This document shows, piece by piece, positions 1 through 64,000 of a stretch of 64,000 bases of DNA (within the stretch, counting starts at the first letter, position 1; each line of letters opens with the position of its first letter). The notes beneath the pieces are model-generated. The model worked only from the letters and a program-made list of their open reading frames with translations, was not told the origin of the DNA and made no database searches. Both the position numbers and the translations under genes were made by a program. This stretch comes from an uncultured Candidatus Saccharibacteria bacterium (GTDB lineage: Bacteria > Patescibacteriota > Minisyncoccia > 2-02-FULL-40-12 > GWA2-44-9): positions 1,816 to 65,815 of the forward strand of contig CAYUJB010000001.1 in the NCBI GenBank assembly GCA_964444955.1, in the 5' to 3' direction.

Positions 1-768
1 AAGCTCCAGCGCCGCTGCAAGTCCGCAGGCACCGGCAACATCTTCGGTGCCCGCACGTCGTCCCCGCTCTTGGCTGCCGCCCCGTACGCGAGGTACTATC
101 TGTACCCCTCGCCGCACAAAAAGTGCCGCCGCCCCGTGAGGACCGTATGCTTTAGCTCCATTGAAGCTGAGCAAATCCACCCCGAGTGTCTGCCCATTCA
201 TCGGAAGTGTTGTGGTTGCCTGACACGCGTCCACGTGAAAGAGCGGGAACGCTGATTGATGCTCCTTACGCCACGTCGCGATTGCTCGTCCAATCTTTGC
301 GATGGGTTGAATGGTGCCGATTTCATTATTGGCATACATGAGCGAAACCAGGGTTGTATTCGGAGTGATGCGCGATACTACATCCTCCACTCGCACAACA
401 CCCGTGACGTCGACGGGAATCCACGCGGTTGTGTATCCCTCGCCGCGCAGTGAAAGCGCGGACTCCAAAACAGACAAGTGCTCGCTGGGTGCAGTCAGTA
501 CTGTTCCCTTACCTCGAGCGGTTGCGGCTCCCAGAATCGCTAGCGCATTCGCTTCAGATCCCGACGAGCAAAATACAACCTCATCGGATCGTGCATTCAA
601 AAAGCGCGCGACTGTAACGCGGGCCTCATCCAACAGAGCGGCCGCAGAACGCCCCGCATCATTAAATGACGATGGGTTACCGAAGTGCTCATAGGCGCGC
701 AGCATCGCACGGCGCGCCTGAGGCGCGAGCGGTGTTGCCGCTGCATTGTCCAGATAGATATCGTGCAT
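1..768 (-). CDS. iscS: cysteine desulfurase (IscS/NifS class I), N-terminal 256 codons; the 3' end runs off the window
   Basis: Minus-strand translation from the ATG at 766-768 reads MHDIYLDNAAATPLAPQARRAMLRAYEHFGNPSSFNDAGR...DEVVFCSSGSEANALAILGAATARGKGTVLTAPSEH (HFGNPSS and SGxTEAN motifs). The frame is open down to position 1. It is missing from the ORF track because it has no stop inside the window. Confidence 0.75.
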   Translation of the reverse strand, partial: MHDIYLDNAAATPLAPQARRAMLRAYEHFGNPSSFNDAGRSAAALLDEARVTVARFLNARSDEVVFCSSGSEANALAILGAATARGKGTVLTAPSEHLSVLESALSLRGEGYTTAWIPVDVTGVVRVEDVVSRITPNTTLVSLMYANNEIGTIQPIAKIGRAIATWRKEHQSAFPLFHVDACQATTTLPMNGQTLGVDLLSFNGAKAYGPHGAAALFVRRGVQIVPRVRGGSQERGRRAGTEDVAGACGLAAALEL

Positions 769-772
769 ACGT

Positions 773-1189
773 TTAGCTATAGCGACGCTGCGGCCAAAGC
801 ATGAGCGCCAAGAGGCCGCCGATAATGCCAATGTCATACGCGGCTATGCTGCTAAAGCCGGTGACGACTATGGATGCTGCCAGAAAGAGTGCGCCAGCAG
901 GTGCAAACCACTGCTCAAAGAATGCCGTGATAAGACTCGTCGCCACCAATACTTCGAAAATCCCTGTGAGCACAAAAACATTCGTTGCACTCATACCAAG
1001 AACATCGGCGGTGTGAATAATCCACTGCGGAGTAGTCGATCCTATCCACGAGTGCGGTTCCATAAACTTCTCGATACCCAGCCACAGAAATACGATTGCT
1101 AAACCCATGCGGAGAAAGAGGTGCGAGTAATAGTGCGACTGAAACATACAGGTAGTATACGAACCTCCGACACACATCACAACGTGCAC
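773..1189 (-). CDS. DoxX-family small membrane protein (start may be internal, at 1147)
   Basis: 138 aa ORF with 3-4 hydrophobic helices and an LRMGLAIVFLWLGIEKF DoxX-like motif. It sits directly upstream of iscS on the same strand. Confidence 0.5.
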   Translation of the reverse strand: MHVVMCVGGSYTTCMFQSHYYSHLFLRMGLAIVFLWLGIEKFMEPHSWIGSTTPQWIIHTADVLGMSATNVFVLTGIFEVLVATSLITAFFEQWFAPAGALFLAASIVVTGFSSIAAYDIGIIGGLLALMLWPQRRYS

Positions 1190-1194
1190 AACTC

Positions 1195-2475
1195 TTACTC
1201 CTTACACGTTTTTTCCAGATACGCGAGGGTACGATCTGTCAGCATACGCTCCAAGAGCGCACTGCGTAACCGCTGCGGGTCCATTTGCTCCTCCGTTGCC
1301 TGTCCTTGTCGAATAAGCTCCGCCACTGTTTGATTGAGCATTGCCTCGAGCTCCTCAGGCGACACGGCAATCTTTGCGGTCTTTGCCGTCTCACGCAGCA
1401 CCAGGCGAATCTTCACCTGGCGTTGCGCCTCTGCTGTCCAGTCGCGGCGCAAATCTTCCTCAGTCTTTTTCATGCGCGCAAGATACATACTCAGGTCTGT
1501 CCCCCGCTCCTGCAGATCGTGGCCGAATCGGTGCACCATGTCATCGAGCTCGGACTTCACCTGATCCTCAGGCGCCGGCACGCTGGCCTTCTCAATAATT
1601 GCATCGAGGATTGCGAGCCGCAGACGTTGCTGTTCTTTGGCATTCTTCTCTTTAGTAAGGCCATCGCGAAGACTCGTGCGCAAATCGGAGAGTGACGCAA
1701 ATGACCCGAGCGACGCAGCAAAGGCATCATCTGCCACTGGCTTGAGCACCGCCTGCACTTTACGCATCGTCACCGAGAAGTCCACCTTTTTTCCCGCAAT
1801 AGTCTTCTCGTAGTAGTCGTCTGGTGCGGTGAGAGAAAACTCTTTCGTTTCCCCCGCTGCAAGACCAACGAGCTGTTCCTCGAATCCTGGCATAAAGTTC
1901 TTGCCACCAATCACCAGGGGGTGATTGCGGCTGGAGCCACCTTCGATGAGTTTGCCATTCATCATGGCATCGAAGTCAACCTCGCACCGATCTCCCTCGA
2001 GCGCCGGCTCGGTCTTATCAAAGAATGTTGCGCGCATGTTCCGGACCGTATCGAGTGCCTCATCAATCTCGACAGCGCTCACGTCGACAGGTTTTGCAGC
2101 GATGCGAATATCGGCTAGCTCGGGCAAAGTAACCTTCGGCCACAGGTGTACCTGAATCGAATAGCGCAAACCCGTCGCGTCATTTTTCTCCACGTTCAGA
2201 TCGGTCGTGCGCACTACATCCCAACCCTCGCTCGTCACCGCATCACTAAAGCTCGCCTCCAACGCTAGTTCGAGCGCGGTGCTGCCGATAACTTCGGGCT
2301 TCACCTGCTTCTCGATGAGATGCTGCGGTGCTTTGCCCTTCCGAAATCCTTCCACGGTAACATCCTGAGCAATACGCTTCTTTGCTTCGTCGATAAACTT
2401 CTTGAGTTCATCTGCCTCCAGCTCGATATGCGCCGTGAGCGCGTACGGTGAAACCGTTGTGGTAGTAGTTTTCAT
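1195..2475 (-). CDS. tig: trigger factor
   Basis: 426 aa. Has an N-terminal ribosome-binding domain (GFRKGKAP), a central PPIase-like region and a C-terminal helical domain typical of trigger factor. Confidence 0.85.
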   Translation of the reverse strand: MKTTTTTVSPYALTAHIELEADELKKFIDEAKKRIAQDVTVEGFRKGKAPQHLIEKQVKPEVIGSTALELALEASFSDAVTSEGWDVVRTTDLNVEKNDATGLRYSIQVHLWPKVTLPELADIRIAAKPVDVSAVEIDEALDTVRNMRATFFDKTEPALEGDRCEVDFDAMMNGKLIEGGSSRNHPLVIGGKNFMPGFEEQLVGLAAGETKEFSLTAPDDYYEKTIAGKKVDFSVTMRKVQAVLKPVADDAFAASLGSFASLSDLRTSLRDGLTKEKNAKEQQRLRLAILDAIIEKASVPAPEDQVKSELDDMVHRFGHDLQERGTDLSMYLARMKKTEEDLRRDWTAEAQRQVKIRLVLRETAKTAKIAVSPEELEAMLNQTVAELIRQGQATEEQMDPQRLRSALLERMLTDRTLAYLEKTCKE

Positions 2476-2489
2476 CGATGAACACGTAA

Positions 2490-3755
2490 TTACTCAGCTG
2501 CAACGACTGTCTCTGAAGCGGACGCGAGCGCTTCTGCCTCAGCGAGTACCTCGTCGGATGACGCAACTTCTTTTGGACTACGCACATCAATCTTCCAGCC
2601 CGTAATCTTTGCGGCGAGGCGCACGTTTTGACCACCCTTGCCGATAGCAAGCGAGAATTGGTCGTCAGCTACTTCGGCGAGTGCAACCTTGTGCTCCTGG
2701 TCAGTGAGGTTCACCTGAAGAATCTTTGCGGGAGAAAGCGCATTGGCAATAAAGCGTGCTGCGTCGGTGTCGTGCTGGATAATATCAATCTTCTCACCAG
2801 CCAAATCATTGATGACGGTCTGTACGCGAACACCGCGTTGGCCCACCAGCGAACCAATGGGGTCCACGCCTTCTTGCGTCGATGCGACGGCGATCTTTGT
2901 GCGACTGCCCGGCTCGCGAGCGATGCCCATCACCGCCACTGCGCCGCTGTCGATTTCAGGAACCTCCATACGGAAGAGTTCGCGGACAAGATTTGGGTGG
3001 GCGCGCGAGAGCACAATCACCGGACCACGAGCGGCATCTTCTACTTTCATAATATAGAAGCGCAAACGCTGACCGATACGATAGTGGTCTGCGGGCATCT
3101 GCTCCGCCACCGGCAAAAGACCGTTAGTCTTTCCAAGATCGACAAACACCAGTGGGCCCTCGCGGCGCTGCACCATGCCGCTCACGAGTGTGCCTTCTTT
3201 TCCGCGATACTCTGCCATCACCGCGCCGCGCTCCGCTTCACGCAAACGCTGGATGACCACCTGCTTGGCGGTCTGTGCGGCAATGCGACCAAAGTCTTCT
3301 TTGGCCTCAAGCGCTTCAACCACTTCGTCACCGATCTCAATCTTCTTTTGCTTTTTCTTCGCATCCGCAAGAAGCATGTGCTTCTCGGGATTAAACTTCA
3401 CACGAATAGTGCCTTCGGCGGTAACCTCTTGGTCGCCAGTAATTGCTTGTCCCGCTTCACGCTGACGCTGCATATCGACGATATCGATACGGTCCTGCGT
3501 CACCTTCTCGGGCAGCGTTCCGGTGATGTATCCCTCCTCGTCAAAACCCTCCACAACGTAGTGGGTTTGCGTGATATCCATGGCGCCGGTTTCGGCATTG
3601 AGCTTCACTTTGATAATCTGTCCCTTCTTGCCGTAGTCACGCTTATACGCGGCCGCGAGTGCAGCTTCTACGGTATCCAGCACGCTCTCCTGCGCAATCC
3701 CCTTCTCTTCTGCAATCTGCTTGATGGCTGACATGAACTGCTTGATGTCGATCAT
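2490..3755 (-). CDS. nusA: transcription termination/antitermination factor NusA
   Basis: 421 aa. Has an N-terminal NusA domain, an S1 domain and KH1/KH2 domains (GPVIVLSRAHPNLVRELF, GQRGVRVQTV, IGKGGQNVRLAAKITGWKIDV). Confidence 0.9.
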   Translation of the reverse strand: MIDIKQFMSAIKQIAEEKGIAQESVLDTVEAALAAAYKRDYGKKGQIIKVKLNAETGAMDITQTHYVVEGFDEEGYITGTLPEKVTQDRIDIVDMQRQREAGQAITGDQEVTAEGTIRVKFNPEKHMLLADAKKKQKKIEIGDEVVEALEAKEDFGRIAAQTAKQVVIQRLREAERGAVMAEYRGKEGTLVSGMVQRREGPLVFVDLGKTNGLLPVAEQMPADHYRIGQRLRFYIMKVEDAARGPVIVLSRAHPNLVRELFRMEVPEIDSGAVAVMGIAREPGSRTKIAVASTQEGVDPIGSLVGQRGVRVQTVINDLAGEKIDIIQHDTDAARFIANALSPAKILQVNLTDQEHKVALAEVADDQFSLAIGKGGQNVRLAAKITGWKIDVRSPKEVASSDEVLAEAEALASASETVVAAE

Positions 3756-3919
3756 ACTTAAGTTGTTATTTAATTGTTACTCTCTACAATTCGAGGCCCA
3801 CTCTTCAGTGGACCTCGGTGTTAAAGACATAATAGCAAATCTGTTGAGAATGTCAACATATCCATAGGTCTCCAAAACTTTGTCCACAAAATCTCGTTTA
3901 CAAAAAGGCGCTCTCGCGT

Positions 3920-5608
3920 ATGGTACCTTCAGATATGGCAACGCCTCCCACTGACCCCAAAAAACGAGATGTAAATGCTGAACTCGAGGAAAAGTTGGCA
4001 TCCATTGGCCAGCACGAGCAAGAGTTGGCTGCGCAAACGCTCGCTACCGAACTCTCTCTCCCGTTTCTCAATCTCCAAGGCCTTCAAGTTGATCCCGCAG
4101 CACTCAAAGCAATCTCGGAGGACGAATCTCGCGCGTCTGGTGTTGCGCTTATCCAAGCTCACAGTGCAACTGGCGTTGCGGTGGCCCTTGATCCGCGAAC
4201 GCCCTCTGCGCAAGAAGTGCTGGCGCGCCTCAAAGATACATACGCCGATCTCAAGGTTGTCATTGTGTCCACCGAGACCATGCAATCGGTTTGGCAGCGC
4301 TATGCGACCATCAAGACGGTTGATGTGTTTGAGGTTGGTGCCATCGATGTCGATGACGCAGCGCTCGCAAACGCTACTGCATCTATCAAGAGCATCAACG
4401 ACATCAAGTCCAGGATGGATACCGTAGCAGTGACCGAGCTTTTTGAAATGCTCATCGCCGGAGCGCTCTCCACGCGCTCGTCGGATATTCACTTCGAGCC
4501 CGAGGCGGAAATTGTTCGCCTACGCTATCGCCTCGACGGACTCCTCCATGAAGTAGCCACGATCGATAAAGTGCGATACCAGCGCGTGCTCAATCGCGTC
4601 AAGGTACTCTCGAAGATGAAGCTCAACATTACCAAGGCGCCACAAGACGGACGCTTTACCATTCGCCAGAGTGATATCGCCATCGAAGTGCGCGTCTCGG
4701 TGCTCCCCAGCGAATATGGCGAGTCGATTGTGATGCGACTTCTCGACCCTCGCGGTATTCAGGCAAAACTCGAAGATCTCGGAATGCGCCCCGATGTGCT
4801 GGCAAAGGTCAAAGAGCTGCTCGCTCGTCCCCAGGGAGCTCTCCTCACCACAGGACCAACCGGCTCTGGAAAAACCACCACCCTCTACGCGTTTCTCAAC
4901 TTCCTCAACACTCCCGACATGAAGATCATTACAGTTGAGGACCCTATCGAATACCACATCACGGGAGTCAACCAAACACAGGTAGATCCATCGAAGGGTT
5001 ATACCTTTGCGGGAGGATTGCGTGCAATCGTACGCCAAGACCCCGATATCATTCTTATCGGAGAAATACGCGATCTCGAGACTGCCGGTATCGCACTTGA
5101 AGCAGCGCTCACCGGACACATGGTGCTCTCGACCATTCACACCAATGATGCAGCGGGCACCGTGCCACGTCTTATTGATATCGGTGTGCGTCCTGATACG
5201 GTCGCACCCGCACTCACTATGGCGATGGGCCAGCGCCTGGTACGAAAACTCTGCGAGGAGTGCAAAAAAGAAATCCCCTTGAGTGCTGCGGACAGTGAAA
5301 AACTTCAGGCCAGCCTCAGTGGACTCACTGAGCGCTTTGGACTGGCCTCGTTGACCGCCGGTCTTAAAATCTTCGGCCCCGTCGGCTGTGAGGCCTGCAA
5401 CCATATTGGATACAAGGGCCGCATTGGAGTGTACGAGGTATTCGAAGTTACCCGTTCGATGGAGCGCCTTATTCTTGATGCGGCATCCGTGACCGATATT
5501 CGTGACCTGGCTATCAAAGAAGGGATGGTCACGATGGTGCAGGACGGATACCTAAAACTCCTCAACGGAATCACGTCCATTGAGGAGCTCAGGAGAGTGT
5601 TGGGCTAG
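3920..5608 (+). CDS. pilB: type II secretion / type IV pilus assembly ATPase, GspE/PilB family
   Basis: 562 aa. Has a T2SSE_N-like N-terminus, Walker A GPTGSGKTT, Asp/His boxes, and a tetracysteine motif CEEC...CEAC typical of PilB/GspE. Confidence 0.85.
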   Translation: MVPSDMATPPTDPKKRDVNAELEEKLASIGQHEQELAAQTLATELSLPFLNLQGLQVDPAALKAISEDESRASGVALIQAHSATGVAVALDPRTPSAQEVLARLKDTYADLKVVIVSTETMQSVWQRYATIKTVDVFEVGAIDVDDAALANATASIKSINDIKSRMDTVAVTELFEMLIAGALSTRSSDIHFEPEAEIVRLRYRLDGLLHEVATIDKVRYQRVLNRVKVLSKMKLNITKAPQDGRFTIRQSDIAIEVRVSVLPSEYGESIVMRLLDPRGIQAKLEDLGMRPDVLAKVKELLARPQGALLTTGPTGSGKTTTLYAFLNFLNTPDMKIITVEDPIEYHITGVNQTQVDPSKGYTFAGGLRAIVRQDPDIILIGEIRDLETAGIALEAALTGHMVLSTIHTNDAAGTVPRLIDIGVRPDTVAPALTMAMGQRLVRKLCEECKKEIPLSAADSEKLQASLSGLTERFGLASLTAGLKIFGPVGCEACNHIGYKGRIGVYEVFEVTRSMERLILDAASVTDIRDLAIKEGMVTMVQDGYLKLLNGITSIEELRRVLG

Positions 5609-5838
5609 TAAGGACCTTTATAACCTGTAGGCAAAATCCGCAACCATAGGGCCGCGGGACAGGATAATTCCGAGGAGAGATCCAGTCGAAACCAAATCTT
5701 CCGAGCTAAGAGAGTATCCCGACTGAGTCGTCGTGCGTGGAGCATTGGACTCAGTTGCCTACAGATTATAGAGGTTCTTGCAGCTTCGTCACCCGACACG
5801 GGTTGCCAGCGACTGCTACTATTCTATTCTATTTTTAT

Positions 5839-6861
5839 ATGAATGTCAAGACCCCCACCACAGCCCCTTCGGGCGCCCCTGATGACCAGGTTTTAGACCT
5901 TACCCTTCGGCCAAGGGATTTTAATGAATATGTGGGGCAGGAAAAAACAAAGGAAAACCTGCGTATTGTGCTTGGAGCTGCCCGAAAACGCAACGAAACC
6001 CCTGAACACATCCTCTTTCACGGCCCTTCAGGACTAGGAAAGACCACCCTTGCCTACCTGGTAGCAAAAGAGCTCAACAGCAACCTCCGTATGACCTCGG
6101 GGACGGCTCTGGAGAAGGCCGGCGACGTCGGCTCTATCCTCACCGGACTTTCTGATGGCGACGTGCTCTTCATCGACGAGGTGCACCGCCTCAATAAGAT
6201 GGTGGAGGAGGTCATCTATCCCGCCATGGAGAACTTCAAGCTCGATATCGTCATCGGGAAGGGCAACGCCGCAAAAACACTCCAGATCGATCTTCCTCAC
6301 TTCACGCTTGTTGCCGCGACCACCAAGATTTCGATGCTCTCTGCGCCATTTCGTTCGCGCTTTGGATCTAACTTCCGTCTTGAGTACTACGAGACGCCCG
6401 AGATCGAACGCATCATCACCCGCTCCGCGCAGTTGCTGGGTCTCAACATCACCAAACCCTCACTGAGCTTGATTGCACGCTCTGCACGCGCAACTCCTCG
6501 CGTTGCCAATCGCCTCCTCAAGCGAGTACGCGACTATTCGCAGGTACACAACATTCCTGTTGTCGACGAAAGCACAACCGCCACCGCGCTTGAAATGCTC
6601 GAAGTAGACGCGCAGGGATTGGAGGAAACGGATCGCAAGATTTTGCGCACCATTGCGACTACATTTTCGGGCGGACCGGTGGGCCTCAAGTCAATCGCGG
6701 CAACCGTCTCCGAAGAGGAAAGCACCATCGAGGATGTCTACGAACCTTACCTCATGCGGCTCGGGTTTATCGCACGCACCACCAAGGGACGCGTCATCAC
6801 AAAAGCAGGACGAGATCACATTGGCGTCGCCGACCCCGACTCTCTCCATCTGGATTTCTAG
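5839..6861 (+). CDS. ruvB: Holliday junction branch migration ATPase RuvB
   Basis: Start corrected to ATG 5839 (MNVKTPTT...). The ORF-track start at 5737 adds an unconserved leader. Has the AAA+ motifs GPSGLGKTTLA and LFIDEVHRL and a C-terminal winged helix. Confidence 0.9.
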   Translation: MNVKTPTTAPSGAPDDQVLDLTLRPRDFNEYVGQEKTKENLRIVLGAARKRNETPEHILFHGPSGLGKTTLAYLVAKELNSNLRMTSGTALEKAGDVGSILTGLSDGDVLFIDEVHRLNKMVEEVIYPAMENFKLDIVIGKGNAAKTLQIDLPHFTLVAATTKISMLSAPFRSRFGSNFRLEYYETPEIERIITRSAQLLGLNITKPSLSLIARSARATPRVANRLLKRVRDYSQVHNIPVVDESTTATALEMLEVDAQGLEETDRKILRTIATTFSGGPVGLKSIAATVSEEESTIEDVYEPYLMRLGFIARTTKGRVITKAGRDHIGVADPDSLHLDF

Positions 6862-6888
6862 CGCCAGCTCAGGTATCCTAGGGACGCT

Positions 6889-7428
6889 ATGTCCGGACAT
6901 TCAAAGTGGTCCCAAATTAAACACAAGAAAGCACTTGCCGATTCTAAAAAGGGCAAGGCCTTTGGCAAGCTTGCGCAAGCAATCTCAATGGCGGCGCGCG
7001 CAAACCCCGATCCTGCAAAGAACCTCCGTCTCAAGGGCGAGATCGAGCGAGCCAGAGCGGTGAATATGCCCAATGAGAGTATTCAACGTGCTATTCGCCG
7101 CGTGAGTGAAAAAGATGCTTCGGCGCTCGTGGATATTCAACTCGAATTCATTGGCCCCGAAAACTCGGCGATCATTGTTTCTGCAATCACCGATAATAGT
7201 AATCGCACCATTGGTGATCTCAAAAAGATAGCGGCGTCATTTGGGGTGCATATGGTTGGTCGAGGCGCTGTATTGTGGATGTTCCAAAAAATTGACGGCG
7301 AGTTCGTACCATTTACTCCCCTCGATATCACCGATAGCACCGCGCGAGAACACCTTGAGAGCTTCTTGGAGGCGCTCGATGACCATGACGACGTGCAGGA
7401 GCTGGCAACGAATGTAAACCGCTCATGA
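6889..7428 (+). CDS. yebC: YebC/PmpR-family probable transcriptional regulator (short form)
   Basis: N-terminus MSGHSKWSQIKHKKALADSKKGKAFGKL matches the YebC signature. It is only 179 aa and lacks the usual central domain. Located between ruvB and ruvC as in many bacteria. Confidence 0.7.
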   Translation: MSGHSKWSQIKHKKALADSKKGKAFGKLAQAISMAARANPDPAKNLRLKGEIERARAVNMPNESIQRAIRRVSEKDASALVDIQLEFIGPENSAIIVSAITDNSNRTIGDLKKIAASFGVHMVGRGAVLWMFQKIDGEFVPFTPLDITDSTAREHLESFLEALDDHDDVQELATNVNRS

Positions 7429-7898
7429 CACGGTATCTAGGAGTCGACCCCGGCACAACGCGCATCGGCTACGGTATCATTGAAGAAGACCGCGGGTCAT
7501 TTCGTTCACTCGCCTGGGGGATCATCGATAATCCCGGAACGGACTCATCGAAAGATAAAGCTGCAACAGCAATACAACTCAAAGCGCTCATCGATGAATT
7601 CCACCCTACCAGCGCCGGCGTGGAGCGACTTTTTTTCATGAACAACCAGCGCACAGCTATGGCGGTGGCGGAGATGCGCGGTGTTATTATGCTCACTCTT
7701 CAGCAGTCGCAGATTCCGGTACACGAATTCACTCCGCAACAGGTGAAGCTCACCGTGTGTGGCCATGGACAAGCCACCAAACGACAGATGCAAGATATGA
7801 TACAAATGCTTCTGCACATCAAGGAGCGCGTATCGCCAGATGATGCAGCCGACGGACTCGCACTCGCCCTCTGCTGCGCCACCGCAAAATCATATTGA
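7425..7898 (+). CDS. ruvC: crossover junction endodeoxyribonuclease RuvC
   Basis: 157 aa, MTRYLGVDPGTTRIGYGII, RNase H-like fold with catalytic acidic residues. Start overlaps the yebC stop as ATGA. Confidence 0.85.
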   Translation: MTRYLGVDPGTTRIGYGIIEEDRGSFRSLAWGIIDNPGTDSSKDKAATAIQLKALIDEFHPTSAGVERLFFMNNQRTAMAVAEMRGVIMLTLQQSQIPVHEFTPQQVKLTVCGHGQATKRQMQDMIQMLLHIKERVSPDDAADGLALALCCATAKSY

Positions 7899-7946
7899 CA
7901 ACGATAGTCGTCTCGATACAATAACGCCATATATAACGTAAAACCT

Positions 7947-8102
7947 ATGGACGACGAAAAGAAACTACATATGTTCGCCGAGACAGAAGAGACTGAGGTA
8001 GAAGATCCCGACGAAGACGAAGAGGATGAAGATGATGAGGACGACGAAGATGAGGACGAGGAAGATGATGAGCTCGACGAGGATGAAGAGAAGCTCGTCT
8101 AA
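7947..8102 (+). CDS. hyper-acidic 51-aa small protein (hypothetical)
   Basis: ORF MDDEKKLHMFAETEETEVEDPDEDEEDEDDEDDEDEDEEDDELDEDEEKLV, followed at 8106-8127 by a canonical intrinsic terminator. Below the ORF-track size cutoff. Confidence 0.3.
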   Translation: MDDEKKLHMFAETEETEVEDPDEDEEDEDDEDDEDEDEEDDELDEDEEKLV

Positions 8103-8105
8103 TAT

Positions 8106-8127
8106 AAAATCCCCTTCGGGGGATTTT
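8106..8127. terminator. bidirectional Rho-independent terminator between the small acidic ORF (+) and tyrS (-)
   Basis: AAAATCCCC-TTCG-GGGGATTTT: a perfect 9-bp stem with a tetraloop, flanked by an A-run on one side and a T-run on the other. Confidence 0.5.
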
Positions 8128-9253
8128 ATATTACTTTAAACAATTTTCCCTTTCCGACGCGTATCTCGTCTCCGCGCTTCACTTCAACTCCCCACTGCTT
8201 TTCGAGTACTCCGTTCACCGAAACTGCGCCTTGATCTATGAGTGCCTTCGCTGTAGTCGAGGAAGACGCGACTCCATTATCCTTGAGAAATTGAACCAGT
8301 GTGCTGGCTGGAGCTGAAGGAATGGGCTCTGCCGCAGCCTCAACCGCTGCATCGCCTTGGTACATGCGCACCAATTCGGCGGCGAGCGCTTCTTTTGCTG
8401 TGCGGGGATCTTGAGCGCAAATCTCGTGAATATCCTGGATCGACTGTATGGTGCACAGCTCAAACATCTGAGCAATCATCGTATCGTCAATCGCGAGAAT
8501 TTTCCGACGTATTTCTTGCGCCGGATCATTGACCGCAATCAACGTCCCCTCGCTCTTGGCCATCTTCTTTCCCGATGACGCATCAACGAGCAATTTTGTG
8601 GCGAGAACAAGTTTATCCTTCCCGAGAATCTCGCGCTCCAATTCGCGACCCATGAGCATGTTGAATGTTTGGTCATTGCCGCCCACCTCGCCGTCGGTAC
8701 GCAGTGCGACCGAGTCGTATCCCTGCATGAGCGGATACAAGAACTCGTTGAGGTAAATGGGCTTCTCAGCTTTCAAGCGCTCTTGAAACATATCCCGCTG
8801 AATCATTTGTTGCACCGTCACCATACCGGTGAGGCGCAAAATCTCCCCCATAGTAAGCGCGCCAAGCCATTCACTATTATAGACGACTCGAAACGTACCG
8901 GGCTCGAGAATCTTTTCCACCTGCTGCACGTACGAGCTCATATTCGCTTCGATATCCTCAATACTCAGTGCAACACGAGCAGAACCCTTCCCTGTGGGAT
9001 CACCTATACGTGCTGTAAAATCACCAATGAGCAGTACAATGTCGTGACCAAGCACGGCAAGATCACGCAATACTAAGAGTGGGATAGTGTGCCCGAGATG
9101 AAGCTCGGATCCTGTGGGATCGATGCCGAGATAGAACGTAAGGCGCTCAGATCCAGCAAGGCGCGAAATCATCGCTTCGCGAGTTGGATACACTCCTTCA
9201 ACGCGTCGTGCAATGAATGCCTCTACAAATAGTGTTCGCTCTTGTGGACTCAT
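8126..9253 (-). CDS. tyrS: tyrosine--tRNA ligase
   Basis: HLGH (HIGH-class) and KMAKS (KMSKS) motifs, plus a C-terminal S4-like domain (ALIDQGAVSVNGV). Start moved to ATG 9253 (MSPQERTLFVEAF...). The longer 9388 start would overlap the PBP gene and its promoter. Confidence 0.85.
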   Translation of the reverse strand: MSPQERTLFVEAFIARRVEGVYPTREAMISRLAGSERLTFYLGIDPTGSELHLGHTIPLLVLRDLAVLGHDIVLLIGDFTARIGDPTGKGSARVALSIEDIEANMSSYVQQVEKILEPGTFRVVYNSEWLGALTMGEILRLTGMVTVQQMIQRDMFQERLKAEKPIYLNEFLYPLMQGYDSVALRTDGEVGGNDQTFNMLMGRELEREILGKDKLVLATKLLVDASSGKKMAKSEGTLIAVNDPAQEIRRKILAIDDTMIAQMFELCTIQSIQDIHEICAQDPRTAKEALAAELVRMYQGDAAVEAAAEPIPSAPASTLVQFLKDNGVASSSTTAKALIDQGAVSVNGVLEKQWGVEVKRGDEIRVGKGKLFKVI

Positions 9254-9281
9254 ATCAGTAGTATAGCGATTCACGAAATTA

Positions 9282-9310
9282 TTGTAAATACGTCTTTTTT
9301 GTGGTATAGT
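9282..9310 (+). promoter_or_regulatory. sigma70-like promoter for the PBP gene (-35 TTGTAA, 17-bp spacer, extended -10 TGgTATAGT)
   Basis: TTGTAA at 9282-9287 and TATAGT at 9305-9310, with TGG immediately upstream. The ATG at 9318 follows without a Shine-Dalgarno sequence, so the mRNA is leaderless or has a very short leader. Confidence 0.35.
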
Positions 9311-9317
9311 TTCACCT

Positions 9318-11408
9318 ATGCGTCGTCCCAAGAAGTCATGGCGTGTCTGGCTTACCCACGGATCCACCCTTTTGGCGTGGATTGTCACGCTGGGCGTTAT
9401 TGGTGTGTCTCTCTTTGTTTTGTACGCAAAAAGTCAGGTTCCTGACCCAGAATCCATCGTGTCGCGACAGATCAAAGAGTCCACCAAGATCTACGACCGA
9501 ACAGGCACTATCGTGCTCTACGACATCTACGACGAAGAGCGCCGTACGGTTGTTGATTTTGCGCATATCAGCGACAGCATCAAGAAAGCAACCCTTGCCA
9601 CGGAGGATAGTCGCTTCTACGAGCACAAAGGATTTGACCTCCGCGGTATCGCTCGATCGCTCCTCAACAATATCGAACAGGGGTTTGGTTCTGGTGGTGG
9701 TTCAACACTGACCCAGCAGTTGGTGGGTAATGCGCTTGTTGGTCGACAGAAAAATCTTACCCGTAAAGTGCAGGAGCTTATTTTAGCCATCGAAGTTGAG
9801 CAACGATACACCAAGGATCAAATCTTTGAGATGTATCTCAATCAAGTCCCCTATGGGGATAATGCGTACGGTGTTGAGGCGGCAAGCCAAACGTATTTCG
9901 GTGTTCCTGCTGCCGAGCTCTCGGTGGCGCAAGGTGCGTTATTGGCATCGCTCGTACAGCGACCATCGTACTACTCACCCTACGGCACACACCTCGACGA
10001 GCTCTTGGGACGCAAAGACTATGTCCTAGGGCGGATGCGCGATCTTGGATACATCTCTGATGATGCCCACCAATCAGCAAAAAACGAACAGCTCGTATTT
10101 AAAGAGAAGTCGAGCATTCTCGCTGCTCCCCATTTCGTGCTTATGGCGAGAGACTACGTTACGCAAAAGTATGGCAAAGACATTGTCTCATCGGGTGGGT
10201 TTAAGATTATTACCACCCTTGATGCTGACCTCCAAAAGAAAGCGGAGGAGCTCGTAGCTAAGTATGCAAAGATAAATAAAGAAAAATACAAAGCGTCGAA
10301 TGCATCACTCACGGCCATCGATCCAAAAACCGGCGAAGTGCGCGCGCTCGTTGGTTCTGCAAATTACTTCGATATCGAAAATGAAGGAAATTTTAATGTG
10401 GCTCTCGCACAGCGACAGCCGGGTTCAGCATTCAAACCATTTGCATATGCAGCCGCGTTTGCTAATGGATACACCGATAGCACCATCTTGTGGGATGTGA
10501 AGACCGAGTTTAATCCACTCTGCGCTCCCGACGCATCACAAACTAGAACTACGTCGGGACAAGCGTGTTATCACCCCAAAAACTACAGTAACACCTACTC
10601 TGGTCCGGTGACAATGCGCCAATCTATAGCTCGATCACTTAATACCACCTCGGTTAAAACGCTCTATCTCGCAGGTGTTGATACCGTTATTGATCTTGCG
10701 ACGCGCATGGGAATCACCACACTCACTGACCGATCTCGCTTTGGCCTCTCTTTGGTGCTCGGTGGCGCTGAAGTGCGCCCTATTGATTTAGTTTCTGCGT
10801 ACGGTGTGTTTGCAAATGATGGCATTCGGGTTCCGTGGGGTTTTATCCAAAAGATAGAGCTCAACAACGGGTCGGTGCTCGAAGAAAGAATACCGGCGCC
10901 TGAGCGTGTCCTCGGCGCCCAAACGGCAAGGCTTATGAATGACGTGCTTAGTGATAATAATGCTCGTGCTTCGGTTTTTGGCGTTAATAATTCTCTGTAC
11001 CTCCCCGGACGAGACGTTGCAGCAAAAACAGGTACCACCCAAGAAAATCGTGATGCGTGGGTAGTGGGCTACACCCCCTCTCTTAGCGTTGGTGTCTGGG
11101 TAGGGAACAATCGCAACCAGTCGATGACCGCTGCGGGTGCCGGTATAAGCGCCGCAGGACCTCTGTGGAACGCTTTTATGTCCGCAGCCTTGTCTGGTAC
11201 CTCACCTGAGTATTTCACCAGCCCCGACCCTGTGAGCACGTCGAAGCCAGTTCTCAATGGTGTGCCATCTGACCACACAATCCTCTACTCTGTTTCACGG
11301 GATAACCCCCTTGGCCCAGAGCCCTCTCAACCAGAAACAGATCCTCAGTTCAAGAATTGGGAGTGGGCGGTCCAACAACGGGTTGTGCCCGTGGGAGTTA
11401 GCGAGTAA
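9318..11408 (+). CDS. class A penicillin-binding protein (bifunctional transglycosylase/transpeptidase, PBP1A-type)
   Basis: N-terminal TM anchor. GT51 motifs EDSRFYEHKGFD and RQKNLTRKVQE. Transpeptidase motifs SAFKPF (SxxK), SxN and KTGTT. Confidence 0.85.
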   Translation: MRRPKKSWRVWLTHGSTLLAWIVTLGVIGVSLFVLYAKSQVPDPESIVSRQIKESTKIYDRTGTIVLYDIYDEERRTVVDFAHISDSIKKATLATEDSRFYEHKGFDLRGIARSLLNNIEQGFGSGGGSTLTQQLVGNALVGRQKNLTRKVQELILAIEVEQRYTKDQIFEMYLNQVPYGDNAYGVEAASQTYFGVPAAELSVAQGALLASLVQRPSYYSPYGTHLDELLGRKDYVLGRMRDLGYISDDAHQSAKNEQLVFKEKSSILAAPHFVLMARDYVTQKYGKDIVSSGGFKIITTLDADLQKKAEELVAKYAKINKEKYKASNASLTAIDPKTGEVRALVGSANYFDIENEGNFNVALAQRQPGSAFKPFAYAAAFANGYTDSTILWDVKTEFNPLCAPDASQTRTTSGQACYHPKNYSNTYSGPVTMRQSIARSLNTTSVKTLYLAGVDTVIDLATRMGITTLTDRSRFGLSLVLGGAEVRPIDLVSAYGVFANDGIRVPWGFIQKIELNNGSVLEERIPAPERVLGAQTARLMNDVLSDNNARASVFGVNNSLYLPGRDVAAKTGTTQENRDAWVVGYTPSLSVGVWVGNNRNQSMTAAGAGISAAGPLWNAFMSAALSGTSPEYFTSPDPVSTSKPVLNGVPSDHTILYSVSRDNPLGPEPSQPETDPQFKNWEWAVQQRVVPVGVSE

Positions 11409-11679
11409 TAATACGATCTACGCGCACATTTCGTGCGGTAAGGTAGGCACGAATCTCTCGCGCATTGAGTGTGAGCTCCCCGGCGAGTGTTTTTGAGGGA
11501 GTAGAAATAATCAAGAGACGATCATCTGTTTGATATCGGACACCCACACTCATTAAAGCGTCGGGGTAGTTTTCCTGAAGATACCCCTGCACCGCTTGTC
11601 GCACCAAAACACCAACACTGCTTTGTGTGGTAAGGGTCTCTTGTCGTTGTGTGAGAGGGCCTTTGATGGACTGAAACAT
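11398..11679 (-). CDS. DUF721/DciA-like small protein (possible replicative helicase loader)
   Basis: 93 aa, immediately downstream of dnaN. The C-terminal LLIISTPSKTLAGELTLNAREIRAYL pattern resembles DUF721 (SAWAQEL-type) proteins. The assignment is from pattern memory only. Confidence 0.4.
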   Translation of the reverse strand: MFQSIKGPLTQRQETLTTQSSVGVLVRQAVQGYLQENYPDALMSVGVRYQTDDRLLIISTPSKTLAGELTLNAREIRAYLTARNVRVDRIITR

Positions 11680-11690
11680 AGTGCGTACGA

Positions 11691-12782
11691 TTAACCCCGT
11701 AGTGGCATTATCAAATACACAATGCGCGACTCGTCGTCATTGGGACGTAAAACGAAGGGGCTCCCCTTTCCTGTATACTCCAGTACAACCTTTTCGCTCG
11801 GTAGTATCTTGAGTCCCTCAAGAAAATAGTGGTAATTCATGGAGACCTCGAATGACTCTCCCTTCATATTCGACTCGACCCCGGCGGTCGCTTCGCCCTT
11901 ACTTGAGTTCTTTCCGCTTATGCGAAGTTCATGTTCATCGCACTCAATTTTAATATCTGAAATACTCGAGGAAAAAAGTGCGGCCACTTTCGCTGCATTC
12001 TCGACTTCATCACGCCGCACCAAAACTCGCGTGAGCGAATGCTCCGGTATTATCTTTCGATAATCAGGATACTTTCCGTCGATAAGACGCGAGATAACCT
12101 CAAACTCGTCGTGGGTAAATGCTATTTGGTTTTCCGCTATCCGGATCTGCAACCGACCCTCGATATCGCTAAGAATCCTTCCTAGTTCAGTGATGGTTCC
12201 TCGAGGAATGATGGCACTACCTCCGTGCGCAAACGCGCCTGGAATCCGTTGCTCGGCAAGGCGAAATATATCAGTTGCCGCCATTGTCATACTATCCTCC
12301 TCGAAGCGCAGAAACGCACCTGCGAGCTCTGGTCGCGAGTCAGAGGCAGCAATAGAGTCTGCTGTCGACGTTAGCAGGCTTCGAAAGTCCTGGGCTGCAA
12401 CATCAAACTCGTTCCCTCCGCTAATCTTGGGGATGATTGGATACTCCCCTGCGTCAAAACAGAGTATGGTGGTTCTATATTTCCCAGCTCTCACGGTTAG
12501 TGTATTTTGCTTCAGCTCGAGTCCGATATTCTCCTCTGAAACACCCCGAATAAAGTCGGAGAGAGTTTTTGCAGGAACAGCAATGCGTCCCTCGTCTTCA
12601 ACTTTCGCTCCAATGAGAGAACTCACTCCAATCTCTAGATTGGTTGCGGAAACACGAAGGCGCCCATTCTCAGTCTCAAGTAAGATATTACTCAGAATGG
12701 GGAGTGTTGCGCTTCGGGATGTGACTCGCTCAACGAACCCCAACACTCGCTGAAGCCTGTCTTTGTGTACGGTGATCTTCAT
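11691..12782 (-). CDS. dnaN: DNA polymerase III beta sliding clamp
   Basis: 363 aa with a three-domain clamp pattern (MKITVHKDRLQRVLGFVERV...). Sits directly downstream of dnaA across oriC. Confidence 0.9.
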   Translation of the reverse strand: MKITVHKDRLQRVLGFVERVTSRSATLPILSNILLETENGRLRVSATNLEIGVSSLIGAKVEDEGRIAVPAKTLSDFIRGVSEENIGLELKQNTLTVRAGKYRTTILCFDAGEYPIIPKISGGNEFDVAAQDFRSLLTSTADSIAASDSRPELAGAFLRFEEDSMTMAATDIFRLAEQRIPGAFAHGGSAIIPRGTITELGRILSDIEGRLQIRIAENQIAFTHDEFEVISRLIDGKYPDYRKIIPEHSLTRVLVRRDEVENAAKVAALFSSSISDIKIECDEHELRISGKNSSKGEATAGVESNMKGESFEVSMNYHYFLEGLKILPSEKVVLEYTGKGSPFVLRPNDDESRIVYLIMPLRG

Positions 12783-13015
12783 CGGGATAGTATATTAAGA
12801 GGATATATAATACTACTACTTACTACTAAGGGTGTGGATATGGGGATAGAGGATTGAAAATACTGCTGGGTAGCGACGGAAGTGCTGTGGGGCTATGTGG
12901 ATAGTGTGGGGATAGTTGTGGGGTATCTGTGGAAGAATTTCGCCGGAGTGGCCTATGGTCTGATTTTATGCGAGATCATCAACACACCTATCCCACTCTT
13001 CTGCACAGGTTGCGG
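12783..13015. promoter_or_regulatory. chromosomal replication origin (oriC): DnaA-box cluster plus AT-rich unwinding element
   Basis: At least six TGTGGATA-like boxes lie within 110 bp (TGTGGATAT 12832, TGTGGGGCT, TGTGGATAG, TGTGGGGAT, TGTGGGGTA, TGTGGAAGA). An AT-rich stretch at 12788-12828 (tatattaagaggatatataatactactac) precedes them. The location between dnaN and dnaA is classical. Confidence 0.6.
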
Positions 13016-14398
13016 CTAGTGTTCGAATGAATCATAAATGCGCTGACGAATCATAGTAAGCTCATTTTTGAGGGGCTCATCGACAGCCTCTTCTCGCCGG
13101 ATTTTTTCACACGCGTGAATAACCGTAGAGTGATCGCGTCCCCCAAGCTTCTGACCGATTTCAGGAAATGAGAGCTTAATTTCTTCGCGGAGGAGATACA
13201 TAGCAATTTGCCGTGGCTTCACTACTTCTTTTTTACGGCTGCGCTTCGTGAGGTCAGCGGCTGGGATATTAAAGAAATCAGCGACTGTTTTAAGAATAAC
13301 CTGCGGAGATGTTTTCCGGTACGGAACGGCAAGGTATGCGTTGAGGATGTTTTTAACCTCCTTCGTGTCCGGGATACGATTATAGACTTGTGATATCGCA
13401 ATTACACGATTGAGCGCTCCCTCGAGCTCACGAACATTTTTTTGAATATGGGTAGCAATATAGGACAACACGTCGTCGTTGAGTGCACAGCCCTTTTCCT
13501 GACTTTTTGTCTTCAAGATCGCGAGCCGCGTTTCATAATCAGGCATATTAATCTCGGCGAGCATCCCCCCTTCAAGGCGGGACTGGAGTCGCTCGGTGAT
13601 TGCCGGGATCGCTTTGGGTGGCCGATCCGACGTGCATACCACCTGTTTGTTGCGGTTGTGGAGTTCATTGAAGATAGTGAAAACGATCTCCTGCGTCTTG
13701 TCTTTGCCCGCGATGTACTGGATATCGTCGATGATAAGGAGATCAAGTTTTGAGTACTGAGTCTTCACATCTTCTGCGGTGCGGTTCTTGATGGATTCGA
13801 CGATAGTTGCGGTGAGTTTTTCCCCCGTCGTGTAGAGCACTTTCTTATCCGACCACTGTTGGAGCACCTGGTTGCCGATAGATTGGATGAGATGTGTCTT
13901 CCCAAGCCCCACTCCCCCATACACAAAGAGGGGGTTATAGTTTTTCCCAGGGCTACTCGCGACCGCCTGGGAACATGCAAAGGTAAATTCATTAGAGCCA
14001 CCAACAATAAAGGTATCAAACGAGTATTTTTTATTGAGGTGAGTTACCTTATCAACGTCCTGACTCTGGTCATATAAGACTTGTTCTTGAAATTCCTTTT
14101 CACTTATTATTTTTGAGATATCCTGGCGCGTTGGTTCTAGTTTTGGTTGTCCGACGATATACTTCACTTCACGTATCTCGTTGGAGAGCTTGCGGATTGA
14201 GGTGAGGATTTGGCGATTGTATTTACTTTCGAGCCACTCTTTCACAAATCCATTCGGAACACTTACCGTTACGGAGTTTTGATCTCGCGTGACGACGTTG
14301 GTGTTTTTAAACCACGTCGTGAAATGGGCGCGAGAAAGTGAAAGTTCCATTTCTCCTAAAACTGTTTTCCAAATATCGTCAGGGGTAACAGAGGTCAT
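13016..14398 (-). CDS. dnaA: chromosomal replication initiator DnaA
   Basis: Walker A GGVGLGKTHL, sensor motifs, and a C-terminal DnaA-box-binding HTH (VIHACEKI). Start set to ATG 14398 (MTSVTPDDIWKTVLGEM). The ORF-track start at 14575 adds 59 unconserved residues. Confidence 0.9.
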   Translation of the reverse strand: MTSVTPDDIWKTVLGEMELSLSRAHFTTWFKNTNVVTRDQNSVTVSVPNGFVKEWLESKYNRQILTSIRKLSNEIREVKYIVGQPKLEPTRQDISKIISEKEFQEQVLYDQSQDVDKVTHLNKKYSFDTFIVGGSNEFTFACSQAVASSPGKNYNPLFVYGGVGLGKTHLIQSIGNQVLQQWSDKKVLYTTGEKLTATIVESIKNRTAEDVKTQYSKLDLLIIDDIQYIAGKDKTQEIVFTIFNELHNRNKQVVCTSDRPPKAIPAITERLQSRLEGGMLAEINMPDYETRLAILKTKSQEKGCALNDDVLSYIATHIQKNVRELEGALNRVIAISQVYNRIPDTKEVKNILNAYLAVPYRKTSPQVILKTVADFFNIPAADLTKRSRKKEVVKPRQIAMYLLREEIKLSFPEIGQKLGGRDHSTVIHACEKIRREEAVDEPLKNELTMIRQRIYDSFEH

Positions 14399-14586
14399 TG
14401 ATGGAGGGGTGTGCACGTGTCGCCAGTATACAGTCCTGTGAAACTCTCTCAAGCGAGCCAACATCACGAATACGTTGATAGAGTGTTTATAACAGGTGGA
14501 AAACTGTGGGTAAATATTGACTCGCACCATCAAACATAGTAGACTGCTCAGTGAAGCGTCGAAGAACGCACACATAAAAAGAACGT

Positions 14587-14724
14587 ATGAAAATTACACG
14601 ATTCAGACCAAAGAAGGTGAAGCGGAGCCGCAAACATGGGTTTCTCTCTCGCATGGTGACAAAGTCGGGACGAAAAGTCGTCGCTCGTCGCAGAGCAAAG
14701 GGACGAACTCGCCTCTCTGTATAG
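14587..14724 (+). CDS. rpmH: 50S ribosomal protein L34
   Basis: 45 aa, [45 protein letters not shown]. Below the ORF-track size cutoff; found by reading the sequence. Confidence 0.85.
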
Positions 14725-14776
14725 TCAACACCGCCCCGAAACGGGGCGGTGTTCTGTGCGCGCCCTCAAGAACCAT

Positions 14777-15124
14777 ATGGCACTCACCAAAAAACTTCGT
14801 CTCAAAGATGCAAAAAGTATTTCTCGTGTATTCCGCGAGACGCGCCCCCGTCACGAGGCTGGTCTTTCACTGCGCGCCTCCGACAGCAAGAATACACCGA
14901 CTGTTTTTGCCGTACTCGTCCCAACCAGTGTTGCCGCGCGCGCTCTAGCTCGTAATGCGCTGCGCCGGAAGGTCACCGAAGCTTTACGTCGCGTCTTACG
15001 CGCGCATGATGTTATTGTGGGAAAGAAGGTTGTTCTTACCGTTCGGAGCGTCCCTCCTATCGCACGCGATCTTGAGAAGTCGCTCGTGCTGCTGTTGAAT
15101 AAATCTGCTATCCTACAAAAGTGA
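14777..15124 (+). CDS. rnpA: RNase P protein component
   Basis: Basic 115-aa protein directly after rpmH (MALTKKLRLKDAKSISRVFRETRP...). The rpmH-rnpA-yidD-yidC-jag order is conserved. Confidence 0.7.
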   Translation: MALTKKLRLKDAKSISRVFRETRPRHEAGLSLRASDSKNTPTVFAVLVPTSVAARALARNALRRKVTEALRRVLRAHDVIVGKKVVLTVRSVPPIARDLEKSLVLLLNKSAILQK

Positions 15125-15351
15125 AACTCCTACTTCTCAAAATTATTCGCGCCTATCAGGATCTCACGCGTGCCGGTATTAGCACTCCGTTTTTTCTGGG
15201 GGCATACTCGGGATGCCGATCGTGGCCAACATGTTCTGAGTTCGCGTATGAGCAGATTACCACCCAAGGCGTCGTGGTAGGCGTCATGCACGCAACCAAG
15301 CGTGTACTTCGCTGCCACTCCTTTTCAGTAGCAACTACACACCACTCATGA
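15121..15351 (+). CDS. yidD: membrane protein insertion efficiency factor YidD
   Basis: 76 aa starting at a GTG. Has the conserved Cys motif CRSWPTCSEFAYE. Confidence 0.75.
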   Translation: MKLLLLKIIRAYQDLTRAGISTPFFLGAYSGCRSWPTCSEFAYEQITTQGVVVGVMHATKRVLRCHSFSVATTHHS

Positions 15352-16046
15352 GTTCTCTTTTCTCCCTCTTCATTTATAAGCCAATACTCAACCTCACCGT
15401 GGTGTTATATGCCACGATCGGGTTTCATGATCTCGGTATAGCCATTATTGCGATGACGATTCTGGTGCGCGCAGCACTTCTCCCGCTGTCTATCAGAACA
15501 GCTCGCTCGCAAAAAGCGATGGCGGAACTTGCGCCGCATATTGAGAAACTCAAAGAAACACATAAAGGAAACACCACTGCTCAGTCAGAGGCGGTGATGG
15601 CGCTGTATCGTGAGAAGGGCGTCAGTCCCCTCGCGGGTTGTTTACCACTTCTCATCCAGCTCCCCATTCTTATTGGCGTATATCAAGTCTTCTTAAAAAT
15701 ATTCCGCCCTGAAACGCTCAACCTTCTCTATAGTTTTATTCCACACCCGGGTGAGATTTCTCATATTATGTTGGGACTCCTTGATATCAGCGCCCCTAGT
15801 CCGGTGCTTGCAGTGATCGCTGGCGCAGCACAATTTTTCCAAGCGCGCGCGGCTATGGCGCAGCAGGCGGCATCGCCGCAGGCTGCTGCAATAGGAAAAC
15901 AAATGATGTACATGCTCCCGGTGATGATTGTGGTCATCAGTTGGAGCTTGCCTGCCGGCCTCGCACTCTACTGGATTACCACATCGCTGTGGTCGATCGG
16001 AGAGCAGTTGTATTTGCGCCGATCTTCGGGCATACTGGCGAAATGA
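15348..16046 (+). CDS. yidC: membrane protein insertase YidC (short Oxa1-type)
   Basis: 232 aa, five TM helices, conserved amphipathic region and a C-terminal basic tail. Start overlaps the yidD stop as ATGA. Confidence 0.8.
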   Translation: MSSLFSLFIYKPILNLTVVLYATIGFHDLGIAIIAMTILVRAALLPLSIRTARSQKAMAELAPHIEKLKETHKGNTTAQSEAVMALYREKGVSPLAGCLPLLIQLPILIGVYQVFLKIFRPETLNLLYSFIPHPGEISHIMLGLLDISAPSPVLAVIAGAAQFFQARAAMAQQAASPQAAAIGKQMMYMLPVMIVVISWSLPAGLALYWITTSLWSIGEQLYLRRSSGILAK

Positions 16047-16501
16047 GCCAGCAGGATACTGCCACTATCGAAGAATTTATTCGGCAAGCAACACAGTATA
16101 TGCAAATCCCCTGTGATATCACGGTGTCTCGTGAAATCACAGGTGCCATGACTGTTGCACTACAGACCAACGAAGATGGCCGTCTCTTAATTGGCAAAAA
16201 TGGACAAAACCTCAAGGCGCTCGAGCATATTGTGCGGCTCGTTTCGATACGTCAAAATCCTGAGCACCACCCCGTGCTTATTGATGTAAATAATTATCGC
16301 GCAGAACAGAAACAGCAGCTCGTCGAGATGATCCGTGCCACGGCAGAGCGCGTGCAACAAACGCAACGCTCAGAGGCGCTTGAACCGATGACATCGTACC
16401 AGCGACGTGTGGTGCACACTGAACTTGCTGCATATAGTGGACTCGCCACAGAGAGTGTGGGACAGGATCCCCATCGCCGCGTCGTCATCAAACCACTCTA
16501 G
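16043..16501 (+). CDS. jag: Jag/SpoIIIJ-associated RNA-binding protein (KH + R3H domains)
   Basis: Start at ATG 16043, overlapping the yidC stop. Has a KH-like IGKNGQNLKALEHIVRL and a C-terminal R3H region YQRRVVHTELA. Confidence 0.7.
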   Translation: MSQQDTATIEEFIRQATQYMQIPCDITVSREITGAMTVALQTNEDGRLLIGKNGQNLKALEHIVRLVSIRQNPEHHPVLIDVNNYRAEQKQQLVEMIRATAERVQQTQRSEALEPMTSYQRRVVHTELAAYSGLATESVGQDPHRRVVIKPL

Positions 16502-16507
16502 AGCAGA

Positions 16508-17650
16508 CTAGTGCAATGGGAGTGCGTAGAGTCTGCTATCAAACATATTCGTGAAAACGAAATAGTCTCCTGACGAAGACATAAGTGGCGCGGTGACTCC
16601 TAGGAGTGTTCCTTGGACGCCCGTATAATTTCTCGTCCGTTCTCCACTCGTAAAATCGAGTGTTTCTATATGATCAACTGTTGCAGTGCGATCGGCCGGC
16701 ACATCTCGCGTGAGGGTGTTTTGCATCGGCACACCACACGTAATAGACATACTGTCAGTTGCCCACGCGCACTTCGCGGCGCTTGTCTCTATCGCAAGAG
16801 GGGTGCTCTCCCCGGATGAAATCCTGTAGTGCCAAAGGGAGATTCCCGTTTCTGGGGTAAAGTACGATATAAGTGCCTGCGTTCCATCGGGAGACCAAGT
16901 GGTTTCGAGATTTTCGCGATTTGTCAGAATGGTAGTTATCTTCCCTCGTTGATCGACGAGCGAGAGATCCCGACCTGGTCGATCGGGGCGCTGGGTCAGC
17001 AGCGCGAGCGTCGAGTCGTCGATCCACTGCACCACGGCACTCTCGGTGCGAGTAGCGAGTATGGTGGCGCCGTTCTCTCCGCTTGAATCTGCAATTCTCA
17101 ACACTGAACCGTCATCACTTGGAGTGAAATAGGCGATACTTTTTCCGTTGGGTGAAGCGGTGGCTCCGGTGAACTCGCTACTCATCCGTTCTGCTGTCGG
17201 TCGCGTATAATTCCGATGATACCACTGTGTCCCCTTCGGTGTCTGAACAGAATAGAGTGACTGCTGTGCTTGGGGGATCCAGAGCGCACCTTGGAAGCCG
17301 AGAATCTTCTCAGATGAAACGCTTGTTGTTTTTTGCGTACGTACGTTCACGGAAAATGCCTTCCCTGTTCCCTCTTCGAAGTAACGGATCTCGTCAGATG
17401 ATATACCGAGTGCAGCGACTCGTATTTTATTCTCACTTACAGCGCGTGGTTGCGTTGTCACGTGGGGTACGATAGTTGGTGATGGTGTTGCGAGCGTATC
17501 GGCAATGGTAGCTGTGGTTGCACCGCCGCGATACAACAGCGCCGATCCCATCACTACGCACCCCAGCAGCGCCACAAAGGTTCCCGCCTGGAGTAGGCGA
17601 AGGTTGGTGGAGTGGCGAGGTATGAAGTTGAGGTTGTTAGCTTTGCGCAT
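16508..17650 (-). CDS. TolB-like beta-propeller protein with an N-terminal membrane anchor
   Basis: PD40/WD40-like repeats (SPNGKSIAYFTPSDDG, SPDGTQALISYF) after an N-terminal TM helix. Last gene of the T4SS-like operon. Confidence 0.5.
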   Translation of the reverse strand: MRKANNLNFIPRHSTNLRLLQAGTFVALLGCVVMGSALLYRGGATTATIADTLATPSPTIVPHVTTQPRAVSENKIRVAALGISSDEIRYFEEGTGKAFSVNVRTQKTTSVSSEKILGFQGALWIPQAQQSLYSVQTPKGTQWYHRNYTRPTAERMSSEFTGATASPNGKSIAYFTPSDDGSVLRIADSSGENGATILATRTESAVVQWIDDSTLALLTQRPDRPGRDLSLVDQRGKITTILTNRENLETTWSPDGTQALISYFTPETGISLWHYRISSGESTPLAIETSAAKCAWATDSMSITCGVPMQNTLTRDVPADRTATVDHIETLDFTSGERTRNYTGVQGTLLGVTAPLMSSSGDYFVFTNMFDSRLYALPLH

Positions 17651-18551
17651 ACGACTGAGAAATTACAGCGAGCCGCGTTTTATAGAGCGAATCGGTGAGG
17701 CCAACAACTTCTTGTTTTCCGGTGGAGTAGCTTTGCAGTACTCCTTGCGCCTCACGCCAATCTGCTCGGTGTGATATGTAGGTCGCAAAAGCACCAATTG
17801 TCCACCAGGGCATAATATTCCATAAAGGAATTGATTCACTAATACGAGTGAAGATTGGGTTCCGTAGCCATTTTAACCACTTTGACTCATTGACGAAGAT
17901 TGCCGCCTTTCCTGAATATTTAATGAGATTTGTTTTTTTTGCGAGAGCTCCAGCTTTTACCAGTAAGGCGCCGCCCTGCTCAGCAAGTTGAGGGAATTGA
18001 TTTTTCGCGTTGCCTATCCATGTCAGGAGGTTGTTGTATTCTTGACGCACTATCTGCACGTCACGTGAGAGATCTTTCCCCCTCTCTTGGAGTTCGTCGC
18101 GATGTTCCTGAACCTGTTTTGCGTATTTGCCTAGTAAAACGCGCGAGCCGATCCACATGACAATAGTCACAAATAGAGTCGCAGCAATCCCGAGTATAAT
18201 ACCAATGCCAAAAACCTCCGTTAGTGCAAAGCCACCTGAAATGAGAGCGGCACCAGCGGTGTCGGCGACAACGCATAGAAGTCCGAAAAGGAAATATCGG
18301 GTCTTTGAGGGTTCTTTTATTTTTTTAGCACTTTCCACGTTAACATCGGATAACTCACGCGTATGTTTATTGCGCGTTTTTGCGTATGCCTGCGTAACCG
18401 TTTGGTGGGCTGATTGCAGAGCTTGTCGGAGTGCACTGACACGAGCAACGCCATCAGCGTGGAGTTGCTGAAGTGGAATTCGTTGCACCACAGCGCGCGC
18501 AACTGGTGGTGGCGCTATATCGCGGACGGTTGTGGATGTCGTTGCGGGCAT
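17637..18551 (-). CDS. two-TM membrane protein with a coiled-coil domain (T4SS-like operon component, function unknown)
   Basis: 304 aa. Two adjacent TM helices (YFLFGLLCVVADTAGAALISGGF, FGIGIILGIAATLFVTIVMWIGSRVLL) followed by a charged helical domain. Coding regions overlap both neighbours. Confidence 0.4.
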   Translation of the reverse strand: MPATTSTTVRDIAPPPVARAVVQRIPLQQLHADGVARVSALRQALQSAHQTVTQAYAKTRNKHTRELSDVNVESAKKIKEPSKTRYFLFGLLCVVADTAGAALISGGFALTEVFGIGIILGIAATLFVTIVMWIGSRVLLGKYAKQVQEHRDELQERGKDLSRDVQIVRQEYNNLLTWIGNAKNQFPQLAEQGGALLVKAGALAKKTNLIKYSGKAAIFVNESKWLKWLRNPIFTRISESIPLWNIMPWWTIGAFATYISHRADWREAQGVLQSYSTGKQEVVGLTDSLYKTRLAVISQSYAQS

Positions 18552-18554
18552 GGG

Positions 18555-20309
18555 TTACGCTGTTGTTTGTCCTATTTTTGCCCACTCTTGCTTTGCCTTT
18601 TCGATCTCCAGAAGCTGCTTAGGGTCAGAGGTAATGATTTGATCTTCTGCGTATGCCGCCATCACACGTAGACCGACGTGGTTTGAGCCAAGGAAGAACA
18701 AACCGAACCCAACGCGTGCCTCGAGGAGGTAGTACTTTTCTGAGTCGGTGAGATTGAACGTCTGCTGGATGATGTCGATCGCTGCCGTTGATTGCTTCAT
18801 GAGCATTTGCATCGAGGAGTTGGTCACAATCGCCTTTCCCTGCGGGCTCGACATAAAATCAGGAATGTCTTGGCTGATGGTGGAGAGGCCGCAGTAATAT
18901 TTGCGGCCACGCTTGGCGATGTTGAACAAAAATTCAGCGCCCGTCTGGTATTTCATGAGCACCCACGCCTCATCCACCACGAGGAGTCGTTTTTTGCGCT
19001 CTCGACGTACTTGCGCCCAGATGTAGTTGAGCACCGAATACATCGCGATGGGGCGTAGCTCGTCTTCCAGATCACGCAAACCAAAGACGATGAGTTGGTT
19101 ATCGAGCGGAATATTGGTCGGATGGTTGAGAAATCCCGCAAAAGTTCCGGTGGTGAATTTCTCAAGTCGTACCGCCATACGCTCTGCACCCGTGATGCCC
19201 GAGAGGATGTTCTGGAGATCGCTCAGGACTGGCGGAGGAAGTTTTGAGAAGTCAGCATCGGGCACGATATCTTTAATCGCGTACGTTTGGATGAGCGCCT
19301 GGTCCAAAAGCGACTCTTCCTCGGGCGTGAGTCCCCCACCCATGATGAGCTTCACGAGGCCGGCCAGGTTGAGCACGTGGGAGTTGAATGCATCCGCCCA
19401 CGTCTCTTCATCTTTGGGCGTGGGGAGATCAAACGGATTGATGTGCTGGTCAGAATTGATGGAGATTTTGATCGATGTTCCTCCGACGGTATCGGAGAGG
19501 AAGCTATATTCGTTTTCGGGGTCGATGACCATGATTTGTGTGCCCAGGTACAGGTAGCGCAAGAGTTCGAGTTTGACGGTGTAGCTTTTACCGGCACCAG
19601 ATTTTGCGAACATGACTGAATTAGCGTTCTCCAGTGAGAATCGGTCAAAGATGACCATACTGTTGTTGGTGGTGTTGATGCCGTAGAGAACACCCGAATT
19701 CGAGGTAAGGTCACTGGAGACAAACGGGAACATCGATGCGATGGGTTGCGTGTTCAGTGGCGTCAGCGATAAGATGCGATCGTCAGCGAGTGGTGAGGTG
19801 GTGAGAAACCCTTCCAGCATACGAAACGATGTCTGCTTGGGGATCACGAGGAGTCCGTCGAGCATGCTTTTGATCTTGCCTTCGGTTTCATCGAGGTCGT
19901 GGAGTGAGTTTTCGTAGAGCGTGACGTAGAGACCAACTTGAAAGAATCGCTCGGTCCCCTGCTGAAGCTCGTCACGGAGTGCCTCCAAGTCTCCCACAGC
20001 CGTCTGGAGCACCGGATTACGTACCTTACCCGCTGCCTCTTCTTCCATGAGCTGTGCCTGTACCCTGGTGAGCTGGTCGCGCAGCTGCTTGAGCACCTCC
20101 GATGTCTCTTGGGGTGAGACAAAGATGGCAATATCGAGCACTTTGTCGAGGTTTACAATCGGTGAGAGCCAGTTCGCGTTCAGAAAGCGCGGATAGGTTG
20201 CAATAAAGATAGTGCGTGCAAACTTATCCCCTACTTGGATGTAGTTGGAAGATATTTTGATTGCTGATGGTGCCAGTGTTGTGGATGCTCCGACAGGGGT
20301 TGGTTCCAT
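18555..20309 (-). CDS. VirB4/TraC/TrbE-family type IV secretion ATPase (C-terminal ATPase module)
   Basis: Walker A AKSGAGKSYT, Walker B RLLVVDEAWVLM and an arginine finger region, in a DUF87/AAA-like domain organisation. Confidence 0.75.
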   Translation of the reverse strand: MEPTPVGASTTLAPSAIKISSNYIQVGDKFARTIFIATYPRFLNANWLSPIVNLDKVLDIAIFVSPQETSEVLKQLRDQLTRVQAQLMEEEAAGKVRNPVLQTAVGDLEALRDELQQGTERFFQVGLYVTLYENSLHDLDETEGKIKSMLDGLLVIPKQTSFRMLEGFLTTSPLADDRILSLTPLNTQPIASMFPFVSSDLTSNSGVLYGINTTNNSMVIFDRFSLENANSVMFAKSGAGKSYTVKLELLRYLYLGTQIMVIDPENEYSFLSDTVGGTSIKISINSDQHINPFDLPTPKDEETWADAFNSHVLNLAGLVKLIMGGGLTPEEESLLDQALIQTYAIKDIVPDADFSKLPPPVLSDLQNILSGITGAERMAVRLEKFTTGTFAGFLNHPTNIPLDNQLIVFGLRDLEDELRPIAMYSVLNYIWAQVRRERKKRLLVVDEAWVLMKYQTGAEFLFNIAKRGRKYYCGLSTISQDIPDFMSSPQGKAIVTNSSMQMLMKQSTAAIDIIQQTFNLTDSEKYYLLEARVGFGLFFLGSNHVGLRVMAAYAEDQIITSDPKQLLEIEKAKQEWAKIGQTTA

Positions 20310-20315
20310 GGGTGG

Positions 20316-20954
20316 TTAGGCGTTAGGTTGAGTAGGAGCTGGTACTACGGGGTTGTAGACATCATTGAACAGCTGCACGAGTTCTTCCTGGCCGAGCATC
20401 GCTCCGCGAAGTCCCATGCCTGATAGGCCACCGATAATGAGATCGGCGCGCTGCTGGAGCTGTGTCTTGTAACTGGCAAGCTGCTCTGGCGGAATGCCAT
20501 GTGCGGTTGGCGCTTTCTTGAACATATCCTTAATACCCGCAAAAAATCCTTTGCTCTCTTTGGTCGCCACGACCATGAGTGGGAGGACGACATAAAAATT
20601 CTTCTGCATGATGTTGGCAAGATCGGAAAGCTCACCCACAAACCGCATGTATTCGGTCGCCTGAATCTTGAGCAGGTCGTTGGTGAGCTGGTCAGCTGCG
20701 GTGCGCACAGATGCCAGGTACGTGGAGATGTCGTAGCGGCGTGAATGCGCAACCATCTGGATGGGAAAGTCGATGGAATTAAGAAACGCCCCAAATTGCT
20801 GGAGTATCCCCTGCTGTTCGTCGGATGAGCGCAGCTCAAAATTAATTGCCGATACCTTCACAACCGCGCGAAGCGAGCCGTCTTTGAGAAGGAGTACACC
20901 TTCGGTGAGTTCCTGAATTTGAATCAGGTCTGCGGTTGATGGTTCATTTGCCAT
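20316..20954 (-). CDS. hypothetical protein, possibly the separated N-terminal domain of VirB4
   Basis: 212 aa soluble protein immediately upstream of the VirB4-like ATPase on the same strand. Combined length 212+584 matches full-length VirB4 proteins. This is positional inference only. Confidence 0.35.
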   Translation of the reverse strand: MANEPSTADLIQIQELTEGVLLLKDGSLRAVVKVSAINFELRSSDEQQGILQQFGAFLNSIDFPIQMVAHSRRYDISTYLASVRTAADQLTNDLLKIQATEYMRFVGELSDLANIMQKNFYVVLPLMVVATKESKGFFAGIKDMFKKAPTAHGIPPEQLASYKTQLQQRADLIIGGLSGMGLRGAMLGQEELVQLFNDVYNPVVPAPTQPNA

Positions 20955-21294
20955 TGCCAGGAAGGTTAAATTGATTGTCGTTGGGTTTTATTTTGTAGAT
21001 TGCACGCTTCGCGCCGAGACTATACGCCAACATGTAGGCAAGATAATTCAACAATGGTTGCCCATCTACCCTCACGAAAGCGAGCGAACCAAAGAAGCTC
21101 AAGATGACAATTGCAGCGACGAAAAAAAAGATTCCGTTGAGCACAATCCATGCCACAGCCGTCATACTCACGCCACCAGCCACAAACAAAAACTGCATGA
21201 GTGTGAGCGGCCCCACAAGTTTTGTCTCCGTCTGAATAAATTGTGGCACTTGAAATCTCATCCCGTTAGAAGCGACAGGGCAACATGCTACCAC
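20944..21294 (-). CDS. small two-TM membrane protein, VirB3-like by position
   Basis: 116 aa with two hydrophobic helices (LMQFLFVAGGVSMTAVAWIVL, IFFFVAAIVILSFFGSLAF). Size and position upstream of VirB4 match VirB3/TrbD-type subunits. Confidence 0.35.
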   Translation of the reverse strand: MVACCPVASNGMRFQVPQFIQTETKLVGPLTLMQFLFVAGGVSMTAVAWIVLNGIFFFVAAIVILSFFGSLAFVRVDGQPLLNYLAYMLAYSLGAKRAIYKIKPNDNQFNLPGNGK

Positions 21295-21363
21295 CTAGTG
21301 GCAGAAAATGCGCTTGTCCTTTTGTTATTATGACATACATTAGTTGTTCGCTTCTAACGGGAC

Positions 21364-21834
21364 TCATGCGGTTGGTTTGTTTCGTAAGTCTATTGTATTA
21401 CGCGGGAGGGTCGGTGCGCTAGGAGGAAGTGGTGGGATCGGGGTCGGAGCTTGTTGCTGCGCTTCAACTTCTTCATCATCAATAAATATTTCAGTCATAT
21501 TCAAGATTTCTTGCATCAGTTGGGCGATAGATGATTCAGGGATGCCAATGCCCGTTAAGAGTTGCGCAATAGATTCTCGTAGTGACGGATCTTCAAGGGC
21601 GATCATCCCGATAAGCTTTGAGATCGCGAGCGCGTGAGTCTCAGGCAAGAGTCCGCTCGAAATCCAACTCCGAATAGTATTGAGTGTTCCTTCTCCAACG
21701 AGAATATCCTGGACATGGTCGTCAAGCGACAGAAATACCGACGAAAGAATGTATTGCTCGTCTTCATCCCTCCCTAATATCAAAGCCATGTAGGGCGACT
21801 GAATCGCTGAAGTTTGTTCGCTTTGATCCATCAT
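21364..21834 (-). CDS. acidic cytoplasmic hypothetical protein
   Basis: 156 aa, acidic, with a Pro-rich C-terminus (APTPIPPLPPSAPTLP). Coding region overlaps the upstream gene. Confidence 0.35.
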   Translation of the reverse strand: MMDQSEQTSAIQSPYMALILGRDEDEQYILSSVFLSLDDHVQDILVGEGTLNTIRSWISSGLLPETHALAISKLIGMIALEDPSLRESIAQLLTGIGIPESSIAQLMQEILNMTEIFIDDEEVEAQQQAPTPIPPLPPSAPTLPRNTIDLRNKPTA

Positions 21835-24542
21835 GATTGTGTTGTTTCCTTCCTTAATTTCTGCAAGTCTCCATTCATGTCACTGCGACGACTTTCAAGA
21901 TCTTCGATCCATGCATCTAATCGTTTCTTCATCTTCTTATCGGTAGTTTTGTCTTGCTTTTTTCTGAGCCGTTTGATTCCTTGATTAAATTTCCGATCTT
22001 TTGCCTCTAACTCTTTGATATTTTTTCTTGCCGCTGAGCTTTTGATTTTTATGTTCGCGTACTCGTCTAAAATGCGTAGTTGCTGTTCAGGACTAGATAC
22101 ATTTCGGAGTATCTTCCCGAACTTTTCAGGCTTTTTAAGAGATTCTTTTAGCTTCTTTTGCAATTCATCGGGCATTTTTTCTTTTGTGGTGCCAACGGGC
22201 AGTGCTGCGTTCCTCTTCGCTAGCTCGTCTTCAAAATCGAGGACATCGAGATCGGAAAGAGAATCTGCACGATCTGACATTGCTTCGGCGGTAGTAACTT
22301 TCTTTCCATTTCTATCAGTTATAAGACCCATTCCGGCCATGAGTTCAATAGAAGCTACCTTGCTTCTGCCGTTTTTGGATGTTGCTTCAAGAAATGCTCG
22401 CTGATCCTCCGGGCTTTCCTTCATGAGTTCTGTAAGTTTGGTGAGTTGCGATTGATCAAATTTTGCTTTATTGCCAACTTCACCGCGCATAGCGGCATCC
22501 AAAAATTTGCGCACATCTTCTGGCTTGCCCGCACTTTTTGCTGCAGCGGCAAACTTATCAAATTCGAAATCTCCACTAGTGGGATCGAGATAAGTATCCC
22601 AAGCATTAGCCGAGCCCTTTTGAAGTTGCTCGGTAAGGCGCTTTTGGAATTCTTTGCGTGCGACAGGCGATACATCTCCATATTTCTTCAGAAGTAGTTG
22701 CCGTTCTGGTTCCGAGAGCTTGCCCTGCTTCATAAGTATCTCTCCTGCGGCGAGTGCGGCATCTCGATTACCGCTATTGAATTGCGAGCGCAAGTACGCT
22801 TCCTTCTTATCTTTATCAGTGATCTTGTTTGCCGCCGCCTCGATCATCCCCTTCTGCGCCTCAATACGCTTCTGCGCTAGCTTATCAACTTCGGCATCAG
22901 CACCACGAACACCATACTGCATCTTTTTATAGGCAACCGCTTCTTCCTGTGAACGAAATAGATTTGGCGCTCGTCCCTTGATGTTAGCCCCCATGTCTCC
23001 GAATGTCTGCGCCCCGCTGGCCTTAAGAGCTTCGTATGATGAAGTCATGCCGAGTTTATTCGCTACCGCATTAAATCCAAAGTTCGCCTTCTCCCCTACG
23101 CCAAGAGAGTCCGCGGCACCCCCGACATATTTCTTCAGGGAGTCGCTGAGAGAGAACGCATATTTCCATGCAGCGCCAGCTCCGCCGATAAATATCGAAC
23201 CAGCGAGCATGTAAAAAAGTCCAATACCGAAAACTCCAGCAAATGCCCCGGCATCTTTGAGGCCCGAAAGGAGCGAGTTCTGCTGACTCAAAACAAACAT
23301 TCCGATATAGATTACAAAGAGATAGAGTGGCGAAAAAATATTCCAACCAACCATGTTTCCGAACCACTCTTTATGCACCTTCGAACCGGGTACGCCGATA
23401 CTAAAGAATGCGAGGGCGGATAGTGATAGATAGAACCAGGTTACCGGAATTCGCACCACCATAACCACAACAGCGGTAACAAAAGAAAATGCGAGCACAC
23501 CCAAGAAGAAGTTGTTGATGAATAAGCTCAAGATCTTGAGCGCTTGCTCCGATGGCGAGGCGTGCCCTGCTTCTGTGGGCGGCGGCAATGATTGGGCGCT
23601 AGCCCAGGCTCCTTTTGCTGCTCCACTTAATACGCCAGTTCCAAATACGTAGCCCTCCGCGGCACCCGCTACGCCCCCTTTTGCGTTGTTTATCCAGTAA
23701 TTCCCCGCATCTTTTAACGTATCCCACCAACCAGGAGACGTACTCAGCCGCTGTATTTCCTTGTCGATAGCGGCGCTCGTTATAGGTGCTTGTACGCGCG
23801 CAGCTCCTGCGCTACACGCTGACATATTCTGACCAGATGCAAGGCAGTCTTCAAAATATTTCTTTGGCGCGCCAACATATCCTCTCTTTGCTACAAGTTG
23901 CGCAGGATCGAGTTGGTCATCAGGCACACTTGATAGCGGTGCCGCCACTAATGAAAGTCCATTACTACCTGCTGCGACCTGAAGCAGTTGTCCCTGCACC
24001 AAAACGGTGTCAGCGATGTCGATACTCTTACCATCGAGGCCCTTTCCCGTCATAAGACCTGCAACGAGCGAACTCGCTTGGTTTCCAGCCCAGATAATAA
24101 TCTGACCGATGGGAAGACTGAAATTAATAAGGAGAGCGGCGAGGATGACTCCTTTGAGCGCGCTGCTGTAGTAGTATGCTTTTGCCCCTTTTGGTGCGAT
24201 CGAATTGAAAATGGTGCTAAATGCAATAAGGATAAAGAAAATAATAAAGAGCGAGTTGCATATATCGCGAAATACTTTCCAGACGTTATAGACGGCGGCT
24301 CCTCCGTAATTAATCTCGCTTCCAATAATCCAATTTATTAGTTGTCCTCCCCAGACAATGATTTGAACGATTATGTCATGAACGGTCTCTAGGAGCCCGA
24401 CAAAAAGACCAAGAATATCCGATGCTATCCCGTCGCCGGCTGCGTGCGCAGGTGTCGGAACCAGCACGACGAGCGTCGTAATGATAAGGAGCGCAACGAT
24501 TGTAGAGCGATAGGATTTCATCATTGAACACCTTCGGTACAT
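21831..24542 (-). CDS. large polytopic membrane protein with a Lys/Glu-rich coiled-coil tail (VirB6/TrbL-like candidate)
   Basis: 903 aa. Signal-like N-terminus, two blocks of multiple TM helices, and a C-terminal roughly 350-aa charged helical region (KKMKKRLDAWIEDLESRRSDMNGDLQKLRKE). An alternative start at 24524 is possible. Confidence 0.5.
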   Translation of the reverse strand: MYRRCSMMKSYRSTIVALLIITTLVVLVPTPAHAAGDGIASDILGLFVGLLETVHDIIVQIIVWGGQLINWIIGSEINYGGAAVYNVWKVFRDICNSLFIIFFILIAFSTIFNSIAPKGAKAYYYSSALKGVILAALLINFSLPIGQIIIWAGNQASSLVAGLMTGKGLDGKSIDIADTVLVQGQLLQVAAGSNGLSLVAAPLSSVPDDQLDPAQLVAKRGYVGAPKKYFEDCLASGQNMSACSAGAARVQAPITSAAIDKEIQRLSTSPGWWDTLKDAGNYWINNAKGGVAGAAEGYVFGTGVLSGAAKGAWASAQSLPPPTEAGHASPSEQALKILSLFINNFFLGVLAFSFVTAVVVMVVRIPVTWFYLSLSALAFFSIGVPGSKVHKEWFGNMVGWNIFSPLYLFVIYIGMFVLSQQNSLLSGLKDAGAFAGVFGIGLFYMLAGSIFIGGAGAAWKYAFSLSDSLKKYVGGAADSLGVGEKANFGFNAVANKLGMTSSYEALKASGAQTFGDMGANIKGRAPNLFRSQEEAVAYKKMQYGVRGADAEVDKLAQKRIEAQKGMIEAAANKITDKDKKEAYLRSQFNSGNRDAALAAGEILMKQGKLSEPERQLLLKKYGDVSPVARKEFQKRLTEQLQKGSANAWDTYLDPTSGDFEFDKFAAAAKSAGKPEDVRKFLDAAMRGEVGNKAKFDQSQLTKLTELMKESPEDQRAFLEATSKNGRSKVASIELMAGMGLITDRNGKKVTTAEAMSDRADSLSDLDVLDFEDELAKRNAALPVGTTKEKMPDELQKKLKESLKKPEKFGKILRNVSSPEQQLRILDEYANIKIKSSAARKNIKELEAKDRKFNQGIKRLRKKQDKTTDKKMKKRLDAWIEDLESRRSDMNGDLQKLRKETTQS

Positions 24543-26143
24543 GCTGCGACGGGTGATCCTCCATCTGTACGGACAAACCCATCACCCGTGATGACATCAA
24601 AGGAGGTAGAAATGCCTGAATCACCCAGCACGATTTCATCATCTTGAGCAGGATGTAGATGACATACTCCTGCGCCGATGATGTCGCAGATGGCCTGCAG
24701 CACCAGTCGGAAGTCTACCCCAGGAGCGATCTTGCTAGTTCCGCTCTCAAACAGAGCAGGTTGATTTTGCATGACCGATGCGATCACTTGAGATATCACC
24801 CCCGAGGCAACAGCCCGCGCGGTGGGATCATCTTTCACACAGGTGCAGCGGGCGTCACCGCCAGTGCATGCTGGATCGTTGGGCGATGTCTCTCCTGGCG
24901 CCGGCGTCGGTGTGGGTTCTGGCGTGAAGTTGGCTGGGTCTCGCTCGGGGCCGAGCTCGAGCTTGAATGGTAGTGGAGCGTTGGAGAGGTCGAGAATACG
25001 TGTTTGGATGCGCGCCGCGATATCATCCATGAGTCCGCCATCACCGATGGCTACGGTCATGCGCGAGTAGTAGCCCTCGAGGTCGGACTTGATGATATCG
25101 CGCACGGCGCCTGGGACTTGCTTCATGACACCATCGTCAATACATTTTCCGTCGGGGTCTTTTGAGCACTCACCGCGAGTTCCTGAAAATCCCCCACCCG
25201 CAAGAGCCTCTGTGTAAGCTTCTGCAACGCGCGTGGATTTGAGCGTTTCAAATTCAGCGAGCGCCATAGCCTCAAAGTCGCGCCAGTTATTTTGGGGCTG
25301 CTCCATCAAGGCCAAAAACATGTAGCCACTATTTTTCCCCTCCTGATCAGGATCGGTACTCGTCACATCGAAACTCTCGGGAAGCGTGCATTTTGCGCGT
25401 AACTCGAAGGGCGCCCGCTCATCAGTTCGAAATCCAGCGATAGTAATATTAGGCGGACTGTCGCGATATGATTTCGGCACACCGAGATCGTTGAGCACTT
25501 TGTCTCGAAAGGCGGGGCAGATATCAGTGTTAGCCAAGAGCGCCCACCATTGTCGCTGCGCCAATTCTGCTGGGCGTACATTCAGGAAACGAGACCAGTC
25601 GGTTGCTGCGGCAATTCCCCCATCCAACCCCTGCGTTTGGAGCATAGTCGTCGCAGTTTCTGTGACGATGTTCTGCATGACGGTCGTGGTGCAGTTCACC
25701 AAGAAGTTTGATTTGAGGCGCGCTTTAAATTCAGTTTTCAGCTCTGCCTTTGCATCGGAAATTGGTACTTGCACGCATTCAATGGCAAGCGCTTTCCCAA
25801 CAAGAGGGATTTGTTTAATCAGCCCATTGAGCTTGCACATCGCATTTCCAACGGCAATATTCTTCGTCATCTGAAGGAGATCGTTGATCGTGTCCTGTGC
25901 CCAGTTTTTTACCTGCTGCGCTAGTTGGCCATTAAAAAGATTGAGCAGGTTGCCGCGGCACTCGGAGTATTTTGATCCATTAATCCCCTGCTCTTCAGAG
26001 ATTACTTGTACATCTACACTCGCTGGTCGGCGAATACCTAAGTCATTGAGGCTGATAGCTCGACTCACCGTGCCCACGAGAAGCAAGCCCGTGAAGACGA
26101 GTTCAGCGACGAGTAGTGCGGTTGTTAGACGTGGGAGTTTCAT
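24521..26143 (-). CDS. secreted Cys-rich protein (T4SS-like operon component)
   Basis: 540 aa. N-terminal hydrophobic signal/anchor (LLVAELVFTGLLLVGTV), many cysteines, and a PT-rich linker (PEPTPTPAPGETSP). Confidence 0.45.
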   Translation of the reverse strand: MKLPRLTTALLVAELVFTGLLLVGTVSRAISLNDLGIRRPASVDVQVISEEQGINGSKYSECRGNLLNLFNGQLAQQVKNWAQDTINDLLQMTKNIAVGNAMCKLNGLIKQIPLVGKALAIECVQVPISDAKAELKTEFKARLKSNFLVNCTTTVMQNIVTETATTMLQTQGLDGGIAAATDWSRFLNVRPAELAQRQWWALLANTDICPAFRDKVLNDLGVPKSYRDSPPNITIAGFRTDERAPFELRAKCTLPESFDVTSTDPDQEGKNSGYMFLALMEQPQNNWRDFEAMALAEFETLKSTRVAEAYTEALAGGGFSGTRGECSKDPDGKCIDDGVMKQVPGAVRDIIKSDLEGYYSRMTVAIGDGGLMDDIAARIQTRILDLSNAPLPFKLELGPERDPANFTPEPTPTPAPGETSPNDPACTGGDARCTCVKDDPTARAVASGVISQVIASVMQNQPALFESGTSKIAPGVDFRLVLQAICDIIGAGVCHLHPAQDDEIVLGDSGISTSFDVITGDGFVRTDGGSPVAACTEGVQ

Positions 26144-27060
26144 TTGCTATTGAGTGTTGTAGCCATGCGGTGTTGGAACGCAAGCGTGAGGTCGAGAGGC
26201 GTTTCGGAGGTGAGCGTGTTGAGCACCTGAAGAGATATCACTCCCATAAGTGGGTCACTGGCAATATTTTTTACCGCGCGATAGCGCTGCTGCGTTCCAC
26301 GGAGATACAAAATGAGAGATCGATGGAAATCAACCATGGGTGTCGGTACTCGAATGCTCTTGAGTGTGCGGATACGATCTTCGAACGCTACCGCTTCCGA
26401 ATCGGCAGACGCTACGAACGCTTGGAAGACTGATGGTTGTGTAGTGTTGAGTTTTGGGAGATCGGCCAGCGATGCGTTCCCCGCTGTTGCAAGAAAAGCG
26501 CGGTAGTTAGCACTAATCTCAGTAAACATAGGCGCGAGGATGCTTGCCATCTTGAAGCTGTACGCCATCAAGTTGTCTCTGCTGGTGGACGCGACAGCAA
26601 TCGAGTCTAATTCTGAGGCGACATTGGTGGTGTACTGATTGAATATTTCATCGACGAGGTCATCGACGGAGGTGTTGTAGGTTGGATTTTTCGGATCAAG
26701 GTTGCCGGCAGCCACGCCACCCATCAAGAGTGTTGACGCGCGTTGGGTGAGGTTGCGCTTGTTGTCGAGGAAATCATTCGGGCCGGCTTTGGCGGGATCG
26801 TGGCCGGAGAGCACCTCTTCCCCATCCTTATACCCATCACCATCAGTGTCGGGATTTTTGAAGTCGGTATTCCAGTAGGTCTCGTCGTAGTCGCACAGAC
26901 CGTCACCATCTTGATCGTTGCAGTTCGCTGGCGTGGGGGTGGGTTGCGTGATGCTATCGGAGATGGTGGCAGTGGTGAGTGTTGAGCGGAGAGCGTACCA
27001 AAAAGACAAGCCGGCACCCACGGCCAAAACAGCGAGCAGGAATTTAAGTCTTCCACTCAT
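26140..27060 (-). CDS. secreted protein with thrombospondin-type-3-like Ca-binding Asp repeats
   Basis: Start corrected to ATG 27060 (MSGRLKFLLAVLAVGAGLSF), with a GAGG 7 nt upstream. The ORF-track start at 27081 is a GTG lying inside the promoter. Repeats include DQDGDGLCDYDE and NPDTDGDGYKDGEE. Confidence 0.45.
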   Translation of the reverse strand: MSGRLKFLLAVLAVGAGLSFWYALRSTLTTATISDSITQPTPTPANCNDQDGDGLCDYDETYWNTDFKNPDTDGDGYKDGEEVLSGHDPAKAGPNDFLDNKRNLTQRASTLLMGGVAAGNLDPKNPTYNTSVDDLVDEIFNQYTTNVASELDSIAVASTSRDNLMAYSFKMASILAPMFTEISANYRAFLATAGNASLADLPKLNTTQPSVFQAFVASADSEAVAFEDRIRTLKSIRVPTPMVDFHRSLILYLRGTQQRYRAVKNIASDPLMGVISLQVLNTLTSETPLDLTLAFQHRMATTLNSK

Positions 27061-27071
27061 AGATTGCCTCA

Positions 27072-27080
27072 ATTCTACCA
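27072..27080 (-). promoter_or_regulatory. extended -10 promoter element (TGgTAGAAT) for the T4SS-like operon
   Basis: Minus-strand sequence gtggtagaat lies 12 nt upstream of the ATG at 27060. The same TGgTAGAAT element precedes the tRNA-Ser pair at 38991-39000. Confidence 0.4.
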
Positions 27081-27118
27081 CGTTTGAGGCGCAGAAAATC
27101 TACACTTCGTGTGTATAT

Positions 27119-27886
27119 CTAATTGAGCGAGGCGGCGAGTCTTCGCCACTCCTCTACCGAGAGCTCCTGGGGACGCACCGTGGGGGTAATTCCAGCGCGC
27201 GCGAGCGTCTCGGCGGCTATGGTTGCAGTCAGTTGCTTACGTTTTTGACCAAATGCTGGCTTAGCGAGTGCAAGTATCTGTTTGTTTCTTTCTCGCTCCT
27301 CACCCCTTACCGCTACAAGCTTCAGTGACACTACCGCCGAATCCACGTCGGGCATAGGGCGGAAGCTACCCGGCGATACCCGCATAACGATGGAGGGTGT
27401 GGCATAGAGTTGCACTGAGAGGGCTAGTAGATTCATATCCGGCGGCGTGGCGAGCATGCGCTGAGCAACTTCATATTGCACCATGAGTATTGCGAGCGAT
27501 GGCGATGGCCACGACTCGAGCATGAGGCGGATGAGGTGTGAGGTCAGGTAATACGGAATGTTAGCGACGACTTTGTACGCAGAAGGGGTAAGCGTGAAGG
27601 GGTAAGCGTGAAGATCAAGAATATCCCCTTCGATAATCGAGACATTAGGTGTTTGCGCGAATTCGTCACGGAGTGGCTCGATGAGGCGCCTATCTTTTTC
27701 GATGGCGATCACCGTAGCGCCCGTTGCCGCAAGGCGCCTCGTCAGCGCTCCTGTCCCCGGCCCCACCTCAACGATAGTATCTGTAGGTGAAATGTCTGCA
27801 GCTACAATAATACGATCGAGCACGCCCTCGTTGACGAGGAAATTTTGTCCCAATGATTTCTTCGCGTGTACTTTGATGTCAGTCAT
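27119..27886 (-). CDS. rsmA: 16S rRNA (adenine1518/1519-N6)-dimethyltransferase
   Basis: 255 aa. SAM-binding motif VVEVGPGTGALT and a KsgA/Dim1 family pattern. Confidence 0.85.
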   Translation of the reverse strand: MTDIKVHAKKSLGQNFLVNEGVLDRIIVAADISPTDTIVEVGPGTGALTRRLAATGATVIAIEKDRRLIEPLRDEFAQTPNVSIIEGDILDLHAYPFTLTPSAYKVVANIPYYLTSHLIRLMLESWPSPSLAILMVQYEVAQRMLATPPDMNLLALSVQLYATPSIVMRVSPGSFRPMPDVDSAVVSLKLVAVRGEERERNKQILALAKPAFGQKRKQLTATIAAETLARAGITPTVRPQELSVEEWRRLAASLN

Positions 27887-29843
27887 CGTAGAGAATGCGT
27901 TCTTCGCGGTCGGGCATGTCGTCGAGTTCGAGCTTGTGCCACGAGAGCAATCGCGCAGGTATTTCGTCGAGGAACCGCGAAGGAATGTTCGCGTGCCGCG
28001 ATCCGTAGATGGTACGCCATTTTGCCATGCTCACATAGAGTTTCTCTTTTGCGCGCGTCACTGCCACATAGCAAAGGCGGCGCTCCTCTTCGAGCTCATG
28101 GGGCGCATAGATGGTTCTACTGTGCGGGAAGAGCCCCTCTTCCATACCGGCAATGAACACCACCGGAAACTCAAGCCCTTTTGCCGCATGCATGGTCATG
28201 AGGGTGACCGCCTTATCCCCCACGGCGAGCGTGTCGGTGTCTTGCAAGAGCGCGACTTCTTCAAGGAGCTGTCCCAGTCCCGCCGGCCCGGCGGCGTCGT
28301 ATTTCTTTGCCACGGTGAGTAGTTCACGAACGTTTTCGATGCGCTCCTCGGCGTTGTCTGCTTCGGCATTTTTAGGCGCGCGCAGGTACTCTTCGTACTT
28401 GGTGACTTTGAGAATTTCGCCCAGCAGCTCGCTCGGCTTCCTCTCATGGGCAAGGCGCGACAGGCGCACCAACAGTGCGTGGAGTCCCGACAGCGCCTTA
28501 CCTGCGCGACTAGTAGGCGGATAGTCTTGCGCGAGGATGCCGATGGCTGAGATGCGATCAGGTGCTTCGATGCTTGCTAAGCGATCGACGGTTGCTTTGC
28601 CGATGCCACGCGTTGGTACATTGGCAATGCGCTCGAGACTCACCACGTCAGCGCTGTTATTGAGCAGGCGCGCATAGGCGAGCAGGTCTTTGACTTCGCG
28701 ACGTTCATAGAAACGAATGCCACCTACAATGCGATACGGCACTCCTTCGCGTACGAGTTGTTCTTCAAGCGCGCGACTCTGGGCGTGGGTGCGATAAAGT
28801 ACCGCGACATCCGAGAGCGTGTAGCGTTGTTTTTGGAGTTTGCGAATCGTTTCAATCAGGTGTTGCGCCTCGTGGCGTTCGTTGATGGTCTCGGTAACTG
28901 CGATGAGGTCCCCCTCCGTGTTGTGTGTCCACAGATCTTTGGGGATCTGTGCCTTGTTATTTGAAATAACTGCCTGCGCTGCCGCAAGAATTGTTTTCGT
29001 GGATCGATAATTTTGCTCAAGCAGGATTATTTTACCCTTCGGCCAGTCGCGCTGGAAATTCAGAATGTTGCGAATGTCAGCTTGGCGAAAAAGGTAGATG
29101 GATTGCGCGTCATCGCCGATGCAAAACAGATTGCCGTGCTGCGCGGCCAGCATGCCGATGAGCGTGTACTGGTCGTGGCTGGTATCTTGGTATTCGTCTA
29201 CCAGGAGGTATCGCCACTGATCCTGGTAGCGCGCCAAAACGTCGGGATGCTCGCGAAAGAGTCGCACCGGCAGCATGATAAGGTCGCCAAAATCCACCGA
29301 GTTCATCGATTCGAGCTTCGATTGATAGGAGTGATATACACGAGCGACAATTTTTTCTGTGTAGCTCGAGCCCACATAGTCGTGTGACCGCACCAGTTCG
29401 GTCTTGAGTTTCTGTACTTTACTGAGCATCCCTCCCGGCGTGTGTCGCTTGGGGTCCAGTTCGAGTTCGGCAATCACTCGTCGCATGAGCGCAATCTGAT
29501 CACTTGAATCTATAATGGTGAAATTGGTTCCATAGCCAAGCTTTTCCGCATGACGTCGCATGATGCGCAGTCCCACCGAGTGAAACGTTCCCAGTGTCGG
29601 CTGTGATGTACGCGTGCCCAAAAGCTTGTGCACGCGTTCGCGAATTTCTGCCGCGGCTTTGTTGGTAAACGTGACTGCGAGAATTGATGACGCAGGGATG
29701 CCCGAGGTAATCAGGTGTGCAATGCGATGCGTGAGCGCGCGCGTTTTTCCTGAGCCGGGCCCCGAGATAACCAAAACAGGCCCTTCCGTTGTGGTGACGG
29801 CCTCAATTTGCTTCTCATTGAGACCCTCAAGAATAGAATTCAT
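27879..29843 (-). CDS. pcrA: ATP-dependent DNA helicase, UvrD/PcrA family
   Basis: 654 aa. Superfamily 1 helicase motifs (GPGSGKT, DEYQDT, and motifs III-VI). Confidence 0.85.
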   Translation of the reverse strand: MNSILEGLNEKQIEAVTTTEGPVLVISGPGSGKTRALTHRIAHLITSGIPASSILAVTFTNKAAAEIRERVHKLLGTRTSQPTLGTFHSVGLRIMRRHAEKLGYGTNFTIIDSSDQIALMRRVIAELELDPKRHTPGGMLSKVQKLKTELVRSHDYVGSSYTEKIVARVYHSYQSKLESMNSVDFGDLIMLPVRLFREHPDVLARYQDQWRYLLVDEYQDTSHDQYTLIGMLAAQHGNLFCIGDDAQSIYLFRQADIRNILNFQRDWPKGKIILLEQNYRSTKTILAAAQAVISNNKAQIPKDLWTHNTEGDLIAVTETINERHEAQHLIETIRKLQKQRYTLSDVAVLYRTHAQSRALEEQLVREGVPYRIVGGIRFYERREVKDLLAYARLLNNSADVVSLERIANVPTRGIGKATVDRLASIEAPDRISAIGILAQDYPPTSRAGKALSGLHALLVRLSRLAHERKPSELLGEILKVTKYEEYLRAPKNAEADNAEERIENVRELLTVAKKYDAAGPAGLGQLLEEVALLQDTDTLAVGDKAVTLMTMHAAKGLEFPVVFIAGMEEGLFPHSRTIYAPHELEEERRLCYVAVTRAKEKLYVSMAKWRTIYGSRHANIPSRFLDEIPARLLSWHKLELDDMPDREERILYDD

Positions 29844-29930
29844 ACTGGCGCTGAGTATAGCAGAAAAACGCTTATAACAAAGAAAAAAAGACGAGCATTG
29901 TTGCTCGTCTTGTCGAGGGGGCCGCCTCCC

Positions 29931-30212
29931 TCACCGCCCGCTCACCTTTTCAAGCGTCTGGCGGATCTCGTGCGGATCCTGTGTGGTGCACACCCGAAAG
30001 TTCATCATCATGATTCCGTCATGATAAGCGGGGCCAGCCCACACGAACACGCACGCCGGCTTCTCCATGCTACTCAGATAGGCCTGGACTGCCCTGAACT
30101 GCTTCCAGTTGAGACTGAGCTCGATCATAGTGTTTTTCACGACGGCTCCTTTTTCTCGAGTTGCTGCTGTTGCGTTGTTGGCGCATCCTGAACCGTCAGG
30201 AGTATGGCCCAC
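29931..30212 (-). CDS. small hypothetical ORF (uncertain)
   Basis: 93 aa ORF with no recognisable motif. It borders the ORF-free structured region and could be non-coding. Confidence 0.2.
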   Translation of the reverse strand: MGHTPDGSGCANNATAATREKGAVVKNTMIELSLNWKQFRAVQAYLSSMEKPACVFVWAGPAYHDGIMMMNFRVCTTQDPHEIRQTLEKVSGR

Positions 30213-30683
30213 CCCGCGATTTTATCGAGTAGTGCTACGGTCTCTTTGTCGCCGGTATGCTTTTTGAGTAGCTCCTGAAGGCTCCGCTCAATAATACTCC
30301 AGGCTTCTTTCTGCGTTTCCACGATGCTTCTACTAAATAATTATGAGTTGTAAAGGTGAATCTCTACAAGGTCTCGAGATAGTCTCAAGAGCTTGAGTGA
30401 GTGGGCGATAATTGGTCACAAGGTATCGCCCCTATCCTCGGGTCTGCGTGCGGGATTACTCCCCCACCAGTTGCCAGAACAACTCCTCCGCCTCCTTCTC
30501 CTTCCCTTCTCTGAAGAGTCGGTTGAAGACTGCATCGAAGTTGCGTCTCGCCTCTTCCGGGAGCGAGACCTGGGGCTCCCGGACGACACGTCCGGTAGTC
30601 CAGCTGTACGCACCAACACGCTCGCCGTCAATCTTGACTAGCTCCATGACACCCTCCTTTAGGGTTGCGGGCGAAATGCCCGA

Positions 30684-30737
30684 TTTCTGTTTCGGCCTGC
30701 TGGCCTCATCAGTCGGAGCGAATACTCCGAGACAGAG
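30684..30737. repeat. 54-nt structured element, copy A
   Basis: ttctgtttcggcctgCtggcctcatcagtcggagcgaatactccgagacagaga. Folds as an outer 10-bp stem (ucuguuucgg/ccgagacaga with one G-U pair) enclosing the hairpins GGCC-ugcu-GGCC and CGGAG-cgaaua-CUCCG. Confidence 0.5.
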
Positions 30738-31099
30738 AGGAAGTTTAAAGAGATTCCTCAGCTCGTATTTTCAGGTTTCCGTTGTAGCGGATTCCCGACT
30801 AACATTGCGATGTGGGTATAACGAACCCTCCATCCAACGCTCTTGCATTAGCTTGACTGCAAGAGAGGCGTGCCGAGGGAAAAGCGTCCCCCGACTTTAG
30901 GCCCTTATAAACTAAACAGAAGTTTATAGCCTACCCGTTCGGATTATGAATGACGTATCACTCATAATATGGGCTCTCCTTCGACGGGAATACCCGATGA
31001 TACGTGCCCCAAGCTGGCACGGGATGGAGTCTCTACAAAGACTCCGGTTGATGCGCGTTTCCCTCGCGGCTGGTGTTCGACACCAGCCGCCATCAACTC

Positions 31100-31153
31100 T
31101 TCTGTTTCGGCCTGTTGGCCTCATCAGTCGGAGCGAATACTCCGAGACAGAGA
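31100..31153. repeat. 54-nt structured element, copy B (53/54 identical to copy A)
   Basis: Direct repeat of copy A, 416 bp downstream, with one C/T difference. Both lie inside the 1.85 kb ORF-free region. Confidence 0.5.
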
Positions 31154-32170
31154 CTGTTAAGGGTGGTCATCCCATCGATTTGTTGACTCGGCCGATACCG
31201 AGCATGCATTTTCTGTTCCCAGGACTGCGATGACACCCCGGCGCGCTGCATTTCAGCAGTCGCAGGATTCGTAGGCGGCCCTTCCATAAAGCAGGGTCTC
31301 GGGGGGCTTCCCAGGCATCTTGCGAGAACACTGACTGCCGTTCAAGCCGGGATTGCTGGATCTCACCCAGCAATGCCCCAAGAGATAGTGCCTTCTCGAA
31401 ATCTGCCTCGAGCGGCGGCTACCCCGGATAAGCTCCTCGGAAGACTTCCAGAACTTCGTGCCTGTCCTAGAGGAATACCCTCCGCGCCTACTAGAGTCGT
31501 TGCCCTGGAGACGCACTTCTTCGGTGCTGCCCTTGCGTCGCACAGTCAACTTTCTAGTATAGTATACTGTTGCCATGTCCCCTCCTAGGGAAAATTGTGC
31601 GGGATTATGCCCGCATCGGAGCGTCCAATAACATTAGGCGCTTTGATGTGGGACCCAGTAGGAAAACTGGGTTGGGGAAGTTTTGTGAGATTCCCCAGCT
31701 CACGGAAGTAGAAGATGAGCGTGACCCCCATTGTGGAATAGCAAGTCCTTCTACTGCCAAAGTTTATGTGAGTTCGGGTTTTTTGTCGGACAGCACGACG
31801 GCATGTCGGACTTTTTAACATTTACCGCGTCTCCCACTCGGGGGGACGGTACCATGTTCCCACTGGGCTATGTAATTATCCCCCTCAAACTTTTCAGCGA
31901 GGAAAGACCCGACCATAGCTTGACTCCCATTTTCGAAGGACTTTGACCTCCGCTTAACTTCAGACATGAGTACTCTTGACTACTTCCAAGAGATCATCTA
32001 TGTCCTCCCACGCTCACTTACCAGTATACGCGTGATTCCATTGACAGAGAAGTATTGACGGTTTCTAATATGTTCTAAGTAAAGAAAATGGCTTAGTACA
32101 AGGTGAATTTATCCACTTTTGTATGTCGAAAAAACTTGACAGATTGGTCTGTTTTTGATAAACTACCCCT

Positions 32171-33007
32171 ATGAACGGTGAAAAAGCACTCGATATTCTC
32201 AAGTTATCCAACAACGAACAGCGGGTACTCCAAGCTGTTCAAGAAGGTTTGGGTACCCCGCTGGCTATTTCGCGCAGTTCAGGTGTTTCCCGAACGACCA
32301 TCTACACTGTACTGGAGAGCCTGAAGGAGCGCGGCCTCGTTAAGTCGACGATTCAGGAGGGACGCAAATCGTGGATTGTCGCTCCTGAACAAGCTATCTC
32401 CGAGGCGACTCGGCATGTTCGTCAGGGGCTATTCACTCAATCCCCCGTCGGGAGAGAGGTTGGTGGCGTCACTGCCACTTCGGACGCCGCGGTAGTTGCC
32501 TACCGTGACGCGCGCGACATCAAGGCGCTTCTCCTTAAGATGCTTTCAGAGCATTCACAGGAAAAACTCTACATCCTCCAGGGCGATACTGCGACAATCG
32601 GGTGGGATAAGATATTCAGCGTTGAGGAGACCAATGCTCTCAATGCTATTATCAAAAAAAACGATATCGTCGTGGAAGCATTTTTACCGCCCGGATGGTT
32701 CGAAAAACATTTTGAACTTCTTGGTAAAGAGTGGGCAACAGAGTTTCATGGTCGTGCTACGCGCGCCAACATTATCCCCGCTGAGTACTTCAAACATGGC
32801 GGTCAAGTTTATGTGTTTAAAGATGCAACCTATTTTCTCGCGCTCCACGATGAGCTCGTTGTTGAGATAAAAAATCCCGATATTCAAAAAGTTATCCTCT
32901 CTTTGTTAGAGTTTCTCCAAGAACATTCCCGGCCTATCGATGTGAACGCTACGCTGCGAAAGTTAGCAGGCATTGGGGAGTACAGAACGAATGATGATAC
33001 AATTTAG
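32171..33007 (+). CDS. winged-HTH transcriptional regulator (TrmB/MarR-like N-terminus) with an uncharacterised C-terminal domain
   Basis: N-terminal LSNNEQRVLQAVQEGLGTPLAISRSSGVSRTTIYTVLESLKERGLV is a typical wHTH. 278 aa. Confidence 0.5.
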   Translation: MNGEKALDILKLSNNEQRVLQAVQEGLGTPLAISRSSGVSRTTIYTVLESLKERGLVKSTIQEGRKSWIVAPEQAISEATRHVRQGLFTQSPVGREVGGVTATSDAAVVAYRDARDIKALLLKMLSEHSQEKLYILQGDTATIGWDKIFSVEETNALNAIIKKNDIVVEAFLPPGWFEKHFELLGKEWATEFHGRATRANIIPAEYFKHGGQVYVFKDATYFLALHDELVVEIKNPDIQKVILSLLEFLQEHSRPIDVNATLRKLAGIGEYRTNDDTI

Positions 33008-33012
33008 GAGTT

Positions 33013-33543
33013 ATGAAGTTGTTTGTAACACGACACGGGATAACCAAAGATAATGAGAACGCTATTATTTCGGGGTGGCGCCCCGGAGAATTAAGCGAGG
33101 TCGGCAAAGCGCAGATGGAGCGTGTTGCCATGCAACTTCGGGACGTCCATATCGATGTAATCTACTCGAGCGACCTTGCTCGATGTCGTGACTCTGTGGC
33201 TATCATCAATACGTTTCACAATGCCCCTGTTGAGTATTTAGAGTTGCTTCGGGAGTTGAGCTCGGGCGAATTCGATGGCCGAGTGGCCGCAGATATGCAG
33301 GCAGCACTACGAGAGCATAAAGGTGAACGTGACCTCTTTGAACCTGAGGGTGGTGAGAGTATGGTCGCGTTTCGTGAGCGTGTTTTGCAATTTCGCACGT
33401 TTCTTGCGAGGGAATCAGAAAAGTTCAAGGATAAAACGATTCTTATCTGTTCGCATAGTACTTGGGTTAGAATATTCCTTGAGCTCGACGAAATGGACCC
33501 CATTGCATTAGAGCTGGTCGAGTATATTGATCCACAAAAATAA
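33013..33543 (+). CDS. histidine phosphatase family protein (phosphoglycerate mutase-like)
   Basis: RHG catalytic motif (LFVTRHGITKDN) and a second His region (ICSHSTWVR). 176 aa. Confidence 0.7.
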   Translation: MKLFVTRHGITKDNENAIISGWRPGELSEVGKAQMERVAMQLRDVHIDVIYSSDLARCRDSVAIINTFHNAPVEYLELLRELSSGEFDGRVAADMQAALREHKGERDLFEPEGGESMVAFRERVLQFRTFLARESEKFKDKTILICSHSTWVRIFLELDEMDPIALELVEYIDPQK

Positions 33544-33572
33544 TAGGCATCGCTAGATACAAGAAATACAGC

Positions 33573-33597
33573 AAAAGCCCCTCTCGGGGCTTTTGCT
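33573..33597 (+). terminator. Rho-independent terminator
   Basis: AAAAGCCCC-TCTC-GGGGCTTTTG immediately after the histidine phosphatase gene. A second long hairpin (acacttggccagccactc...gagtggccaagtgt, 33628-33680) follows and abuts the 3' end of the minus-strand tRNA-Ala. Confidence 0.55.
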
Positions 33598-33680
33598 GGC
33601 GGTAGTCCTGCGCGCCTATGCGCTTGAGGACACTTGGCCAGCCACTCTCTTATGAATGCAGAATAAGGAGTGGCCAAGTG

Positions 33681-33751
33681 TGGACCTGGGGAGAATCGAA
33701 CTCCCGCCTCAGCAATGCGAATGCCGTGTAATGCCACTTTACTACAGGCCC
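33681..33751 (-). tRNA. tRNA-Ala (anticodon CGC), CCA not encoded
   Basis: Hand-folded cloverleaf. Acceptor GGGCCUG/CAGGUCC with the G3:U70 Ala identity pair. D-stem GTAA/TTAC. Anticodon stem CGGCA/TGCTG with loop TTCGCAT. T-arm GGGAG-TTCGATT-CTCCC. Confidence 0.8.
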
Positions 33752-33856
33752 GAAACTTCAAGAAAATACCACAAAACTGGCGTTTCTGCTAGTGCGGTAA
33801 GGATTTGGCTCCTGCTGCGTCTTACGTAGTGTAACAACTTCATATATACTCCTCAC

Positions 33857-34459
33857 ATGAACAAACACCTCGTAGCCATCGTAACCCTCGGTGCAGTGAT
33901 GGGCGGTTCGGTAATGCCAGCGCTTGCCAAGGAAGGTTCCGGAATGTCTCGCGCATCATTTAAAGAAGTTCGCCAAGAACGACAGGATCAGCGTGAGATG
34001 AACGGCATTAAGAATCAAGCCAATCGCGACGCACTCCGCACCACCCTCGATGCCAAGCGTGCACAGCAGAGCAAGGATCGCGTCTCGAAGTTTTGGAGCA
34101 AATCGTCCGCACAGCTTCAGAAGTTGATCGATCGTGAAACGAAAATGTCGGCAAAAATTGCCGAGCGCCTCGCGAAGTTCAAGGCAGCCGGCAAGAATAC
34201 GTCCAGCCAAGAGGCATTGCTCGCGACCGCGAACGCATCGATAGCAACTGCGCAAACTGCCCTCACGAATGCACGTGTAACTATCCAGGCGATGATTACC
34301 GCCAATGCGTCACCAGCTGATATTACCGCGAAGACGCGCGAACTCCATAAGGATGTCACCACGAAGATTCGCGCTGCGCACAAGGCGCTTGTCGATGTGA
34401 TTGTTGCTACACGTGGCATGTCTGCAACAGCGACGCCCTCGGTAACCCCTACGCCGTAA
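33857..34459 (+). CDS. secreted all-helical protein (hypothetical)
   Basis: Signal peptide MNKHLVAIVTLGAVMGGSVMPALA, then a Lys/Ala/Gln-rich helical region and a PT tail. Sits upstream of the ECF sigma factor gene. Confidence 0.4.
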   Translation: MNKHLVAIVTLGAVMGGSVMPALAKEGSGMSRASFKEVRQERQDQREMNGIKNQANRDALRTTLDAKRAQQSKDRVSKFWSKSSAQLQKLIDRETKMSAKIAERLAKFKAAGKNTSSQEALLATANASIATAQTALTNARVTIQAMITANASPADITAKTRELHKDVTTKIRAAHKALVDVIVATRGMSATATPSVTPTP

Positions 34460-34465
34460 GCACGT

Positions 34466-34963
34466 ATGACAGAAACTGTGGAAGAGCGGTTCGTATCGGC
34501 CTATGATCAGCATGGCGACGCCATCTTCCGTTTCTGTTACGCACAAACCGGGCGACGTGAGCTTGCGCTCGATCTGACGCAAGACACGTTTGCCCGGGTG
34601 TGGCGCCACCTCGTACAAGGCAAGACAATCACTGATATACGTCCCTTTCTCTATACGACGGCTCGTCACGCCATCATCGACAATGCTCGACGTGGATCAG
34701 CTCAATCGCTGGATGCACTGCGTGAAGAAGGATTTGATGTAGTCGATGAACGTGCAGCTGATCCCCTACTGTCGGCTTCCGCAACTCACGCGCTCCGCGT
34801 GCTCGGCAAACTTGAGCCGATGTATCGCGAAGCAGTCACGCTTCGCTACGTCGACGATCTGATGCCGCGAGAGATTGCTGGGATCACCGGTGAAAACGAA
34901 AACACTATTTCAGTACGCATCACCCGCGGCCTCACACAGCTCAAAGAACTTCTCCACCTATGA
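34466..34963 (+). CDS. ECF-type RNA polymerase sigma-70 factor
   Basis: 165 aa. Sigma region 2 (FRFCYAQTGRRELALDLTQDTFARVW) and region 4 HTH (REAVTLRYVDDLMPREIAGITGENENTISVRITRG). Confidence 0.8.
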   Translation: MTETVEERFVSAYDQHGDAIFRFCYAQTGRRELALDLTQDTFARVWRHLVQGKTITDIRPFLYTTARHAIIDNARRGSAQSLDALREEGFDVVDERAADPLLSASATHALRVLGKLEPMYREAVTLRYVDDLMPREIAGITGENENTISVRITRGLTQLKELLHL

Positions 34964-35481
34964 CAAACCCCGAAAACAATCTAGCTGAACTTCGCACCGT
35001 TGCACTCACCGACAGTGAACGCAGTGCTATGCGCCAGCAACTCCGCGCGTTTACTTCTCCGCATATCGCCTCTCGCGCTCCGTCCTTTTTTGCTCGCCAC
35101 AGCGCCCTGGCATTGGGTATGGCGGTGATACTCATCGGTGGCGTCACAAGCGTCTCGGCAAACTCAGCAAATCCTGGCGATGCACTGTATGGATTTCGTA
35201 CTCACGTGAATGATCGGGTACAAACCGCATTAACTCTTGATGATGAGCGGCGCCTTGATGTTGAGCTCGAGCAAATCCAACGCATGATTGACGGAGAAGA
35301 TTCGTATCGTATGGATGAATTGAGTGTCTCCGCCGACGACGAAACCGATGCCGTCGAAACCGAAGATCGCGAAGATACTCCCGATGAAACCATAGAAGGC
35401 GCGGATGATTTTGATCGTGAGCTCAAAGGTATTGAGCACGATCTCAACGTCGAGTCAGACTCCGGTATCGAGCTGGAATAA
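34960..35481 (+). CDS. putative anti-sigma factor (single TM, acidic C-terminus)
   Basis: Start overlaps the sigma factor stop as ATGA. One TM helix (ALALGMAVILIGGVTSV) and a very acidic extracytoplasmic tail. Assignment is positional inference. Confidence 0.4.
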   Translation: MTNPENNLAELRTVALTDSERSAMRQQLRAFTSPHIASRAPSFFARHSALALGMAVILIGGVTSVSANSANPGDALYGFRTHVNDRVQTALTLDDERRLDVELEQIQRMIDGEDSYRMDELSVSADDETDAVETEDREDTPDETIEGADDFDRELKGIEHDLNVESDSGIELE

Positions 35482-35485
35482 AGGA

Positions 35486-36226
35486 CTATCCTTTTAGGAT
35501 TCCAAGTTTGTTTTCAAGGGATTGTTGAGGATAGAGGTCTGATGGATAAAGCTCGATGAGTGCAATCTTATAAGCTTGGCAGATTTCCTGTTTCTTTTTC
35601 ACTGAGTGATCGTAGCGCGGACTATCTTTCGCGAGACCGAAGTACTCGATGAATGTGTCCCCTACACGCCAATCAGCCCGATGCTTTGTGGTGGGGTAGC
35701 GGGCATCTCTTTCGTGAGGAATGTCATGCTGAGTAAGCCAATTATCTATTAGTGCCTCGGATATGGAATCGCAGATATGTCCATCGCGCGCCTTTGTTTT
35801 TGTTCGGCGATACATCTGACTATCGTGAGAGCGATTTGGTAGGAGACCTACTTCTTGCAGAAGAGCATTCCACGAACCATACTCACGGATTGCAGCGTAC
35901 GAAATACTTCCGAGTTCTCGACGGGAAGGAGTCCTCTTGAGAGTCTCCGAAAGCTTCTTTACTTCATTTATTATTTGCAGGGAAGTGTATTTTTGTTTTC
36001 CGAGTTCTCGACATGCAACTGAACAAAAAATACTCTTCGCGGTCTTACGAAATGTAATCCCGCAGGAGGCGCAAGTCTTTTCAGGCGCGGGTCTTTTGGG
36101 GTAGCGTTTGTTGTTAACGCTAGCTGAACACGAGCGTGAGCAATAATTGTGGAGTGAAATTGCAGAATCGGGACGTAAAAATGTCTTCCCACAGCTCGCA
36201 TTTTCACACGTGAGCATTTGATTCAT
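35486..36226 (-). CDS. zinc-ribbon protein with an uncharacterised C-terminal domain (hypothetical)
   Basis: Three CxxC/CxxxC pairs in the first 75 aa (CENASCGKTF...CSRSC, CASCGITF...CSVAC). The C-terminus has a DSISEALIDNW...ADWRVGDTFIEYFG pattern, possibly nuclease-like. Embedded among tRNA genes. Confidence 0.4.
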   Translation of the reverse strand: MNQMLTCENASCGKTFLRPDSAISLHNYCSRSCSASVNNKRYPKRPAPEKTCASCGITFRKTAKSIFCSVACRELGKQKYTSLQIINEVKKLSETLKRTPSRRELGSISYAAIREYGSWNALLQEVGLLPNRSHDSQMYRRTKTKARDGHICDSISEALIDNWLTQHDIPHERDARYPTTKHRADWRVGDTFIEYFGLAKDSPRYDHSVKKKQEICQAYKIALIELYPSDLYPQQSLENKLGILKG

Positions 36227-36232
36227 AAATTG

Positions 36233-36304
36233 TCAGGCTGCCGGGATTTGAACCCGGAGTCTCACCGACCCGAACGGTGCGTGTTACCGTTACACTACAG
36301 CCTG
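36233..36304 (-). tRNA. tRNA-Pro (anticodon CGG), CCA not encoded
   Basis: Acceptor CAGGCUG/CAGCCUG with C1:G72 as in bacterial tRNA-Pro. D-arm GTGT-AACGGTA-ACAC. Anticodon stem CACCG/CGGTG with loop TTCGGGT (G37). T-arm CCGGG-TTCAAAT-CCCGG. Confidence 0.8.
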
Positions 36305-36435
36305 TTGTATCTGCACAGTATACTGCATTTTACTTGATATTACTAGCATTCTAAGCTCCAGCAGCGCGAGCGCGATTATAAAAAAAACCGAGCACTTCAG
36401 TGCTCGGTTTGGCGTTACTAATTTCTTCCGTCCAG

Positions 36436-37872
36436 CTATACGTAGTATTTTTTCATACGCTCCTGCTCCTCGTCGTCGAGGGCTTTTTTAATGCGCTCAA
36501 GGGCGGTCGCCAGCTCCTCTGGCGTCTTGGCGTCGAGTTTTTTGGCGCGAGCTAAGAGCGTCTCTTTTTCGTTGAGCGTGGGATCGTCGAGCACTTCTGC
36601 CAGCAGCGAGCTCAGGATTAGTCCGAGTTTGGGGCCAGGCGGCATCGCCAGTGCTTCCATAATGTCTTTGCCGTCCACCTTGAGCATCTTCACCGAGATG
36701 GCGTCGTGGCTCACTTTGTCGATCATGTACTTGAGGTGGCGGAGCTTGTACGGTACGGCCTTGGGTGTGCCAGAGCCAATGCGATCCCCTTCTCGCAGTC
36801 GCAACAGGTCGTCGATATTTTCGAGACCAACGTTGGCGATGAGGCGGCGCACGGATGATTCGGTGACTTCACCGACGCTGTAGTAGAACATATGGTAGCG
36901 CACTAAGAGCGCGACTTTATCGCTCAGGTCTTTGGGAAACTTCAGTCGCTCCATGATTTTCTTGGTCATCGTGCCACCGACGGCATCATGCGCATAAAAA
37001 GTGCAGTGACGTCCCTCGCCCCGCTTGGTGCGAGGTTTACCCACATCGTGGAGCAGACACGCCATGCGAACAGCAAACGAGTATTTCTTGTCGGCCGCGT
37101 ACTTCATGGTGCGCAAGTTGTGTTCCCAGACGGAATAGATGTGGTGGAGGTTTTGCTCAACGCCCAATCCTTCGCGCAGTTCAGGGAGAATGTATTTGAG
37201 CAAACCGACATCTTCGAGCAATTGGATGCCCTCGAATGCGCGCGGTGCATCGATAATTTTAATGAGCTCATCGCGCACGCGCTCAATAGAAATTTCCTTG
37301 AGCGCATCGGCATGGGCGATGAGCGCCTTGAGTGTCGCGTCTTCGATGGTGAAATCAAGCGACGTCGCAAACCGCACTGCGCGCATCATGCGCAGCGCAT
37401 CTTCGCCAAATCGTTCCGTTGCTTCCCCTACCGCGCGCAGGGTGCGCGCCTCGATATCGCGCTGCCCGCCATAGGGATCAACGATATCCCCATTACTTCG
37501 TGCCGCGATGGCGTTGACGGTGAAATCGCGGCGCGACAAATCTTCTTCGACGGTCTTTGCAAAGGTAATTGAGTCGGGGTGCCGTTTGTCGGTGTAGCCT
37601 CCTTCGGTACGAAACGGTGTTACCTGCACGGTGCGCACGATAGGGTCATCATCACGCGTCTTGATAGTGACTGTACCGAACGCATTGTCATAGAAATGAT
37701 CAGGAAAGAGCTCCTGGATTTTTTCTGGTGCTGCACCGGTGGTGATATCCCAATCGGTGGGGTGGCGACCCATCAACATGTCGCGCACGCATCCGCCTAC
37801 TATATAGGAAGGGTATCCCGCGTCTTCGAGCGTTTGCAATATCCCGCTTACTTTCGGATGAATTTCTAGCAT
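36436..37872 (-). CDS. cca: CCA-adding tRNA nucleotidyltransferase with an HD domain
   Basis: Pol-beta head YIVGGCVRDMLMGRHPTDWDITT, an HD motif (LLHDVGK), and a C-terminal tRNA-binding region. Confidence 0.8.
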   Translation of the reverse strand: MLEIHPKVSGILQTLEDAGYPSYIVGGCVRDMLMGRHPTDWDITTGAAPEKIQELFPDHFYDNAFGTVTIKTRDDDPIVRTVQVTPFRTEGGYTDKRHPDSITFAKTVEEDLSRRDFTVNAIAARSNGDIVDPYGGQRDIEARTLRAVGEATERFGEDALRMMRAVRFATSLDFTIEDATLKALIAHADALKEISIERVRDELIKIIDAPRAFEGIQLLEDVGLLKYILPELREGLGVEQNLHHIYSVWEHNLRTMKYAADKKYSFAVRMACLLHDVGKPRTKRGEGRHCTFYAHDAVGGTMTKKIMERLKFPKDLSDKVALLVRYHMFYYSVGEVTESSVRRLIANVGLENIDDLLRLREGDRIGSGTPKAVPYKLRHLKYMIDKVSHDAISVKMLKVDGKDIMEALAMPPGPKLGLILSSLLAEVLDDPTLNEKETLLARAKKLDAKTPEELATALERIKKALDDEEQERMKKYYV

Positions 37873-37877
37873 TCGTG

Positions 37878-37952
37878 TGGTGCCCCCGAAAGGAATCGAA
37901 CCTCCATCGTACCCTTAGGACGGGTCTGCTCTATCCGTTGAGCTACGGGGGC
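37878..37952 (-). tRNA. tRNA-Arg (anticodon CCU), CCA encoded
   Basis: Acceptor GCCCCCG/CGGGGGC plus discriminator A and CCA. D-arm GCTC-AACGGATA-GAGC. Anticodon loop GTCCTAA. The anticodon stem has one G27-A43 mismatch. The T-stem GGAGG/CCTTT has two G-U pairs. Confidence 0.65.
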
Positions 37953-38095
37953 GACGGATTACCAAATACCTTGCTAGAGTACCCTTTTTATGATATTTTT
38001 TCAAACGCATTCATTACGAAATGGGCCCATATGAATACATATAGGGCCCGGCGCTCACATCCATAAGATTTAGACAATCTTCTGTATGCTCACTT

Positions 38096-38169
38096 GGGCC
38101 CATAGTGAAGCGGTATCACGCATCCATGGCATGGATGAAGTCGGGGTTCGACTCCCCGTGGGTCCACCA
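38096..38169 (+). tRNA. tRNA-Ala (anticodon GGC), CCA encoded
   Basis: Acceptor GGGCCCA/UGGGUCC with G3:U70. D-arm GTGA-AGCGGTA-TCAC. Anticodon stem CATCC/GGATG with loop ATGGCAT. T-arm CGGGG-TTCGACT-CCCCG. Confidence 0.8.
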
Positions 38170-38218
38170 ACACACAAACGCTCCGCATCGCGCGGAGCGT
38201 TTGTGATATACTCTTGGT

Positions 38219-38950
38219 ATGGATGAAGAGAAGAAGGGTTCAATGAATCTCCCGGAATCGAAGTTGCCCCTGGAGAATGAGATGAAGGATATGCCACTCG
38301 ACTTTCGTTCCAGTTTTCACTGGCGTGTTTTTCGTATCATGGCGGAGTTTGTCGATGGATGGCAGTTTATCACCGACTATAAGAACACGGTCTCTATCCT
38401 CGGTTCAGCCCGTTTTACCGAAGAGAATAAATGGTACCAGGTAGCGCGTGAGTTAGGCGGCTTACTGGCAAAACAGAAAATTGGTGTCGTCACTGGCGGC
38501 GGGCCAGGCATCATGGAGGGCGGCAATCGCGGCGCCTATGAAGCCGGTGGCGAAAGCATCGGCATCACCATTCGCCTCCCCTTCGAGCAGCGCACCAACG
38601 CCTACATCACCAAGAGCCAACCATTCTACTATTTCTTTGTGCGCAAAGTGATGCTCTACTACACCGCGCAGGCGTACGTGTTTTTCCCTGGTGGATTTGG
38701 CACTCTCGATGAATTTTTTGAGCTGGTCACACTGGTGCAGACACACAAGGTAGACCGTGGCTCAGTGCCGATCATTCTGGTGGGCAAGGATTTTTGGGCT
38801 CCCCTGCTCGCCTTCATCAACGACACCGTTTTAGAAAAATATAAAACGATCGATAAAGATGATATGGCGATCTACCACCTCGTCGATACCGCGCAAGAAG
38901 CATTCGATATCATCGCGAAGTACCCGCCTCGCAAGGAGATCTATTACTAG
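38219..38950 (+). CDS. LOG family protein (cytokinin riboside 5'-monophosphate phosphoribohydrolase-like, TIGR00730-type)
   Basis: GGGPGIMEGGNRGA and PGGFGTLDEFFE motifs. The true start may be an internal Met (MNLPESK or MKDMPLD). Confidence 0.75.
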   Translation: MDEEKKGSMNLPESKLPLENEMKDMPLDFRSSFHWRVFRIMAEFVDGWQFITDYKNTVSILGSARFTEENKWYQVARELGGLLAKQKIGVVTGGGPGIMEGGNRGAYEAGGESIGITIRLPFEQRTNAYITKSQPFYYFFVRKVMLYYTAQAYVFFPGGFGTLDEFFELVTLVQTHKVDRGSVPIILVGKDFWAPLLAFINDTVLEKYKTIDKDDMAIYHLVDTAQEAFDIIAKYPPRKEIYY

Positions 38951-38971
38951 TTTCTCGTTCGTCCCAACTAT

Positions 38972-39000
38972 TTGATAAAAGCCGCCAAAAGTGGTAGAAT
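38972..39000 (+). promoter_or_regulatory. promoter for the tRNA-Ser pair (-35 TTGATA, 17-bp spacer, extended -10 TGgTAGAAT)
   Basis: TTGATA at 38972-38977 and TAGAAT at 38995-39000 preceded by TGG. The first tRNA starts at 39012. Confidence 0.45.
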
Positions 39001-39011
39001 TTGCGGCTGAA

Positions 39012-39098
39012 GGAAGCGTGGCTGAGTGGTTGAAGGCACCACACTCGAAATGTGGCATGGGGGTAACCCCATCGGAGGTTCGAATCCTCCCGCTTCCG
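39012..39098 (+). tRNA. tRNA-Ser (anticodon CGA), long variable arm
   Basis: GGAAGCG...CGCUUCC acceptor with discriminator G. Anticodon stem CCACA/TGTGG with loop CTCGAAA. 18-nt variable arm CATGGGGGTAACCCCATC. T-arm GGAGG-TTCGAAT-CCTCC. Confidence 0.8.
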
Positions 39099-39104
39099 CA
39101 GGTA

Positions 39105-39191
39105 GGTGGGGTGGCCGAGTGGTTGAAGGCACCGCTCTTGAAAAGCGGCATACGGGTAACCGTATCGTGAGTTCGAATCTCACCCCCACCG
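39105..39191 (+). tRNA. tRNA-Ser (anticodon UGA), long variable arm
   Basis: GGTGGGG/CCCCACC acceptor with discriminator G. Anticodon stem CCGCT/AGCGG with loop CTTGAAA. Variable arm CATACGGGTAACCGTATC. T-arm GTGAG-TTCGAAT-CTCAC. Confidence 0.8.
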
Positions 39192-39218
39192 CAGTGAAAT
39201 TGGTGTATACTTGCCGAT

Positions 39219-39842
39219 ATGAGTAATGTGCTTGATTTGAAGGATCATCAGCCGGGCGATGCGGTGCCCGAGCAGTTAGTTGCCGAAGTTGCGCCACTCG
39301 CGATTGCGCAGACCACATCGATCGACGAGATGGGTGAGATGCAAAGCGAAGGGTTGCCGCCAGCGACGTTGGCCGGTTTTCATTTTCCCACCGCCACTGA
39401 ATGGACGGCGCATCATCCTCTCCAGGGTTCAGCGCGCAAGCGCCACATGCTTTTCTCTGGGCTCATCGTACTGTTGGGCGTTTTGATTTCACTCTGGCAG
39501 CGCAGTCCCGCAGCGTTTATCGTGCTTCTTATCGGTGCTGGTGTACTCGAGCTACGCGAGCATATGAGTAAGCCCATGACCGTTGGCGTCGATGATCGTG
39601 GCATCAAGATTGATGATCATCGCTATGACCACGCGTCGTTTTCGTCATTTCACATTCACCGTATGCCAGATGATACGCTCGAGTTGAGTCTCCGTTCAGA
39701 TCAGCGCTTCCTCCCCCATCTACGCTTGCCGCTGGGCCAGCAGGATCCTCATCAGCTCCACGCTATTCTTACCCAGTACATTCCCCAGGGCGATCACAAG
39801 ATCCCGCTGGTGGACTACCTGATTCGGAAGCCGCGGGAGTAG
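39219..39842 (+). CDS. membrane protein, possibly a bacterial PH (bPH_2-like) domain protein
   Basis: 207 aa. Two adjacent TM helices (LFSGLIVLLGVLISLW, AAFIVLLIGAGVLEL) followed by a roughly 90-aa soluble domain. Confidence 0.35.
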   Translation: MSNVLDLKDHQPGDAVPEQLVAEVAPLAIAQTTSIDEMGEMQSEGLPPATLAGFHFPTATEWTAHHPLQGSARKRHMLFSGLIVLLGVLISLWQRSPAAFIVLLIGAGVLELREHMSKPMTVGVDDRGIKIDDHRYDHASFSSFHIHRMPDDTLELSLRSDQRFLPHLRLPLGQQDPHQLHAILTQYIPQGDHKIPLVDYLIRKPRE

Positions 39843-39998
39843 CGCACTCGGTAGGACGCTCGCTCCGCTCTCAGTAAAGCGGTTGTGCTCTCGGTATGCG
39901 GACATACCGAGCGACCTCGCTCGAAAGCAAAAGGAACGCGACGCGTTCCTTTTGCTTCACTCACTCAGTGCTCTCGGTAGGACGCTCGCTCCGCTCGC
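39843..39998. repeat. direct repeats derived from the 3' end of tRNA-Arg(GCG), plus palindromic hairpins
   Basis: Copy C3 (39966-39996) shares gtgctctcggtagga with the tRNA 3' end at 40176-40190, and shares ctcggtaggacgctcgctccgctc with copy C1 (39846-39870). A partial copy at 39884 (gtgctctcggta) runs into the palindrome CTCGGTATG-cgga-CATACCGAG. Confidence 0.5.
39929..39953. terminator. bidirectional intrinsic terminator hairpin
   Basis: AAAAGGAACGCG-a-CGCGTTCCTTTT: a perfect 8-bp GC-rich stem flanked by an A-run and a T-run. Confidence 0.5.
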
Positions 39999-40138
39999 TA
40001 TCTCACGCGAGTCGGGCTCGATTGCCTATGGCTATTCTCGCCCTCACTTTCTGAAACCATGCGGTTTCAGTTCTTCCACCACGGGAGAGACTTTCTCTCC
40101 CGACCCCTCTCTGTTCGATTCCTGCCCAGGACGAGTAA

Positions 40139-40170
40139 CAACAACGCCCAGATATATCTGGGCGTTGTTG
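40139..40170. terminator. perfect 32-nt palindrome hairpin at the 3' end of tRNA-Arg(GCG)
   Basis: CAACAACGCCCAGATA|TATCTGGGCGTTGTTG ends 8 nt from the tRNA 3' end, so it is a likely tRNA transcript terminator. Confidence 0.5.
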
Positions 40171-40177
40171 TACCTGT

Positions 40178-40248
40178 GCTCTCGGTAGGAATCGAACCTA
40201 CATTGCTAGCTCCGCAAGCTAGCGTCCTATCCATTGAACGACGAGAGC
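40178..40248 (-). tRNA. tRNA-Arg (anticodon GCG by hand fold), CCA not encoded
   Basis: Acceptor GCTCTCG/CGAGAGC with discriminator A. Anticodon stem CTAGC/GCTAG is perfect, with loop TTGCGGA. T-arm GTAGG-TTCGATT-CCTAC. An Arg GCG anticodon is unusual, so the identity call is moderate. Confidence 0.65.
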
Positions 40249-40391
40249 GTTCGTAGCCGAGCCAGCATACCTGATTATTCCCCTATTTACAATACTGTGT
40301 CGTAATCTTACGACGCGGAAAAGCTTGACTAATTTACAATAATAATGTAGTATAGTGTACGTTCCACTACGTTCTTTACCAAGGAGAAGTC

Positions 40392-41495
40392 ATGAAATAC
40401 ACATCAGTCGTTGCCGTTTTCGCCGTTGTATTGACGGCCTCTGTCGCTTCGGCGCAGCCGCCGGTCAAGCCGATCGTCTTTGCTGGTCCGTCCGGCAAAC
40501 AGCTGTGCGCCGCCGCTCTCGCATCCGGCAATTACCGGGTGTACGAGCCGACGTACTTCAATCTCCACGACCGAAATCCCACCAACGGGATGGATCGGAT
40601 TCGTGTGCAGCTCGAAGTCGACATGTGTATCAAGATGCGCATTGTCGGCGGCGTGCAGTTCGTCGTGCAGCGTGCCGGGACCTGGTTTCGTGCTCTGAAA
40701 ATGAGCGACGGTTCCTTGGCCCTCTACGCTCGCGATGATTGCGGCAACGAAGTTTTCGATGTCAGCTTTCCCGCTCCCCCGCTCCCAGTTGAGCCCCAGC
40801 GGTTGGTCATTCCGGAAATCGTATCGCAACCCGAGCGTCCTCGGCAGTTGATGACGCCGGTTGTGATCCAACCGCCTCCCCCTCCTGACGACGAAGAGGA
40901 GAGCGAGGGCGATTCTCGCTGGGGCATCACGGCTGGTGCAATGCTCGGCGAGTTTGACTCCGTTCCTATCGGGCGTGCAATCAACAGGATCTCGGGCCGC
41001 ACCGTATGCATGAAGGGTCGCGAGTTTGATCTGGGCGTGGCGCACGGTGACGTCGAGTCATCGGTGTGGCGACTCACCTTCGCTCTCAAATCGATCCGCG
41101 AAGGATCGTTTACCCAGCGTGACTGTCCCAACTGTGGTGAAGAGGTCAAAACGATTGCATCATCGGGGGTGCACGTCCTGGGAGTTCAACTCGAACGGCA
41201 ATTCCGCATCTCAGTACACGAAGGTCGTGGCATCCAGCCCATGGTGGAAGTCCACGTGGGTGCTGGCCTCATCAGTGGTAAAGCGCACGAGCAAACGCTC
41301 CGCAATTCCGTTGTCACCGCAACGCGAAATGTGGATGCAAGCGCGCTGATGAACTCCAAGGTCTTCCCCATCGCAGGGGCGGGTGTCGGCTTCATGGGTG
41401 CACTCAGTGACCATGTCGGCTATGCCGTCACGGTGGCAGGCATTGAGTATCCCGGTCGGTACTACGGGCGCATCGCGCTCACGTACTGGCCGTAA
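40392..41495 (+). CDS. secreted protein with a poly-Pro/acidic linker (hypothetical)
   Basis: Signal peptide MKYTSVVAVFAVVLTASVASA, then a PPPPPDDEEESEGD segment. The C-terminus ends in the aromatic TYWP. Followed by a terminator at 41518-41545. Confidence 0.5.
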   Translation: MKYTSVVAVFAVVLTASVASAQPPVKPIVFAGPSGKQLCAAALASGNYRVYEPTYFNLHDRNPTNGMDRIRVQLEVDMCIKMRIVGGVQFVVQRAGTWFRALKMSDGSLALYARDDCGNEVFDVSFPAPPLPVEPQRLVIPEIVSQPERPRQLMTPVVIQPPPPPDDEEESEGDSRWGITAGAMLGEFDSVPIGRAINRISGRTVCMKGREFDLGVAHGDVESSVWRLTFALKSIREGSFTQRDCPNCGEEVKTIASSGVHVLGVQLERQFRISVHEGRGIQPMVEVHVGAGLISGKAHEQTLRNSVVTATRNVDASALMNSKVFPIAGAGVGFMGALSDHVGYAVTVAGIEYPGRYYGRIALTYWP

Positions 41496-41517
41496 CGCAG
41501 TATCGTTCCTTTTCCAC

Positions 41518-41545
41518 GGGGCCTCTTCGGAGGCCCCATTTTTTT
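41518..41545 (+). terminator. Rho-independent terminator (GGGGCCTC-TTCG-GAGGCCCC plus a T-run)
   Basis: Perfect 8-bp GC stem with a TTCG tetraloop and seven T. Paired with a minus-strand terminator at 41549-41592 (GAGGGAGAGT...ACTCTCCCTC preceded by an A-run). Confidence 0.6.
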
Positions 41546-41598
41546 GTATAAAAAAAGAGGGAGAGTCGCCGGGCGGTGGCGAACTCTCCCTCGAAGAC

Positions 41599-42156
41599 TT
41601 ACCGCGTTGCCTGCACGATCGTTATGGTCTTGCCGGCAATCATTCCCGTGACCGTTCGAGCAGGTCCCGAGTTTCCCGATATGAAGAAGTTCGTACTTCC
41701 CTTCCCCAACCCAGACGCCCCACTCGTGATGATTACCCATCCTGGGTTTGAGTTCAGGCTTGCGGTCCACGGACAGTCGGCTCTCGACGCAGTTACCTGG
41801 AGGACTCCGGGCCCTCCTTGATATCCGATTGTGAGCGTAGGATCAACCTTGAGCGTACACGCAAGTGTCGGCGTCGGCGTTGGTGGTGCTGGGGGTGGCG
41901 TCGACTGTGGAGGCGCCACGGTCGGCGTAGGAGCCGGCGGCCGAGGCGTCGGCTGTGGAGGCGCCGGCGTAGGCGCAACCGTCGGAGGTCGCGGCGTCGG
42001 GGTTGCTGTCACTGACGGCCCTGATGGTGTACCGCAGCCGTCCTTGTCGCACCCGCATCCGGGCACGACGACAACGACACAAAGAACGATGATGAGACTG
42101 ATTGTTCGGAATAGACGTGAGATCACGGGCTTCCCTCCTGGGTTGTTAAAAAGCAT
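41599..42156 (-). CDS. secreted protein with a Pro/Thr-rich linker and a C-terminal beta-rich domain
   Basis: N-terminal TM/signal (ISLIIVLCVVVVVP), a roughly 60-aa PT-rich linker (PTPRPPTVAPTPAPPQPTPRPPAPTPT), and a 100-aa C-terminal domain. Confidence 0.5.
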   Translation of the reverse strand: MLFNNPGGKPVISRLFRTISLIIVLCVVVVVPGCGCDKDGCGTPSGPSVTATPTPRPPTVAPTPAPPQPTPRPPAPTPTVAPPQSTPPPAPPTPTPTLACTLKVDPTLTIGYQGGPGVLQVTASRADCPWTASLNSNPGWVIITSGASGLGKGSTNFFISGNSGPARTVTGMIAGKTITIVQATR

Positions 42157-42245
42157 TGCTAGAGCTTTGAGATAATACTTTACTCCTAATTCAAACCGAT
42201 GTCAATATGTACAAAAAACAAAGATGAAGGGATGATGAAGGACTA

Positions 42246-42274
42246 TTGACAAAAAATAATCAGTAGTATATACT
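42246..42274 (+). promoter_or_regulatory. candidate promoter (-35 TTGACA, 17-bp spacer, -10 TATACT) in an AT-rich leader
   Basis: TTGACA at 42246-42251 and TATACT at 42269-42274, roughly 60 nt upstream of the surface-protein gene at 42335. Confidence 0.3.
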
Positions 42275-42334
42275 ATATATACCTAAGAAAAGTACTTGTG
42301 CGCAGGGGCGTATTAATGTAGAAAACTAACTATT

Positions 42335-43615
42335 ATGAACATAAAAACCTCGTTTTTGCAGGGTTTCCGAGTATCAACCGTTATGGGACTTTTGAGCCTT
42401 CTTTTACTGTCTCCGCTCATGTTCGTGCCCCAAGCTAACGCCGACACTCTTTTGGTGTCTGCTGGGCTGACCGCTTCCCCTGGTACGATATGTATCGGCC
42501 AGTCGACGCATTTGAACTGGACATCTACGAATGCCACAAGCATCGTCATCAGCCCAGGGGTTGGCTCTGTTAACCCGTACGGAGGATTGGATGTGTATCC
42601 TACTCAGACTACGACATATACCATCACCGCGAGCAACACTACGGGCGGATATGGTTCATCGAACACCGGATCGGTTACGGTGTACGTCACTGGTTCTTGC
42701 GGCACCCCCACCCCTACTCCGTACAACAACGCACTCTACTGCTCGGCTACCTACTCCTACGCAAACTCTGGTGACCTCGTTTCCTTCAACGCATGGGGTG
42801 GTAACGGTACCTTCTCGTGGAATGCGACCGATGGTACCCCTTCGTACGGTTACGGTTCTTCCTTTTCGTCCCGCTTCTACAACCCGTCCTGGTACTCGGT
42901 GAGCCGTATGGTGACGGTCACGAGTGGCTATCAGACTGCCAACTGCAATGTGACCATCTATGCCGGTGGTACGACATGGACACCAACCCCAACGCCCTGG
43001 GTGAATCCCGCAGTTGATCTTGCGTTAACACAGGTTGGCCGCAACGTGACCCGTGGGCAGAGTGGTGAGTATGCTTCTTTGACGGCTCGCGGTGGCGACA
43101 CACTCGACCTGATCGTGCGCACGCGCTCGGTGAACAACTCGTACCTCTACAACACCTTTGTGACTGAGCAGCTCCCTACCGGTTTCAACTACATCCCTGG
43201 TTCTACCACGGTCAATGGGTATGTTGTTGCCGATGGTATCACCTCGACCGGCATCAATGTGGGTACTGTTGCTCCGTATGCACAGACAACCATCAAGTTC
43301 TCGGTTCGCGTTGATGGTGCCTACGTTCCTACCTGGGGCACTACGACCGTCAACAGCATCGCACAGGCACGCGCCGACAATGTTGTGACGCGCTCGGTAT
43401 CCTTGCCGATTACCCTCGGATCAAACGCGAGTATCGCAAACATTTCTTCCGTGAAGACCGGTCCTACCGACTCGCTCTGGCTCGCCCTCATGGTTGCCTT
43501 TTTGGCAACGGGTGCTTACGCCGTGTACCTGCGCACTGATCGTTTCGGTCGCCGCATGGCGCTCGCCGAAGTCGCTACACTCGCTCGCACCTCCGGTCCG
43601 AACTTTGTGAAGTAA
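42335..43615 (+). CDS. cell-surface protein with an Ig-like domain, a DUF11-like domain and a C-terminal VKTGP-TM sorting signal
   Basis: Signal peptide. Cys-bracketed Ig-like domain (CSATYSYANSGD...ANCNVTIYAG). DUF11-like block (RGGDTLDLIVRTRSVNN...EQLPTGFNYIPGSTTVNGY). C-terminus SSVKTGPTD, then TM LWLALMVAFLATGAYAVYL, then RTDRFGRR. Confidence 0.6.
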   Translation: MNIKTSFLQGFRVSTVMGLLSLLLLSPLMFVPQANADTLLVSAGLTASPGTICIGQSTHLNWTSTNATSIVISPGVGSVNPYGGLDVYPTQTTTYTITASNTTGGYGSSNTGSVTVYVTGSCGTPTPTPYNNALYCSATYSYANSGDLVSFNAWGGNGTFSWNATDGTPSYGYGSSFSSRFYNPSWYSVSRMVTVTSGYQTANCNVTIYAGGTTWTPTPTPWVNPAVDLALTQVGRNVTRGQSGEYASLTARGGDTLDLIVRTRSVNNSYLYNTFVTEQLPTGFNYIPGSTTVNGYVVADGITSTGINVGTVAPYAQTTIKFSVRVDGAYVPTWGTTTVNSIAQARADNVVTRSVSLPITLGSNASIANISSVKTGPTDSLWLALMVAFLATGAYAVYLRTDRFGRRMALAEVATLARTSGPNFVK

Positions 43616-43636
43616 CTCGCGAGATTCTCGCAAAAC

Positions 43637-43669
43637 AAAACCACCCACTCTACGGGGTGGTTTTGTTTT
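43637..43669 (+). terminator. Rho-independent terminator (AAAACCACCC-actctacg-GGGTGGTTTT plus gtttt)
   Basis: 10-bp stem followed by a T-run. A TATACT -10-like hexamer at 43672-43677 follows directly, ahead of the sortase gene. Confidence 0.5.
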
Positions 43670-43683
43670 GGTATACTACGTCT

Positions 43684-44340
43684 ATGCGTCTTCACCATCG
43701 CGGGCGGACGATTGCTATTCGCTTGTTTGTTATTTTCATTATTACCTTTGCCGGAGCGTTTTTCTTGTTGAACATTAAGTTTGTCGAAAAGAACGTGCAG
43801 TACATTCTGGCGCCCAGCACCATCACGTCGCGCGACACGCTCGGTGACGCAATCCGCCTCCTCCCCCTCTCTGAGAAGATCGAAGAGAAACCACTTTCCA
43901 ACAAGGCGACACTCGTGATTGATAAGCTGGGCATTCGCGCGCCCATCGTGTTCAATGTTGCCAACGACAACGACACCATCTACAAGCAGCTGGAGCAAGG
44001 TGTGGTGCATTATAGCGACACCGCCAAGCCGGGACTCCCCGGTGTGTCCATTGTGCTGGGGCACAGCTCTGCTTACCCGTGGTACAAGGGCGACTACGGT
44101 GCGGTCTTTGCGCTCTTGAGCAAGCTCGCTGTGGGCGATCGTTTCTATGTGCAGTACGACGATAACCGCACGTTCGTGTATGAGATGACGCAGTCGCTCA
44201 TTTTCAACCCCTTCGTCAAAGACGATCGCCTCACCGCACTTGAGAACGCACCAGGAAGCACTCTGCTTTTGATTAGCTGCTACCCGGTGGGAACGAACTA
44301 CAAACGTATTGCGATTCAGGCGATACTAGTGAAGATATAA
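43684..44340 (+). CDS. sortase (class uncertain)
   Basis: N-terminal TM anchor. Catalytic His in SIVLGHSSAY, Cys in the TLxTC-like STLLLISCYPVG, and Arg in YKRIAIQAILV. Start set to ATG 43684 because the ORF-track start at 43657 lies inside the upstream terminator. Confidence 0.75.
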   Translation: MRLHHRGRTIAIRLFVIFIITFAGAFFLLNIKFVEKNVQYILAPSTITSRDTLGDAIRLLPLSEKIEEKPLSNKATLVIDKLGIRAPIVFNVANDNDTIYKQLEQGVVHYSDTAKPGLPGVSIVLGHSSAYPWYKGDYGAVFALLSKLAVGDRFYVQYDDNRTFVYEMTQSLIFNPFVKDDRLTALENAPGSTLLLISCYPVGTNYKRIAIQAILVKI

Positions 44341-44366
44341 GACATGGAGCATGGTACACTATACAT

Positions 44367-46421
44367 ATGAATGAGCGCCTCGAGAGTATTCGAGAATTTT
44401 TTCGAGAAAATCCACGCATGTGGATTGTGGCTGTTGGCGCGGTGCTCATCGCCGGTGGCGTCGCGTGGTATGTATTCCGTGGAACGTCGGTTGATCTTGG
44501 TAAATCGAATGCCCAACAGAGTGGCGGAGTTTGTGGTGACGGGGTGTGTGATGTAACAGAAGATAGCACATGCCCATCAGACTGTGGTCCCGGAACAGGC
44601 GGGGGTGGAGGCGTTGTTTGTAGTGCGACATTTCGATCGTGCCAAGGCACCGATGTGTTTCAGCACTACTCAAATTGCAACGGAGCTATCATCGAGCAGT
44701 GTGCAAGCGGGTGCAATCCGGGTAACGCCGATAACACCGCGGCTTTCTGTATCGGATCTTCGACGACACCGGGAATCACGCCGAAGGCTACACCCCCAAC
44801 CCCCCCACCTCCTACTCCGAGCGGCGACTGCACCAAGGGAGCAGATGGGTTGTGGTACTGCAAAAACCTGTCCTGTGGTCTAGCGGGCAATGGCTCCAAT
44901 CCCCCTGCAGGCCCGGCCAGTAGTATCCAGGTAGTCCAGTACCGCACCGTGTGTGACGACGTCGAGGGTCCTAATAATCCTCAAGTTGGGTGCAAGATCT
45001 TTATGGATGCGACGCCAAAGATTGGCGGACAAGAAGGATATCCACCACGAGATCCGTCCTGGAGCTGCACCAACTCGATGACCATCCCCGAGACCGACGG
45101 TCGCTACTGCTACACGCCATTTGGGAAAACAACCGTCACGGGTCCGGTGACCTGCTGCGCCAACACGGGACTACCGGGTGATTGCGTTTCATTTACCGTG
45201 CAACCCCGGTCGGGAGGCACCACGTCCCCCACCGCCAGCCCTGCGCCTGCGCTGCTGAAAGTCTCGTGCAGCGCAAACGCGGCAACGCTCACGTGGAATA
45301 TTCCTGCGCGTGCAAACTCGAATGCCGTGCAGCGTATGGTCCCCGGTGGTACGTGGACATGGGTGCTCCAAGACGCTACGGGAGCGCAAACTAGCTTTGT
45401 TGATTCGCCCTTGATCGCGGGTGCGCAGTGGCGCGTGAAGTCTGCGCCAAGCGTCGCGTCCAATGTGGTTTCCTGCGCTGGTCCGGTGAGCACACCCATT
45501 TCTGGTATTCCGCCCGCACAAGGCGATCCGGTTGAGTGTTTTCCCGCTCGTCAATCAGTGAGTCTCAATGAGACTGCACATCTGCAGGCGCAAGGCGGTA
45601 CGAATGTGTTCACGTGGAATGTGACGCAAGGAGGAGCAATTCAGGAGGGTGGCAACGAGTACATCGGTGTGTCATATCGTACATCTGGATTGAAAACATT
45701 ACGCGTCAGTAGTGGCGGCACGAGCGCAACGTGCACGATCGATGTGGCCGGAAGCATCGCGGGTGGTTCGCCGACGCCAACGCCTTCAAGTACCGTTGCC
45801 CCAGGACAGGCGTCATTGGTAGTTGAGAAGACCGCGCAAAATACTACTACCGGAGATCCCGTTGAGCGATCAGCCGTTACGGTTTTTCCTGGTCAAACGG
45901 TACAGTTTCGAGTCCGAATTACCAACGTGGGGTCGGCGCCCGCTATCGGGGTGAGCGCAGAGGATACGCTCCCTGCTGGTATGAGTTTTGTACCAGATTC
46001 AACCACGTTGAATGGGCAGACCGTTTCGGATGATTCGATTATCTTTGGCGGGCTTACTGTAGGAACGGTCGCACCTGGAGCGTCTACCATTGTCGAATGG
46101 TCAGCTGTTGCCGATCAGGCGGCTACACTTGCTTCGGGTCCCAATCGATCTACGCCCGAAGTGGTGGTGACCACGGATAATACTGATACCGGTGGAACCG
46201 ACAAGACGCGGGCGCAGATGCCGGTGGTGGTGTATGGTGCCGGCTCATCGGCGGGTGCCGGCGAAGTTCCAACGGGTCCGGGAGGTGCAGTAATCGTGGC
46301 GCTTATGACGGCCGCTGCTCTCACCCTTCTCTACAGCGGCTACACACGCTCCCCTACGTATCGACGTCGTGAGGCAGAGGACGTGAGCGAAGATCCGGGC
46401 CCACTCGATTTTCGTAGCTAA
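44367..46421 (+). CDS. large surface protein (Cys-rich module, PT linker, Ig-like and DUF11-like domains) with a C-terminal EVPTGP-TM-YTRSPTYRRREAEDVSEDPGPLDFRS signal
   Basis: 684 aa. N-terminal TM (MWIVAVGAVLIAGGVAWYVF), PT linker (ITPKATPPTPPPPTPSGD), Cys-bracketed Ig-like repeat (CFPARQS...CTIDVAG), DUF11-like block (TVFPGQTVQFRVRITNVGSAPAIGVSAEDTLPAGMSFVPDST). Confidence 0.6.
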   Translation: MNERLESIREFFRENPRMWIVAVGAVLIAGGVAWYVFRGTSVDLGKSNAQQSGGVCGDGVCDVTEDSTCPSDCGPGTGGGGGVVCSATFRSCQGTDVFQHYSNCNGAIIEQCASGCNPGNADNTAAFCIGSSTTPGITPKATPPTPPPPTPSGDCTKGADGLWYCKNLSCGLAGNGSNPPAGPASSIQVVQYRTVCDDVEGPNNPQVGCKIFMDATPKIGGQEGYPPRDPSWSCTNSMTIPETDGRYCYTPFGKTTVTGPVTCCANTGLPGDCVSFTVQPRSGGTTSPTASPAPALLKVSCSANAATLTWNIPARANSNAVQRMVPGGTWTWVLQDATGAQTSFVDSPLIAGAQWRVKSAPSVASNVVSCAGPVSTPISGIPPAQGDPVECFPARQSVSLNETAHLQAQGGTNVFTWNVTQGGAIQEGGNEYIGVSYRTSGLKTLRVSSGGTSATCTIDVAGSIAGGSPTPTPSSTVAPGQASLVVEKTAQNTTTGDPVERSAVTVFPGQTVQFRVRITNVGSAPAIGVSAEDTLPAGMSFVPDSTTLNGQTVSDDSIIFGGLTVGTVAPGASTIVEWSAVADQAATLASGPNRSTPEVVVTTDNTDTGGTDKTRAQMPVVVYGAGSSAGAGEVPTGPGGAVIVALMTAAALTLLYSGYTRSPTYRRREAEDVSEDPGPLDFRS

Positions 46422-46494
46422 AATGTTGATATGTCGGTGTATAAGAAATCTCCCAGGGTGTATACTCAAGGGAGATTTTCTTAATCGTATATCC

Positions 46495-46932
46495 ATGAAT
46501 ACACGGCAAACCATTCTCGTATCGATTGCAATTCTTCTTGTCGCTGTACTAGCTCTCTGGTGGTACTTCGGATTTTCGCTTGAGTTTATGAAATTCTTTG
46601 CCGCCGATTCAGCAACAACCAATACTGCCACCACGAGTGCGTCCCCTACAGTTTCACCATTGGGAGATAATTCTACCGCAAGTGTAGTAGTTGCCTGCTC
46701 GCCGCGCCTACAGAGTGTAAAGACCGGTGTGGCTGCGCAGTTCACCGCCAGTGGTGGATCTGGCAGCTATGAATGGTTCGCACCAAGTGGCACGCCAGAT
46801 ACCGGAACCGCGAAAGACTTTTCGGTAGTGTATACAGTGGCGGGTACCAAGAAGGTCACGGTGCAAGCTGCGCGGGGAGATGATTCAGGGAAAGTAGACA
46901 GCGTTGAGTGCACGGTACAAGTGGCCCCATAA
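46495..46932 (+). CDS. small anchored protein with the GFSLEFMKFFAA N-terminal motif and one Cys-bracketed Ig-like domain
   Basis: Start at ATG 46495 (MNTRQTILVSIAILLVAVLALWWYFGFSLEFMKFFAAD). Single domain CSPRLQSVKTGVAAQFTASGGSGSYEWFAP...VECTVQVAP. A TATACT hexamer lies at 46461-46466. Confidence 0.5.
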   Translation: MNTRQTILVSIAILLVAVLALWWYFGFSLEFMKFFAADSATTNTATTSASPTVSPLGDNSTASVVVACSPRLQSVKTGVAAQFTASGGSGSYEWFAPSGTPDTGTAKDFSVVYTVAGTKKVTVQAARGDDSGKVDSVECTVQVAP

Positions 46933-46939
46933 TGTGAAC

Positions 46940-49021
46940 ATGCAATCACCCCTCTCAGTAATCGCGGCATTCTTTCGTGCTAATAAGACATTCTTTACGA
47001 TTCTCTTGGGAGTCGTATTCGTGACCGCCGGATACTTTTGGTGGCAGGCAGGATTCACGCTGGATGTGAGTCGTTTCTTTGCGGCAGGTTGCGATGCTGA
47101 GCAGCTCAACGGTACATTTCGTCGCGGGCAAGTTTCGATCGTCAATAATAATGATTCCACGTGTGATGTGCACGTAACGGTGTGGGAGGTGTATTACCCG
47201 GCATCTGATCCACGTTTTATTAGTACCCAGGTGCTTTTCGATCAGGCATATGAGGGGTCGGTGGCACCCGGAGCCACTGCCACATTATCAGTGGATATCC
47301 CGGACTGTGTGTACCAGTATGATATTGGAACCGGAACGCCGCGCAGTACCCTCCCCTACGGATACGATCTTATCGATAGCGGTATCGTTTCACCCACCGG
47401 CTTGTACTGCGGCGAAACGGGTCCGACTCCAACCCCAACTCGTACCCCAACCCCATCCGTGTCTCCGACCCCGACACCTATAGCACTTGCGTGTGCAGTG
47501 GTACCGACGCAAGTTGTCGTGGGTTCGCCTGCAACCGTTACAGCAACGGGCGGCACCGGCGCGTACACCTGGTCTGCACCTGGCGGCACACTATCTTCGA
47601 CTACTACAAATCCTGCCAATGTCTCCTATGCAACTGCGGGCAGTAAGACGGTGACTGTGACAAGCGGTGGCAATCAAAACACCTGCTCGGTCGTGGTTGT
47701 TGCCGTGACGTTACCAACTCCTACGCCATCTGTTTCTGCATCGCCGTCTCCGACGGTTTCCCCACTCACGTGCGCTCCTTCGAGTCAGACAGTGGCTATT
47801 GGAGCTCAGGTACAAGCCGCGTCATCTGGCGGCGGAACGCAGATCTATAGTTGGTCTGCACCTGGAGGAAATCCGAGTACGTCCACGAATACCGGCTCTT
47901 TGTTTACCACATCGTATGGTGCCGCGGGCAGCTTCATAATTACTGTTACTGGTGGCGGGCAGAGCGCTACGTGCGCAGTGACGGTGCAGGGCCCCACGGC
48001 ATCCCAGCCGCATATCTTACTAACGAAACTTGCAAGAAATATCACCCATGGCTCCAATGAAGCCGACAGCGTTACCGCTTCACCGGGTAATGATATCGAG
48101 TTCTCGCTCCGCGTTCTCTCTGATGGTGTCGGCACGGTGGTGGGAGCAACCATTCGCGACGCTCTTCCGGCAGGCCTGACCTACGTTCGGGGATCAACGA
48201 GAATTGATTCCGCAACTGCCGCGGACGGCATCGTTTCCACAGGACTCGCCCTGGGCGATATAGCAGCCGGGCGCGCAATCACGATTCGATTCCGCGCCCT
48301 CGTATCCCCTGCTTCGTTCTTTGCTGCCGGAACCAGCGTGCTCACCAATACTGCGTATGCGCGCGGCACGAATACGCCAGAAGTGAGTGATGTCGCGTTT
48401 GTTTCAGTGATGAACGCTCCAGCGCAGCTAAGTGCTTCTCTTGCCAAGATGGGCCGTAACACCACGCGCGGTGAAACTGGTGAGCATTCGCCCGTTCGAT
48501 CCTCTCCAGGTGAGACGATTCAATTTGTATTACGAGCTCGCAATACGTCCTCGGGGACACTAACCAACGTTCTACTACGAGATATTCTTCCTTCGGAGAT
48601 TACGCTTGTTCCGGGTAGCGTTCGTATTGGCACCACGACTGCTTCAGACACGCTCGTGACCACAGGTGCATCATTGGGAACGCTCGTGCCAGGACAGGAG
48701 GTGCTCGTTACCTTTTCCGGAGTCGTAGCTGCAGCCGGAGCTCTTCCTGCAGGAGCTACTACGGTGCTTAATACTGCAACGCTTATGGGAACCGGAATCG
48801 GTACTATTACCGCGCAGCTGCCAGTCGTGATTACGAATGGTGGCGTTGCGGTGCCACCCGTGAACACTGGCCCCGCTGAAACCACTATGCTTGCACTTAT
48901 CATTTCCGCAGTCGTTACACTGCTCTACGTGGGGTATACGAGTACGGATACGTATCGACGACACGAAGCGAGCATACTCGCACAAGAGTCGCGCAACGAG
49001 CCATCTGATTTTAATTCCTAA
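46940..49021 (+). CDS. large surface protein: GFTLDVSRFFAA N-terminal motif, PT linker, two Ig-like repeats, DUF11-like domains, C-terminal PVNTGP-TM-YTSTDTYRRHEA signal
   Basis: Start at ATG 46940 (MQSPLSVIAAFFRANKTFFTILLGVVFVTAGYFWWQAGFTLDVSRFFAAG). PT linker PTPTPTRTPTPSVSPTPTP. Two Cys-bracketed repeats (CAVVPTQ..., CAPSSQT...). Tail SILAQESRNEPSDFNS. Confidence 0.6.
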   Translation: MQSPLSVIAAFFRANKTFFTILLGVVFVTAGYFWWQAGFTLDVSRFFAAGCDAEQLNGTFRRGQVSIVNNNDSTCDVHVTVWEVYYPASDPRFISTQVLFDQAYEGSVAPGATATLSVDIPDCVYQYDIGTGTPRSTLPYGYDLIDSGIVSPTGLYCGETGPTPTPTRTPTPSVSPTPTPIALACAVVPTQVVVGSPATVTATGGTGAYTWSAPGGTLSSTTTNPANVSYATAGSKTVTVTSGGNQNTCSVVVVAVTLPTPTPSVSASPSPTVSPLTCAPSSQTVAIGAQVQAASSGGGTQIYSWSAPGGNPSTSTNTGSLFTTSYGAAGSFIITVTGGGQSATCAVTVQGPTASQPHILLTKLARNITHGSNEADSVTASPGNDIEFSLRVLSDGVGTVVGATIRDALPAGLTYVRGSTRIDSATAADGIVSTGLALGDIAAGRAITIRFRALVSPASFFAAGTSVLTNTAYARGTNTPEVSDVAFVSVMNAPAQLSASLAKMGRNTTRGETGEHSPVRSSPGETIQFVLRARNTSSGTLTNVLLRDILPSEITLVPGSVRIGTTTASDTLVTTGASLGTLVPGQEVLVTFSGVVAAAGALPAGATTVLNTATLMGTGIGTITAQLPVVITNGGVAVPPVNTGPAETTMLALIISAVVTLLYVGYTSTDTYRRHEASILAQESRNEPSDFNS

Positions 49022-49022
49022 T

Positions 49023-50807
49023 ATGCAAATTCCGCAAAAATTGAAAGATGCATTCGGTGTGGTGCAGCAGAAATTCTCCAGTGTATTTGATGCAACGCTG
49101 CGTTTCTATCGAGCCAACACTGCGATATCACTGAGCGCATTTACGATTTTTAGCGTATTGCTGATCATGTGGGCACGCATCGGATTTACCTTTGACGTGA
49201 GTCGCTTCTTCGCAGCAGAGGTGCATACCCCATCGGCACTCAACGTGCAGTGCGGTGCAACGCAGAATGTACTTACCTGGACACTGCCCGCGGGACATGA
49301 TTCCAATAGCATCATTCGAAACGTCGATGGTGGCACTGGTGTCTGGGTGTGTGGTGGGCCAAGCAATATCGCTCCCTGCACAACGCTCTCGGTGGCAACC
49401 TATACTGATAGAAATATCCAACCAGGACACACGTATGCCTATCGACACAAGGCGTGGGCGGATACGCCGTCAAACACCGTGACCTGTTCGACGGTTACTG
49501 CACCCACCCCGACTCCTTCCACAACTAGTACACCGACGCCGACGCCATCGCTTACCCCCACTCCCACACCACTCATTCCTCCCGCGGGGACCATTCTTGG
49601 CGCTTGTACTGGTGGTCGAAATCCAGTTATTACGGTACGTTACAGTAAGTTTCCTCCCCCAGGCGGAGATCAGACCGTCAACAGCAATGGCATGAACAAG
49701 ACCACCACTCCATTGGGTGGCACACCGACCGTGGTGCAATTGCCAGATTATAATCCTGTCGATCGAGGGCAATATTGGGAATTTCAGGATTCGCAAGTCA
49801 TCAGCGGCTATACCTATTCGTATCGAGCCAAATACACGCCAGCAGTGGGCACGAATACCATTACGTTTGTCGCATCAGAAGCGAATTGTGGTCCGTCGCT
49901 TCCTCCTCCGAGTCCCACGCCGTCTACAACCCCGACACCGATCTCCACACCGACACCGAGCGCAACACCCACTCCCTCCCCCACGCCACTGGTGTGCGCA
50001 CCCGCAACCCAGACAGTAGCGGCAGGCCAGGTGTTCTCGCTCACTGCGCAGGGTGGTACCGGGGTATATCAGTGGACCTACGGTGCATCGCAGACTGCTA
50101 CCGGAGCGGCATTGGTGACATCGCTCGCCACACCGGGGACGAGTGGGATTACACTCACATCTGGCGGTCAGTCGACAACCTGCCAGGTAATTGTACAGCC
50201 GGCGGTTGTAGCTCGAGGTACTGCAGCAGTTTCTAGTACGGGAAAGAACGTCTCAACGAATGGTGTCGAGTCTTCTTCAGTTCAGGTTCGTACCGGCCAG
50301 CAACTTCAGGTGCTGATACGCGCTCGGAATGCGGCAACACAAGCAAATATTACTGGCGTTCTGGTGCGCTCGCAGCTCCCCGAAGGTTTAGTATATGTAC
50401 CCGGATCAACGCTTATCGCAGGAGTTGCGGCAGGAAGCGACGTAATCGTCACCACGGGGCTACCCCTTGGCGCTATTGGTCCTGGTCAAGAAATTCTCGT
50501 AACGTATCGCGCGACAGTGAATGCCGCTGCCTTTGCGGTTGGTACGACAGGCGTACGCGTGCAATCATCCGTGCAAGCCACTGACGTGCCAGGTGCAAGC
50601 GATGATCTTGATGTTGTCGTGACAAAGCCGACGCCCGGCACATCGGGGACGGTCCAAACTGGTCCCGGCGATGCGCTCTTGGCGGCATTTCTGGTCTCGT
50701 CAATCATCACACTGCTCTACGTCTCCTACACGCATACATCGACATACAAGCGTCACGAGATTGGGGCGATTACTGAAGATCGTGACCCCCTCGACTTCAG
50801 AAGCTAA
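49023..50807 (+). CDS. large surface protein: GFTFDVSRFFAA N-terminal motif, PT linkers, Ig-like repeat, DUF11-like domain, C-terminal TVQTGP-TM-YTHTSTYKRHE...DPLDFRS signal
   Basis: Start at ATG 49023 (MQIPQKLKD...) one nt after the upstream stop. The ORF-track start at 48891 overlaps the previous gene. Motifs TFDVSRFFAAE, PTPTPSTTSTPTPTPSLTPTPTP, CAPATQTVAAGQ...CQVIVQP. Confidence 0.6.
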   Translation: MQIPQKLKDAFGVVQQKFSSVFDATLRFYRANTAISLSAFTIFSVLLIMWARIGFTFDVSRFFAAEVHTPSALNVQCGATQNVLTWTLPAGHDSNSIIRNVDGGTGVWVCGGPSNIAPCTTLSVATYTDRNIQPGHTYAYRHKAWADTPSNTVTCSTVTAPTPTPSTTSTPTPTPSLTPTPTPLIPPAGTILGACTGGRNPVITVRYSKFPPPGGDQTVNSNGMNKTTTPLGGTPTVVQLPDYNPVDRGQYWEFQDSQVISGYTYSYRAKYTPAVGTNTITFVASEANCGPSLPPPSPTPSTTPTPISTPTPSATPTPSPTPLVCAPATQTVAAGQVFSLTAQGGTGVYQWTYGASQTATGAALVTSLATPGTSGITLTSGGQSTTCQVIVQPAVVARGTAAVSSTGKNVSTNGVESSSVQVRTGQQLQVLIRARNAATQANITGVLVRSQLPEGLVYVPGSTLIAGVAAGSDVIVTTGLPLGAIGPGQEILVTYRATVNAAAFAVGTTGVRVQSSVQATDVPGASDDLDVVVTKPTPGTSGTVQTGPGDALLAAFLVSSIITLLYVSYTHTSTYKRHEIGAITEDRDPLDFRS

Positions 50808-50895
50808 GCATCTTCGTCTCGTGTTTCGTGTCTCATGTCACATGATGCGTGGCCCGCTTTCTTTCGTGATGCTGCCGTGGTATTGATACTAGGAC

Positions 50896-53058
<2,163 letters not shown>

Positions 53059-53135
53059 AAATTGACAAGATGCATTATTAGTACTAAATGTAGATATTCG
53101 CTCACTGACAATTCAACTTTGAGAAAGGAGTTTGT

Positions 53136-53813
53136 ATGGCTGAAAAAACGGCTCAACAGAGCCAGATGGTGCAGATTTACGAAACCCTCATGGGTGCGGT
53201 TCCTGATCTGACCGAAGCTCAGGCTGGCAATCTGCAAGGCAACCGACACAAGCTTGCGAGCAGCGTGCGCGCGCTTCTCATGACGATGGCCGGAGGGCAC
53301 TTCAATCAACTACTAGAGTGGGAGAAGCTCTATCGAGAGATCGATCTTCCCATTGATCTCTCGCATATGCATGTTCCCCTACGACAAGATGACGCATCTA
53401 CCCTCGTTGTAGTGCATCCAGCGTTTACGATCGAGAAGCTCTTGTTCATTTGTTCGCGATTCTTTCCTGTTTGGCGCTGGACTGAAGAGTGCCTGGACAC
53501 GATTACATTCTCCGACAGAGTGGTAGAACTCGACCCGTATGCCATCTGGATTCGTGAAAGCACAAGCGCTACTCCCGACGCTGGCCGGAGAGTCGACGAA
53601 GTTCTTGATGGTTACCGCGTCGGCGGGAGCACACTCATGGAGCGCATCCTGTACGAATTCAAGCGTTGCCACGAGTCTCAATCGCCTCAAGATACAAGTA
53701 CTATTACGTTGTGTCGGGGCACGCGGGACGTTGAGGGAGGAATCCCGGGTGTTAGCTGGATTGATGGTGCGCTCTGCATTCATCCGTTTGTGCCGCCACC
53801 GAATGCAGAATGA
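53136..53813 (+). CDS. hypothetical protein
   Basis: 225 aa with no recognisable motif. Has a good Shine-Dalgarno sequence (AAGGAG 8 nt upstream) and is followed by a terminator. Confidence 0.4.
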   Translation: MAEKTAQQSQMVQIYETLMGAVPDLTEAQAGNLQGNRHKLASSVRALLMTMAGGHFNQLLEWEKLYREIDLPIDLSHMHVPLRQDDASTLVVVHPAFTIEKLLFICSRFFPVWRWTEECLDTITFSDRVVELDPYAIWIRESTSATPDAGRRVDEVLDGYRVGGSTLMERILYEFKRCHESQSPQDTSTITLCRGTRDVEGGIPGVSWIDGALCIHPFVPPPNAE

Positions 53814-53830
53814 GTTTTCGAAGTTCACTT

Positions 53831-53856
53831 CCCGACCAAAAGGTCGGGATTTTTTT
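53831..53856 (+). terminator. Rho-independent terminator (CCCGACC-aaaa-GGTCGGG plus T7)
   Basis: 7-bp GC stem followed by seven T, 18 nt after the stop of the preceding gene. Confidence 0.55.
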
Positions 53857-53925
53857 GGGCAATAAAAATCCCCCACCCCAACGACGTGTCTGTCGGTAGG
53901 CAGGGGTCCGAGCGATCTTTCCTCG

Positions 53926-54049
53926 TTGACGCAGAACATCGTGTGCTTGGTAGAATGTCCTCCCCTCTCCGGACCGCCAGATTCGGATGGGATTCAAGGC
54001 GCGAACGAGTCGTCTTGTTTGACGCAGAACATCTTGCGCTTGGTCGAGT
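53926..54049. repeat. two 31-bp direct repeats (ttgacgcagaacatcKtgYgcttggtMgaRt) spaced 93 bp apart
   Basis: Copy 1 at 53926-53956 and copy 2 at 54019-54049, with 27/31 identity. They lie in the convergent intergenic region between the hypothetical gene and the GT2 gene. Confidence 0.45.
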
Positions 54050-54158
54050 TCGAGGCGCGAGTGAGGACTAAACCGAACCGTATGGAGTATACGGTGAGGG
54101 AGGACTGGAGCGAGCAACGAAGAAATCGACCAAGCCCGAAGGGCGGGTAAGCCATCAA

Positions 54159-55733
54159 TTAGAGTGATGGTTCCCGCGCAGGTGTTCTGGACTTGGGGGT
54201 TACCCAGAAACCCATATATCTTCCAAGCATCAGCCGCGTCTGCGCATCCAGCGCAGGAATAGACCCGAAAAGAATGAAGTTGATGGGAAAGAGGAGCCAC
54301 TGAAGCACCATCCACACAAAGCGAAAACGACCGAAATTGGGTGGGCGTGGTGGTAGCATTACCAACGAGATTGCCGCAGATGAGATGAGCCCGACCATCG
54401 CCAAGAGCATGATGGTTTTGGTGATGTGAGGAAGATTATAGGAAAGAACATTCGCGCCGAAATGACCTGTGCCGATGGTCACGGGTAGCCATCCCAACAA
54501 GAAGATGATCAGAGCGTTGGTGGCACTGGAGTGTGTTTTTTCCATCATGTTGAACGCGTGGTGAAGTTTTGTGCGCCACGGGATGCGTGCATTGCGAATG
54601 AAGCCAAACAAGAAGTAGGGGTTATTTTCCACACCATAGTGCCAGCGGCGGATTTGTTTGTATTGATTCACCAGCGTCCCCCAGAAGGTGGGTGCGACGT
54701 TAGCGTCCATGTAGACGGGATAGTGCAGCGGTACCGTGCGCCAATCGCCATCGTAGCGGAGGAGGCACTTCCAGAAGATTTGCGAGTCTTCAGACACCAC
54801 ATTGACCTGCCAGAAGTCGACATCGACGAGGGCGGTGAGGCTGATGGATTGGCTCGAAAAAGTCACCAGCTGCTCAGGGCGTGCTTGCTGGATCATTTGC
54901 CAGAAGGTTGTGGAAAATGCGAACACGCGAGCAAACGCGGGAGCGTGCCAGATATTGTTACTGAAAATAGGAATGGGCTGATAGGAAGACCGGAGTGGGT
55001 GCTCTGCCGTGAGGTAGTGCCAGGTGAGGCAGGCAAAGAAATCATGGGGCGCGACGGTGTCGACATCGAAGACAGACACGATTACTCGTTCGTGCGGGAT
55101 GCCCAGGGCATTGATTTCGGCGAGCGCTTGTCGTCCCGCCCAGGATTCGTTGGATCCCTTACCGCGGAGCTCGCCTGCGATAGTATCGGGGTGTTCGGAA
55201 ATAATGAGGCGCAGAAATGCCTGTCCGAATTCTTCTTTGATGCGCATGGCGATGGCGCGCGCCGATTCCCCTACCCGACCCTCAATGGCGAGAACGACAA
55301 TCATCTTCTCGCGAGGCCAGGTAGTTTTCATGAGTCCCTCAAAACTCTCGCGCACGACTTCGTACGGCTCGGTTGCCATAGGGAGAATTACCAAGTGGCG
55401 GATATCATTGTGAGTGGTGCCGGGGAGTTTGGGAGATACGGGGCGCTCGGTCTCGAGGCGCTTCATCCAATCGATACGTTGCTGCGCGCGCATCGCACGA
55501 TAGGTGTGACTCATGTGCACCGACAAGAATATGGTCTTAATCAACCAGTAGATATCGAAGCCGATAATAAAAATGGACGCGGCTACGGGCAGCCAGTAGG
55601 CAGATGCGACCACTGCTAACAACGTCCCCCACGTAAAAAGCCCTGGCTGGAGCTCCAGGAGGCGGTAGAGGCGTCGATCACGGGGGTCTGCAATCTCAGA
55701 TGCTCGTCCGTACGAGAGGTATGGGTGCGGCAT
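54159..55733 (-). CDS. membrane-bound family-2 glycosyltransferase, processive type (cellulose/chitin-synthase-like)
   Basis: N-terminal TM pair, a GT-A domain with D, DxD and QIRRWHYGV (QxxRW) motifs, and C-terminal TM helices. Confidence 0.65.
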   Translation of the reverse strand: MPHPYLSYGRASEIADPRDRRLYRLLELQPGLFTWGTLLAVVASAYWLPVAASIFIIGFDIYWLIKTIFLSVHMSHTYRAMRAQQRIDWMKRLETERPVSPKLPGTTHNDIRHLVILPMATEPYEVVRESFEGLMKTTWPREKMIVVLAIEGRVGESARAIAMRIKEEFGQAFLRLIISEHPDTIAGELRGKGSNESWAGRQALAEINALGIPHERVIVSVFDVDTVAPHDFFACLTWHYLTAEHPLRSSYQPIPIFSNNIWHAPAFARVFAFSTTFWQMIQQARPEQLVTFSSQSISLTALVDVDFWQVNVVSEDSQIFWKCLLRYDGDWRTVPLHYPVYMDANVAPTFWGTLVNQYKQIRRWHYGVENNPYFLFGFIRNARIPWRTKLHHAFNMMEKTHSSATNALIIFLLGWLPVTIGTGHFGANVLSYNLPHITKTIMLLAMVGLISSAAISLVMLPPRPPNFGRFRFVWMVLQWLLFPINFILFGSIPALDAQTRLMLGRYMGFWVTPKSRTPAREPSL

Positions 55734-55783
55734 ACGAAGTACTTAGAATACCACAAAAAACGCTACTTGCAAAGATGCGCTGC

Positions 55784-56707
55784 CTAGAGCGCGAGCACCA
55801 CCGCGAAGAGCCCGTCGGTCATATCCATGCGCCCGTCTTTCGCTCCCCTATCCAATAAGGAGAGTGCAATGTGTGCGCGGCTGAGACGCTGAGCATCTGC
55901 GGTGCGAGCTCCGGCGAGCGTTTTGGAAATCACAAAAGGATGCAGTCCCGTGGCCTTGGCAATGCTCGCTGATGGCTGCTGGCGAGACGTGAGATCTTTG
56001 ACCATGAGGAGATTGCGCATTCCTGCAGCGAGCGAGCCCAAGAGCATCTGCTCGGGACTCCCCTCCTGGAGCTTGCGCCAGAGTGCAGCGATGACGGCGC
56101 GCTTGTCATAGGATGCGACGGCATTGGAAAGCTCCCACTCATCACGCTCGATGCGTGGTGGGGTGAGTGTGTGGATCATCGCTGCGGTGATTTGTGTGCT
56201 GCGCGCATATGCAATCAACTTGTCGAGTTCATTGGTGAGTGCGTGTGCATCTCCACCGACTCGTTGTGCAAGAAGCTTGGCAACATCGGGTGCGATTGTG
56301 CCGCTTTGCCCCGCACAGTATGACTGTATCCATGCCACCAGCTCGGCACCTGCTCGTGGTGTGGGCTCCGTGGTGGTGACTGCCTGTTTTTCGAGTCGCG
56401 TGAGTGCTTTTTTGTCGTAGCCTTTCTGCGCAGTATCTTGGATTGCGATGAGTACGATGTCGGCGATCTGATCGATGGCAAACTCATCGAGTACTTCGCC
56501 CATGGATTCATAAGCAGCGTTGGAGGCAACAATAATGCGGGTATCGCCAAAAAACGATGGATACTTCAGGTGGCGTCGAAGATCGTCGGCGGCCGTTTCA
56601 TCGTTGCAGTCGACGCGGATGACTTCAGACCCTGGGTAGCCCGCGATCAAATTCGCAGTTGCCTCGCGGAGTCTATAGGAGTCGTTGCCGTAGATAAGGT
56701 GGAGCAT
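55784..56707 (-). CDS. holA: DNA polymerase III delta subunit
   Basis: Start set to ATG 56707 (MLHLIYGNDSYRLREATANL...). The N-terminal pattern and a length of about 307 aa match HolA. Moderate confidence. Confidence 0.55.
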   Translation of the reverse strand: MLHLIYGNDSYRLREATANLIAGYPGSEVIRVDCNDETAADDLRRHLKYPSFFGDTRIIVASNAAYESMGEVLDEFAIDQIADIVLIAIQDTAQKGYDKKALTRLEKQAVTTTEPTPRAGAELVAWIQSYCAGQSGTIAPDVAKLLAQRVGGDAHALTNELDKLIAYARSTQITAAMIHTLTPPRIERDEWELSNAVASYDKRAVIAALWRKLQEGSPEQMLLGSLAAGMRNLLMVKDLTSRQQPSASIAKATGLHPFVISKTLAGARTADAQRLSRAHIALSLLDRGAKDGRMDMTDGLFAVVLAL

Positions 56708-56711
56708 ACGA

Positions 56712-57725
56712 TCATGGCGTTGGAAGCGGGGCGTCGATGAGTACCCAGATGGTGCCTGGCTCAAGCGCTATGGCCGTTCCTTTGCTATCAGTGAAAGTGA
56801 GCGTATCAGTTGCCTGCGCTTTCTTCCAGAGTGCACTGATACGCTGGCCACCTTGCCAGATGGTCGCTACCCCGGTGCCGAGCGTTCGCACATGGATGTA
56901 CTGATCGTGCAAGAATGTGGCCTCGGTCTGCATGATAATGACCACAGAGGCGCGCACCTGCGTGTTGGTGCTTTTGTCGTACTCGGGTGTGCCGCCGCGT
57001 GAGCGCAGGTAGGTATTGGTTGCGCCGTCATAGGTGAACTGTGCCGCCATCCCCTGCGGCCAGGCGACACCCGCACTGGTGGCGAGCGATCCCAGATTAC
57101 GCCCGGGCTTGGTGGCTTGGTGAGGATAGAATGCAAGGCTTGTGGTCGCGCGGTAGCCGAGCTCATCGATGCGCTTGGTGAGGAGCGAGCTCGAGGTAAA
57201 ACCGTTGTGTGGCTTCGGCGTACCTACCCTGCGAAAGAATGTGCTCCCTTCATATTTGAGCGCATCGATATTGTCGATGACGCCCCCATTGAGCGCGTCG
57301 AGCGCATCTTTTTCTCCTCCCCAGTGCACGAGAATCGCATCAAGTCCTTGCGCGAGCGCAATAAAATCCCCTCGAGCAGAGCGAATGGAGCCAAGCTCTT
57401 TCGGTTGATTGCACTGAAAGACAGCCATCATGCGGGTAATCCCATTAGGAGTAACGGGCATTTCAAATACCATATCAGCTTGGCCGATTGATGAGAGTGG
57501 TCGCGCTTCCGCATCAGAAGAGAGCATCACTGCCAGGGGGCGTCGCTGAGCGCCGTCGCAGATCTGGCCGCTGAGGCCACTGGTTTTTTGCGCGGCGAGC
57601 TTCTCGTTGTTGATGACAATCTCTTGGCCGTGAAATACCCAGTAGATGAGGGCGATGCCAACGAGTGCGGCGCAGATGAGTGCTGCCCCGACGACGCCAT
57701 TGAGTGATGGGATGCGTAATTTCAT
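56712..57725 (-). CDS. DUF3048 (YerB-like) secreted/lipoprotein family protein
   Basis: TM/signal (VVGAALICAALVGIALIYW) followed by a DUF3048-like core (RPLAVMLSSDAEARPLSSIGQADMVFEMPVTPNGITRMMAVF). Start chosen at MKLRIPSL (57725). Confidence 0.5.
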   Translation of the reverse strand: MKLRIPSLNGVVGAALICAALVGIALIYWVFHGQEIVINNEKLAAQKTSGLSGQICDGAQRRPLAVMLSSDAEARPLSSIGQADMVFEMPVTPNGITRMMAVFQCNQPKELGSIRSARGDFIALAQGLDAILVHWGGEKDALDALNGGVIDNIDALKYEGSTFFRRVGTPKPHNGFTSSSLLTKRIDELGYRATTSLAFYPHQATKPGRNLGSLATSAGVAWPQGMAAQFTYDGATNTYLRSRGGTPEYDKSTNTQVRASVVIIMQTEATFLHDQYIHVRTLGTGVATIWQGGQRISALWKKAQATDTLTFTDSKGTAIALEPGTIWVLIDAPLPTP

Positions 57726-60373
57726 ACCGTGGAAGTGTGTTCTATCGGTTTCAGATCCGTCCAATTGGGGCCAGCTTTTGCTTCAACTACCAGTGGCACA
57801 TCGAGGCTTACGACTTGCTCCATAGTGCGTGCAATATCGTGGGCAAGTGCAGGTAAGCTTCCCTCGGGCACCTCAAGGACAAGTTCATCGTGCACTTGCA
57901 GGAGTAGGCGCACACCACTCGTGGATCCGAGCTGCTGTATCTGTGCGTCAACCGCCACCATCGCCAATTTCACAATGTCGGCCCCGGCACCCTGGAGCGG
58001 GTGGTTGATGGCCATGCGTTCGGATTGTGCCTGCAGCTGCGGCATGGTGCTGCGAATATCGGGAAGCGGACGGCGGCGCCCCATGAGTGTGGTCACATAA
58101 CCCTTCTCGAATGCGGATTGCTTGGTTTCCTCCATGTAGCGTGCCACGCCCGGGAATCGTGCGAAGTATTCTTCGATGAATTTTTTGGCCACATCGCGAG
58201 AGACGCCAGCGGCGCGGGCGAACCCGAGCGTGCCCATACCGTAGATGATGCCGAAGTTGAGCACCTTTGCTTGGCGGCGCATATCTTTGGTGACCGCAAT
58301 GGGAGCAACACCGAAAATCTCTGATGCGGTGCGGGTATGAATATCTTCGCCATTACGAAATGCTTCTAGCATGGTCTCGTCGTGTGCGACGTGCGCTACC
58401 AGGCGAAGCTCGAGCTGGGAGTAATCGAGCGACAGAAGTTGGAACCCCGGTGGCGCAATAAAGGTAGCGCGAAAACGCTGCCCCAGCTCGGTGCGGGTAG
58501 GAATATTTTGGAGGTTGGGGTTGGATGACGAGAGTCGCCCCGTGGCCGCACCGGCTTGATTGTAGGTGGTGTGAATGCGACCATCGGCACCCACCAGCGA
58601 CGGAAATGGCTCGATGTAGGTGGTCTTGAGCTTGTTGAGCTCGCGGTACTGTAAGATGAGCTCGATGATGGGGTGTTCGTCGCGCAGCTTCTCGAGCTCG
58701 GCAGCCGCCGTGGAAAGCGCTCCCCCACCCGTGCGACGCACCTTCCCGCGTAGTCCAAGGGTGGTAAACAACACATCGCTGAGTTGTGAGGGTGAATTGA
58801 TATTAAAGGTGACGCCCGCGCTCTTGTAGATTTGTTCTTCGAGTGATGAGACTTCTCGATTGGCCATCGTGAGAAGTCCATCTATTTGTTCTGTGTCGAC
58901 GAGGATACCGGCACGCTCCATGGCGGCCAAAATTGCCACGAGTGGCATTTCGAGTTTGGTGAACACGTCCATGACCTCCATAGCGCGCATGCGCTCAAGC
59001 ATCAGCGGGTGGAGCTTTCCGATGGCACGCACCATATCGGTGGGGTCATCGGAAATCGAGATACCCGCGATGTCGTAGGCGATGCGACCAAGTTCGTACT
59101 CGCGTTGCTCGGGATTAACCAGCCACGCCGCAATACGGGTATCAAAGAGAGTGTGCCCCACCACATCGGTGGGATTAGCGAGCGCCTTGAGAATCGGCTT
59201 GAGGTCGTGACCAATGATGGTGGTGTAGCGAGTGAAAACGGCCAGCAGCTGCCCCGGCGTTGGTTTGCCCATGCGTGCCACAGCCTGCCCATCGGTGCTC
59301 AGGTAGAGCGCTTCGACGATGTCGCCACTCAGCTGCCCCCACACCACCATTTGGGATGCGTCGGGTAGCTCAGTTGCGCTTTTGATCTCTTGCACAGGTG
59401 ATGCGGAACGTGCAGGCGCAGCATCGAAATCGAGCGTCTGTACCGCGGCGGCTTTGATGGCAGGGTTGAGTGTTGTGGCAATGCGTTTGACGAGCGAGTA
59501 AAATCCCAATTCTTTGCACAATTCTTCGAGCGCCACCATATCCACGTGCGATCGCCAGTCGGCCGCTTCGATATCAAATGTCACGGGTACATCGCGGATA
59601 ATGGTCGACAATTTCTTACTAAAAAACGCCATGTCCTTTTGGTCCAGGAGCTTTGCCTTGAGTTTTTCGGAGATGCCCGTTGGCTTGCCCACGACGAATT
59701 CCGGCTTTTCCAGCTCTTCATAGAGGTGCTCGAGGGTTTCGTAGTTTTGGATGAGCATTGCGGCTGTTTTCTCACCAATACCACTCACGCCGGGAATGTT
59801 ATCGCTCTGGTCTCCCTTGAGTCCCTTGAGGTCGGCGACTTGCTCGGGTGCGATGCCGTAGCGTTCGTGTACGCCATCTTCGTCGTAGGTGACGGTATCG
59901 GTCATCCCCTTGCGTAGGGTGAACACCACAACTTTCTTGCCGTGCACGAGTTGGAGTGTATCGAGGTCGCCGGTGACGATGATGGTCTGGATATCGGGAA
60001 GTTTTTGCGTCTGCGCGCTGATGGTGCCAATGACATCATCAGCTTCGAAGCCCGCGTGTTCGAGAATGGGCACGCCTAACACGCCCAGCATGCGTTTCAC
60101 ATCCGGGATCTGCTCGTAGAGTTCATCGGGCGCTTTGACCCGGTGCGCTTTATATTGATCGTATTCGTCGTGGCGGAAGGTGGGACCTTCCAAATCAAAT
60201 GTCGCCACCATGTAGTCGGGCTTGAGATCACTGATCATTTTCAGGAGCACCGAGGTGAACCCGTAGACCGCATTGGTTTGTTTGCCCGTGGGTGACGAGA
60301 GTGGTGGGAGCGCGTGAAAAGCGCGGTGGACGAGCGCGTTGGAATCAATGAGGACGAACTTTTTCTGGGTCAT
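57722..60373 (-). CDS. polA: DNA polymerase I (5'-3' exonuclease, 3'-5' exonuclease-like and polymerase domains)
   Basis: 883 aa. Polymerase motif A DYSQLELRLVAH, motif B RRQAKVLNFGIIYG, motif C VHDELVLE, and an N-terminal FEN-like domain. Confidence 0.9.
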   Translation of the reverse strand: MTQKKFVLIDSNALVHRAFHALPPLSSPTGKQTNAVYGFTSVLLKMISDLKPDYMVATFDLEGPTFRHDEYDQYKAHRVKAPDELYEQIPDVKRMLGVLGVPILEHAGFEADDVIGTISAQTQKLPDIQTIIVTGDLDTLQLVHGKKVVVFTLRKGMTDTVTYDEDGVHERYGIAPEQVADLKGLKGDQSDNIPGVSGIGEKTAAMLIQNYETLEHLYEELEKPEFVVGKPTGISEKLKAKLLDQKDMAFFSKKLSTIIRDVPVTFDIEAADWRSHVDMVALEELCKELGFYSLVKRIATTLNPAIKAAAVQTLDFDAAPARSASPVQEIKSATELPDASQMVVWGQLSGDIVEALYLSTDGQAVARMGKPTPGQLLAVFTRYTTIIGHDLKPILKALANPTDVVGHTLFDTRIAAWLVNPEQREYELGRIAYDIAGISISDDPTDMVRAIGKLHPLMLERMRAMEVMDVFTKLEMPLVAILAAMERAGILVDTEQIDGLLTMANREVSSLEEQIYKSAGVTFNINSPSQLSDVLFTTLGLRGKVRRTGGGALSTAAAELEKLRDEHPIIELILQYRELNKLKTTYIEPFPSLVGADGRIHTTYNQAGAATGRLSSSNPNLQNIPTRTELGQRFRATFIAPPGFQLLSLDYSQLELRLVAHVAHDETMLEAFRNGEDIHTRTASEIFGVAPIAVTKDMRRQAKVLNFGIIYGMGTLGFARAAGVSRDVAKKFIEEYFARFPGVARYMEETKQSAFEKGYVTTLMGRRRPLPDIRSTMPQLQAQSERMAINHPLQGAGADIVKLAMVAVDAQIQQLGSTSGVRLLLQVHDELVLEVPEGSLPALAHDIARTMEQVVSLDVPLVVEAKAGPNWTDLKPIEHTSTV

Positions 60374-60831
60374 ACGCCGGAAATAATAATAGAGCGCTTG
60401 TCGCCGCCGGAATGTTCAAAATGAATCTCTATGTGGTCGCGTGGCACTCCCTCCCCTATTTTCTCTGGCCACTCGATGAGCACGATGTTGGTGGGAACCT
60501 CAAAGATGTGATGCAGGTCGAGGGTGACAAGATCTTGGTGGCCAGTGAGGCGGTAGCAGTCCAGGTGCCACAGAGCGTAGGAAGTGGTAGGTATGGAGTA
60601 TTCTTTGGCGAGTAAAAAGGTAGGACTCTTAGGCATTTGCGTGATGCCAAGTGCATGGGAGAGCCCTTGGGTAAAGGTGGTCTTACCCGCGCCCAGATCG
60701 CCTCGTAGGGCGATGACGAGTGCTGAAGTACGCCCGGGCATTTGGGCGCGAATGGTATCGGCGAATTTGGTAGCAATCGCGCGCGTATCGTCGGCGCTCT
60801 GGGAGATCAAGTGCATCCCTTTAGAAATCAT
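60370..60831 (-). CDS. tsaE: tRNA threonylcarbamoyladenosine biosynthesis protein TsaE
   Basis: 153 aa. P-loop LRGDLGAGKTTFTQGL, YjeE family. Coding region overlaps polA by 4 nt. Confidence 0.8.
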   Translation of the reverse strand: MISKGMHLISQSADDTRAIATKFADTIRAQMPGRTSALVIALRGDLGAGKTTFTQGLSHALGITQMPKSPTFLLAKEYSIPTTSYALWHLDCYRLTGHQDLVTLDLHHIFEVPTNIVLIEWPEKIGEGVPRDHIEIHFEHSGGDKRSIIISGV

Positions 60832-61082
60832 CGAGCAATACGTTTTCTCTCAACGTGAGAATGGACGCATGTTCGCCAATTAAATTACAACTTATTTTCG
60901 TTTGATTTCTAACGGGATGCATACACTCATGGTAGCTGGATATCGCGACAATTTCAATGAAACTCAGAATTGCTTAAGTCGCTGCGCGACTGCAATTCTG
61001 CCTATTTTGCTTTTGTTCGTACAAAAGCAAAATAAAAGCCCCGTAGCCCGACTCCTTGAGGGAGACGAACTACGGGGTTGCC

Positions 61083-61574
61083 CTACTGCCTGCCGCAGCA
61101 GGGCCCGGTGCCGATGTCGCGGGCGATCGGCGGGGTCGGAATGTTCACGGGCGCCGGCGTTGGCGGCAGGACACGCACGATGGGCGTTGGGCAGTAGAGC
61201 TTCGGATTGGCGACAATGCGCTCCACCTGCTTCCTGGTAATCGGCTGCAGCTCCACTCCGAGAGCGGGATGAAAGCCCTTACCATTGAAGCACTCCAGGT
61301 ACAGATTGGGGTATTCGTAGGTGTAGTACCTGGCCTCCTGCGTGACCCGATCGAACGCCTCCTGATAGATGTCGCCGCACTCGACGCGCTGGGCGGCGAC
61401 AGCGTTGACGATGTCGGCCGCCTTGCGCTGTTCGACGATTGCCGCTGCCTTCATCTTTGCGACTTCGACGGCGGTAGCGATGTGCGGCGCCGGCGGCGGC
61501 GCCTCCGGACCACCGCAGCCGATGGTGCTGACGACCGCGAGTGCGGCGACGAGAACGACGATACTCTGCTTCAT
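61083..61574 (-). CDS. putative lipoprotein (hypothetical)
   Basis: Signal peptide with lipobox VSTIGC. Pro-rich C-terminus. Strong Shine-Dalgarno sequence (AGGAGAAG) upstream. Terminator hairpin CCCCGTAG...CTACGGGG plus a U-run downstream. Confidence 0.45.
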   Translation of the reverse strand: MKQSIVVLVAALAVVSTIGCGGPEAPPPAPHIATAVEVAKMKAAAIVEQRKAADIVNAVAAQRVECGDIYQEAFDRVTQEARYYTYEYPNLYLECFNGKGFHPALGVELQPITRKQVERIVANPKLYCPTPIVRVLPPTPAPVNIPTPPIARDIGTGPCCGRQ

Positions 61575-61589
61575 AATGACTTCTCCTAA

Positions 61590-62228
61590 TTACTGGTTGA
61601 GGGGTTTAGTGGTGATCTCGTCAGGTGTTGCTCTGAGACTCGCGAGCGTGACCTGCCTGTGGGCGCCGAGGTAACTCCCCGGCGGTCCGATTTCCACGCC
61701 TCTAACGAAGACGCGGACCGGATAGTCGGTGTTGTTGCATAGTACCGATCCGTCCTTAATGAAGACTTCCTTTGGCCACGATACTTCGGGCGTCATGGCT
61801 TGAGGCGACGGCGGAACCGGGGTGTACGACAACTCTCGTTGAACTTGAGTCGCCACGGGCGTATTACCCGTGCAATAGGCCAGAATCGCTTGCTGGTCAA
61901 TCGCAGTGCCTTTTGGCGACGCGTCCTTGAGGGCCTTGGCGGCCTTCTTGACGCAATCGCCGGGCTTTTCGCGATTGTCCCGGTGAATAACGATTCCGCC
62001 GCCGAATCCGAATCGGCGAGCGAGCCCTGCCCTGTACTGGTCGGGGAACGTGTCGTAGCTGCCGTACCGACCCCGCGTCGCCAGGTCATACGCTTCCAGC
62101 AGCGGATCCGTTGCGGTGCGCAACAGATTCCTTCGAGCTCGCTGGAAGTCATCCTGCGCGCTGGCCGGAATGGCCAGAACGAACGAGACGACGATGGCCA
62201 CGAGGGCCAAAGAAATTGCCTTTTTCAT
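61590..62228 (-). CDS. secreted hypothetical protein
   Basis: Signal peptide MKKAISLALVAIVVSFVLAIPASA. 212 aa. Strong Shine-Dalgarno sequence (AAGGAGAA). Confidence 0.45.
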   Translation of the reverse strand: MKKAISLALVAIVVSFVLAIPASAQDDFQRARRNLLRTATDPLLEAYDLATRGRYGSYDTFPDQYRAGLARRFGFGGGIVIHRDNREKPGDCVKKAAKALKDASPKGTAIDQQAILAYCTGNTPVATQVQRELSYTPVPPSPQAMTPEVSWPKEVFIKDGSVLCNNTDYPVRVFVRGVEIGPPGSYLGAHRQVTLASLRATPDEITTKPLNQ

Positions 62229-62367
62229 TGGTATTCTCCTTGAATTGTGAAGGGGCTACTCACCTCCACTTGACCCTATAAGTATAGCATATCCATAAGA
62301 AAAAGTCAAGCGTCGCAGAAGCGCGAAAAATGGCGTAATATATGTGTTTATTGCGTGTTGGCGTCGA

Positions 62368-63216
62368 TTACCCTCGGATTTCCTTAAGTTTCGCTACGTC
62401 GTCTGCTCTGCCTTCTGGCTCGGTTTCAAGTATCCAGCTGATGCCGCGAAATGCCGGAGTGTCCAGGAGTGCCGCAAGACCGGCCTGGCCGACGTGCCCA
62501 GCGCCGATGTGTTCATGGCGGTCTTTGTTGCCACCCAGTGGCGTTTTGCTGTCGTTGACGTGGGAGAGCTTCAGCCAGGAAAGCCCGATAGTGGCATCGA
62601 AGGCATCGAGCATTATTTGTGCCTTTGCGGCATCAGTGTAGTCGTAGCCGGAGGCAAAGGCGTGACAAGTATCAAAGCAGACACCGCCAAAGCCCGGCGC
62701 CCCTTTGGCATCGCGTATGATCTCGGCTACTTCTTCAAACGTGTCCCCTAGCACGTCGCCTGCTCCCGCAGAGATCTCCACCAGCATCTTGCAGGTGCCG
62801 GTGTATCCATCGAGGATGGCGGAGAGTGATGTGCGCGCGTCGGCAATCCCTTCCTCGCGGGTGCGGCCTTTATGCGAGCCGGGGTGGTACATGACGTATG
62901 CCGCTCCCAGCGTGCTGCCACGCTCCAGCTCTTCACGTAGGATGCGGATGCTGGACTTGAGGATGCGTGCTTCGGTCGAGGCGGTGTTGATGTAGTAGGG
63001 GGCGTGAATGACAAAGGTGTTGATGCCCGCGTCGCGCATCCCCTGCTTAAATGACGCCACCAGCTCGGGGGTCAGGGGTGCAGCGGGTCCGCCTTGGGGT
63101 GAACGGCTAAAACACTGGAAGGTTTCCAGGCCTTCGGCTGCTGCACGTGCGGGTGCTTTGTCGATGCCACCAGCGATGCTGACGTGGGCGCCGATACGGG
63201 TAGTGTGGTTGATCAT
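62368..63216 (-). CDS. nfo: deoxyribonuclease IV (endonuclease IV, AP endonuclease)
   Basis: TIM-barrel xylose-isomerase-like. CFDTCHAFASGYD matches the Nfo metal-binding motif CIDTCHAF. Confidence 0.85.
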   Translation of the reverse strand: MINHTTRIGAHVSIAGGIDKAPARAAAEGLETFQCFSRSPQGGPAAPLTPELVASFKQGMRDAGINTFVIHAPYYINTASTEARILKSSIRILREELERGSTLGAAYVMYHPGSHKGRTREEGIADARTSLSAILDGYTGTCKMLVEISAGAGDVLGDTFEEVAEIIRDAKGAPGFGGVCFDTCHAFASGYDYTDAAKAQIMLDAFDATIGLSWLKLSHVNDSKTPLGGNKDRHEHIGAGHVGQAGLAALLDTPAFRGISWILETEPEGRADDVAKLKEIRG

Positions 63217-63623
63217 GTGATGTGTTCGAAATGCTCAAACTGCAGCTCGCTTCCCTTCATGATAACGGAGATTACATCAATCTGCCATTCGGTGTCGGGG
63301 TCGTAGTGGTGGGCGGCAAGCCAGCTCCGGGCGGTACGCTCTACTTTGTGCATCTTCGTGGCTCCTGCGCGCAGGTAGGGCTCAAAGCCGTCGGTGCGCT
63401 TCTCGGACGCCTTCACTTCGATGACATGGATGACCCCGTCTTTGTCGGCGACGATGTCCAGCTCGCCCCAGGGGCGCCGCCAGTTGCGATCGAGGATGCG
63501 GTACCCCAAGGTTTCCAGCCAGTGGCAGGCATGGGACTCGGCTGTGGCACCGAATGTTGACCAGGAAGAAGGCATTGACCGTTGGGTATCAAAAATGGTA
63601 TCCTCACCCGGTGATTCTCGCAA
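63213..63623 (-). CDS. yraN: YraN-family (UPF0102) endonuclease
   Basis: 136 aa. WLETLGYRILDRNWRRPWGELDIVADKDGVIHVIEVK, a PD-(D/E)xK-type motif. Confidence 0.75.
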   Translation of the reverse strand: MRESPGEDTIFDTQRSMPSSWSTFGATAESHACHWLETLGYRILDRNWRRPWGELDIVADKDGVIHVIEVKASEKRTDGFEPYLRAGATKMHKVERTARSWLAAHHYDPDTEWQIDVISVIMKGSELQFEHFEHIT

Positions 63624-63760
63624 GAGAATTTTTGCTTTATAGAGCGGGAATGCAAGGAAACCAGTGTATCTAAGGGTTTTCGCTCTATCGGCCTATTCGT
63701 ATATTACCCTCGATAATCAGTCCTGAGATCCGCAGGCGCATCGCCAGCAGTCGGGTCGGG

Positions 63761-64000
63761 ATGATCATACAGGCAATAGTGGATAATCGCTCCCTAGAGC
63801 TCTACGGGGCTATTTTTGCCGCTCTCACCGTTTTAGTCTTCTATGGCTCCACCAGTGATGGGCAGGCATCATTTTTTGGCTCGTGGATGCAGGGGCGCAG
63901 CGAGGACAGGACGCTCGCTCCTGTCGTACGGCAGCAGCCCTCCTATGCGCAGATGGCCGACATCAATAGTATTTACGCGGGCAGCACGGGCATTGGTTCC
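63761..64000 (+). CDS. hypothetical membrane/secreted protein, 5' fragment (continues beyond the window)
   Basis: ATG at 63761. The frame is open to the window end: MIIQAIVDNRSLELYGAIFAALTVLVFYGS..., an N-terminal hydrophobic segment. Confidence 0.3.
   Translation, partial: MIIQAIVDNRSLELYGAIFAALTVLVFYGSTSDGQASFFGSWMQGRSEDRTLAPVVRQQPSYAQMADINSIYAGSTGIGS

Follow-up and report, generated by a model that had tools for sequence, protein, structure and literature searches.

A gene-less 193-bp insertion and further copies of the tRNA 3' end behind a tRNA-Arg gene in a Candidatus Saccharibacteria genome

In the 64,000-nucleotide stretch of DNA analysed here (hereafter the window), the 330 bp between the stop codon of an ORF and a tRNA-Arg(GCG) gene hold displaced copies of the 3' end of that tRNA. 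Comparison with related loci shows that the 193 bp nearest the tRNA are an insertion without coding capacity, bracketed by a direct repeat derived from the target, with the tRNA regenerated. For the region as a whole, we see an even chance that it is a stack of three ORF-less units left by the serial, site-specific insertion of miniature non-autonomous elements. The features of the region, in window coordinates, are as follows.

40176-40248 (ARAGORN/Rfam: 40176/7-40248), minus strand: intact tRNA-Arg(GCG), found by ARAGORN and scoring 63.7 bits as Rfam tRNA
40176-40190, plus-strand coordinates: DR0, the reference copy, the 3' 15 nt of tRNA-Arg
39983-40175, minus strand: unit 1, the insertion of 193 bp nearest the tRNA, from comparison with insertion-free relatives, a negative Pfam result and fold z-scores
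40138-40171, unstranded: H1, a terminator-like, perfect 17-bp palindrome (40138-54/40155-71) that starts 5 nt past the tRNA 3' end
40113-40129, plus strand: inverted copy of the tRNA-Arg T-loop and 3' T-stem, GTTCGATTCCTGCCCAG, 15/17 (88%) complementary to 40181-97
40083-40101, unstranded: hairpin GGGAGAG-acttt-CTCTCCC in unit 1, from sequence and predicted folds
40051-40070, unstranded: hairpin CTGAAACC-atgc-GGTTTCAG in unit 1, from sequence and predicted folds
39968-39982, minus strand: DR1, an exact copy of the tRNA 3' 15 nt
39925-39967, unstranded: T0, a bidirectional terminator-like hairpin with 16-bp arms (39925-40/39942-57) and the trailer cactcactca, from blastn against L005 and L007
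39885-39923, minus strand: unit 2, a collapsed unit, from its sequence and a match in L032
39841-39870, minus strand: remnant of unit 3, consisting of DR3 (39842-56) and the same 14-nt insert end as in unit 1 (28/30 repeat, 24 nt exact)
39219-39842, plus strand: conserved hypothetical protein of 207 aa, convergent with the tRNA, a synteny anchor outside the element

On the plus strand, GTGCTCTCGGTAGGA is the reverse complement of positions 60-74 of tRNA-Arg(GCG), a stretch that runs from the final T of the T-loop through the 3' T-stem and the 3' acceptor strand to the discriminator A and a single C beyond it. An earlier note on this DNA had stated that these 15 nt recur downstream of the gene, and the exact copy at 39968-39982 bears this out. 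A second copy had been placed at 39846-59 with one mismatch, which is correct for the 39846-56 part only, as the full copy (39842-39856, GCGCACTCGGTAGGA) has two mismatches to the tRNA 15-mer (13/15). The third, partial copy reported near 39884 was located at 39885-39899 (DR2, GTGCTCTCGGTATGC), also with two mismatches (13/15). When up to three mismatches were allowed, the 15-mer had 7 matches in the window, against 1.2 +/- 1.2 expected, and this number was reached in 0/100 shuffles; four of the seven are clustered inside 350 bp. For no other tRNA of the window were displaced 3' copies found. The 14-nt end of the insert, CGCTCGCTCCGCTC (39983-96), directly follows DR1 on the plus strand, and it accounts for the 14-nt extension that had been described as common to two of the copies: 39841-70 and 39967-96 are identical at 28/30 positions, including 24 nt exact. 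This insert end occurs twice next to a tRNA-end copy, which points to one kind of element having acted on two occasions. Since the shared stretch is only 30 nt long, the repeat was not taken for a 126-bp unit duplicated in tandem. The palindromes noted for the region were likewise recovered (39890-98/39903-11; 39925-40/39942-57; 40138-54/40155-71; 40051-58/40063-70; 40083-89/40095-101).

The evidence for insertion comes from 16 related loci, none of them with more than 69% identity in the neighbour protein. In L005/L006, L007 and L034, the stop codon is followed by a short spacer, a hairpin (AAAGGAACGC..GCGTTCCTTT), a "ctcactc" trailer and then directly by the tRNA. Window positions 39921-82 align to L005/L006 and L007 at 85-88% identity (by blastn, 87.5% over 64 nt, E 4e-10, for L005 and 85% for L007), and this T0 segment, adjacent to the tRNA in L005/L007, sits 193 bp off the tRNA body in the window. 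Since the same hairpin and trailer adjoin the tRNA in the relatives, 39983-40175 is inserted DNA with a target-derived direct repeat, and the claim that the duplicated tRNA 3' ends mark an insertion into the tRNA gene is upheld by the insertion-free L005/L006 and L007. Judged from these alignments, T0 is the ancestral 3' flank of tRNA-Arg, orthologous to those of L005, L007 and L034. Its hairpin, trailer and 15-mer are still contiguous at 39925-82, and DR1 is the ancestral tRNA 3' end, displaced. The orthology of the T0 segment rests on blastn, as the gap was misplaced when the window was aligned with insertion-free loci by MAFFT (the hairpin of the relatives was aligned to H1). The 'ancestral' states are not clean, since some fragment-free relatives (L031) carry decayed pieces of the module described below. 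L001 does not differ from the window, and L002 stops at window position 40008.

Unit 1 is the youngest unit of the stack. The limits of the perfect 15-bp direct repeat that flanks it (39968-82 and 40176-90) are the T-loop (position 60) and position 74, and the tRNA is intact; unit 1 therefore presents what is expected of attL/attR sites, a tRNA 3' repeat around non-orthologous DNA beside an intact tRNA. H1 is a terminator-like hairpin that came in with this insertion, and its flank, AGGTACAACAACGCC, also follows tRNA-Ser(TGA) in L028 (a weak match, E 0.09). A simple terminator scan missed both H1 and T0, whose T runs sit inside extended stems. The inverted T-arm motif, overlooked in the earlier note, occurs outside tRNAs only at 40113-40129 in the window, with 0 occurrences expected. 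When 40113-35 was considered as the 3' end of another tRNA, no other tRNA of the window matched, and it is better read as an inverted, slightly diverged copy of the T-arm of tRNA-Arg itself (15/17). In the predicted folds this inverted copy can pair with the direct copy at 39968-82 and so close unit 1 into a stem; the minimum free energy structure of the plus strand closes via GGUAGGA:UCCUGCC. Folding of unit 1 is well above that of shuffles (z -6.5 and -8.4). About 140 bp of its interior (39997-40137) are unique and, by blastn, not derived from nearby sequence, with no significant similarity to any module of the relatives or to any other sequence searched, and a Pfam scan of unit 1 gave no ORF with a family match and no coding or integrase remnant. 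Unit 1 is so far known as a single instance. The segment 39968-40040 was also considered as a decayed older copy of the tRNA, given a 14/17 similarity to the anticodon arm; this match is weak, and the reading was dropped because the ancestral flank better accounts for the 15-mer.

The two other units are reduced. In unit 2, DR2 is folded on its own inverted copy, CTCGGTATG cgga CATACCGAG (39890-98 / 39903-11), and window positions 39885-39926 match positions 4722-4763 of L032 at 92.9% identity over 42 nt (E 1e-10). This unit also overlaps a second hairpin, CGAGCG-acct-CGCTCG (39908-23), which overlaps the palindrome 39890-98/39903-11 and had escaped the earlier note. The remnant of unit 3 abuts and overlaps the TAG stop (39840-42) of the convergent ORF, the position taken by module ends in L043, L029, L033 and L028.

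Relatives carry an ORF-less structured module of about 128 nt behind tRNA-Arg, tRNA-Ser (two genes) and tRNA-Pro. Its layout is tRNA, terminator hairpin, inverted copy of the T-arm of that tRNA, hairpins and direct copy of the 3' end. Modules lie behind tRNA-Arg(GCG) in L029, L033 (two in tandem), L043 and L003, and others behind tRNA-Ser(TGA), tRNA-Ser(CGA) and tRNA-Pro. Their common fold is supported: 94.8% of cells are paired, against 70% in shuffles; compensatory changes occur in 24/35 pairs; slid controls yield 30-43%; and the independent locus L043 scored 107 bits against the module model. With the module models R1/R2, true members reach 70-135 bits and the divergent L029 Arg copy 21 bits. 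The unpaired motifs GGAGCG...CGCGAG and the loops AGAAG and GACG are invariant, and on the tRNA-sense strand G.T pairs outnumber A.C pairs by 15 to 6. In Rfam searches only tRNAs were matched in the window, and the modules of L029, L033 and L032 gave no match at E <= 1. Modules at different tRNAs of the same genome share 94-95% identity over half-modules, while those at the same tRNA in different genomes share 69-81%, and the occurrence of the module is patchy on the tree of the neighbour protein. The half-module identity across tRNAs and the patchy occurrence are signs of movement or exchange. Direct repeats measure 15 nt in the window and 18-20 nt at tRNA-Pro, tRNA-Ser(CGA) and tRNA-Ser(TGA) of L029; all start in the T-loop, and the junctions read end at about the tRNA 3' end. 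Such varying lengths fit an att-type identity block that selection on the tRNA maintains rather than a target-site duplication of fixed stagger.

Unit 1 has the architecture of this module, with H1 at 40138-71, the inverted copy at 40113-29, hairpins at 40083-101 and 40051-70, and the direct copy at 39968-82. The locus (as in L043, L033, L029 and L003), the orientation and the order of the parts agree, and in both cases the last direct copy abuts the stop codon of the ORF. However, the window insert measures 193 nt instead of about 128, and its direct repeat begins at T-loop position 60 instead of 57-58. A covariance-model search of 39600-40500 with filters off gave at best 9.6 bits (R1) and 11.6 bits (R2), in both cases for the T0 hairpin alone, and local alignments of the insert to modules were not above shuffles. 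The module linkers GCCCGGAGCGATG and GAGAGTGnAGGGTGA have only 4-mismatch look-alikes in the window, at background level, which lie beside direct copies (for example GAGAGCGGAGCGAGC at 39872-58). The insert would be analogous to the module family, and may have diverged from it.

If the stack was built by serial insertion, each element would have entered the tRNA gene between the T-loop and the 3' end, bringing a replacement copy of the last ~15 nt, so that the tRNA stayed intact while the earlier 3' end, with whatever lay behind it, was pushed further off. The newest unit (39983-40175) would have given the tRNA a new terminator-like palindrome and would also have carried in the T-loop and 3' T-stem in inverted orientation, along with two or three further hairpins; its inverted copy and the displaced direct copy may pair, closing unit 1 as a multi-hairpin fold. 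The older units would be reduced forms, one a hairpin of direct and inverted tRNA-end copies (39885-39911) and the other a 30-nt junction of insert end and tRNA end (39841-70). Movement would have been in trans, by a site-specific recombinase crossing over in the T-loop. We infer that the units move, by what kind of enzyme and with which crossover point, and that the closing stem acts as a folded single-strand copy of the target. The 'serial' events of the earlier note stand in the sense that three stacked copies fit such a history. Several observations speak against it. No enzyme, and no free, excised or polymorphic form of a unit, came to light in the searches described below; units 2 and 3 lie beyond T0, whereas simple accretion at one site predicts the other order, unless T0 came with an earlier unit; the insert end of unit 3 is identical to that of unit 1, although unit 3 is expected to be older; and the window insert matches the modules neither by covariance model nor in its interior.

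The earlier note had invoked tyrosine-integrase elements, with serial integration and excision scars or a decayed island as the outcome. According to the decayed-island explanation, integrase-bearing islands or prophages inserted serially, and deletions left only the ~30-190 bp by the att sites, as CIME-like scars. The tRNA 3'-end direct repeat does flank foreign DNA, with the tRNA regenerated, and stacked repeats are known from the accretion of decayed integrative elements (ICE/IME) at a single tRNA att site, where newer arrivals displace older ones and CIMEs keep att sites and lack integration genes (PMC5704250), as well as from tycheposon islands with their scattered partial tRNAs (10.1101/2020.12.28.424599). 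In L030, a 30-aa resolvase-like fragment (E 0.003), a truncated serine-recombinase N-terminus, occupies the expected place of the tRNA. However, the window units measure 30-190 bp and not kilobases, and Pfam searches of the ~43 main window ORFs and the 5 small ORFs of the region were negative for domains of integrases, recombinases and transposases, as was the insert for integrase fragments. The comparison of orthologous loci that the note had proposed found no integrase-bearing occupied tRNA-Arg site and no integrase remnant there (0/16 related loci).

Searches of other collections were also negative. In viral contigs, the tRNA 3' 26-mer and the foreign-looking T-arm piece had no match, the 15-mer had 17 matches without extension, taken as chance, and the module linker had 4 chance matches without a model match or a tRNA. 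For the junction CTCGGTAGGACGCTCGCTCC, the only match in a metagenome scan was an unrelated tandem-repeat contig (L025). BLAST against a phage collection was negative for both the window region and the canonical module, and the only plasmid match of the window region was one of 45 nt in Rhizobium, taken as chance. In none of these searches was a moving enzyme identified or a free, excised or polymorphic form of a unit seen. The units also differ from CIMEs, ICEs and IMEs in carrying an inverted target copy able to pair with the direct copy, and in having, in the relatives, a version with a covariation-supported fold. As the relatives have ORF-less structured modules of like size behind several tRNAs, complete and conserved in structure, the small size looks native and functional rather than decayed, and independent deletions would not be expected to yield the same architecture each time. 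Decay of larger islands is therefore unlikely.

Local rearrangement without a mobile element, in which slippage, unequal crossing-over or template switching at the terminator hairpins copied the tRNA ends, would dispense with the enzyme that was not found. Unit 2 (39890-39911) is a tRNA-end quasi-palindrome typical of hairpin-templated switching, the inverted T-arm copy lies across a perfect palindrome from the tRNA end, and the 30-nt junction is duplicated nearby. Nevertheless, the ~140-bp insert interior is unique, the repeats are bounded by the T-loop and the tRNA end, no unit is a tandem copy of another, and local copying cannot yield the homologous cores found behind four different tRNAs in relatives. 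We regard this explanation as quite improbable.

Least probable of the three is a functional structured RNA or terminator region, serving termination for the convergent ORF and the tRNA, or an RNA that imitates the tRNA 3' end or pairs with it. The strong compensatory covariation, the invariant unpaired motifs and the excess of G.T over A.C pairs in the relatives' module would suit it, as would the resemblance of T0 and H1 to bidirectional terminators and the 93% conservation of unit 2 with L032, against ~50% identity in the neighbour protein. But the close relatives L005, L007, L026 and L034 lack all of the elements, no consistent promoter was seen by eye, and Rfam contains no family of this kind; at four modules (L029 Arg, L029 Pro, L033 proximal Arg and L043), read-through from the tRNA is unlikely, because a strong GC-rich hairpin with a T run intervenes between tRNA and module; and a function would in any case be compatible with an origin by insertion. 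The earlier note had counted against itself the case of repeats belonging to a conserved tRNA 3' processing or terminator structure, with no integrase-bearing variant among relatives. About half of this was found: the repeats of the relatives do lie in a conserved structure and no integrase variant was seen, but the structure is an insertion and does not belong to the ancestral terminator of the tRNA.

Returning to serial insertion, we tentatively suggest, as a possibility that we would not yet call probable, that an undescribed class of miniature mobile elements without ORFs may exist in Patescibacteria, targeting the tRNA T-loop and 3' end and using a folded single-strand attachment site, and that the window would hold a divergent three-unit array of them. 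Each unit would carry a replacement tRNA 3' end and a terminator, and the inverted T-arm would pair with the tRNA-end copy, so that a single strand re-forms the target duplex, in an attachment site like the integron attC or the attP of CTX phage. The recombinase would be encoded elsewhere, possibly by the host, and cassette-like arrays would accumulate.

Integrons offer a parallel in form. CALIN arrays often occur without a nearby integrase, and attC is a folded, structured site (PMC4889954). Here too, short units form an array beside one fixed site, with a proposed proximal entry of new units, and each unit ends in a structured site whose arms are inverted copies, the outer arm being repeated at the next junction. 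The integron core sites have the consensus GTTRRRY (R') and RYYYAAC (R''). In contrast, the core here is the T-loop and 3' end of the tRNA, 15-20 nt long; by inspection, its GTTCGAT / ATCGAAC has C as the fourth base where GTTRRRY has a purine, and thus departs from the R''/R' consensus. Instead of an R/L-box hairpin, the fold is branched with several hairpins, a terminator hairpin is the sole cargo, and no IntI or other integrase domain was present in the window ORFs scanned.

MITEs and PATEs are small, ORF-less, hairpin-rich non-autonomous transposons with target duplication, and casposons produce a 15-bp (14-15 bp) duplication at tRNA 3' ends. The units resemble them in size, in lacking ORFs, in their hairpins and in the 15-bp duplication at a tRNA 3' end. 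However, repeat lengths across units are 15, 18, 19 and 20 nt and follow landmarks of the tRNA, the inverted repeat copies the T-arm of each tRNA and is not element-specific as in MITEs and PATEs, and neither a transposase nor Cas1 was seen in the window ORFs scanned. In E. coli, tyrT is followed by tandem repeats that each contain the 3' end of tRNA-Tyr, which likewise places tRNA 3'-end copies in the same orientation just 3' of the gene; those are tandem copies of one unit, whereas here the interiors are unrelated and one insertion is demonstrable.

tRNA genes are classic landing sites of integrating elements, and to our knowledge the known occupants of tRNA sites are kilobase-sized and encode their own integrase. 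Patescibacteria have tiny genomes and are thought to be poor in mobile elements. The occupants described here are gene-less, 30-190 bp long in the window and ~128 nt in the relatives, and yet repeat a precise architecture. They supply terminators to tRNA genes, and their repeats break assemblies and may mislead programs that find prophages and islands by duplicated tRNA ends. Should the units prove mobile, integron cassettes or MITEs would have a counterpart specific to tRNAs, and rearrangements at single tRNA genes among these genomes would be accounted for.

The tRNA-Arg(GCG) gene lies on the minus strand, so that downstream of the tRNA means leftwards in window coordinates. The 15-mer GTGCTCTCGGTAGGA, read on the plus strand, is the reverse complement of tRNA positions 60-74, and displaced copies of it lie nearby:

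40176-40248, minus strand, tRNA-Arg(GCG)
39968-82, exact copy of the 15-mer (DR1)
39885-99, copy with two mismatches
39842-56, copy with two mismatches

At three mismatches or fewer, the 15-mer has seven matches in the 64 kb (1.2 expected; seven reached in 0 of 100 shuffles), four of them inside 350 bp. The copies at 39968 and 39842 share the continuation CGCTCGCTCCGCTC, which makes a 30-nt repeat with 28 of 30 positions identical and 24 nt exact. An inverted copy of the T-loop and 3′ T-stem is present at 40113-29 and, within the window, nowhere else outside the tRNA. The recurrence of the tRNA 3′ end, described in the earlier note, was confirmed with small corrections, as was the extension shared by two copies, and all the palindromes listed there are present in the sequence.

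Sixteen syntenic loci of relatives were compared (L003, L005/6, L007, L026-L034, L040, L041/2, and L043). In L005/6 and L007, the ORF stop is followed by ~12 nt, the hairpin CAAAAGGAACGC..GCGTTCCTTTTG, a trailer that ends in ctcac(t/g)(c/t)g, and then directly by the tRNA; L034 has the same layout, plus ~55 nt including another small hairpin ahead of that hairpin. In the window, a matching hairpin (39925-57) and trailer, together called T0, are followed by the exact 15-mer, and 39921-82 is 87.5% identical to L005 over 64 nt (blastn, E 4e-10) and 85% identical to L007. Conservation with relatives extends to the tRNA body and to the promoter region upstream of it. Because the hairpin, trailer, and 15-mer are orthologous and the tRNA body is conserved, the break in the ancestral tRNA falls between T-loop position 60 and what follows position 74. 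Judged from these alignments, 39983-40175 is 193 bp of inserted DNA (unit 1), which entered the T-loop/3′ end with a perfect 15-bp direct repeat on both sides and regeneration of the tRNA. With this repeat, and with the insert-free layout of L005/6 and L007, the proposal of an insertion scar at the tRNA 3′ end proved right. Read in the tRNA sense, unit 1 follows the tRNA in this order:

five nt, then 40171-40138, perfect 17-bp palindrome (H1)
40129-13, inverted T-arm copy
hairpin GGGAGAG/CTCTCCC
hairpin CTGAAACC/GGTTTCAG
~55 nt with a weak hairpin
GAGCGGAGCGAGCG, then DR1, the displaced direct copy

The insert delivered a new terminator-like hairpin and has no coding capacity. It folds far better than shuffled sequence (z -6.5 and -8.4), and in the minimum-energy fold of the plus strand the direct tRNA piece pairs with the inverted one, and the hairpins are enclosed between them. 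Its interior has no match in the window, related loci, viral contigs, phages, or plasmids. The H1 flank and outer arms (AGGTACAACAACGCC...GGCGTTGTTGT; window 40161-40175) recur in L028 at 99-113, a weak match (E 0.09) in a hairpin after tRNA-Ser(TGA), at the same position relative to the tRNA end and with apical parts that differ from H1. A 20-mer of the window junction shared with an unrelated metagenome contig (L025, MPMC02001739.1, 350-830) was taken as chance, the contig having tandem degenerate GGACGCTCGGTA-type repeats there.

Beyond T0, two shorter pieces are read as reduced older units, and the window thus holds a three-unit stack:

39890-39911, unit 2, hairpin formed by a 13/15 tRNA-end copy together with an inverted copy of itself
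39870-39842, unit 3, second 'GAGCGGAGCGAGCG + tRNA end' junction copy, abutting the ORF stop codon

The three stacked tRNA-end copies bear out the serial events also proposed earlier. The quasi-palindrome of unit 2 overlaps a second small hairpin (CGAGCG-acct-CGCTCG) by 4 nt, and the two are mutually exclusive. The segment containing both (39885-39926) is 92.9% identical to L032 4722-4763, yet the neighbouring protein is only ~50% identical.

Fragments derived from tRNA also recur at the tRNA-Arg locus of relatives, where they are part of a conserved module in L029, L033, and L043, and of a truncated one in L003. In the tRNA sense, the order is:

tRNA
terminator hairpin
inverted copy of the T-loop and 3′ T-stem of the tRNA in question
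GCCCGGAGCGATG
hairpin with loop AGAAG
CCGCGAGGGC.GGAGCCC
hairpin with loop GACG
GAGAGTG.AGGGTGA
direct copy of the tRNA 3′ end, beginning in the T-loop

Copies were located as follows:

L029, 2226-2350 (plus), 5102-5226 (minus), 5569-5696 (plus), 6568-6758 (minus)
L033, 164-291 (plus), 1093-1220 (minus), 1294-1422 (minus)
L043, 1030-1158 (minus)
L003, 10797-10870 (plus)

Modules also stand behind tRNA-Ser(TGA), tRNA-Ser(CGA), and tRNA-Pro in L029 and behind tRNA-Ser(CGA) in L033, each of those at Ser and Pro tRNAs bearing the cognate T-arm and 3′ end; behind tRNA-Arg, L033 has two in tandem. In the fold obtained with RNAalifold, the inverted and direct tRNA pieces form a closing stem, and a short helix and two hairpins make up the other three elements. 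When eight copies are aligned on the basis of the model, 94.8% of cells are paired against 70% in shuffles and 24 of 35 pairs show compensatory changes, figures somewhat inflated because the alignment was fitted to the model; sliding the partners lowers pairing to 30-43%. The L043 module, outside the training set, scored 107 bits against the module model. G.T pairs exceed A.C pairs (15 vs 6), which points to the tRNA-sense strand as the folding strand, and the unpaired motifs (a GGA/GAG internal loop and the loops AGAAG and GACG) are invariant. No Rfam family matches the module. Modules at different tRNAs of L033 are mosaic, with 94-95% identity over half-modules; between genomes, modules at one and the same tRNA share 69-81% identity. 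In the neighbouring-protein tree, loci with the module and loci without fragments are interspersed, and not every locus that looks clean is so: in both L031 and L028, hairpin two of an L033-type module serves as the terminator, and L028 in addition retains the module right end and a tRNA-end copy adjoining the stop codon.

The window insert and the module agree in locus, orientation, and order of parts. Because the insert gave only trivial hairpin matches to two module covariance models, and local alignments no better than shuffles, it was not classed as a member. It is analogous to the module, from which it may have diverged, or it may come from a different lineage.

Other rearrangements were seen at these tRNA genes. 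A 145-aa NUDIX-family gene fills the gap from ORF to tRNA-Arg 3′ end in L027 (6645-7082, minus) and L040 (4044-4481, minus), with no tRNA fragments between the two. Just downstream of the conserved ORF, the distant relative L030 has a truncated serine-recombinase N-terminus (7053-7262, plus; MKYILYARKSTEEDDRQVLSIEAQL...; Resolvase E 0.003); tRNA-Arg(GCG) was not found in this locus, which reaches only ~1.6 kb past the ORF, to the contig end. Between relatives that are syntenic in other respects (L003, L005, L027, L029, and L032 versus the window), individual tRNA genes stand inverted at the same position: tRNA-Arg(GCG) is on the plus strand in L003, tRNA-Ser(CGA) on the minus strand in L003, L029, and L032, and tRNA-Pro on the plus strand in L005, L027, L029, and L032. 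Duplications also occur on the 5′ side (L029 6910-6985; L032 4880-4994; L027 2490-2531; L032 831-895), the first 12-15 nt of tRNA-Arg(GCG) recurring ~100 nt upstream with hairpins between, and the 5′ 42-46 nt of tRNA-Pro recurring upstream, with a hairpin and then an AT-rich, promoter-like stretch after them. In the window, an ORF with a homing-endonuclease-associated HNH_repeat domain (35486-36226, minus; Pfam E 5e-9) starts 6 nt past the 3′ end of tRNA-Pro(CGG) (36232-36304, minus), and the two tRNA-Ser genes of L003 have an HNH protein between them; a link between endonucleases at tRNA genes and the tRNA rearrangements among these genomes is conceivable. At window 29850-33680, ~3.8 kb (a TrmB-like regulator, a histidine phosphatase, and an ORF-poor 2.3 kb at 29.9-32.2 kb) separate a UvrD-like helicase gene from tRNA-Ala(CGC), which adjoin in L005; no tRNA-Ala end copy flanks this stretch.

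The window's genes are housekeeping ones (dnaA, dnaN, nusA, trigger factor, ruvB, tyrS, polA, recG, and CCA-adding enzyme among them), with sortase/DUF11 surface proteins and a TraG-like ATPase. The 207-aa protein ending at 39842 has homologues only in Patescibacteria or Saccharibacteria metagenome-assembled genomes, and a second assembly holds an identical 5.8-kb contig. Neither the ~43 main window ORFs scanned nor five small ORFs overlapping the region gave a match to an integrase, recombinase, or transposase domain. Decayed integrase islands, with CIME-type scars and accretion at tRNA sites (PMC5704250) or partial tRNAs as in tycheposon islands (10.1101/2020.12.28.424599), are unlikely for want of any integrase trace in those ORFs, and they leave the repeated small architecture unexplained; of the earlier note's interpretation, the serial insertion scars at the tRNA 3′ end stand, whereas the decayed islands are not supported. 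Purely local slippage or template switching would account for the quasi-palindromic unit 2, but is less likely still, as it explains neither the unique 140-bp insert interior nor the homologous modules behind four different tRNAs. Least probable is a functional terminator or RNA region, compatible with the module covariation but missing from several relatives, an RNA role being further opposed by the strong hairpin and T run that, in four of the modules inspected (L029 Arg and Pro, L033 proximal Arg, and L043), lie between tRNA and module.

The evidence thus favours miniature, ORF-less structured insertions over decayed islands. Across the units of such insertions, the direct repeats measure 15, 18, 19, or 20 nt; they always begin in the T-loop, and at the junctions read they end at about the tRNA 3′ end. 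From this variable length and these limits we infer that the element carries an identity block, which selection on the tRNA maintains, as in integrase att sites; a fixed-stagger target duplication does not fit. In single strand, the inverted copy would pair with the element's tRNA-end copy and rebuild the duplex target, somewhat like the folded single-strand attC sites of integrons, and reminiscent of the folded attP of CTX phage. The array would likewise resemble a cassette array with proximal entry (PMC4889954), new units entering next to the tRNA. Unlike integrons, it lacks the core consensus, and no recombinase was found in the window ORFs scanned.

The window array may be a divergent, partly eroded example of the phenomenon seen in the relatives' modules, and no membership in the module family is claimed for it. 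The result of most interest comes from just beyond the window itself: the ~128-nt module that clamps a tRNA 3′-end copy behind several tRNA genes of related Patescibacteria is an undescribed element supported by covariation.

Follow-up and report, generated by a model that had tools for sequence, protein, structure and literature searches.

The window, a 64,000-nucleotide stretch of DNA, encodes at 42335–50807 what we take, with a probability of about 80%, to be a lineage-specific sortase-substrate system, consisting of a sortase and of surface proteins that end in a V-x-T-G-P signal. The operon is probably the way in which these cells attach their main adhesin-like proteins to the surface. 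Patescibacteria account for a large share of bacterial diversity and are thought to live attached to other cells; to our knowledge, their surface biology is almost unknown.

Organization of the operon

The array contains genes G1–G5 and one sortase gene, all on the forward strand, with the following features.

42246–42274, + strand: promoter-like site, TTGACA-17-TATACT, 11/12 matches
42335–43615, + strand: G1, 426-aa surface protein with a Sec signal peptide (..PQANA, followed by D), a DUF11-type repeat and a sorting domain
43451, + strand: start of the G1 sorting domain, at VKTGP; own tail subtype, YLRTDRFGRR..GPNFVK
43684–44340, + strand: sortase, 218 aa; membrane helix at the N-terminus, conserved segment DAIRLLPL, catalytic domain
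44367–46421, + strand: G2, 684-aa Cys-rich surface protein with PKD-like and DUF11 domains
46266, + strand: start of the G2 sorting domain, at VPTGP
46495–46932, + strand: G3, 145 aa, with an N-terminal helix module, a disordered linker and one PKD-like Ig domain
46495–46605, + strand: N-terminal helix module of G3, residues 1–37, sequence WWYFGFSLEFMKFFAA
46940–49021, + strand: G4, 693-aa surface protein with two PKD-like and two DUF11 domains
46940–47086, + strand: N-terminal module of G4, FFRAN, helix and WWQAGFTLDVSRFFAA
48860, + strand: start of the G4 sorting domain, at VNTGP
49023–50807, + strand: G5, 594-aa surface protein with a weak DUF11-type repeat (sub-threshold NCBIfam match)
49023–49217, + strand: N-terminal module of G5, FYRAN, helix and WARIGFTFDVSRFFAA
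50652, + strand: start of the G5 sorting domain, at VQTGP

All six gene models stand as first described: five have exact matches among public gene calls, and for G1 one public call gives the same 426 aa and the NCBI call gives 410 aa. The intergenic gaps within the array measure 1–73 bp. Judging from its sequence, the promoter-like site, 60 bp 5′ of G1, is the probable start of the operon, and a terminator-like hairpin at 41518–41537 ends the gene preceding G1. The order G1–sortase–G2–G3–G4–G5 recurs in loci L004, L005, L007, L029, L061 and L074, G1 orthologues always lie immediately upstream of the sortase, and the LOG...RecG synteny around the operon is conserved. Two upstream ORFs (40392–41495, and 41599–42156 on the reverse strand) were considered as extra components and rejected, since they are found in the closest relatives only and thus fall outside the conserved unit. 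We picture a chromosomal, vertically inherited operon of an uncultured, ultra-small, Paceibacteria/Yanofskybacteria-like patescibacterium that would be transcribed in this order from a single promoter. The initial annotation regarded G1–G5 as five paralogues; they do share DUF11 and PKD-like domains, the tail and the N-terminal module, but are not simple full-length paralogues.

A long C-terminal domain with a V-x-T-G-P motif

G1, G2, G4 and G5 end in VKTGP, VPTGP, VNTGP and VQTGP, respectively, and in each a hydrophobic stretch and 25–29 tail residues come next, so that the tripartite signal proposed for four genes is confirmed; G3 and every G3 orthologue lack a sorting signal. The conserved domain comprises about 57 residues, beginning with x-V-x-T-G-P-G-[DE]-A and an 18-residue helix ending LLY-x-x-Y-T, and continuing through a basic cluster, [FY]-R-R-[RH]-E, and about 18 more residues to the end, D-P-[LM]-D-F-R-S. 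The LLY helix end and DP.DFRS tail, initially ascribed to all four proteins, are found in G2 and G5 and approximately in G4 (EPSDFNS), but not in G1, which has its own tail type. In a six-frame translation of the window (128,000 residues), V.TGP matches five times; four of the matches are these termini, and the fifth lies on the antisense strand within G2. Furthermore, of the 93 window ORFs that reach 100 aa, G1, G2, G4 and G5 alone combine a sorting-type motif with a C-terminal helix.

Existing models are silent on this domain. TIGR01167 (LPXTG) does not match the four window tails even at E ≤ 10, and at the same threshold no NCBIfam model fits this lineage in a search with the window tails plus ten from related loci. 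The CTERM models (PEP-CTERM of exosortase systems, PGF-CTERM of archaeosortase systems, GlyGly-CTERM of rhombosortase systems, and GVDTG-CTERM) do not match, the best being GVDTG_CTERM with E = 7.2, and the enzyme linked to the present tails is a sortase. Neither does the NCBIfam srtB-signal model match; no model of Pfam or NCBIfam covers the tail domain.

A word-indexed search with the tail alignment returned 2 matches, the query being too short for the index, and an exhaustive profile search was used instead. This search found 243 clusters at E ≤ 1e-3, 164 of them at E ≤ 1e-10, among 1.84 billion representatives, and the match is the extreme C-terminus in 148 of 151 proteins inspected. Across 146 representatives, the Thr-Gly pair is best conserved (T at P1 in 143, G at P1′ in all 146), and Pro fills P2′ in 141. 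At P3, V is found in 120 and I in 14, P4 varies (G, T, Q, A, P and others), and P2 is Pro in only 43. Further along, P4′ is D or E in 131, Y stands at P20′ in 144 and at P23′ in 143, and the third residue from the end is F in 135; the distance from Thr to the C-terminus is 47–52 residues. Between orthologues, identity is 66% in the tails against 38–47% in the ectodomains, which we count as selection on the signal. For G5 and its L001 orthologue, the values are 90% for the tail and 35–54% for the ectodomain.

A sortase outside the defined sequence classes

The product of 43684–44340 is, on the evidence of its sequence and predicted fold, a true sortase of the membrane-anchored cysteine transpeptidase superfamily. 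It scores 68.8 bits against Pfam Sortase (PF04203, cut-off 26.6), covering profile positions 1–124 of 125. The His, Cys and Arg residues noticed at the outset, namely His127, Cys199 (LISCYP) and Arg208, are invariant across 16 homologues and, in an alignment with pneumococcal SrtC-1 (2w1j/2wts), fall on its catalytic residues. The AlphaFold2 model has a pLDDT of 76.7 overall, with block means mostly of 81–92 in the catalytic core, and Foldseek aligns it with probability 1.0 to many sortase structures; of 127 PDB matches at E ≤ 0.001, the best 50 are all sortases.

By sequence, the enzyme fits none of the defined classes, as it falls below every NCBIfam class cut-off: class D 45.7 (cut-off 165), SrtD 42.2 (140), class F 36.6 (166), class C 33.6 (160), class E 33.6 (160) and GN 23 (158), with no match to the class A and class B models at E ≤ 0.01. 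These scores set it apart from housekeeping LPXTG sortases, in line with the initial annotation. Assignment by fold was also rejected, since the lead of the top-ranking pilus sortases over classes E, D and A is too small for any class to be assigned. The basic N-terminus of the sortase, MRLH[HN]R.R, was considered as a partner for acidic tails; the pairing was rejected as a general rule because the sortases of L015–L018 and L021 lack the extension and their substrates still keep a ...KFNF tail.

Wall anchoring or fibre assembly

An alternative that we regard as possible but unlikely is that the sortase polymerises a pilus or fibre, joining G1, G2, G4 and G5 via a lysine or an N-terminal amine, instead of or besides anchoring them to the wall. 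G3, which has the N-terminal module and no sorting signal, could then be only the acceptor or base. The best sequence match among solved sortases is S. pneumoniae SrtC-1, and the best fold matches after it are A. oris SrtC-1, C. diphtheriae SrtA and GBS SrtC1, all of them pilus sortases; the first three, as class C enzymes, share the operon-embedded arrangement of the enzyme described here. In addition, the layout, with one sortase and several substrate genes in a constant order, recalls a pilus islet, the G2 motif EVPTG also serves for sorting in the major pilin of S. pyogenes (PMC3019223), and Lys119 is invariant in G3.

However, the sequence matches to solved sortases are weak (E about 1e-4), the E-value margin of class C over classes E, D and A is just some two orders of magnitude, and the score against the class C HMM lies far under its cut-off. 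The C-terminal membrane helix, a class C trait, is absent, the sortase stopping 10 residues past Arg208. The candidate lid region (residues 39–67, with DAIRLLPL) is without a DP[WFY] motif, but pLDDT there is below 50, and we count the region neither for nor against a lid. The substrates are built of DUF11 and PKD domains only, with no Cna_B or SpaA-type pilin domains, and a regex search found neither a YPKN-type pilin motif nor an E-box, although a non-canonical acceptor lysine would be compatible with that result. The AlphaFold2 model of G3 shows a helix (residues 3–36), a low-confidence stretch (38–61) and a beta-sandwich (67–144) whose best fold matches are the ColG/ColH PKD domains, so that the domain has a PKD fold and not a pilin fold. 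Finally, many relatives (L015–L028) have a single substrate beside the sortase, which favours anchoring over a multi-subunit fibre.

The signal and the sortase occur together

Wherever the sortase is at least 40% identical, the signal accompanies it: in 29 of 29 GTDB species loci a signal gene adjoins the sortase, and each of these loci has 1 to 6 neighbour genes ending in [VIA]-x-T-G-x, a helix and a tail. In the converse direction, the same operon is present on 16 of 16 metagenome contigs seeded with the tail, with the sortase on all four that extend far enough upstream. The co-occurrence predicted by the initial annotation is therefore borne out. LPXTG substrates, named beforehand as evidence against the system, did not appear in the flanking DNA: among 891 ORFs in 852 kb around the sortases of 59 genomes, 58 end in [VI]xTG plus helix, a further 3 are close variants, and none carries an LPXTG, LAXTG, NPXTN or [SP]PXTG signal. 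Other sortases or substrates may be encoded farther away in these genomes.

The Thr-Gly pair is retained even in distant lineages with unrelated tails. Beside distant sortases (30–37% identity), proteins encoded downstream end in VLGAxT[VI]xTG[PAF] plus helix, and L054, a distant non-CPR relative, has TVKTG with a short classic tail, the only one to pass TIGR01167 (18.7, cut-off 15.9).

These counts bear on the idea of a general housekeeping sortase of broad specificity, with LPXTG-like main substrates elsewhere and the VxTGP proteins as a subset. In its favour, the genomes are tiny and probably have one sortase each, and a sortase family occurs in more than half of CPR genomes (PMC6744442). 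Against this stand the tally of 0 LPXTG-type to 58 [VI]xTG signals, the lack of a match to the class A model, and the fact that every tail-seeded contig leads back to the operon, and we consider the idea highly improbable. Least credible of all is that the C-terminal domain is a permanent, uncleaved membrane anchor with a cytoplasmic interaction motif, the sortase acting elsewhere or being merely co-regulated: sortase sorting has no need of a long conserved tail with a C-terminal D-F motif, and G2–G5 also have conserved N-terminal helices, but the most conserved pair, Thr-Gly, sits at the outer face of the helix, is the scissile pair of sortase signals and survives where tails are unrelated, and the domain strictly adjoins a sortase with an intact catalytic triad.

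Proposed mechanism

In the sortase-substrate system that we favour, the substrates would be large proteins of Ig-like modules (PKD-like and DUF11), and the sortase would be their own enzyme. A substrate would be exported via Sec and retained in the membrane by its C-terminal helix and basic cluster. Cys199 would then attack the Thr-Gly bond to give a thioacyl intermediate, both the cleavage and its site being predicted from sequence. An amine would resolve the intermediate, fixing the ectodomain covalently to the wall; the acceptor would most likely be a peptidoglycan precursor, given the class A PBP encoded in the window (9318–11408), which we count as evidence that a wall exists. The GP...DFRS fragment would be left in the membrane. 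For recognition, Val at P3 would take the place of the LPXTG Pro, P4 (the Leu position) would be free, and Pro at P2′ would be an added determinant. The conserved cytoplasmic tail would also be part of the signal; our guess is that a partner in the cytoplasm or the membrane reads it, or that the remnant is functional after cleavage. As the tail is far longer than known sorting signals need, the C-terminal domain may do more than sorting, or something else.

Relation to known sorting systems

As in LPXTG systems with class A, D, E or F sortases, the signal combines a Thr-Gly motif, a hydrophobic helix and a basic cluster, and the sortase is N-terminally anchored with His, Cys and Arg. The setting is likewise a cell that has peptidoglycan and gives no indication of an outer membrane. 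Unlike in those systems, Leu is missing from the variable P4, Val stands at P3 in place of Pro or Ala, Pro hardly varies at P2′, and about 18 more conserved residues follow the basic cluster. Standard tools miss VxTGP proteins because these have no Leu-Pro, carry their motif too far from the C-terminus and leave the LPXTG HMM silent; substrate screens in C. difficile, for example, cover only motifs 17–45 residues from the C-terminus (PMC4155245), short of the Thr position here.

In the FCT pilins of S. pyogenes, EVPTG, QVPTG and VVPTG are processed by the class B sortases Spy0129/SrtC2 (PMC3019223, PMC11231552), and EVPTG is cleaved between T and G (PMC3019223). Val at P3 is common to both systems, the EVPTG of G2 is the Spy0128 motif, and in both a dedicated sortase lies among its substrates. 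The view that the motif was undescribed thus holds for the Pro after Gly and for the tail, but not for Val at P3. Moreover, the S. pyogenes enzymes are class B, which the present sortase does not match; in the S. pyogenes signals P2 is Pro and the tail is short, whereas here P2 Pro is in the minority and the tail is long; pilin domains and motif are lacking here; and phylum and envelope differ.

A precedent for a functional membrane-retained remnant comes from S. gordonii, in which the cleaved sorting-signal remnant (the ‘C-peptide’) is sensed (as summarised in PMC11326707). By analogy only, a function of the remnant could explain the selection on the tail. The C-peptide, however, derives from a short, ordinary LPXTG signal and is sensed within the membrane, and no sensor kinase is linked to the present operon.

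As far as we have searched, the invariant Pro after Gly, the tail of about 25 residues ending D-F-R-S and the conserved N-terminal helix on the downstream substrates appear to be new. The literature that we found on sortases in Patescibacteria, CPR or Parcubacteria mentions their presence only and describes no sorting signal, and we found no paper or protein-family model stating what patescibacterial sortases recognise. The V-x-T-G-P motif plus tail would permit direct listing of covalently displayed surface proteins, candidate host adhesins, in hundreds of uncultured lineages, and it supplies a peptide substrate for an enzyme assay. A sortase that takes Val at P3 and Pro at P2′ and leaves P4 free would be orthogonal to SrtA, which makes it a possible protein-ligation tool.

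A conserved N-terminal module on the downstream proteins

G2–G5 lack a canonical cleavable signal peptide. Instead, their N-terminal module has F[FY]R[AE]N on the cytoplasmic side and a helix that runs on into a conserved juxtamembrane motif, GF[ST][LF][DE]..[RK]FFAA; in G2, the signal-anchor is FFRENP plus helix, and the juxtamembrane motif is degenerate in this genome. The mature G2–G5 proteins might remain tethered to the membrane at their N-termini, which would be unusual among wall-anchored proteins and counts against our main reading. Paired with the long cytoplasmic tail, the module poses a mechanistic question that the current sortase paradigm leaves unanswered.

A more speculative proposal, which we think doubtful, is a two-ended address, formed by the 57-residue C-terminal domain with its invariant D-F tail and by the N-terminal module of G2–G5, that would be read by a dedicated partner and would direct an assembly step without counterpart in the sortase biology of Gram-positive bacteria. 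In one version, the four proteins would be coupled in a set order to build a structure that is rooted in the membrane and crosses the wall, with G3, which has no signal, as its base; in another, the GP...DFRS remnant left by cleavage would act in signalling or quality control. In both versions, the main host-contact surface structure of this episymbiont-like group would be encoded by the operon.

Two readings of the juxtamembrane GF[ST]L[DE] motif were considered and rejected. As a prepilin-peptidase site, it would be misplaced, lying after the helix and not before it, with the acidic residue at +4 and not +5. As a donor beta-strand, it would disagree with AlphaFold2, which predicts a continuation of the membrane helix through the motif.

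Organisation of the sortase operon

Six + strand genes, the five array genes G1–G5 and a sortase gene, lie between 42335 and 50807 with intergenic gaps of 1–73 bp. Their models are identical to the public gene calls, except that G1 starts 16 codons later in one source. The gene preceding the operon is closed by a terminator-like hairpin.

Promoter-like site and genes of the operon
42246–42274, strong promoter-like site (TTGACA-17-TATACT), directly upstream of G1
42335–43615, + strand, G1, 426 aa
43684–44340, + strand, sortase, 218 aa
44367–46421, + strand, G2, 684 aa
46495–46932, + strand, G3, 145 aa
46940–49021, + strand, G4, 693 aa
49023–50807, + strand, G5, 594 aa

The operon is surrounded by housekeeping genes, including those for trigger factor, NusA, a type IV pilus ATPase, DnaA (13016–14575), UvrD, CCA-adding enzyme, a LOG-family protein, RecG, HolA, PolA and a class A PBP (9318–11408). 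Because the flanks from LOG to RecG are syntenic in many relatives, the operon is chromosomal and vertically inherited, and is no mobile island.

Between G1 and the sortase gene, in a gap of 68 bp, lies a weak terminator-like hairpin with a T-run (43645–43660), owing to which the sortase and the genes after it could be expressed less than G1. Seven tRNA genes (Ala ×2, Pro, Arg ×2 and Ser ×2) are scattered over 33680–40248, just upstream of the operon. On the − strand, 18555–27081 is possibly a cluster of type IV secretion or conjugation type, comprising a VirB4/TraG-like ATPase (18555–20309), two adjoining large ORFs without a Pfam match (21831–24542 and 24521–26143) and a TSP3-repeat protein (26140–27081).

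The sortase belongs to no defined class

Judged from its sequence, the 218-aa protein is a true sortase, with a score of 68.8 bits against the Pfam Sortase domain. The canonical His, Cys and Arg residues recognised in the initial annotation are borne out: His127 (LGHSS), Cys199 (LISCYP) and Arg208 (YKRIA) are invariant across 16 homologues of 62–82% identity and align with the catalytic residues of pneumococcal SrtC-1. In the AlphaFold2 model (pLDDT 76.7), a membrane helix at the N-terminus and the sortase barrel are joined by a poorly predicted linker (residues 39–67) that contains a conserved DAIRLLPL; the protein has no C-terminal helix.

Foldseek places class C pilus sortases at the top (5e-12); classes E, D and A trail them by no more than about two orders of magnitude. 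The protein scores far below the cut-off of every NCBIfam class model and matches neither the class A nor the class B model at E ≤ 0.01; it is a sortase of no defined class. With no class A match and no LPXTG-type signals nearby, it does not cluster with the housekeeping LPXTG sortases, a placement that the initial annotation had named as contrary to its own reading.

A C-terminal sorting domain outside existing models

The VxTGP ends ascribed to four array genes are present (G1 VKTGP, G2 VPTGP, G4 VNTGP and G5 VQTGP), each followed by a hydrophobic stretch and a 25–29-residue tail; the C-terminus of G3 has no such signal. Four of the five V.TGP matches in a six-frame translation of the whole window are these gene ends, and none of the window's other ORFs has both a sorting-type motif and a helix at its C-terminus. 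The tail signature thought to be common to all four holds for G2, G4 and G5 (...TLLY-x-x-YT-x-[ST]-x-x-Y-[RK]-R-x-E...[DP]-x-DF-[RN]-S), whereas G1 bears a related but distinct tail (YLRTDRFGRR...GPNFVK).

We scored a profile of the four window tails, in a search of the kind proposed at the outset, against 1.84 billion representative proteins, and obtained 243 clusters at E ≤ 1e-3, of which 164 reach E ≤ 1e-10; the match is the extreme C-terminus in nearly all of the best matches inspected. No Pfam or NCBIfam model covers this ~57-residue domain. Its positions, numbered from the presumed scissile Thr-Gly bond (Thr, P1; Gly, P1′), were counted in 146 representatives, among which P2 and P4, the Leu position of LPXTG, are variable.

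Conserved positions of the sorting domain (n = 146)
P3: V 120/146, I 14/146
P1: T 143/146
P1′: G 146/146
P2′: P 141/146
P3′: G 124/146
P4′: D or E 131/146
P9′: A 141/146
P20′: Y 144/146
P23′: Y 143/146
P24′: T 133/146
P30′–P33′: consensus R-R-[RH]-E
Last residues: D-P-[LM]-D-F-R-S, with F third from the end in 135/146

The motif Thr lies 47–52 residues from the C-terminus; substrate screens in C. difficile sought motifs only 17–45 residues from it (PMC4155245). Between orthologues, the tails are on average 66% identical, compared with 38–47% for the ectodomains.

The closest precedent for V-x-T-G-P is the S. pyogenes pilin signal [EQV][VP]PTG, which the class B sortase Spy0129 processes (PMC3019223); in view of it, the motif was too broadly called undescribed. 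NVQTG, the proposed signal of C. difficile CbpA, was not cleaved by SrtB in vitro (PMC4155245). Sortases are common in the CPR (PMC6744442), and we found no description of a sorting signal in the literature on CPR/Patescibacteria sortases.

Sortase and signal are coupled across genomes

When one genome per GTDB species was scanned, 58 sortase loci were found. Wherever the sortase is at least 40% identical (29/29 loci), one to six neighbouring genes bear the signal, consisting of [VIA]-x-T-G-x, a helix and a tail of the same family. Conversely, all 16 metagenome contigs found from the tail alone carry pieces of the same operon, with the sortase present in all four that extend far enough, so the expected co-occurrence of signal and sortase is upheld in both directions. 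Among 891 ORFs in 852 kb around the sortases, 58 carry [VI]xTG and a helix at their end and another three carry the close variants TPTG, TATG and AQTG, while none has an LPxT[GASN], LAxTG, NPxT[NG] or [SP]PxTG end.

The full order G1-Srt-G2-G3-G4-G5 recurs in relatives (loci L004, L005, L007 and L029). In those with 40–55% sortase identity, the sortase is usually preceded by just one G1-like substrate; the unit of G1-type substrate and sortase therefore looks ancestral, and G2–G5 look like its later expansion.

In L008 (1050–13753) and L068 (1483–13699), the array has grown to six or seven tail-bearing genes with one sortase, motif variants TPTG, TATG and AQTG included. L023 has near-identical sortase copies about 1.3 kb apart (1309–1935 and 3245–3739), the second without the N-terminal helix, which could be a duplication or an assembly artefact. 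The source assemblies of the sortase homologues are Patescibacteria, labelled Yanofskybacteria or Paceibacterota. The title 'uncultured Candidatus Saccharibacteria' is given to several close relatives (L001, L003, L004 and L014, among other TPA assemblies), and further assemblies with the same operon bear the names Yanofskybacteria or Paceibacterota; the label Saccharibacteria seems unreliable.

Substrates and their N-terminal module

Pfam and NCBIfam models detect only DUF11-type repeats and PKD domains in the substrates. In the AlphaFold2 model of G3, a long helix at the N-terminus is connected by a disordered linker to a confidently predicted PKD-like sandwich; by fold, the model is matched best by the PKD domains of ColG/ColH. 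Where G1 orthologues have a cleavable signal peptide of the ordinary kind, G2–G5 orthologues have a conserved module in which a membrane helix is preceded by F[FY]R[AE]N, on the cytoplasmic side, and followed by the juxtamembrane motif W.R.GF[ST][LF][DE]..[RK]FFA[AS].

N-terminal module in the window
44367–44510, weaker
46495–46605
46940–47086
49023–49217

The module is also found in orthologues at L004, L005, L007, L008, L009 and L029. Within G3, conservation is highest in the juxtamembrane motif, which occurs in at least 61 of the 97 full-length tail-bearing representatives of G2/4/5 type, and is predicted to continue the membrane helix, so that the module would be one continuous helix. The module, which the initial annotation does not mention, co-occurs with the C-terminal tail. 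Lysine is very scarce in the ectodomains (four in the 426 aa of G1, four in the 693 aa of G4). Cys residues stand at the start and end of the PKD-like modules, suggesting disulfides; G2 has 24 Cys in all.

Proposed mechanism

A dedicated sortase-substrate system, as initially proposed, is the best-supported reading of the operon. By what is known of the family, the substrate would be exported and then retained by its C-terminal helix and RRR cluster; Cys199 would attack the Thr-Gly bond, and the ectodomain would be passed to an amine, for which, with a PBP encoded nearby, a peptidoglycan precursor is the simplest candidate. The proposed system works like a sortase anchoring system, yet falls outside the LPXTG signals and every sortase class when tested for membership.

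That the sortase is instead a pilus polymerase has some support, in that its nearest relatives are pilus sortases, the gene arrangement is reminiscent of a pilus islet, and EVPTG is present in G2; however, the substrates lack pilin hallmarks (Cna_B or SpaA domains, a YPKN-type motif, an E-box), and in many relatives there is only one substrate.

For the cleaved remnant of the sorting signal in the dedicated system, S. gordonii provides a loose precedent of a role (PMC11326707). Simple pairing of the tail with the basic N-terminus of the sortase is unlikely, because relatives without the N-terminal extension keep the tail motif.

More distant sortase lineages

In more distant relatives, a membrane-anchored CAP/SCP-domain protein of ~300 aa (PF00188, E 1e-15 to 2e-19) is encoded after the substrate and immediately before the sortase. 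It has no homologue in the whole 64-kb window, and may be a third component that was lost or moved in this lineage.

CAP/SCP genes (others also found)
L012, 9077–9985
L014, 9073–9990
L015, 9074–9973
L017, 9098–9994
L021, 9023–9979
L026, 8960–9952
L030, 9014–9976
L048, 9034–9999

Sortases of 30–37% identity are followed by large proteins that end in VLGAxT[VI]xTG[PAF], a helix and quite different long tails.

Substrates ending in VLGAxT[VI]xTG[PAF]
L035, 10668–13496
L037, 1909–4578
L040, 2637–6056
L043, 10635–12695
L048, 10664–13144
L052, 10658–12877
L055, 662–2890, − strand

These tails, of 35–55 residues, are very basic and hydrophobic (for example, ...LRLKLMTLRFKQVYL); they are unrelated to the D-F tail and constitute a second un-modelled sorting-domain family. 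Since VxTG is kept next to these sortases with different tails, V-x-T-G appears to be a general solution in Patescibacteria, with tails that are lineage-specific.

Follow-up and report, generated by a model that had tools for sequence, protein, structure and literature searches.

A conserved N-terminal module with a juxtamembrane F-F-A-A box in predicted surface proteins of a CPR sortase operon

The window, by which we mean the whole 64-kb stretch of DNA that was analysed, comes from an uncultivated, ultra-small bacterium of the CPR/Patescibacteria and contains a sortase gene and a neighbouring group of genes for exported proteins (Table 1). The gene order comprises the sortase and a substrate with an ordinary signal peptide, the module-bearing genes A to D, and recG. 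Four of the six exported proteins (five sortase substrates and protein B) use a new N-terminal module, here called the N-module. The sortase carries its His in HSSAYPW, its Cys in LISCYPVG and its Arg in NYKRIA, has a conserved start (M-R-L-H-H) at 43684 and scores under the cut-off of every NCBIfam sortase class; orthologues with 52–75% identity are present in every sufficiently long related locus. Going by synteny alone, the operon possibly begins with the gene at 39219, homologues of which lie directly upstream of the protein E gene in L001, L002, L004, L010 and L013. Its product shows a TM hairpin and gave no match in the Pfam scan.

Table 1. Coordinates of the features in the window (cut positions are marked by an arrow)
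Feature	Position	Strand	N-module (nt)	Box (nt)	Sorting signal from (nt)	Description
T2SS/T4P-type ATPase gene	3920-5608					Pfam T2SSE listed for the identical gene
Two-TM protein	39219..39842	+				Possible first operon gene, by synteny alone; C-terminal part possibly PH-like
Protein E	42335..43615	+			43451	Sortase substrate, ordinary signal peptide (..VPQANA↓DT); V-K-T-G-P, TM, tail
Sortase	43657..44340	+				TM-anchored; Pfam Sortase E=5e-19
Protein A	44367..46421	+	44367-44516	44481-44516	46266	Degenerate N-module, PKD-like domain, one CLIPPER/DUF11; V-P-T-G-P, TM, tail
Protein B	46495..46932	+	46495-46605	46570-46605		145 aa; N-module, Ser/Thr-rich linker, one PKD-like Ig domain
Protein C	46940..49021	+	46940-47086	47051-47086	48860	693 aa; N-module, PKD, two CLIPPER/DUF11; V-N-T-G-P, TM, tail
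Protein D	49023..50807	+	49023-49217	49182-49217	50652	594 aa; N-module, Ig-like repeats; V-Q-T-G-P, TM, tail

Proteins A, C, D and E as well as 48 database homologues end in V-x-T-G-P, which is a variant of LPXTG, followed by a TM segment and an R/K-containing tail; in A and C this sorting signal comes after a CLIPPER/DUF11 domain. The LPXTG-anchor model was not matched in the NCBIfam scan of the proteins. With a T-G pentapeptide, a hydrophobic segment, a basic tail and a sortase encoded alongside, the module-bearing proteins A, C and D are predicted substrates of the adjacent sortase. Protein E, which in addition gave a DUF11-type repeat match below the curated cut-off, is the operon's internal control for a normal signal peptide, and a canonical A-x-A site was present in all of its orthologues examined. 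The PKD-like domain of protein A was assigned by sequence resemblance. For protein B, the AF2 model (mean pLDDT 87.7) had PKD domains as its top Foldseek matches; this protein has no C-terminal anchor.

The N-module comprises about 45 residues: a short, predicted cytoplasmic tail, an uncharged stretch of 17 ± 1 residues, an invariant Trp, three to four further residues and a box of 12 residues with the consensus G1-F2-[ST]3-[LF]4-[DEQ]5-[FIV]6-x7-[RK]8-F9-F10-A11-A12. An n/h/c layout is present, with R/K before the hydrophobic stretch and polar or charged residues (D5..R8) after it, and a motif F-[FY]-R-[AE]-N-[RK] before the TM segment is common to A, C and D. The sequence-only reading had described the motif in the proteins starting at 46495, 46940 and 49023, and indeed all three copies are in frame, just past one TM segment and the invariant Trp. 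The N-terminal segments read WWYFGFSLEFMKFFAA in protein B (box GFSLEFMKFFAA), WWQAGFTLDVSRFFAA in protein C (box GFTLDVSRFFAA) and WARIGFTFDVSRFFAA in protein D (box GFTFDVSRFFAA). The weaker version noticed in the protein from 44367 corresponds to a degenerate, gapless equivalent of the box, G-T-S-V-D-L-G-K-S-N-A-Q (G39-Q50, GTSVDLGKSNAQ), in which Ala11 is kept, Ser stands at the third position before the proposed cut and all three Phe are lost. Orthologues of protein A elsewhere carry the full box (..FQFEIGRFFAAE).

In a six-frame translation of the window the pattern GF[ST][LF][DE]..[KR]FFAA is expected 3.6e-7 times and occurs three times. The three DNA copies differ synonymously (GCC/GCG/GCA, CGT/CGC/AAA, GAG/GAT/GAC), which indicates that conservation acts on the protein and not on a DNA repeat. 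Start codons downstream of the motif, which would have removed it from the proteins, are ruled out: the start Met is at the equivalent place in orthologues, the motif is part of the translated sequence, and protein C as called from 46940 is identical to the public-collection protein P0005. The genes are tandem paralogues, as would suit a remnant of recent tandem duplication; this explanation and that of wrong starts are nevertheless refuted, with practically no probability left to them, by the conservation among orthologues and the synonymous differences. The box is kept across about 100 cluster representatives, and independent gene calls share the same starts.

Alignment of homologous N-termini, as the sequence-only reading had proposed, extends the motif well past local duplication. 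When 1.84 billion protein representatives were searched exhaustively with a profile, 102 matches were obtained, of which about 100 are true and nearly all are N-terminal; the matching proteins are of two kinds, sortase substrates with V-x-T-G-P and small proteins that have a PKD domain but lack a C-terminal anchor. The same operon was found in four GTDB genomes and on 11 metagenome contigs. No model in Pfam or NCBIfam covers the N-module, and no paper describing it was found in the literature. These findings are best explained by an N-module restricted to a single sortase-dependent operon for surface proteins in one narrow CPR lineage (Paceibacteria/Yanofskybacteria-type).

Between the paralogous families the box is 56–62% identical and the TM core 13–22%. 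Within families the TM cores reach 35–51% identity and exceed the passenger domains in A, C and D, and the box is conserved across orthologues with passengers that are only 21–37% identical, counted over the shorter sequence. The best conserved box of all families is that of protein B (83% pairwise identity in a family alignment of 36 sequences). For positional statistics 125 unique modules were extracted by pattern, and in all of them the hydrophobic helix precedes the motif, as had been noticed in the window. The box holds about 35 bits of information, with about 4 bits each at G1, F2, F9, F10 and A11; the values are 1.2–1.6 at positions 13–14 and below 1 from position 15 on, and unrelated linkers start once conservation collapses, right after F-F-A-A. 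Ala11 is present in 135 of 135 sequences of the HMM alignment, which includes degenerate copies short of several box residues. Numbered from a cut after Ala11, Phe occupies position 9 (-3) in 94% and position 10 (-2) in 93% of sequences; the exceptions at position 9 are Ser (eight sequences from several lineages, including protein A of the window with K-S-N-A↓Q), Leu (two) and Ile (one). Pro is never found at position 12 (0/125) and is present in 6–39% at positions 13–18.

We tentatively favour the assumption that the N-module is a specialised long signal sequence that is cleaved after the invariant Ala11 (F-F-A↓A). Its hydrophobic stretch would insert N-in/C-out through Sec, leaving the box on the outer face of the membrane, where a type-I-signal-peptidase-like activity would remove the N-terminal segment after Ala11 (..R-F-F-A↓A-E-P..). 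With so long a hydrophobic stretch before it and bulky Phe residues at -3 and -2, this would be a poor, slow or selectively recognised site, and the precursors may thereby stay N-terminally tethered during folding and capture by the sortase. The remaining box, with an information content far above the needs of a signal peptidase, would be read by a partner common to the four families.

The context is in agreement with such a cleavage, as the proteins are sortase substrates next to a sortase gene and, to our knowledge, well-studied sortase substrates all lose their N-terminal signal. YSIRK-type signals illustrate that conserved signal-peptide motifs are possible on such proteins. Further support comes from the invariance of Ala11 even in degenerate copies, from the abrupt drop of information past position 12 and from the Ser that replaces F9, which gives a canonical -3/-1 site. 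Positions 12–14 (A, E, P) resemble an ordinary early mature region, and G1, like the G/S/N at position 7, suits a helix that breaks ahead of an extended c-region. The exclusion of Pro from position 12, which would be +1, points in the same direction; signal peptidase I is blocked by Pro at +1 (PMC9282373; PMC10269814). A precedent is TasA, in which an aromatic residue beside the site goes along with the need for a dedicated peptidase (PMC10269814).

Several observations argue against cleavage after Ala11. The sequence-only reading had stated that the junction lacks an A-x-A site, and this is correct: the residue at -3 relative to either Ala is Phe. Phe at both -3 and -2 is atypical for signal peptidase I, and when A-x-A was swapped for F-F-F in A. 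oris SrtA cleavage was blocked (PMC9282373). The N-module is also longer than the ordinary signal peptides of the window: its last cytoplasmic charge and Ala11 lie about 32 residues apart, versus 19–24 for four of these, and the absolute invariance of Ala11 together with the conservation of -2 exceeds what signal peptidase I requires. If cut, protein B, which has no other anchor, would be a free PKD domain despite its best-conserved box. Within each family the TM core is conserved, and for A, C and D even above the passengers. No peptidase gene was detected in the operon, in the 64-kb window or in the flanking sequence, about 13 kb in total.

Alternatively, the N-terminal helix would stay in the membrane and the outer-face juxtamembrane box would dock a common partner, a reading that we regard as possible but less likely. 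The docking surface would be an aromatic stripe (F2-[FIV]6-F9/F10) plus the D5/R8 pair, and the candidate partners are the TM-anchored sortase of the operon or the same box on sister subunits. Proteins A–D would thus be gathered into one assembly platform, with B as a permanent membrane-tethered PKD-domain subunit. The hydrophobic segment matches a TM anchor in length and goes with an interfacial Trp that is invariant and whose spacing is fixed. F-F at -3/-2 belongs to the type of change that prevents cleavage by signal peptidase (PMC9282373), and B, otherwise without retention, has the most conserved box. A box common to four families with family-specific TM cores is expected for a common or homotypic partner. 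Precedents are the small TM protein SafA, which binds sortase via an exoplasmic FPW mini-motif (PMC9282373), and the membrane-embedded FLIAG motif of sorting signals, which decides pilus position (PMC11389406).

A retained anchor, in turn, leaves unexplained the survival of Ala11 in protein A of the window, the Ser in place of F9 and the exclusion of Pro at position 12 only. We know of no precedent for sortase substrates anchored at both ends, and doubly anchored substrates could not extend a pilus or project their N-terminal domains. The juxtamembrane segment of the sortase differs in L013 and L014 with the box unchanged there, hence no covariation of sortase and box is seen, and the box shows no significant hydrophobic moment, whether taken as helix or as strand. 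The AF2 models point both ways: in the A-type model the TM helix stops at the Trp pair and the box is non-helical and unstructured at low confidence, as cleavage would have it, whereas in the B model the box continues the TM helix in a single helix 3–36, as a retained anchor would. The earlier proposal that the proteins are either anchored at both ends or processed at the motif thus remains the right framing, although double anchoring cannot describe all of them because B carries the N-module but no C-terminal anchor. Its suggestion of an unknown protease fits less well, as the pattern that closes the box resembles a signal-peptidase-type site after position 11.

A dedicated protease other than signal peptidase, for example an intramembrane enzyme of the rhomboid, site-2 or CPBP type, that reads the whole box is in our view unlikely. 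It would account for an information content well above the needs of signal peptidase I and for Ala11 and F10, which are over-invariant for a -1/-2 pair. The recognition motif of bacterial rhomboids has a small P1 and a large hydrophobic P4, to which F9..A12 bears a partial likeness; P2', however, should be hydrophobic and is Pro or polar here, and rhomboids act on N-out helices, whereas the helix of the N-module is predicted to be N-in from its charge distribution. Dedicated sorting proteases are usually encoded beside their substrates, and the conserved operon contained no such gene, nor did the window or the flanking sequence that was examined.

The sequence-only reading had also remarked on a likeness to the type IV prepilin site G↓F-T-L-I-E. 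A prepilin-peptidase-type (class III) signal cut at G↓F and followed by pilin-like assembly is, however, highly improbable and finds no support as homology or mechanism. In its favour are only the local five-residue string G-F-T-L-(D/E) by a hydrophobic helix and the T2SS/T4P-type ATPase gene in the window. The prepilin-peptidase site marks the cytoplasmic end of the pilin hydrophobic segment; here the order of elements and the membrane side are reversed, since the hydrophobic segment precedes the motif and the motif is predicted on the outer face. The acidic residue is at +4 instead of +5, the passengers are sortase substrates of 500–1000 residues, and none of the four proteins matched an N_methyl/type IV pilin model of Pfam or NCBIfam at E<=0.01. 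The resemblance is best treated as coincidental.

A more radical variant of cleavage after Ala11, which we consider a long shot, takes the box as a new sorting signal. The cut at F-F-A↓A would bare an Ala that the sortase would use as nucleophile, mirroring the usual use of the free amine of the wall cross-bridge. Proteins A, C and D would then be joined head-to-tail into a fibre by ordinary Thr-Ala peptide bonds, and B, with an N-module and no sorting signal, would be an acceptor only and the obligate chain end. In a less radical, milder version all subunits would be tethered by their N-modules and form a membrane-to-wall staple, not a pilus.

Attachment to other cells is how CPR/Patescibacteria live, and surface appendages are key to this lifestyle. 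The N-module defines a distinct group of sortase-dependent surface proteins that is easy to recognise and now annotated as 'hypothetical', and the motif is a practical search key for the operon in metagenomes. The information in the export signal of these proteins goes far beyond the needs of Sec and signal peptidase. A box that acts as a regulated or selective cleavage site would represent a new signal-peptide-encoded control of surface assembly, alongside the YSIRK and SipW types; with a box that serves as a retained anchor or for docking, these would be the first sortase substrates held at both ends.

Among known systems, the YSIRK-G/S and KxYKxGKxW signals of Gram-positive LPXTG proteins are similar in that a family-specific conserved motif resides in the export signal of sortase substrates. 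The YSIRK motif is thought to route or time secretion rather than to serve Sec targeting itself. It is located at the n/h boundary on the cytoplasmic side and its signals end in ordinary A-x-A sites, whereas the present box follows the hydrophobic core, on the predicted outer side, and has no such site. [YF]SIRKxxxGxxS is absent from the aligned n/h regions, none of the proteins matched a signal-peptide model in the NCBIfam scan, and the n-region F-F-R-A-N-R is only loosely reminiscent of YSIRK. SipW-cognate surface or fibre subunits (TasA, CalY/camelysin; ..G-T-[WF]-A↓[AYF]-F..) share aromatics beside an Ala↓Ala-type bond, which make them poor substrates of the housekeeping peptidase: TasA (T-W-A↓A-F) is poorly cut by LepB and requires its dedicated peptidase (PMC10269814). 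TasA differs in having its aromatic at -2 and a small residue at -3, where the present box has Phe at both; SipW is encoded in the operon of its substrates, in contrast to the related operons and the window studied here, which have no peptidase gene, and the SipW-cognate signal model gave no match in the scan.

SafA of Actinobacteria is a small single-pass protein linked to a sortase, and protein B has a similar general layout. However, B has neither the FPW motif nor sequence similarity to SafA and carries a PKD domain, and the box is present on the sortase substrates themselves as well. The operon as a whole resembles sortase pilus and fibrillar-adhesin operons with CnaA/CnaB-type (CLIPPER/DUF11) stalks, in which a dedicated sortase is encoded beside several substrates that have Ig-like and isopeptide-type domains as well as C-terminal sorting signals (PMC12617251). 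It differs from these by V-x-T-G-P in place of LPXTG, by long and conserved cytoplasmic tails and by protein B, which combines an N-module with the lack of a sorting signal.

The four array proteins of the sequence-only reading, named A to D in gene order, lie in a tight row of plus-strand genes at 42.3-50.8 kb, with recG next. Because this row holds a sortase, sorting signals and DUF11/CLIPPER domains, the 'array' is a sortase operon with five substrates and one small extra protein (Table). CLIPPER is the new name of DUF11, a CnaA-like isopeptide domain that fibrillar adhesins and pilins typically contain (PMC12617251). The sorting signals read V-x-T-G-P, not LPXTG, in the window as well as in the related loci L001-L015 on other contigs and in the database proteins P0005-P0104. 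Behind them come conserved cytoplasmic tails of unusual length, in two classes: ..LLY[VST][GSA]YT..Y[RK]R.E....DP[LM]DF[RK]S in A, C and D and ..YTR[ST]..FGRR.A.AEV..L.R..G.NF.K in E. The end of an ordinary sorting signal is just a few basic residues. The two classes of tail might direct their proteins to different fates, in analogy to the FLIAG motif of A. oris (PMC11389406).

Features of the sortase operon and its surroundings in the window
Feature	Position	Strand	Description
Hairpin protein	39219-39842		207 residues; TM hairpin and PH-like C-terminal part; without Pfam match
Extra gene	40392-41495		inserted between hairpin protein and E
Extra gene	41599-42156	-	inserted between hairpin protein and E; lipoprotein-like ORF (..VVVVPGCGCDKDGC..), long Pro/Thr/Ala-rich stretch
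E	42335-43615	+	ordinary signal peptide ..QANA↓DT; C-terminal V-K-T-G-P and TM
Sortase	43657-44340	+	Pfam Sortase, E=5e-19; under the cut-off of every NCBIfam sortase class
A	44367-46421	+	degenerate box; one DUF11 domain; V-x-T-G-P, TM and tail
Box equivalent in A	44481-44516		G-T-S-V-D-L-G-K-S-N-A↓Q
B	46495-46932	+	box; one PKD-like domain (Pfam score just under cut-off); C-terminal signal absent
C	46940-49021	+	box; PKD and two DUF11 domains; V-x-T-G-P, TM and tail
D	49023-50807	+	box; DUF11-type repeat just under NCBIfam cut-off; V-x-T-G-P, TM and tail
V-x-T-G-P sorting signals	43451-43615; 46266-46421; 48860-49021; 50652-50807		
recG	50896		next gene after D

In five related loci a homologue of the hairpin protein immediately precedes the E gene; in the window two extra genes are inserted between the two. 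At the second of these, several long ORFs overlap on both strands, as is usual where composition is biased, and they are no evidence for extra genes.

The N-terminal module of about 45 residues consists of a cytoplasmic tail, a TM stretch, a tryptophan and a box of 12 residues. The box copies of B, C and D are exactly as first described, and GF[ST][LF][DE]..[KR]FFAA occurs three times in the six-frame translation of the window against 3.6e-7 expected; the three copies differ from one another in synonymous positions of the DNA. A, C and D also have in common a cytoplasmic F-[FY]-R-[AE]-N-[RK] motif. The weaker version ascribed to A was borne out by gapless alignment to its orthologues, where it reads G-T-S-V-D-L-G-K-S-N-A-Q, with three Phe lost and the Ala kept. 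At the same aligned position A now has a canonical signal-peptidase site, and the A copy of L005, the closest relative found, is likewise degenerate at the box (GFSAGPSQFLAAA). Since A has lost the three Phe and reads a canonical site there, the box is dispensable for export in this one paralogue.

Could the motif reflect misplaced start codons or mere local duplication, as the sequence-only reading had considered? The start at 46940 is used by an independent public gene call (P0005 is identical to C). When one genome per GTDB species was scanned with a back-translated pattern, this operon turned up in four MAGs, whose labels are Paceibacterota, Yanofskybacteria (two) and 'Saccharibacteria'. 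All four carry orthologues of E, A, B, C and D and of a sortase, and recG is also seen in all MAG contigs but one, which stops before reaching it. RecG is 60-67% identical to that of the window, the passenger parts of A-D being far more diverged. A metagenome scan added 11 further contigs, with L007 and L012 coming from groundwater of Hainich well H41. Among the 11, L013 and L014, from more distant relatives, hold reduced operons with one or two sortase substrates, one of these box-bearing. Just before the sortase, these two loci encode a protein of ~293 residues (L013 4394-5275, L014 2033-2917) that has N- and C-terminal TM segments and by eye a CAP/SCP (PR-1-like) look (YFAH.SP.G..PWHWF...Y.YAGENL); it is absent from the window's operon.

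A three-sequence N-terminal profile found no match in an index of 5.8 billion proteins and a 19-sequence profile only four fragments. The word index evidently misses most members; what was needed was a full HMMER search through 1.84 billion cluster representatives, with a profile made from the window together with four fragments from the database. There were 102 matches at E<=1e-3, all but three within about the first 70 residues; one of these three, P0094, is genuine and has a longer N-terminal tail. P0097 (repetitive, multi-TM) was rejected as unrelated. Also discarded was P0082, an odd protein of 116 residues that has HWNSAGFSLELSRFF[TA]G twice, with a spacing of ~40 residues, and is not recognisable as a protein of the operon; it may be a mis-assembled or frame-shifted fragment. 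Of the remaining matches, 48 have a C-terminal x-T-G-P, TM and tail, ~40 are small B-type proteins and the others are fragments. Wherever a locus is long enough for a judgement, the module is located in this operon, and alignment of homologous N-termini from related genomes found the box conserved among orthologues. With this spread, an artefact or mere duplication is hardly conceivable.

The consensus, drawn from 41, 125 and 137 unique modules in three data sets, is W-x3(4)-G1-F2-[ST]3-[LF]4-[DEQ]5-[FIV]6-x7-[RK]8-F9-F10-A11-A12. Information reaches ~4 bits at G1, F2, F9, F10 and A11, falls to 1.2-1.6 bits at positions 13-14 and is below 1 bit from 15 on, where unrelated Ser/Thr/Pro-rich or Cys-rich linkers start. 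In 92 of 95 sequences the uncharged stretch ahead of the Trp measures 17 +/- 1 residues. Box identity between the four paralogous families is 56-62%, compared with 13-22% for the preceding 20 TM residues. Within single families the TM core is 35-51% identical, and in A, C and D it is more conserved than the passenger (51% versus 21% in D). The idea of an amphipathic helix or strand was dropped for the box, as its hydrophobic moment did not exceed that of shuffles, neither at 100 degrees (p = 0.41) nor at 170 degrees (p = 0.84). Covariation with the juxtamembrane segment of the sortase was sought, for which the box is too invariant and the loci are too few. In a scan of the window proteins no Pfam or NCBIfam model covered the module; named members are labelled hypothetical proteins by NCBI, and our literature searches found no description of it. 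In otherwise unrelated post-box linkers a four-Cys module, PPGC[YT][YC]Q.[VI]QC...PC[DN]P.L[VI]CPS, recurs, sometimes twice (P0017, P0023, P0036, P0041, P0042 and P0093 of the B family; P0033 and P0090); it matched no family searched.

The signal peptides of E and of three further exported window proteins are ordinary (QANA↓D, VASA↓Q, PALA↓K, PASA↓Q), with 19-24 residues from the last N-terminal charge to the cut site. In the module this distance to Ala11 is ~32 residues, and positions -3/-2 are Phe-Phe. As the housekeeping peptidase of the organism evidently uses canonical sites, the module is something different. A Tat signal (twin arginine absent), a lipobox (conserved Cys absent) and a role of Lys8 as sortase nucleophile (position 8 is mostly Arg) were discarded.

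We tentatively assume that the module is a specialised, unusually long signal sequence that is cut after the invariant Ala11, while the remainder of the box, recognised by a shared partner, would determine timing or specificity. Ala11 is present in 135 of 135 sequences, including the degenerate A copies of the window and L005. In several lineages F9 is replaced by Ser, yielding the textbook site S-x-A↓, and Pro never occupies position 12 and is common from 13 onward. These features and the abrupt end of conservation argue for cleavage after Ala11, as does the fact that known sortase substrates shed their signals. Aromatic residues beside an Ala-Ala bond can make a site selective, as in TasA/SipW (PMC10269814), which we count likewise. 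The main rival, an uncleaved anchor with a docking motif, we regard as less likely. In its favour, the hydrophobic segment is as long as an anchor would be, each family conserves its TM core, the information in the box is far above what signal peptidase reads, and B would be left without any anchor if cut, yet has the best conserved box. Moreover, F-F is the change engineered to block cleavage of A. oris SrtA, and the exoplasmic FPW of SafA (both PMC9282373) and FLIAG in sorting signals (PMC11389406) are membrane-proximal mini-motifs mediating sortase-related interactions. Structure predictions leave the choice undecided, the conformations of the box being in conflict: in B (AF2) one helix spans residues 3-36 and ends at F-F-A (pLDDT 98 falling to 69), followed by a disordered linker and a confident PKD domain, whereas in the A-type protein P0075 (AF2) the TM helix ends at a Trp pair and the box is unstructured (pLDDT 47-71).

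A dedicated non-S26 protease acting on the module is improbable. We scanned conserved neighbours, membrane or N-terminally anchored window ORFs and one step past each window end; neither the conserved operon nor the scanned window ORFs nor flanks of ~13 kb in all yielded an S26, rhomboid, S2P or prepilin peptidase, and only YidC, FtsH and an M23 peptidase turned up. The likeness of G-F-T-L-D to prepilin sites had been pointed out together with the helix preceding the motif. Both are present; since the elements are reversed in order, are predicted to lie on the opposite membrane face and have the acidic residue offset, the likeness is best taken as coincidence and prepilin-type processing as very improbable.

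The 36 B-family proteins (alignment A6) share only four invariant ectodomain residues, Cys68, Cys139, Gly117 and Lys119; Asp135 is nearly invariant. Cys68 and Cys139 likely form a disulfide, and the invariant Lys, located in an Ig-like strand, could act as nucleophile for a sortase or take part in a Lys-Asp cross-link.

The 'Pam' pilus of CPR bacteria (Saccharimonadia) uses donor-strand exchange and ordinary signal peptides (bioRxiv 10.64898/2026.03.03.709456); the module system differs from it, and kinship was rejected. The module is cheap to test experimentally. Conserved motifs in signal peptides of sortase substrates are already known, namely the YSIRK-G/S, KxYKxGKxW and SipW-cognate signals. 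In contrast to these, the box of the module follows the hydrophobic core, the module occurs only in a single operon type of a narrow CPR lineage, and it is also present on a protein, B, without a sorting signal.
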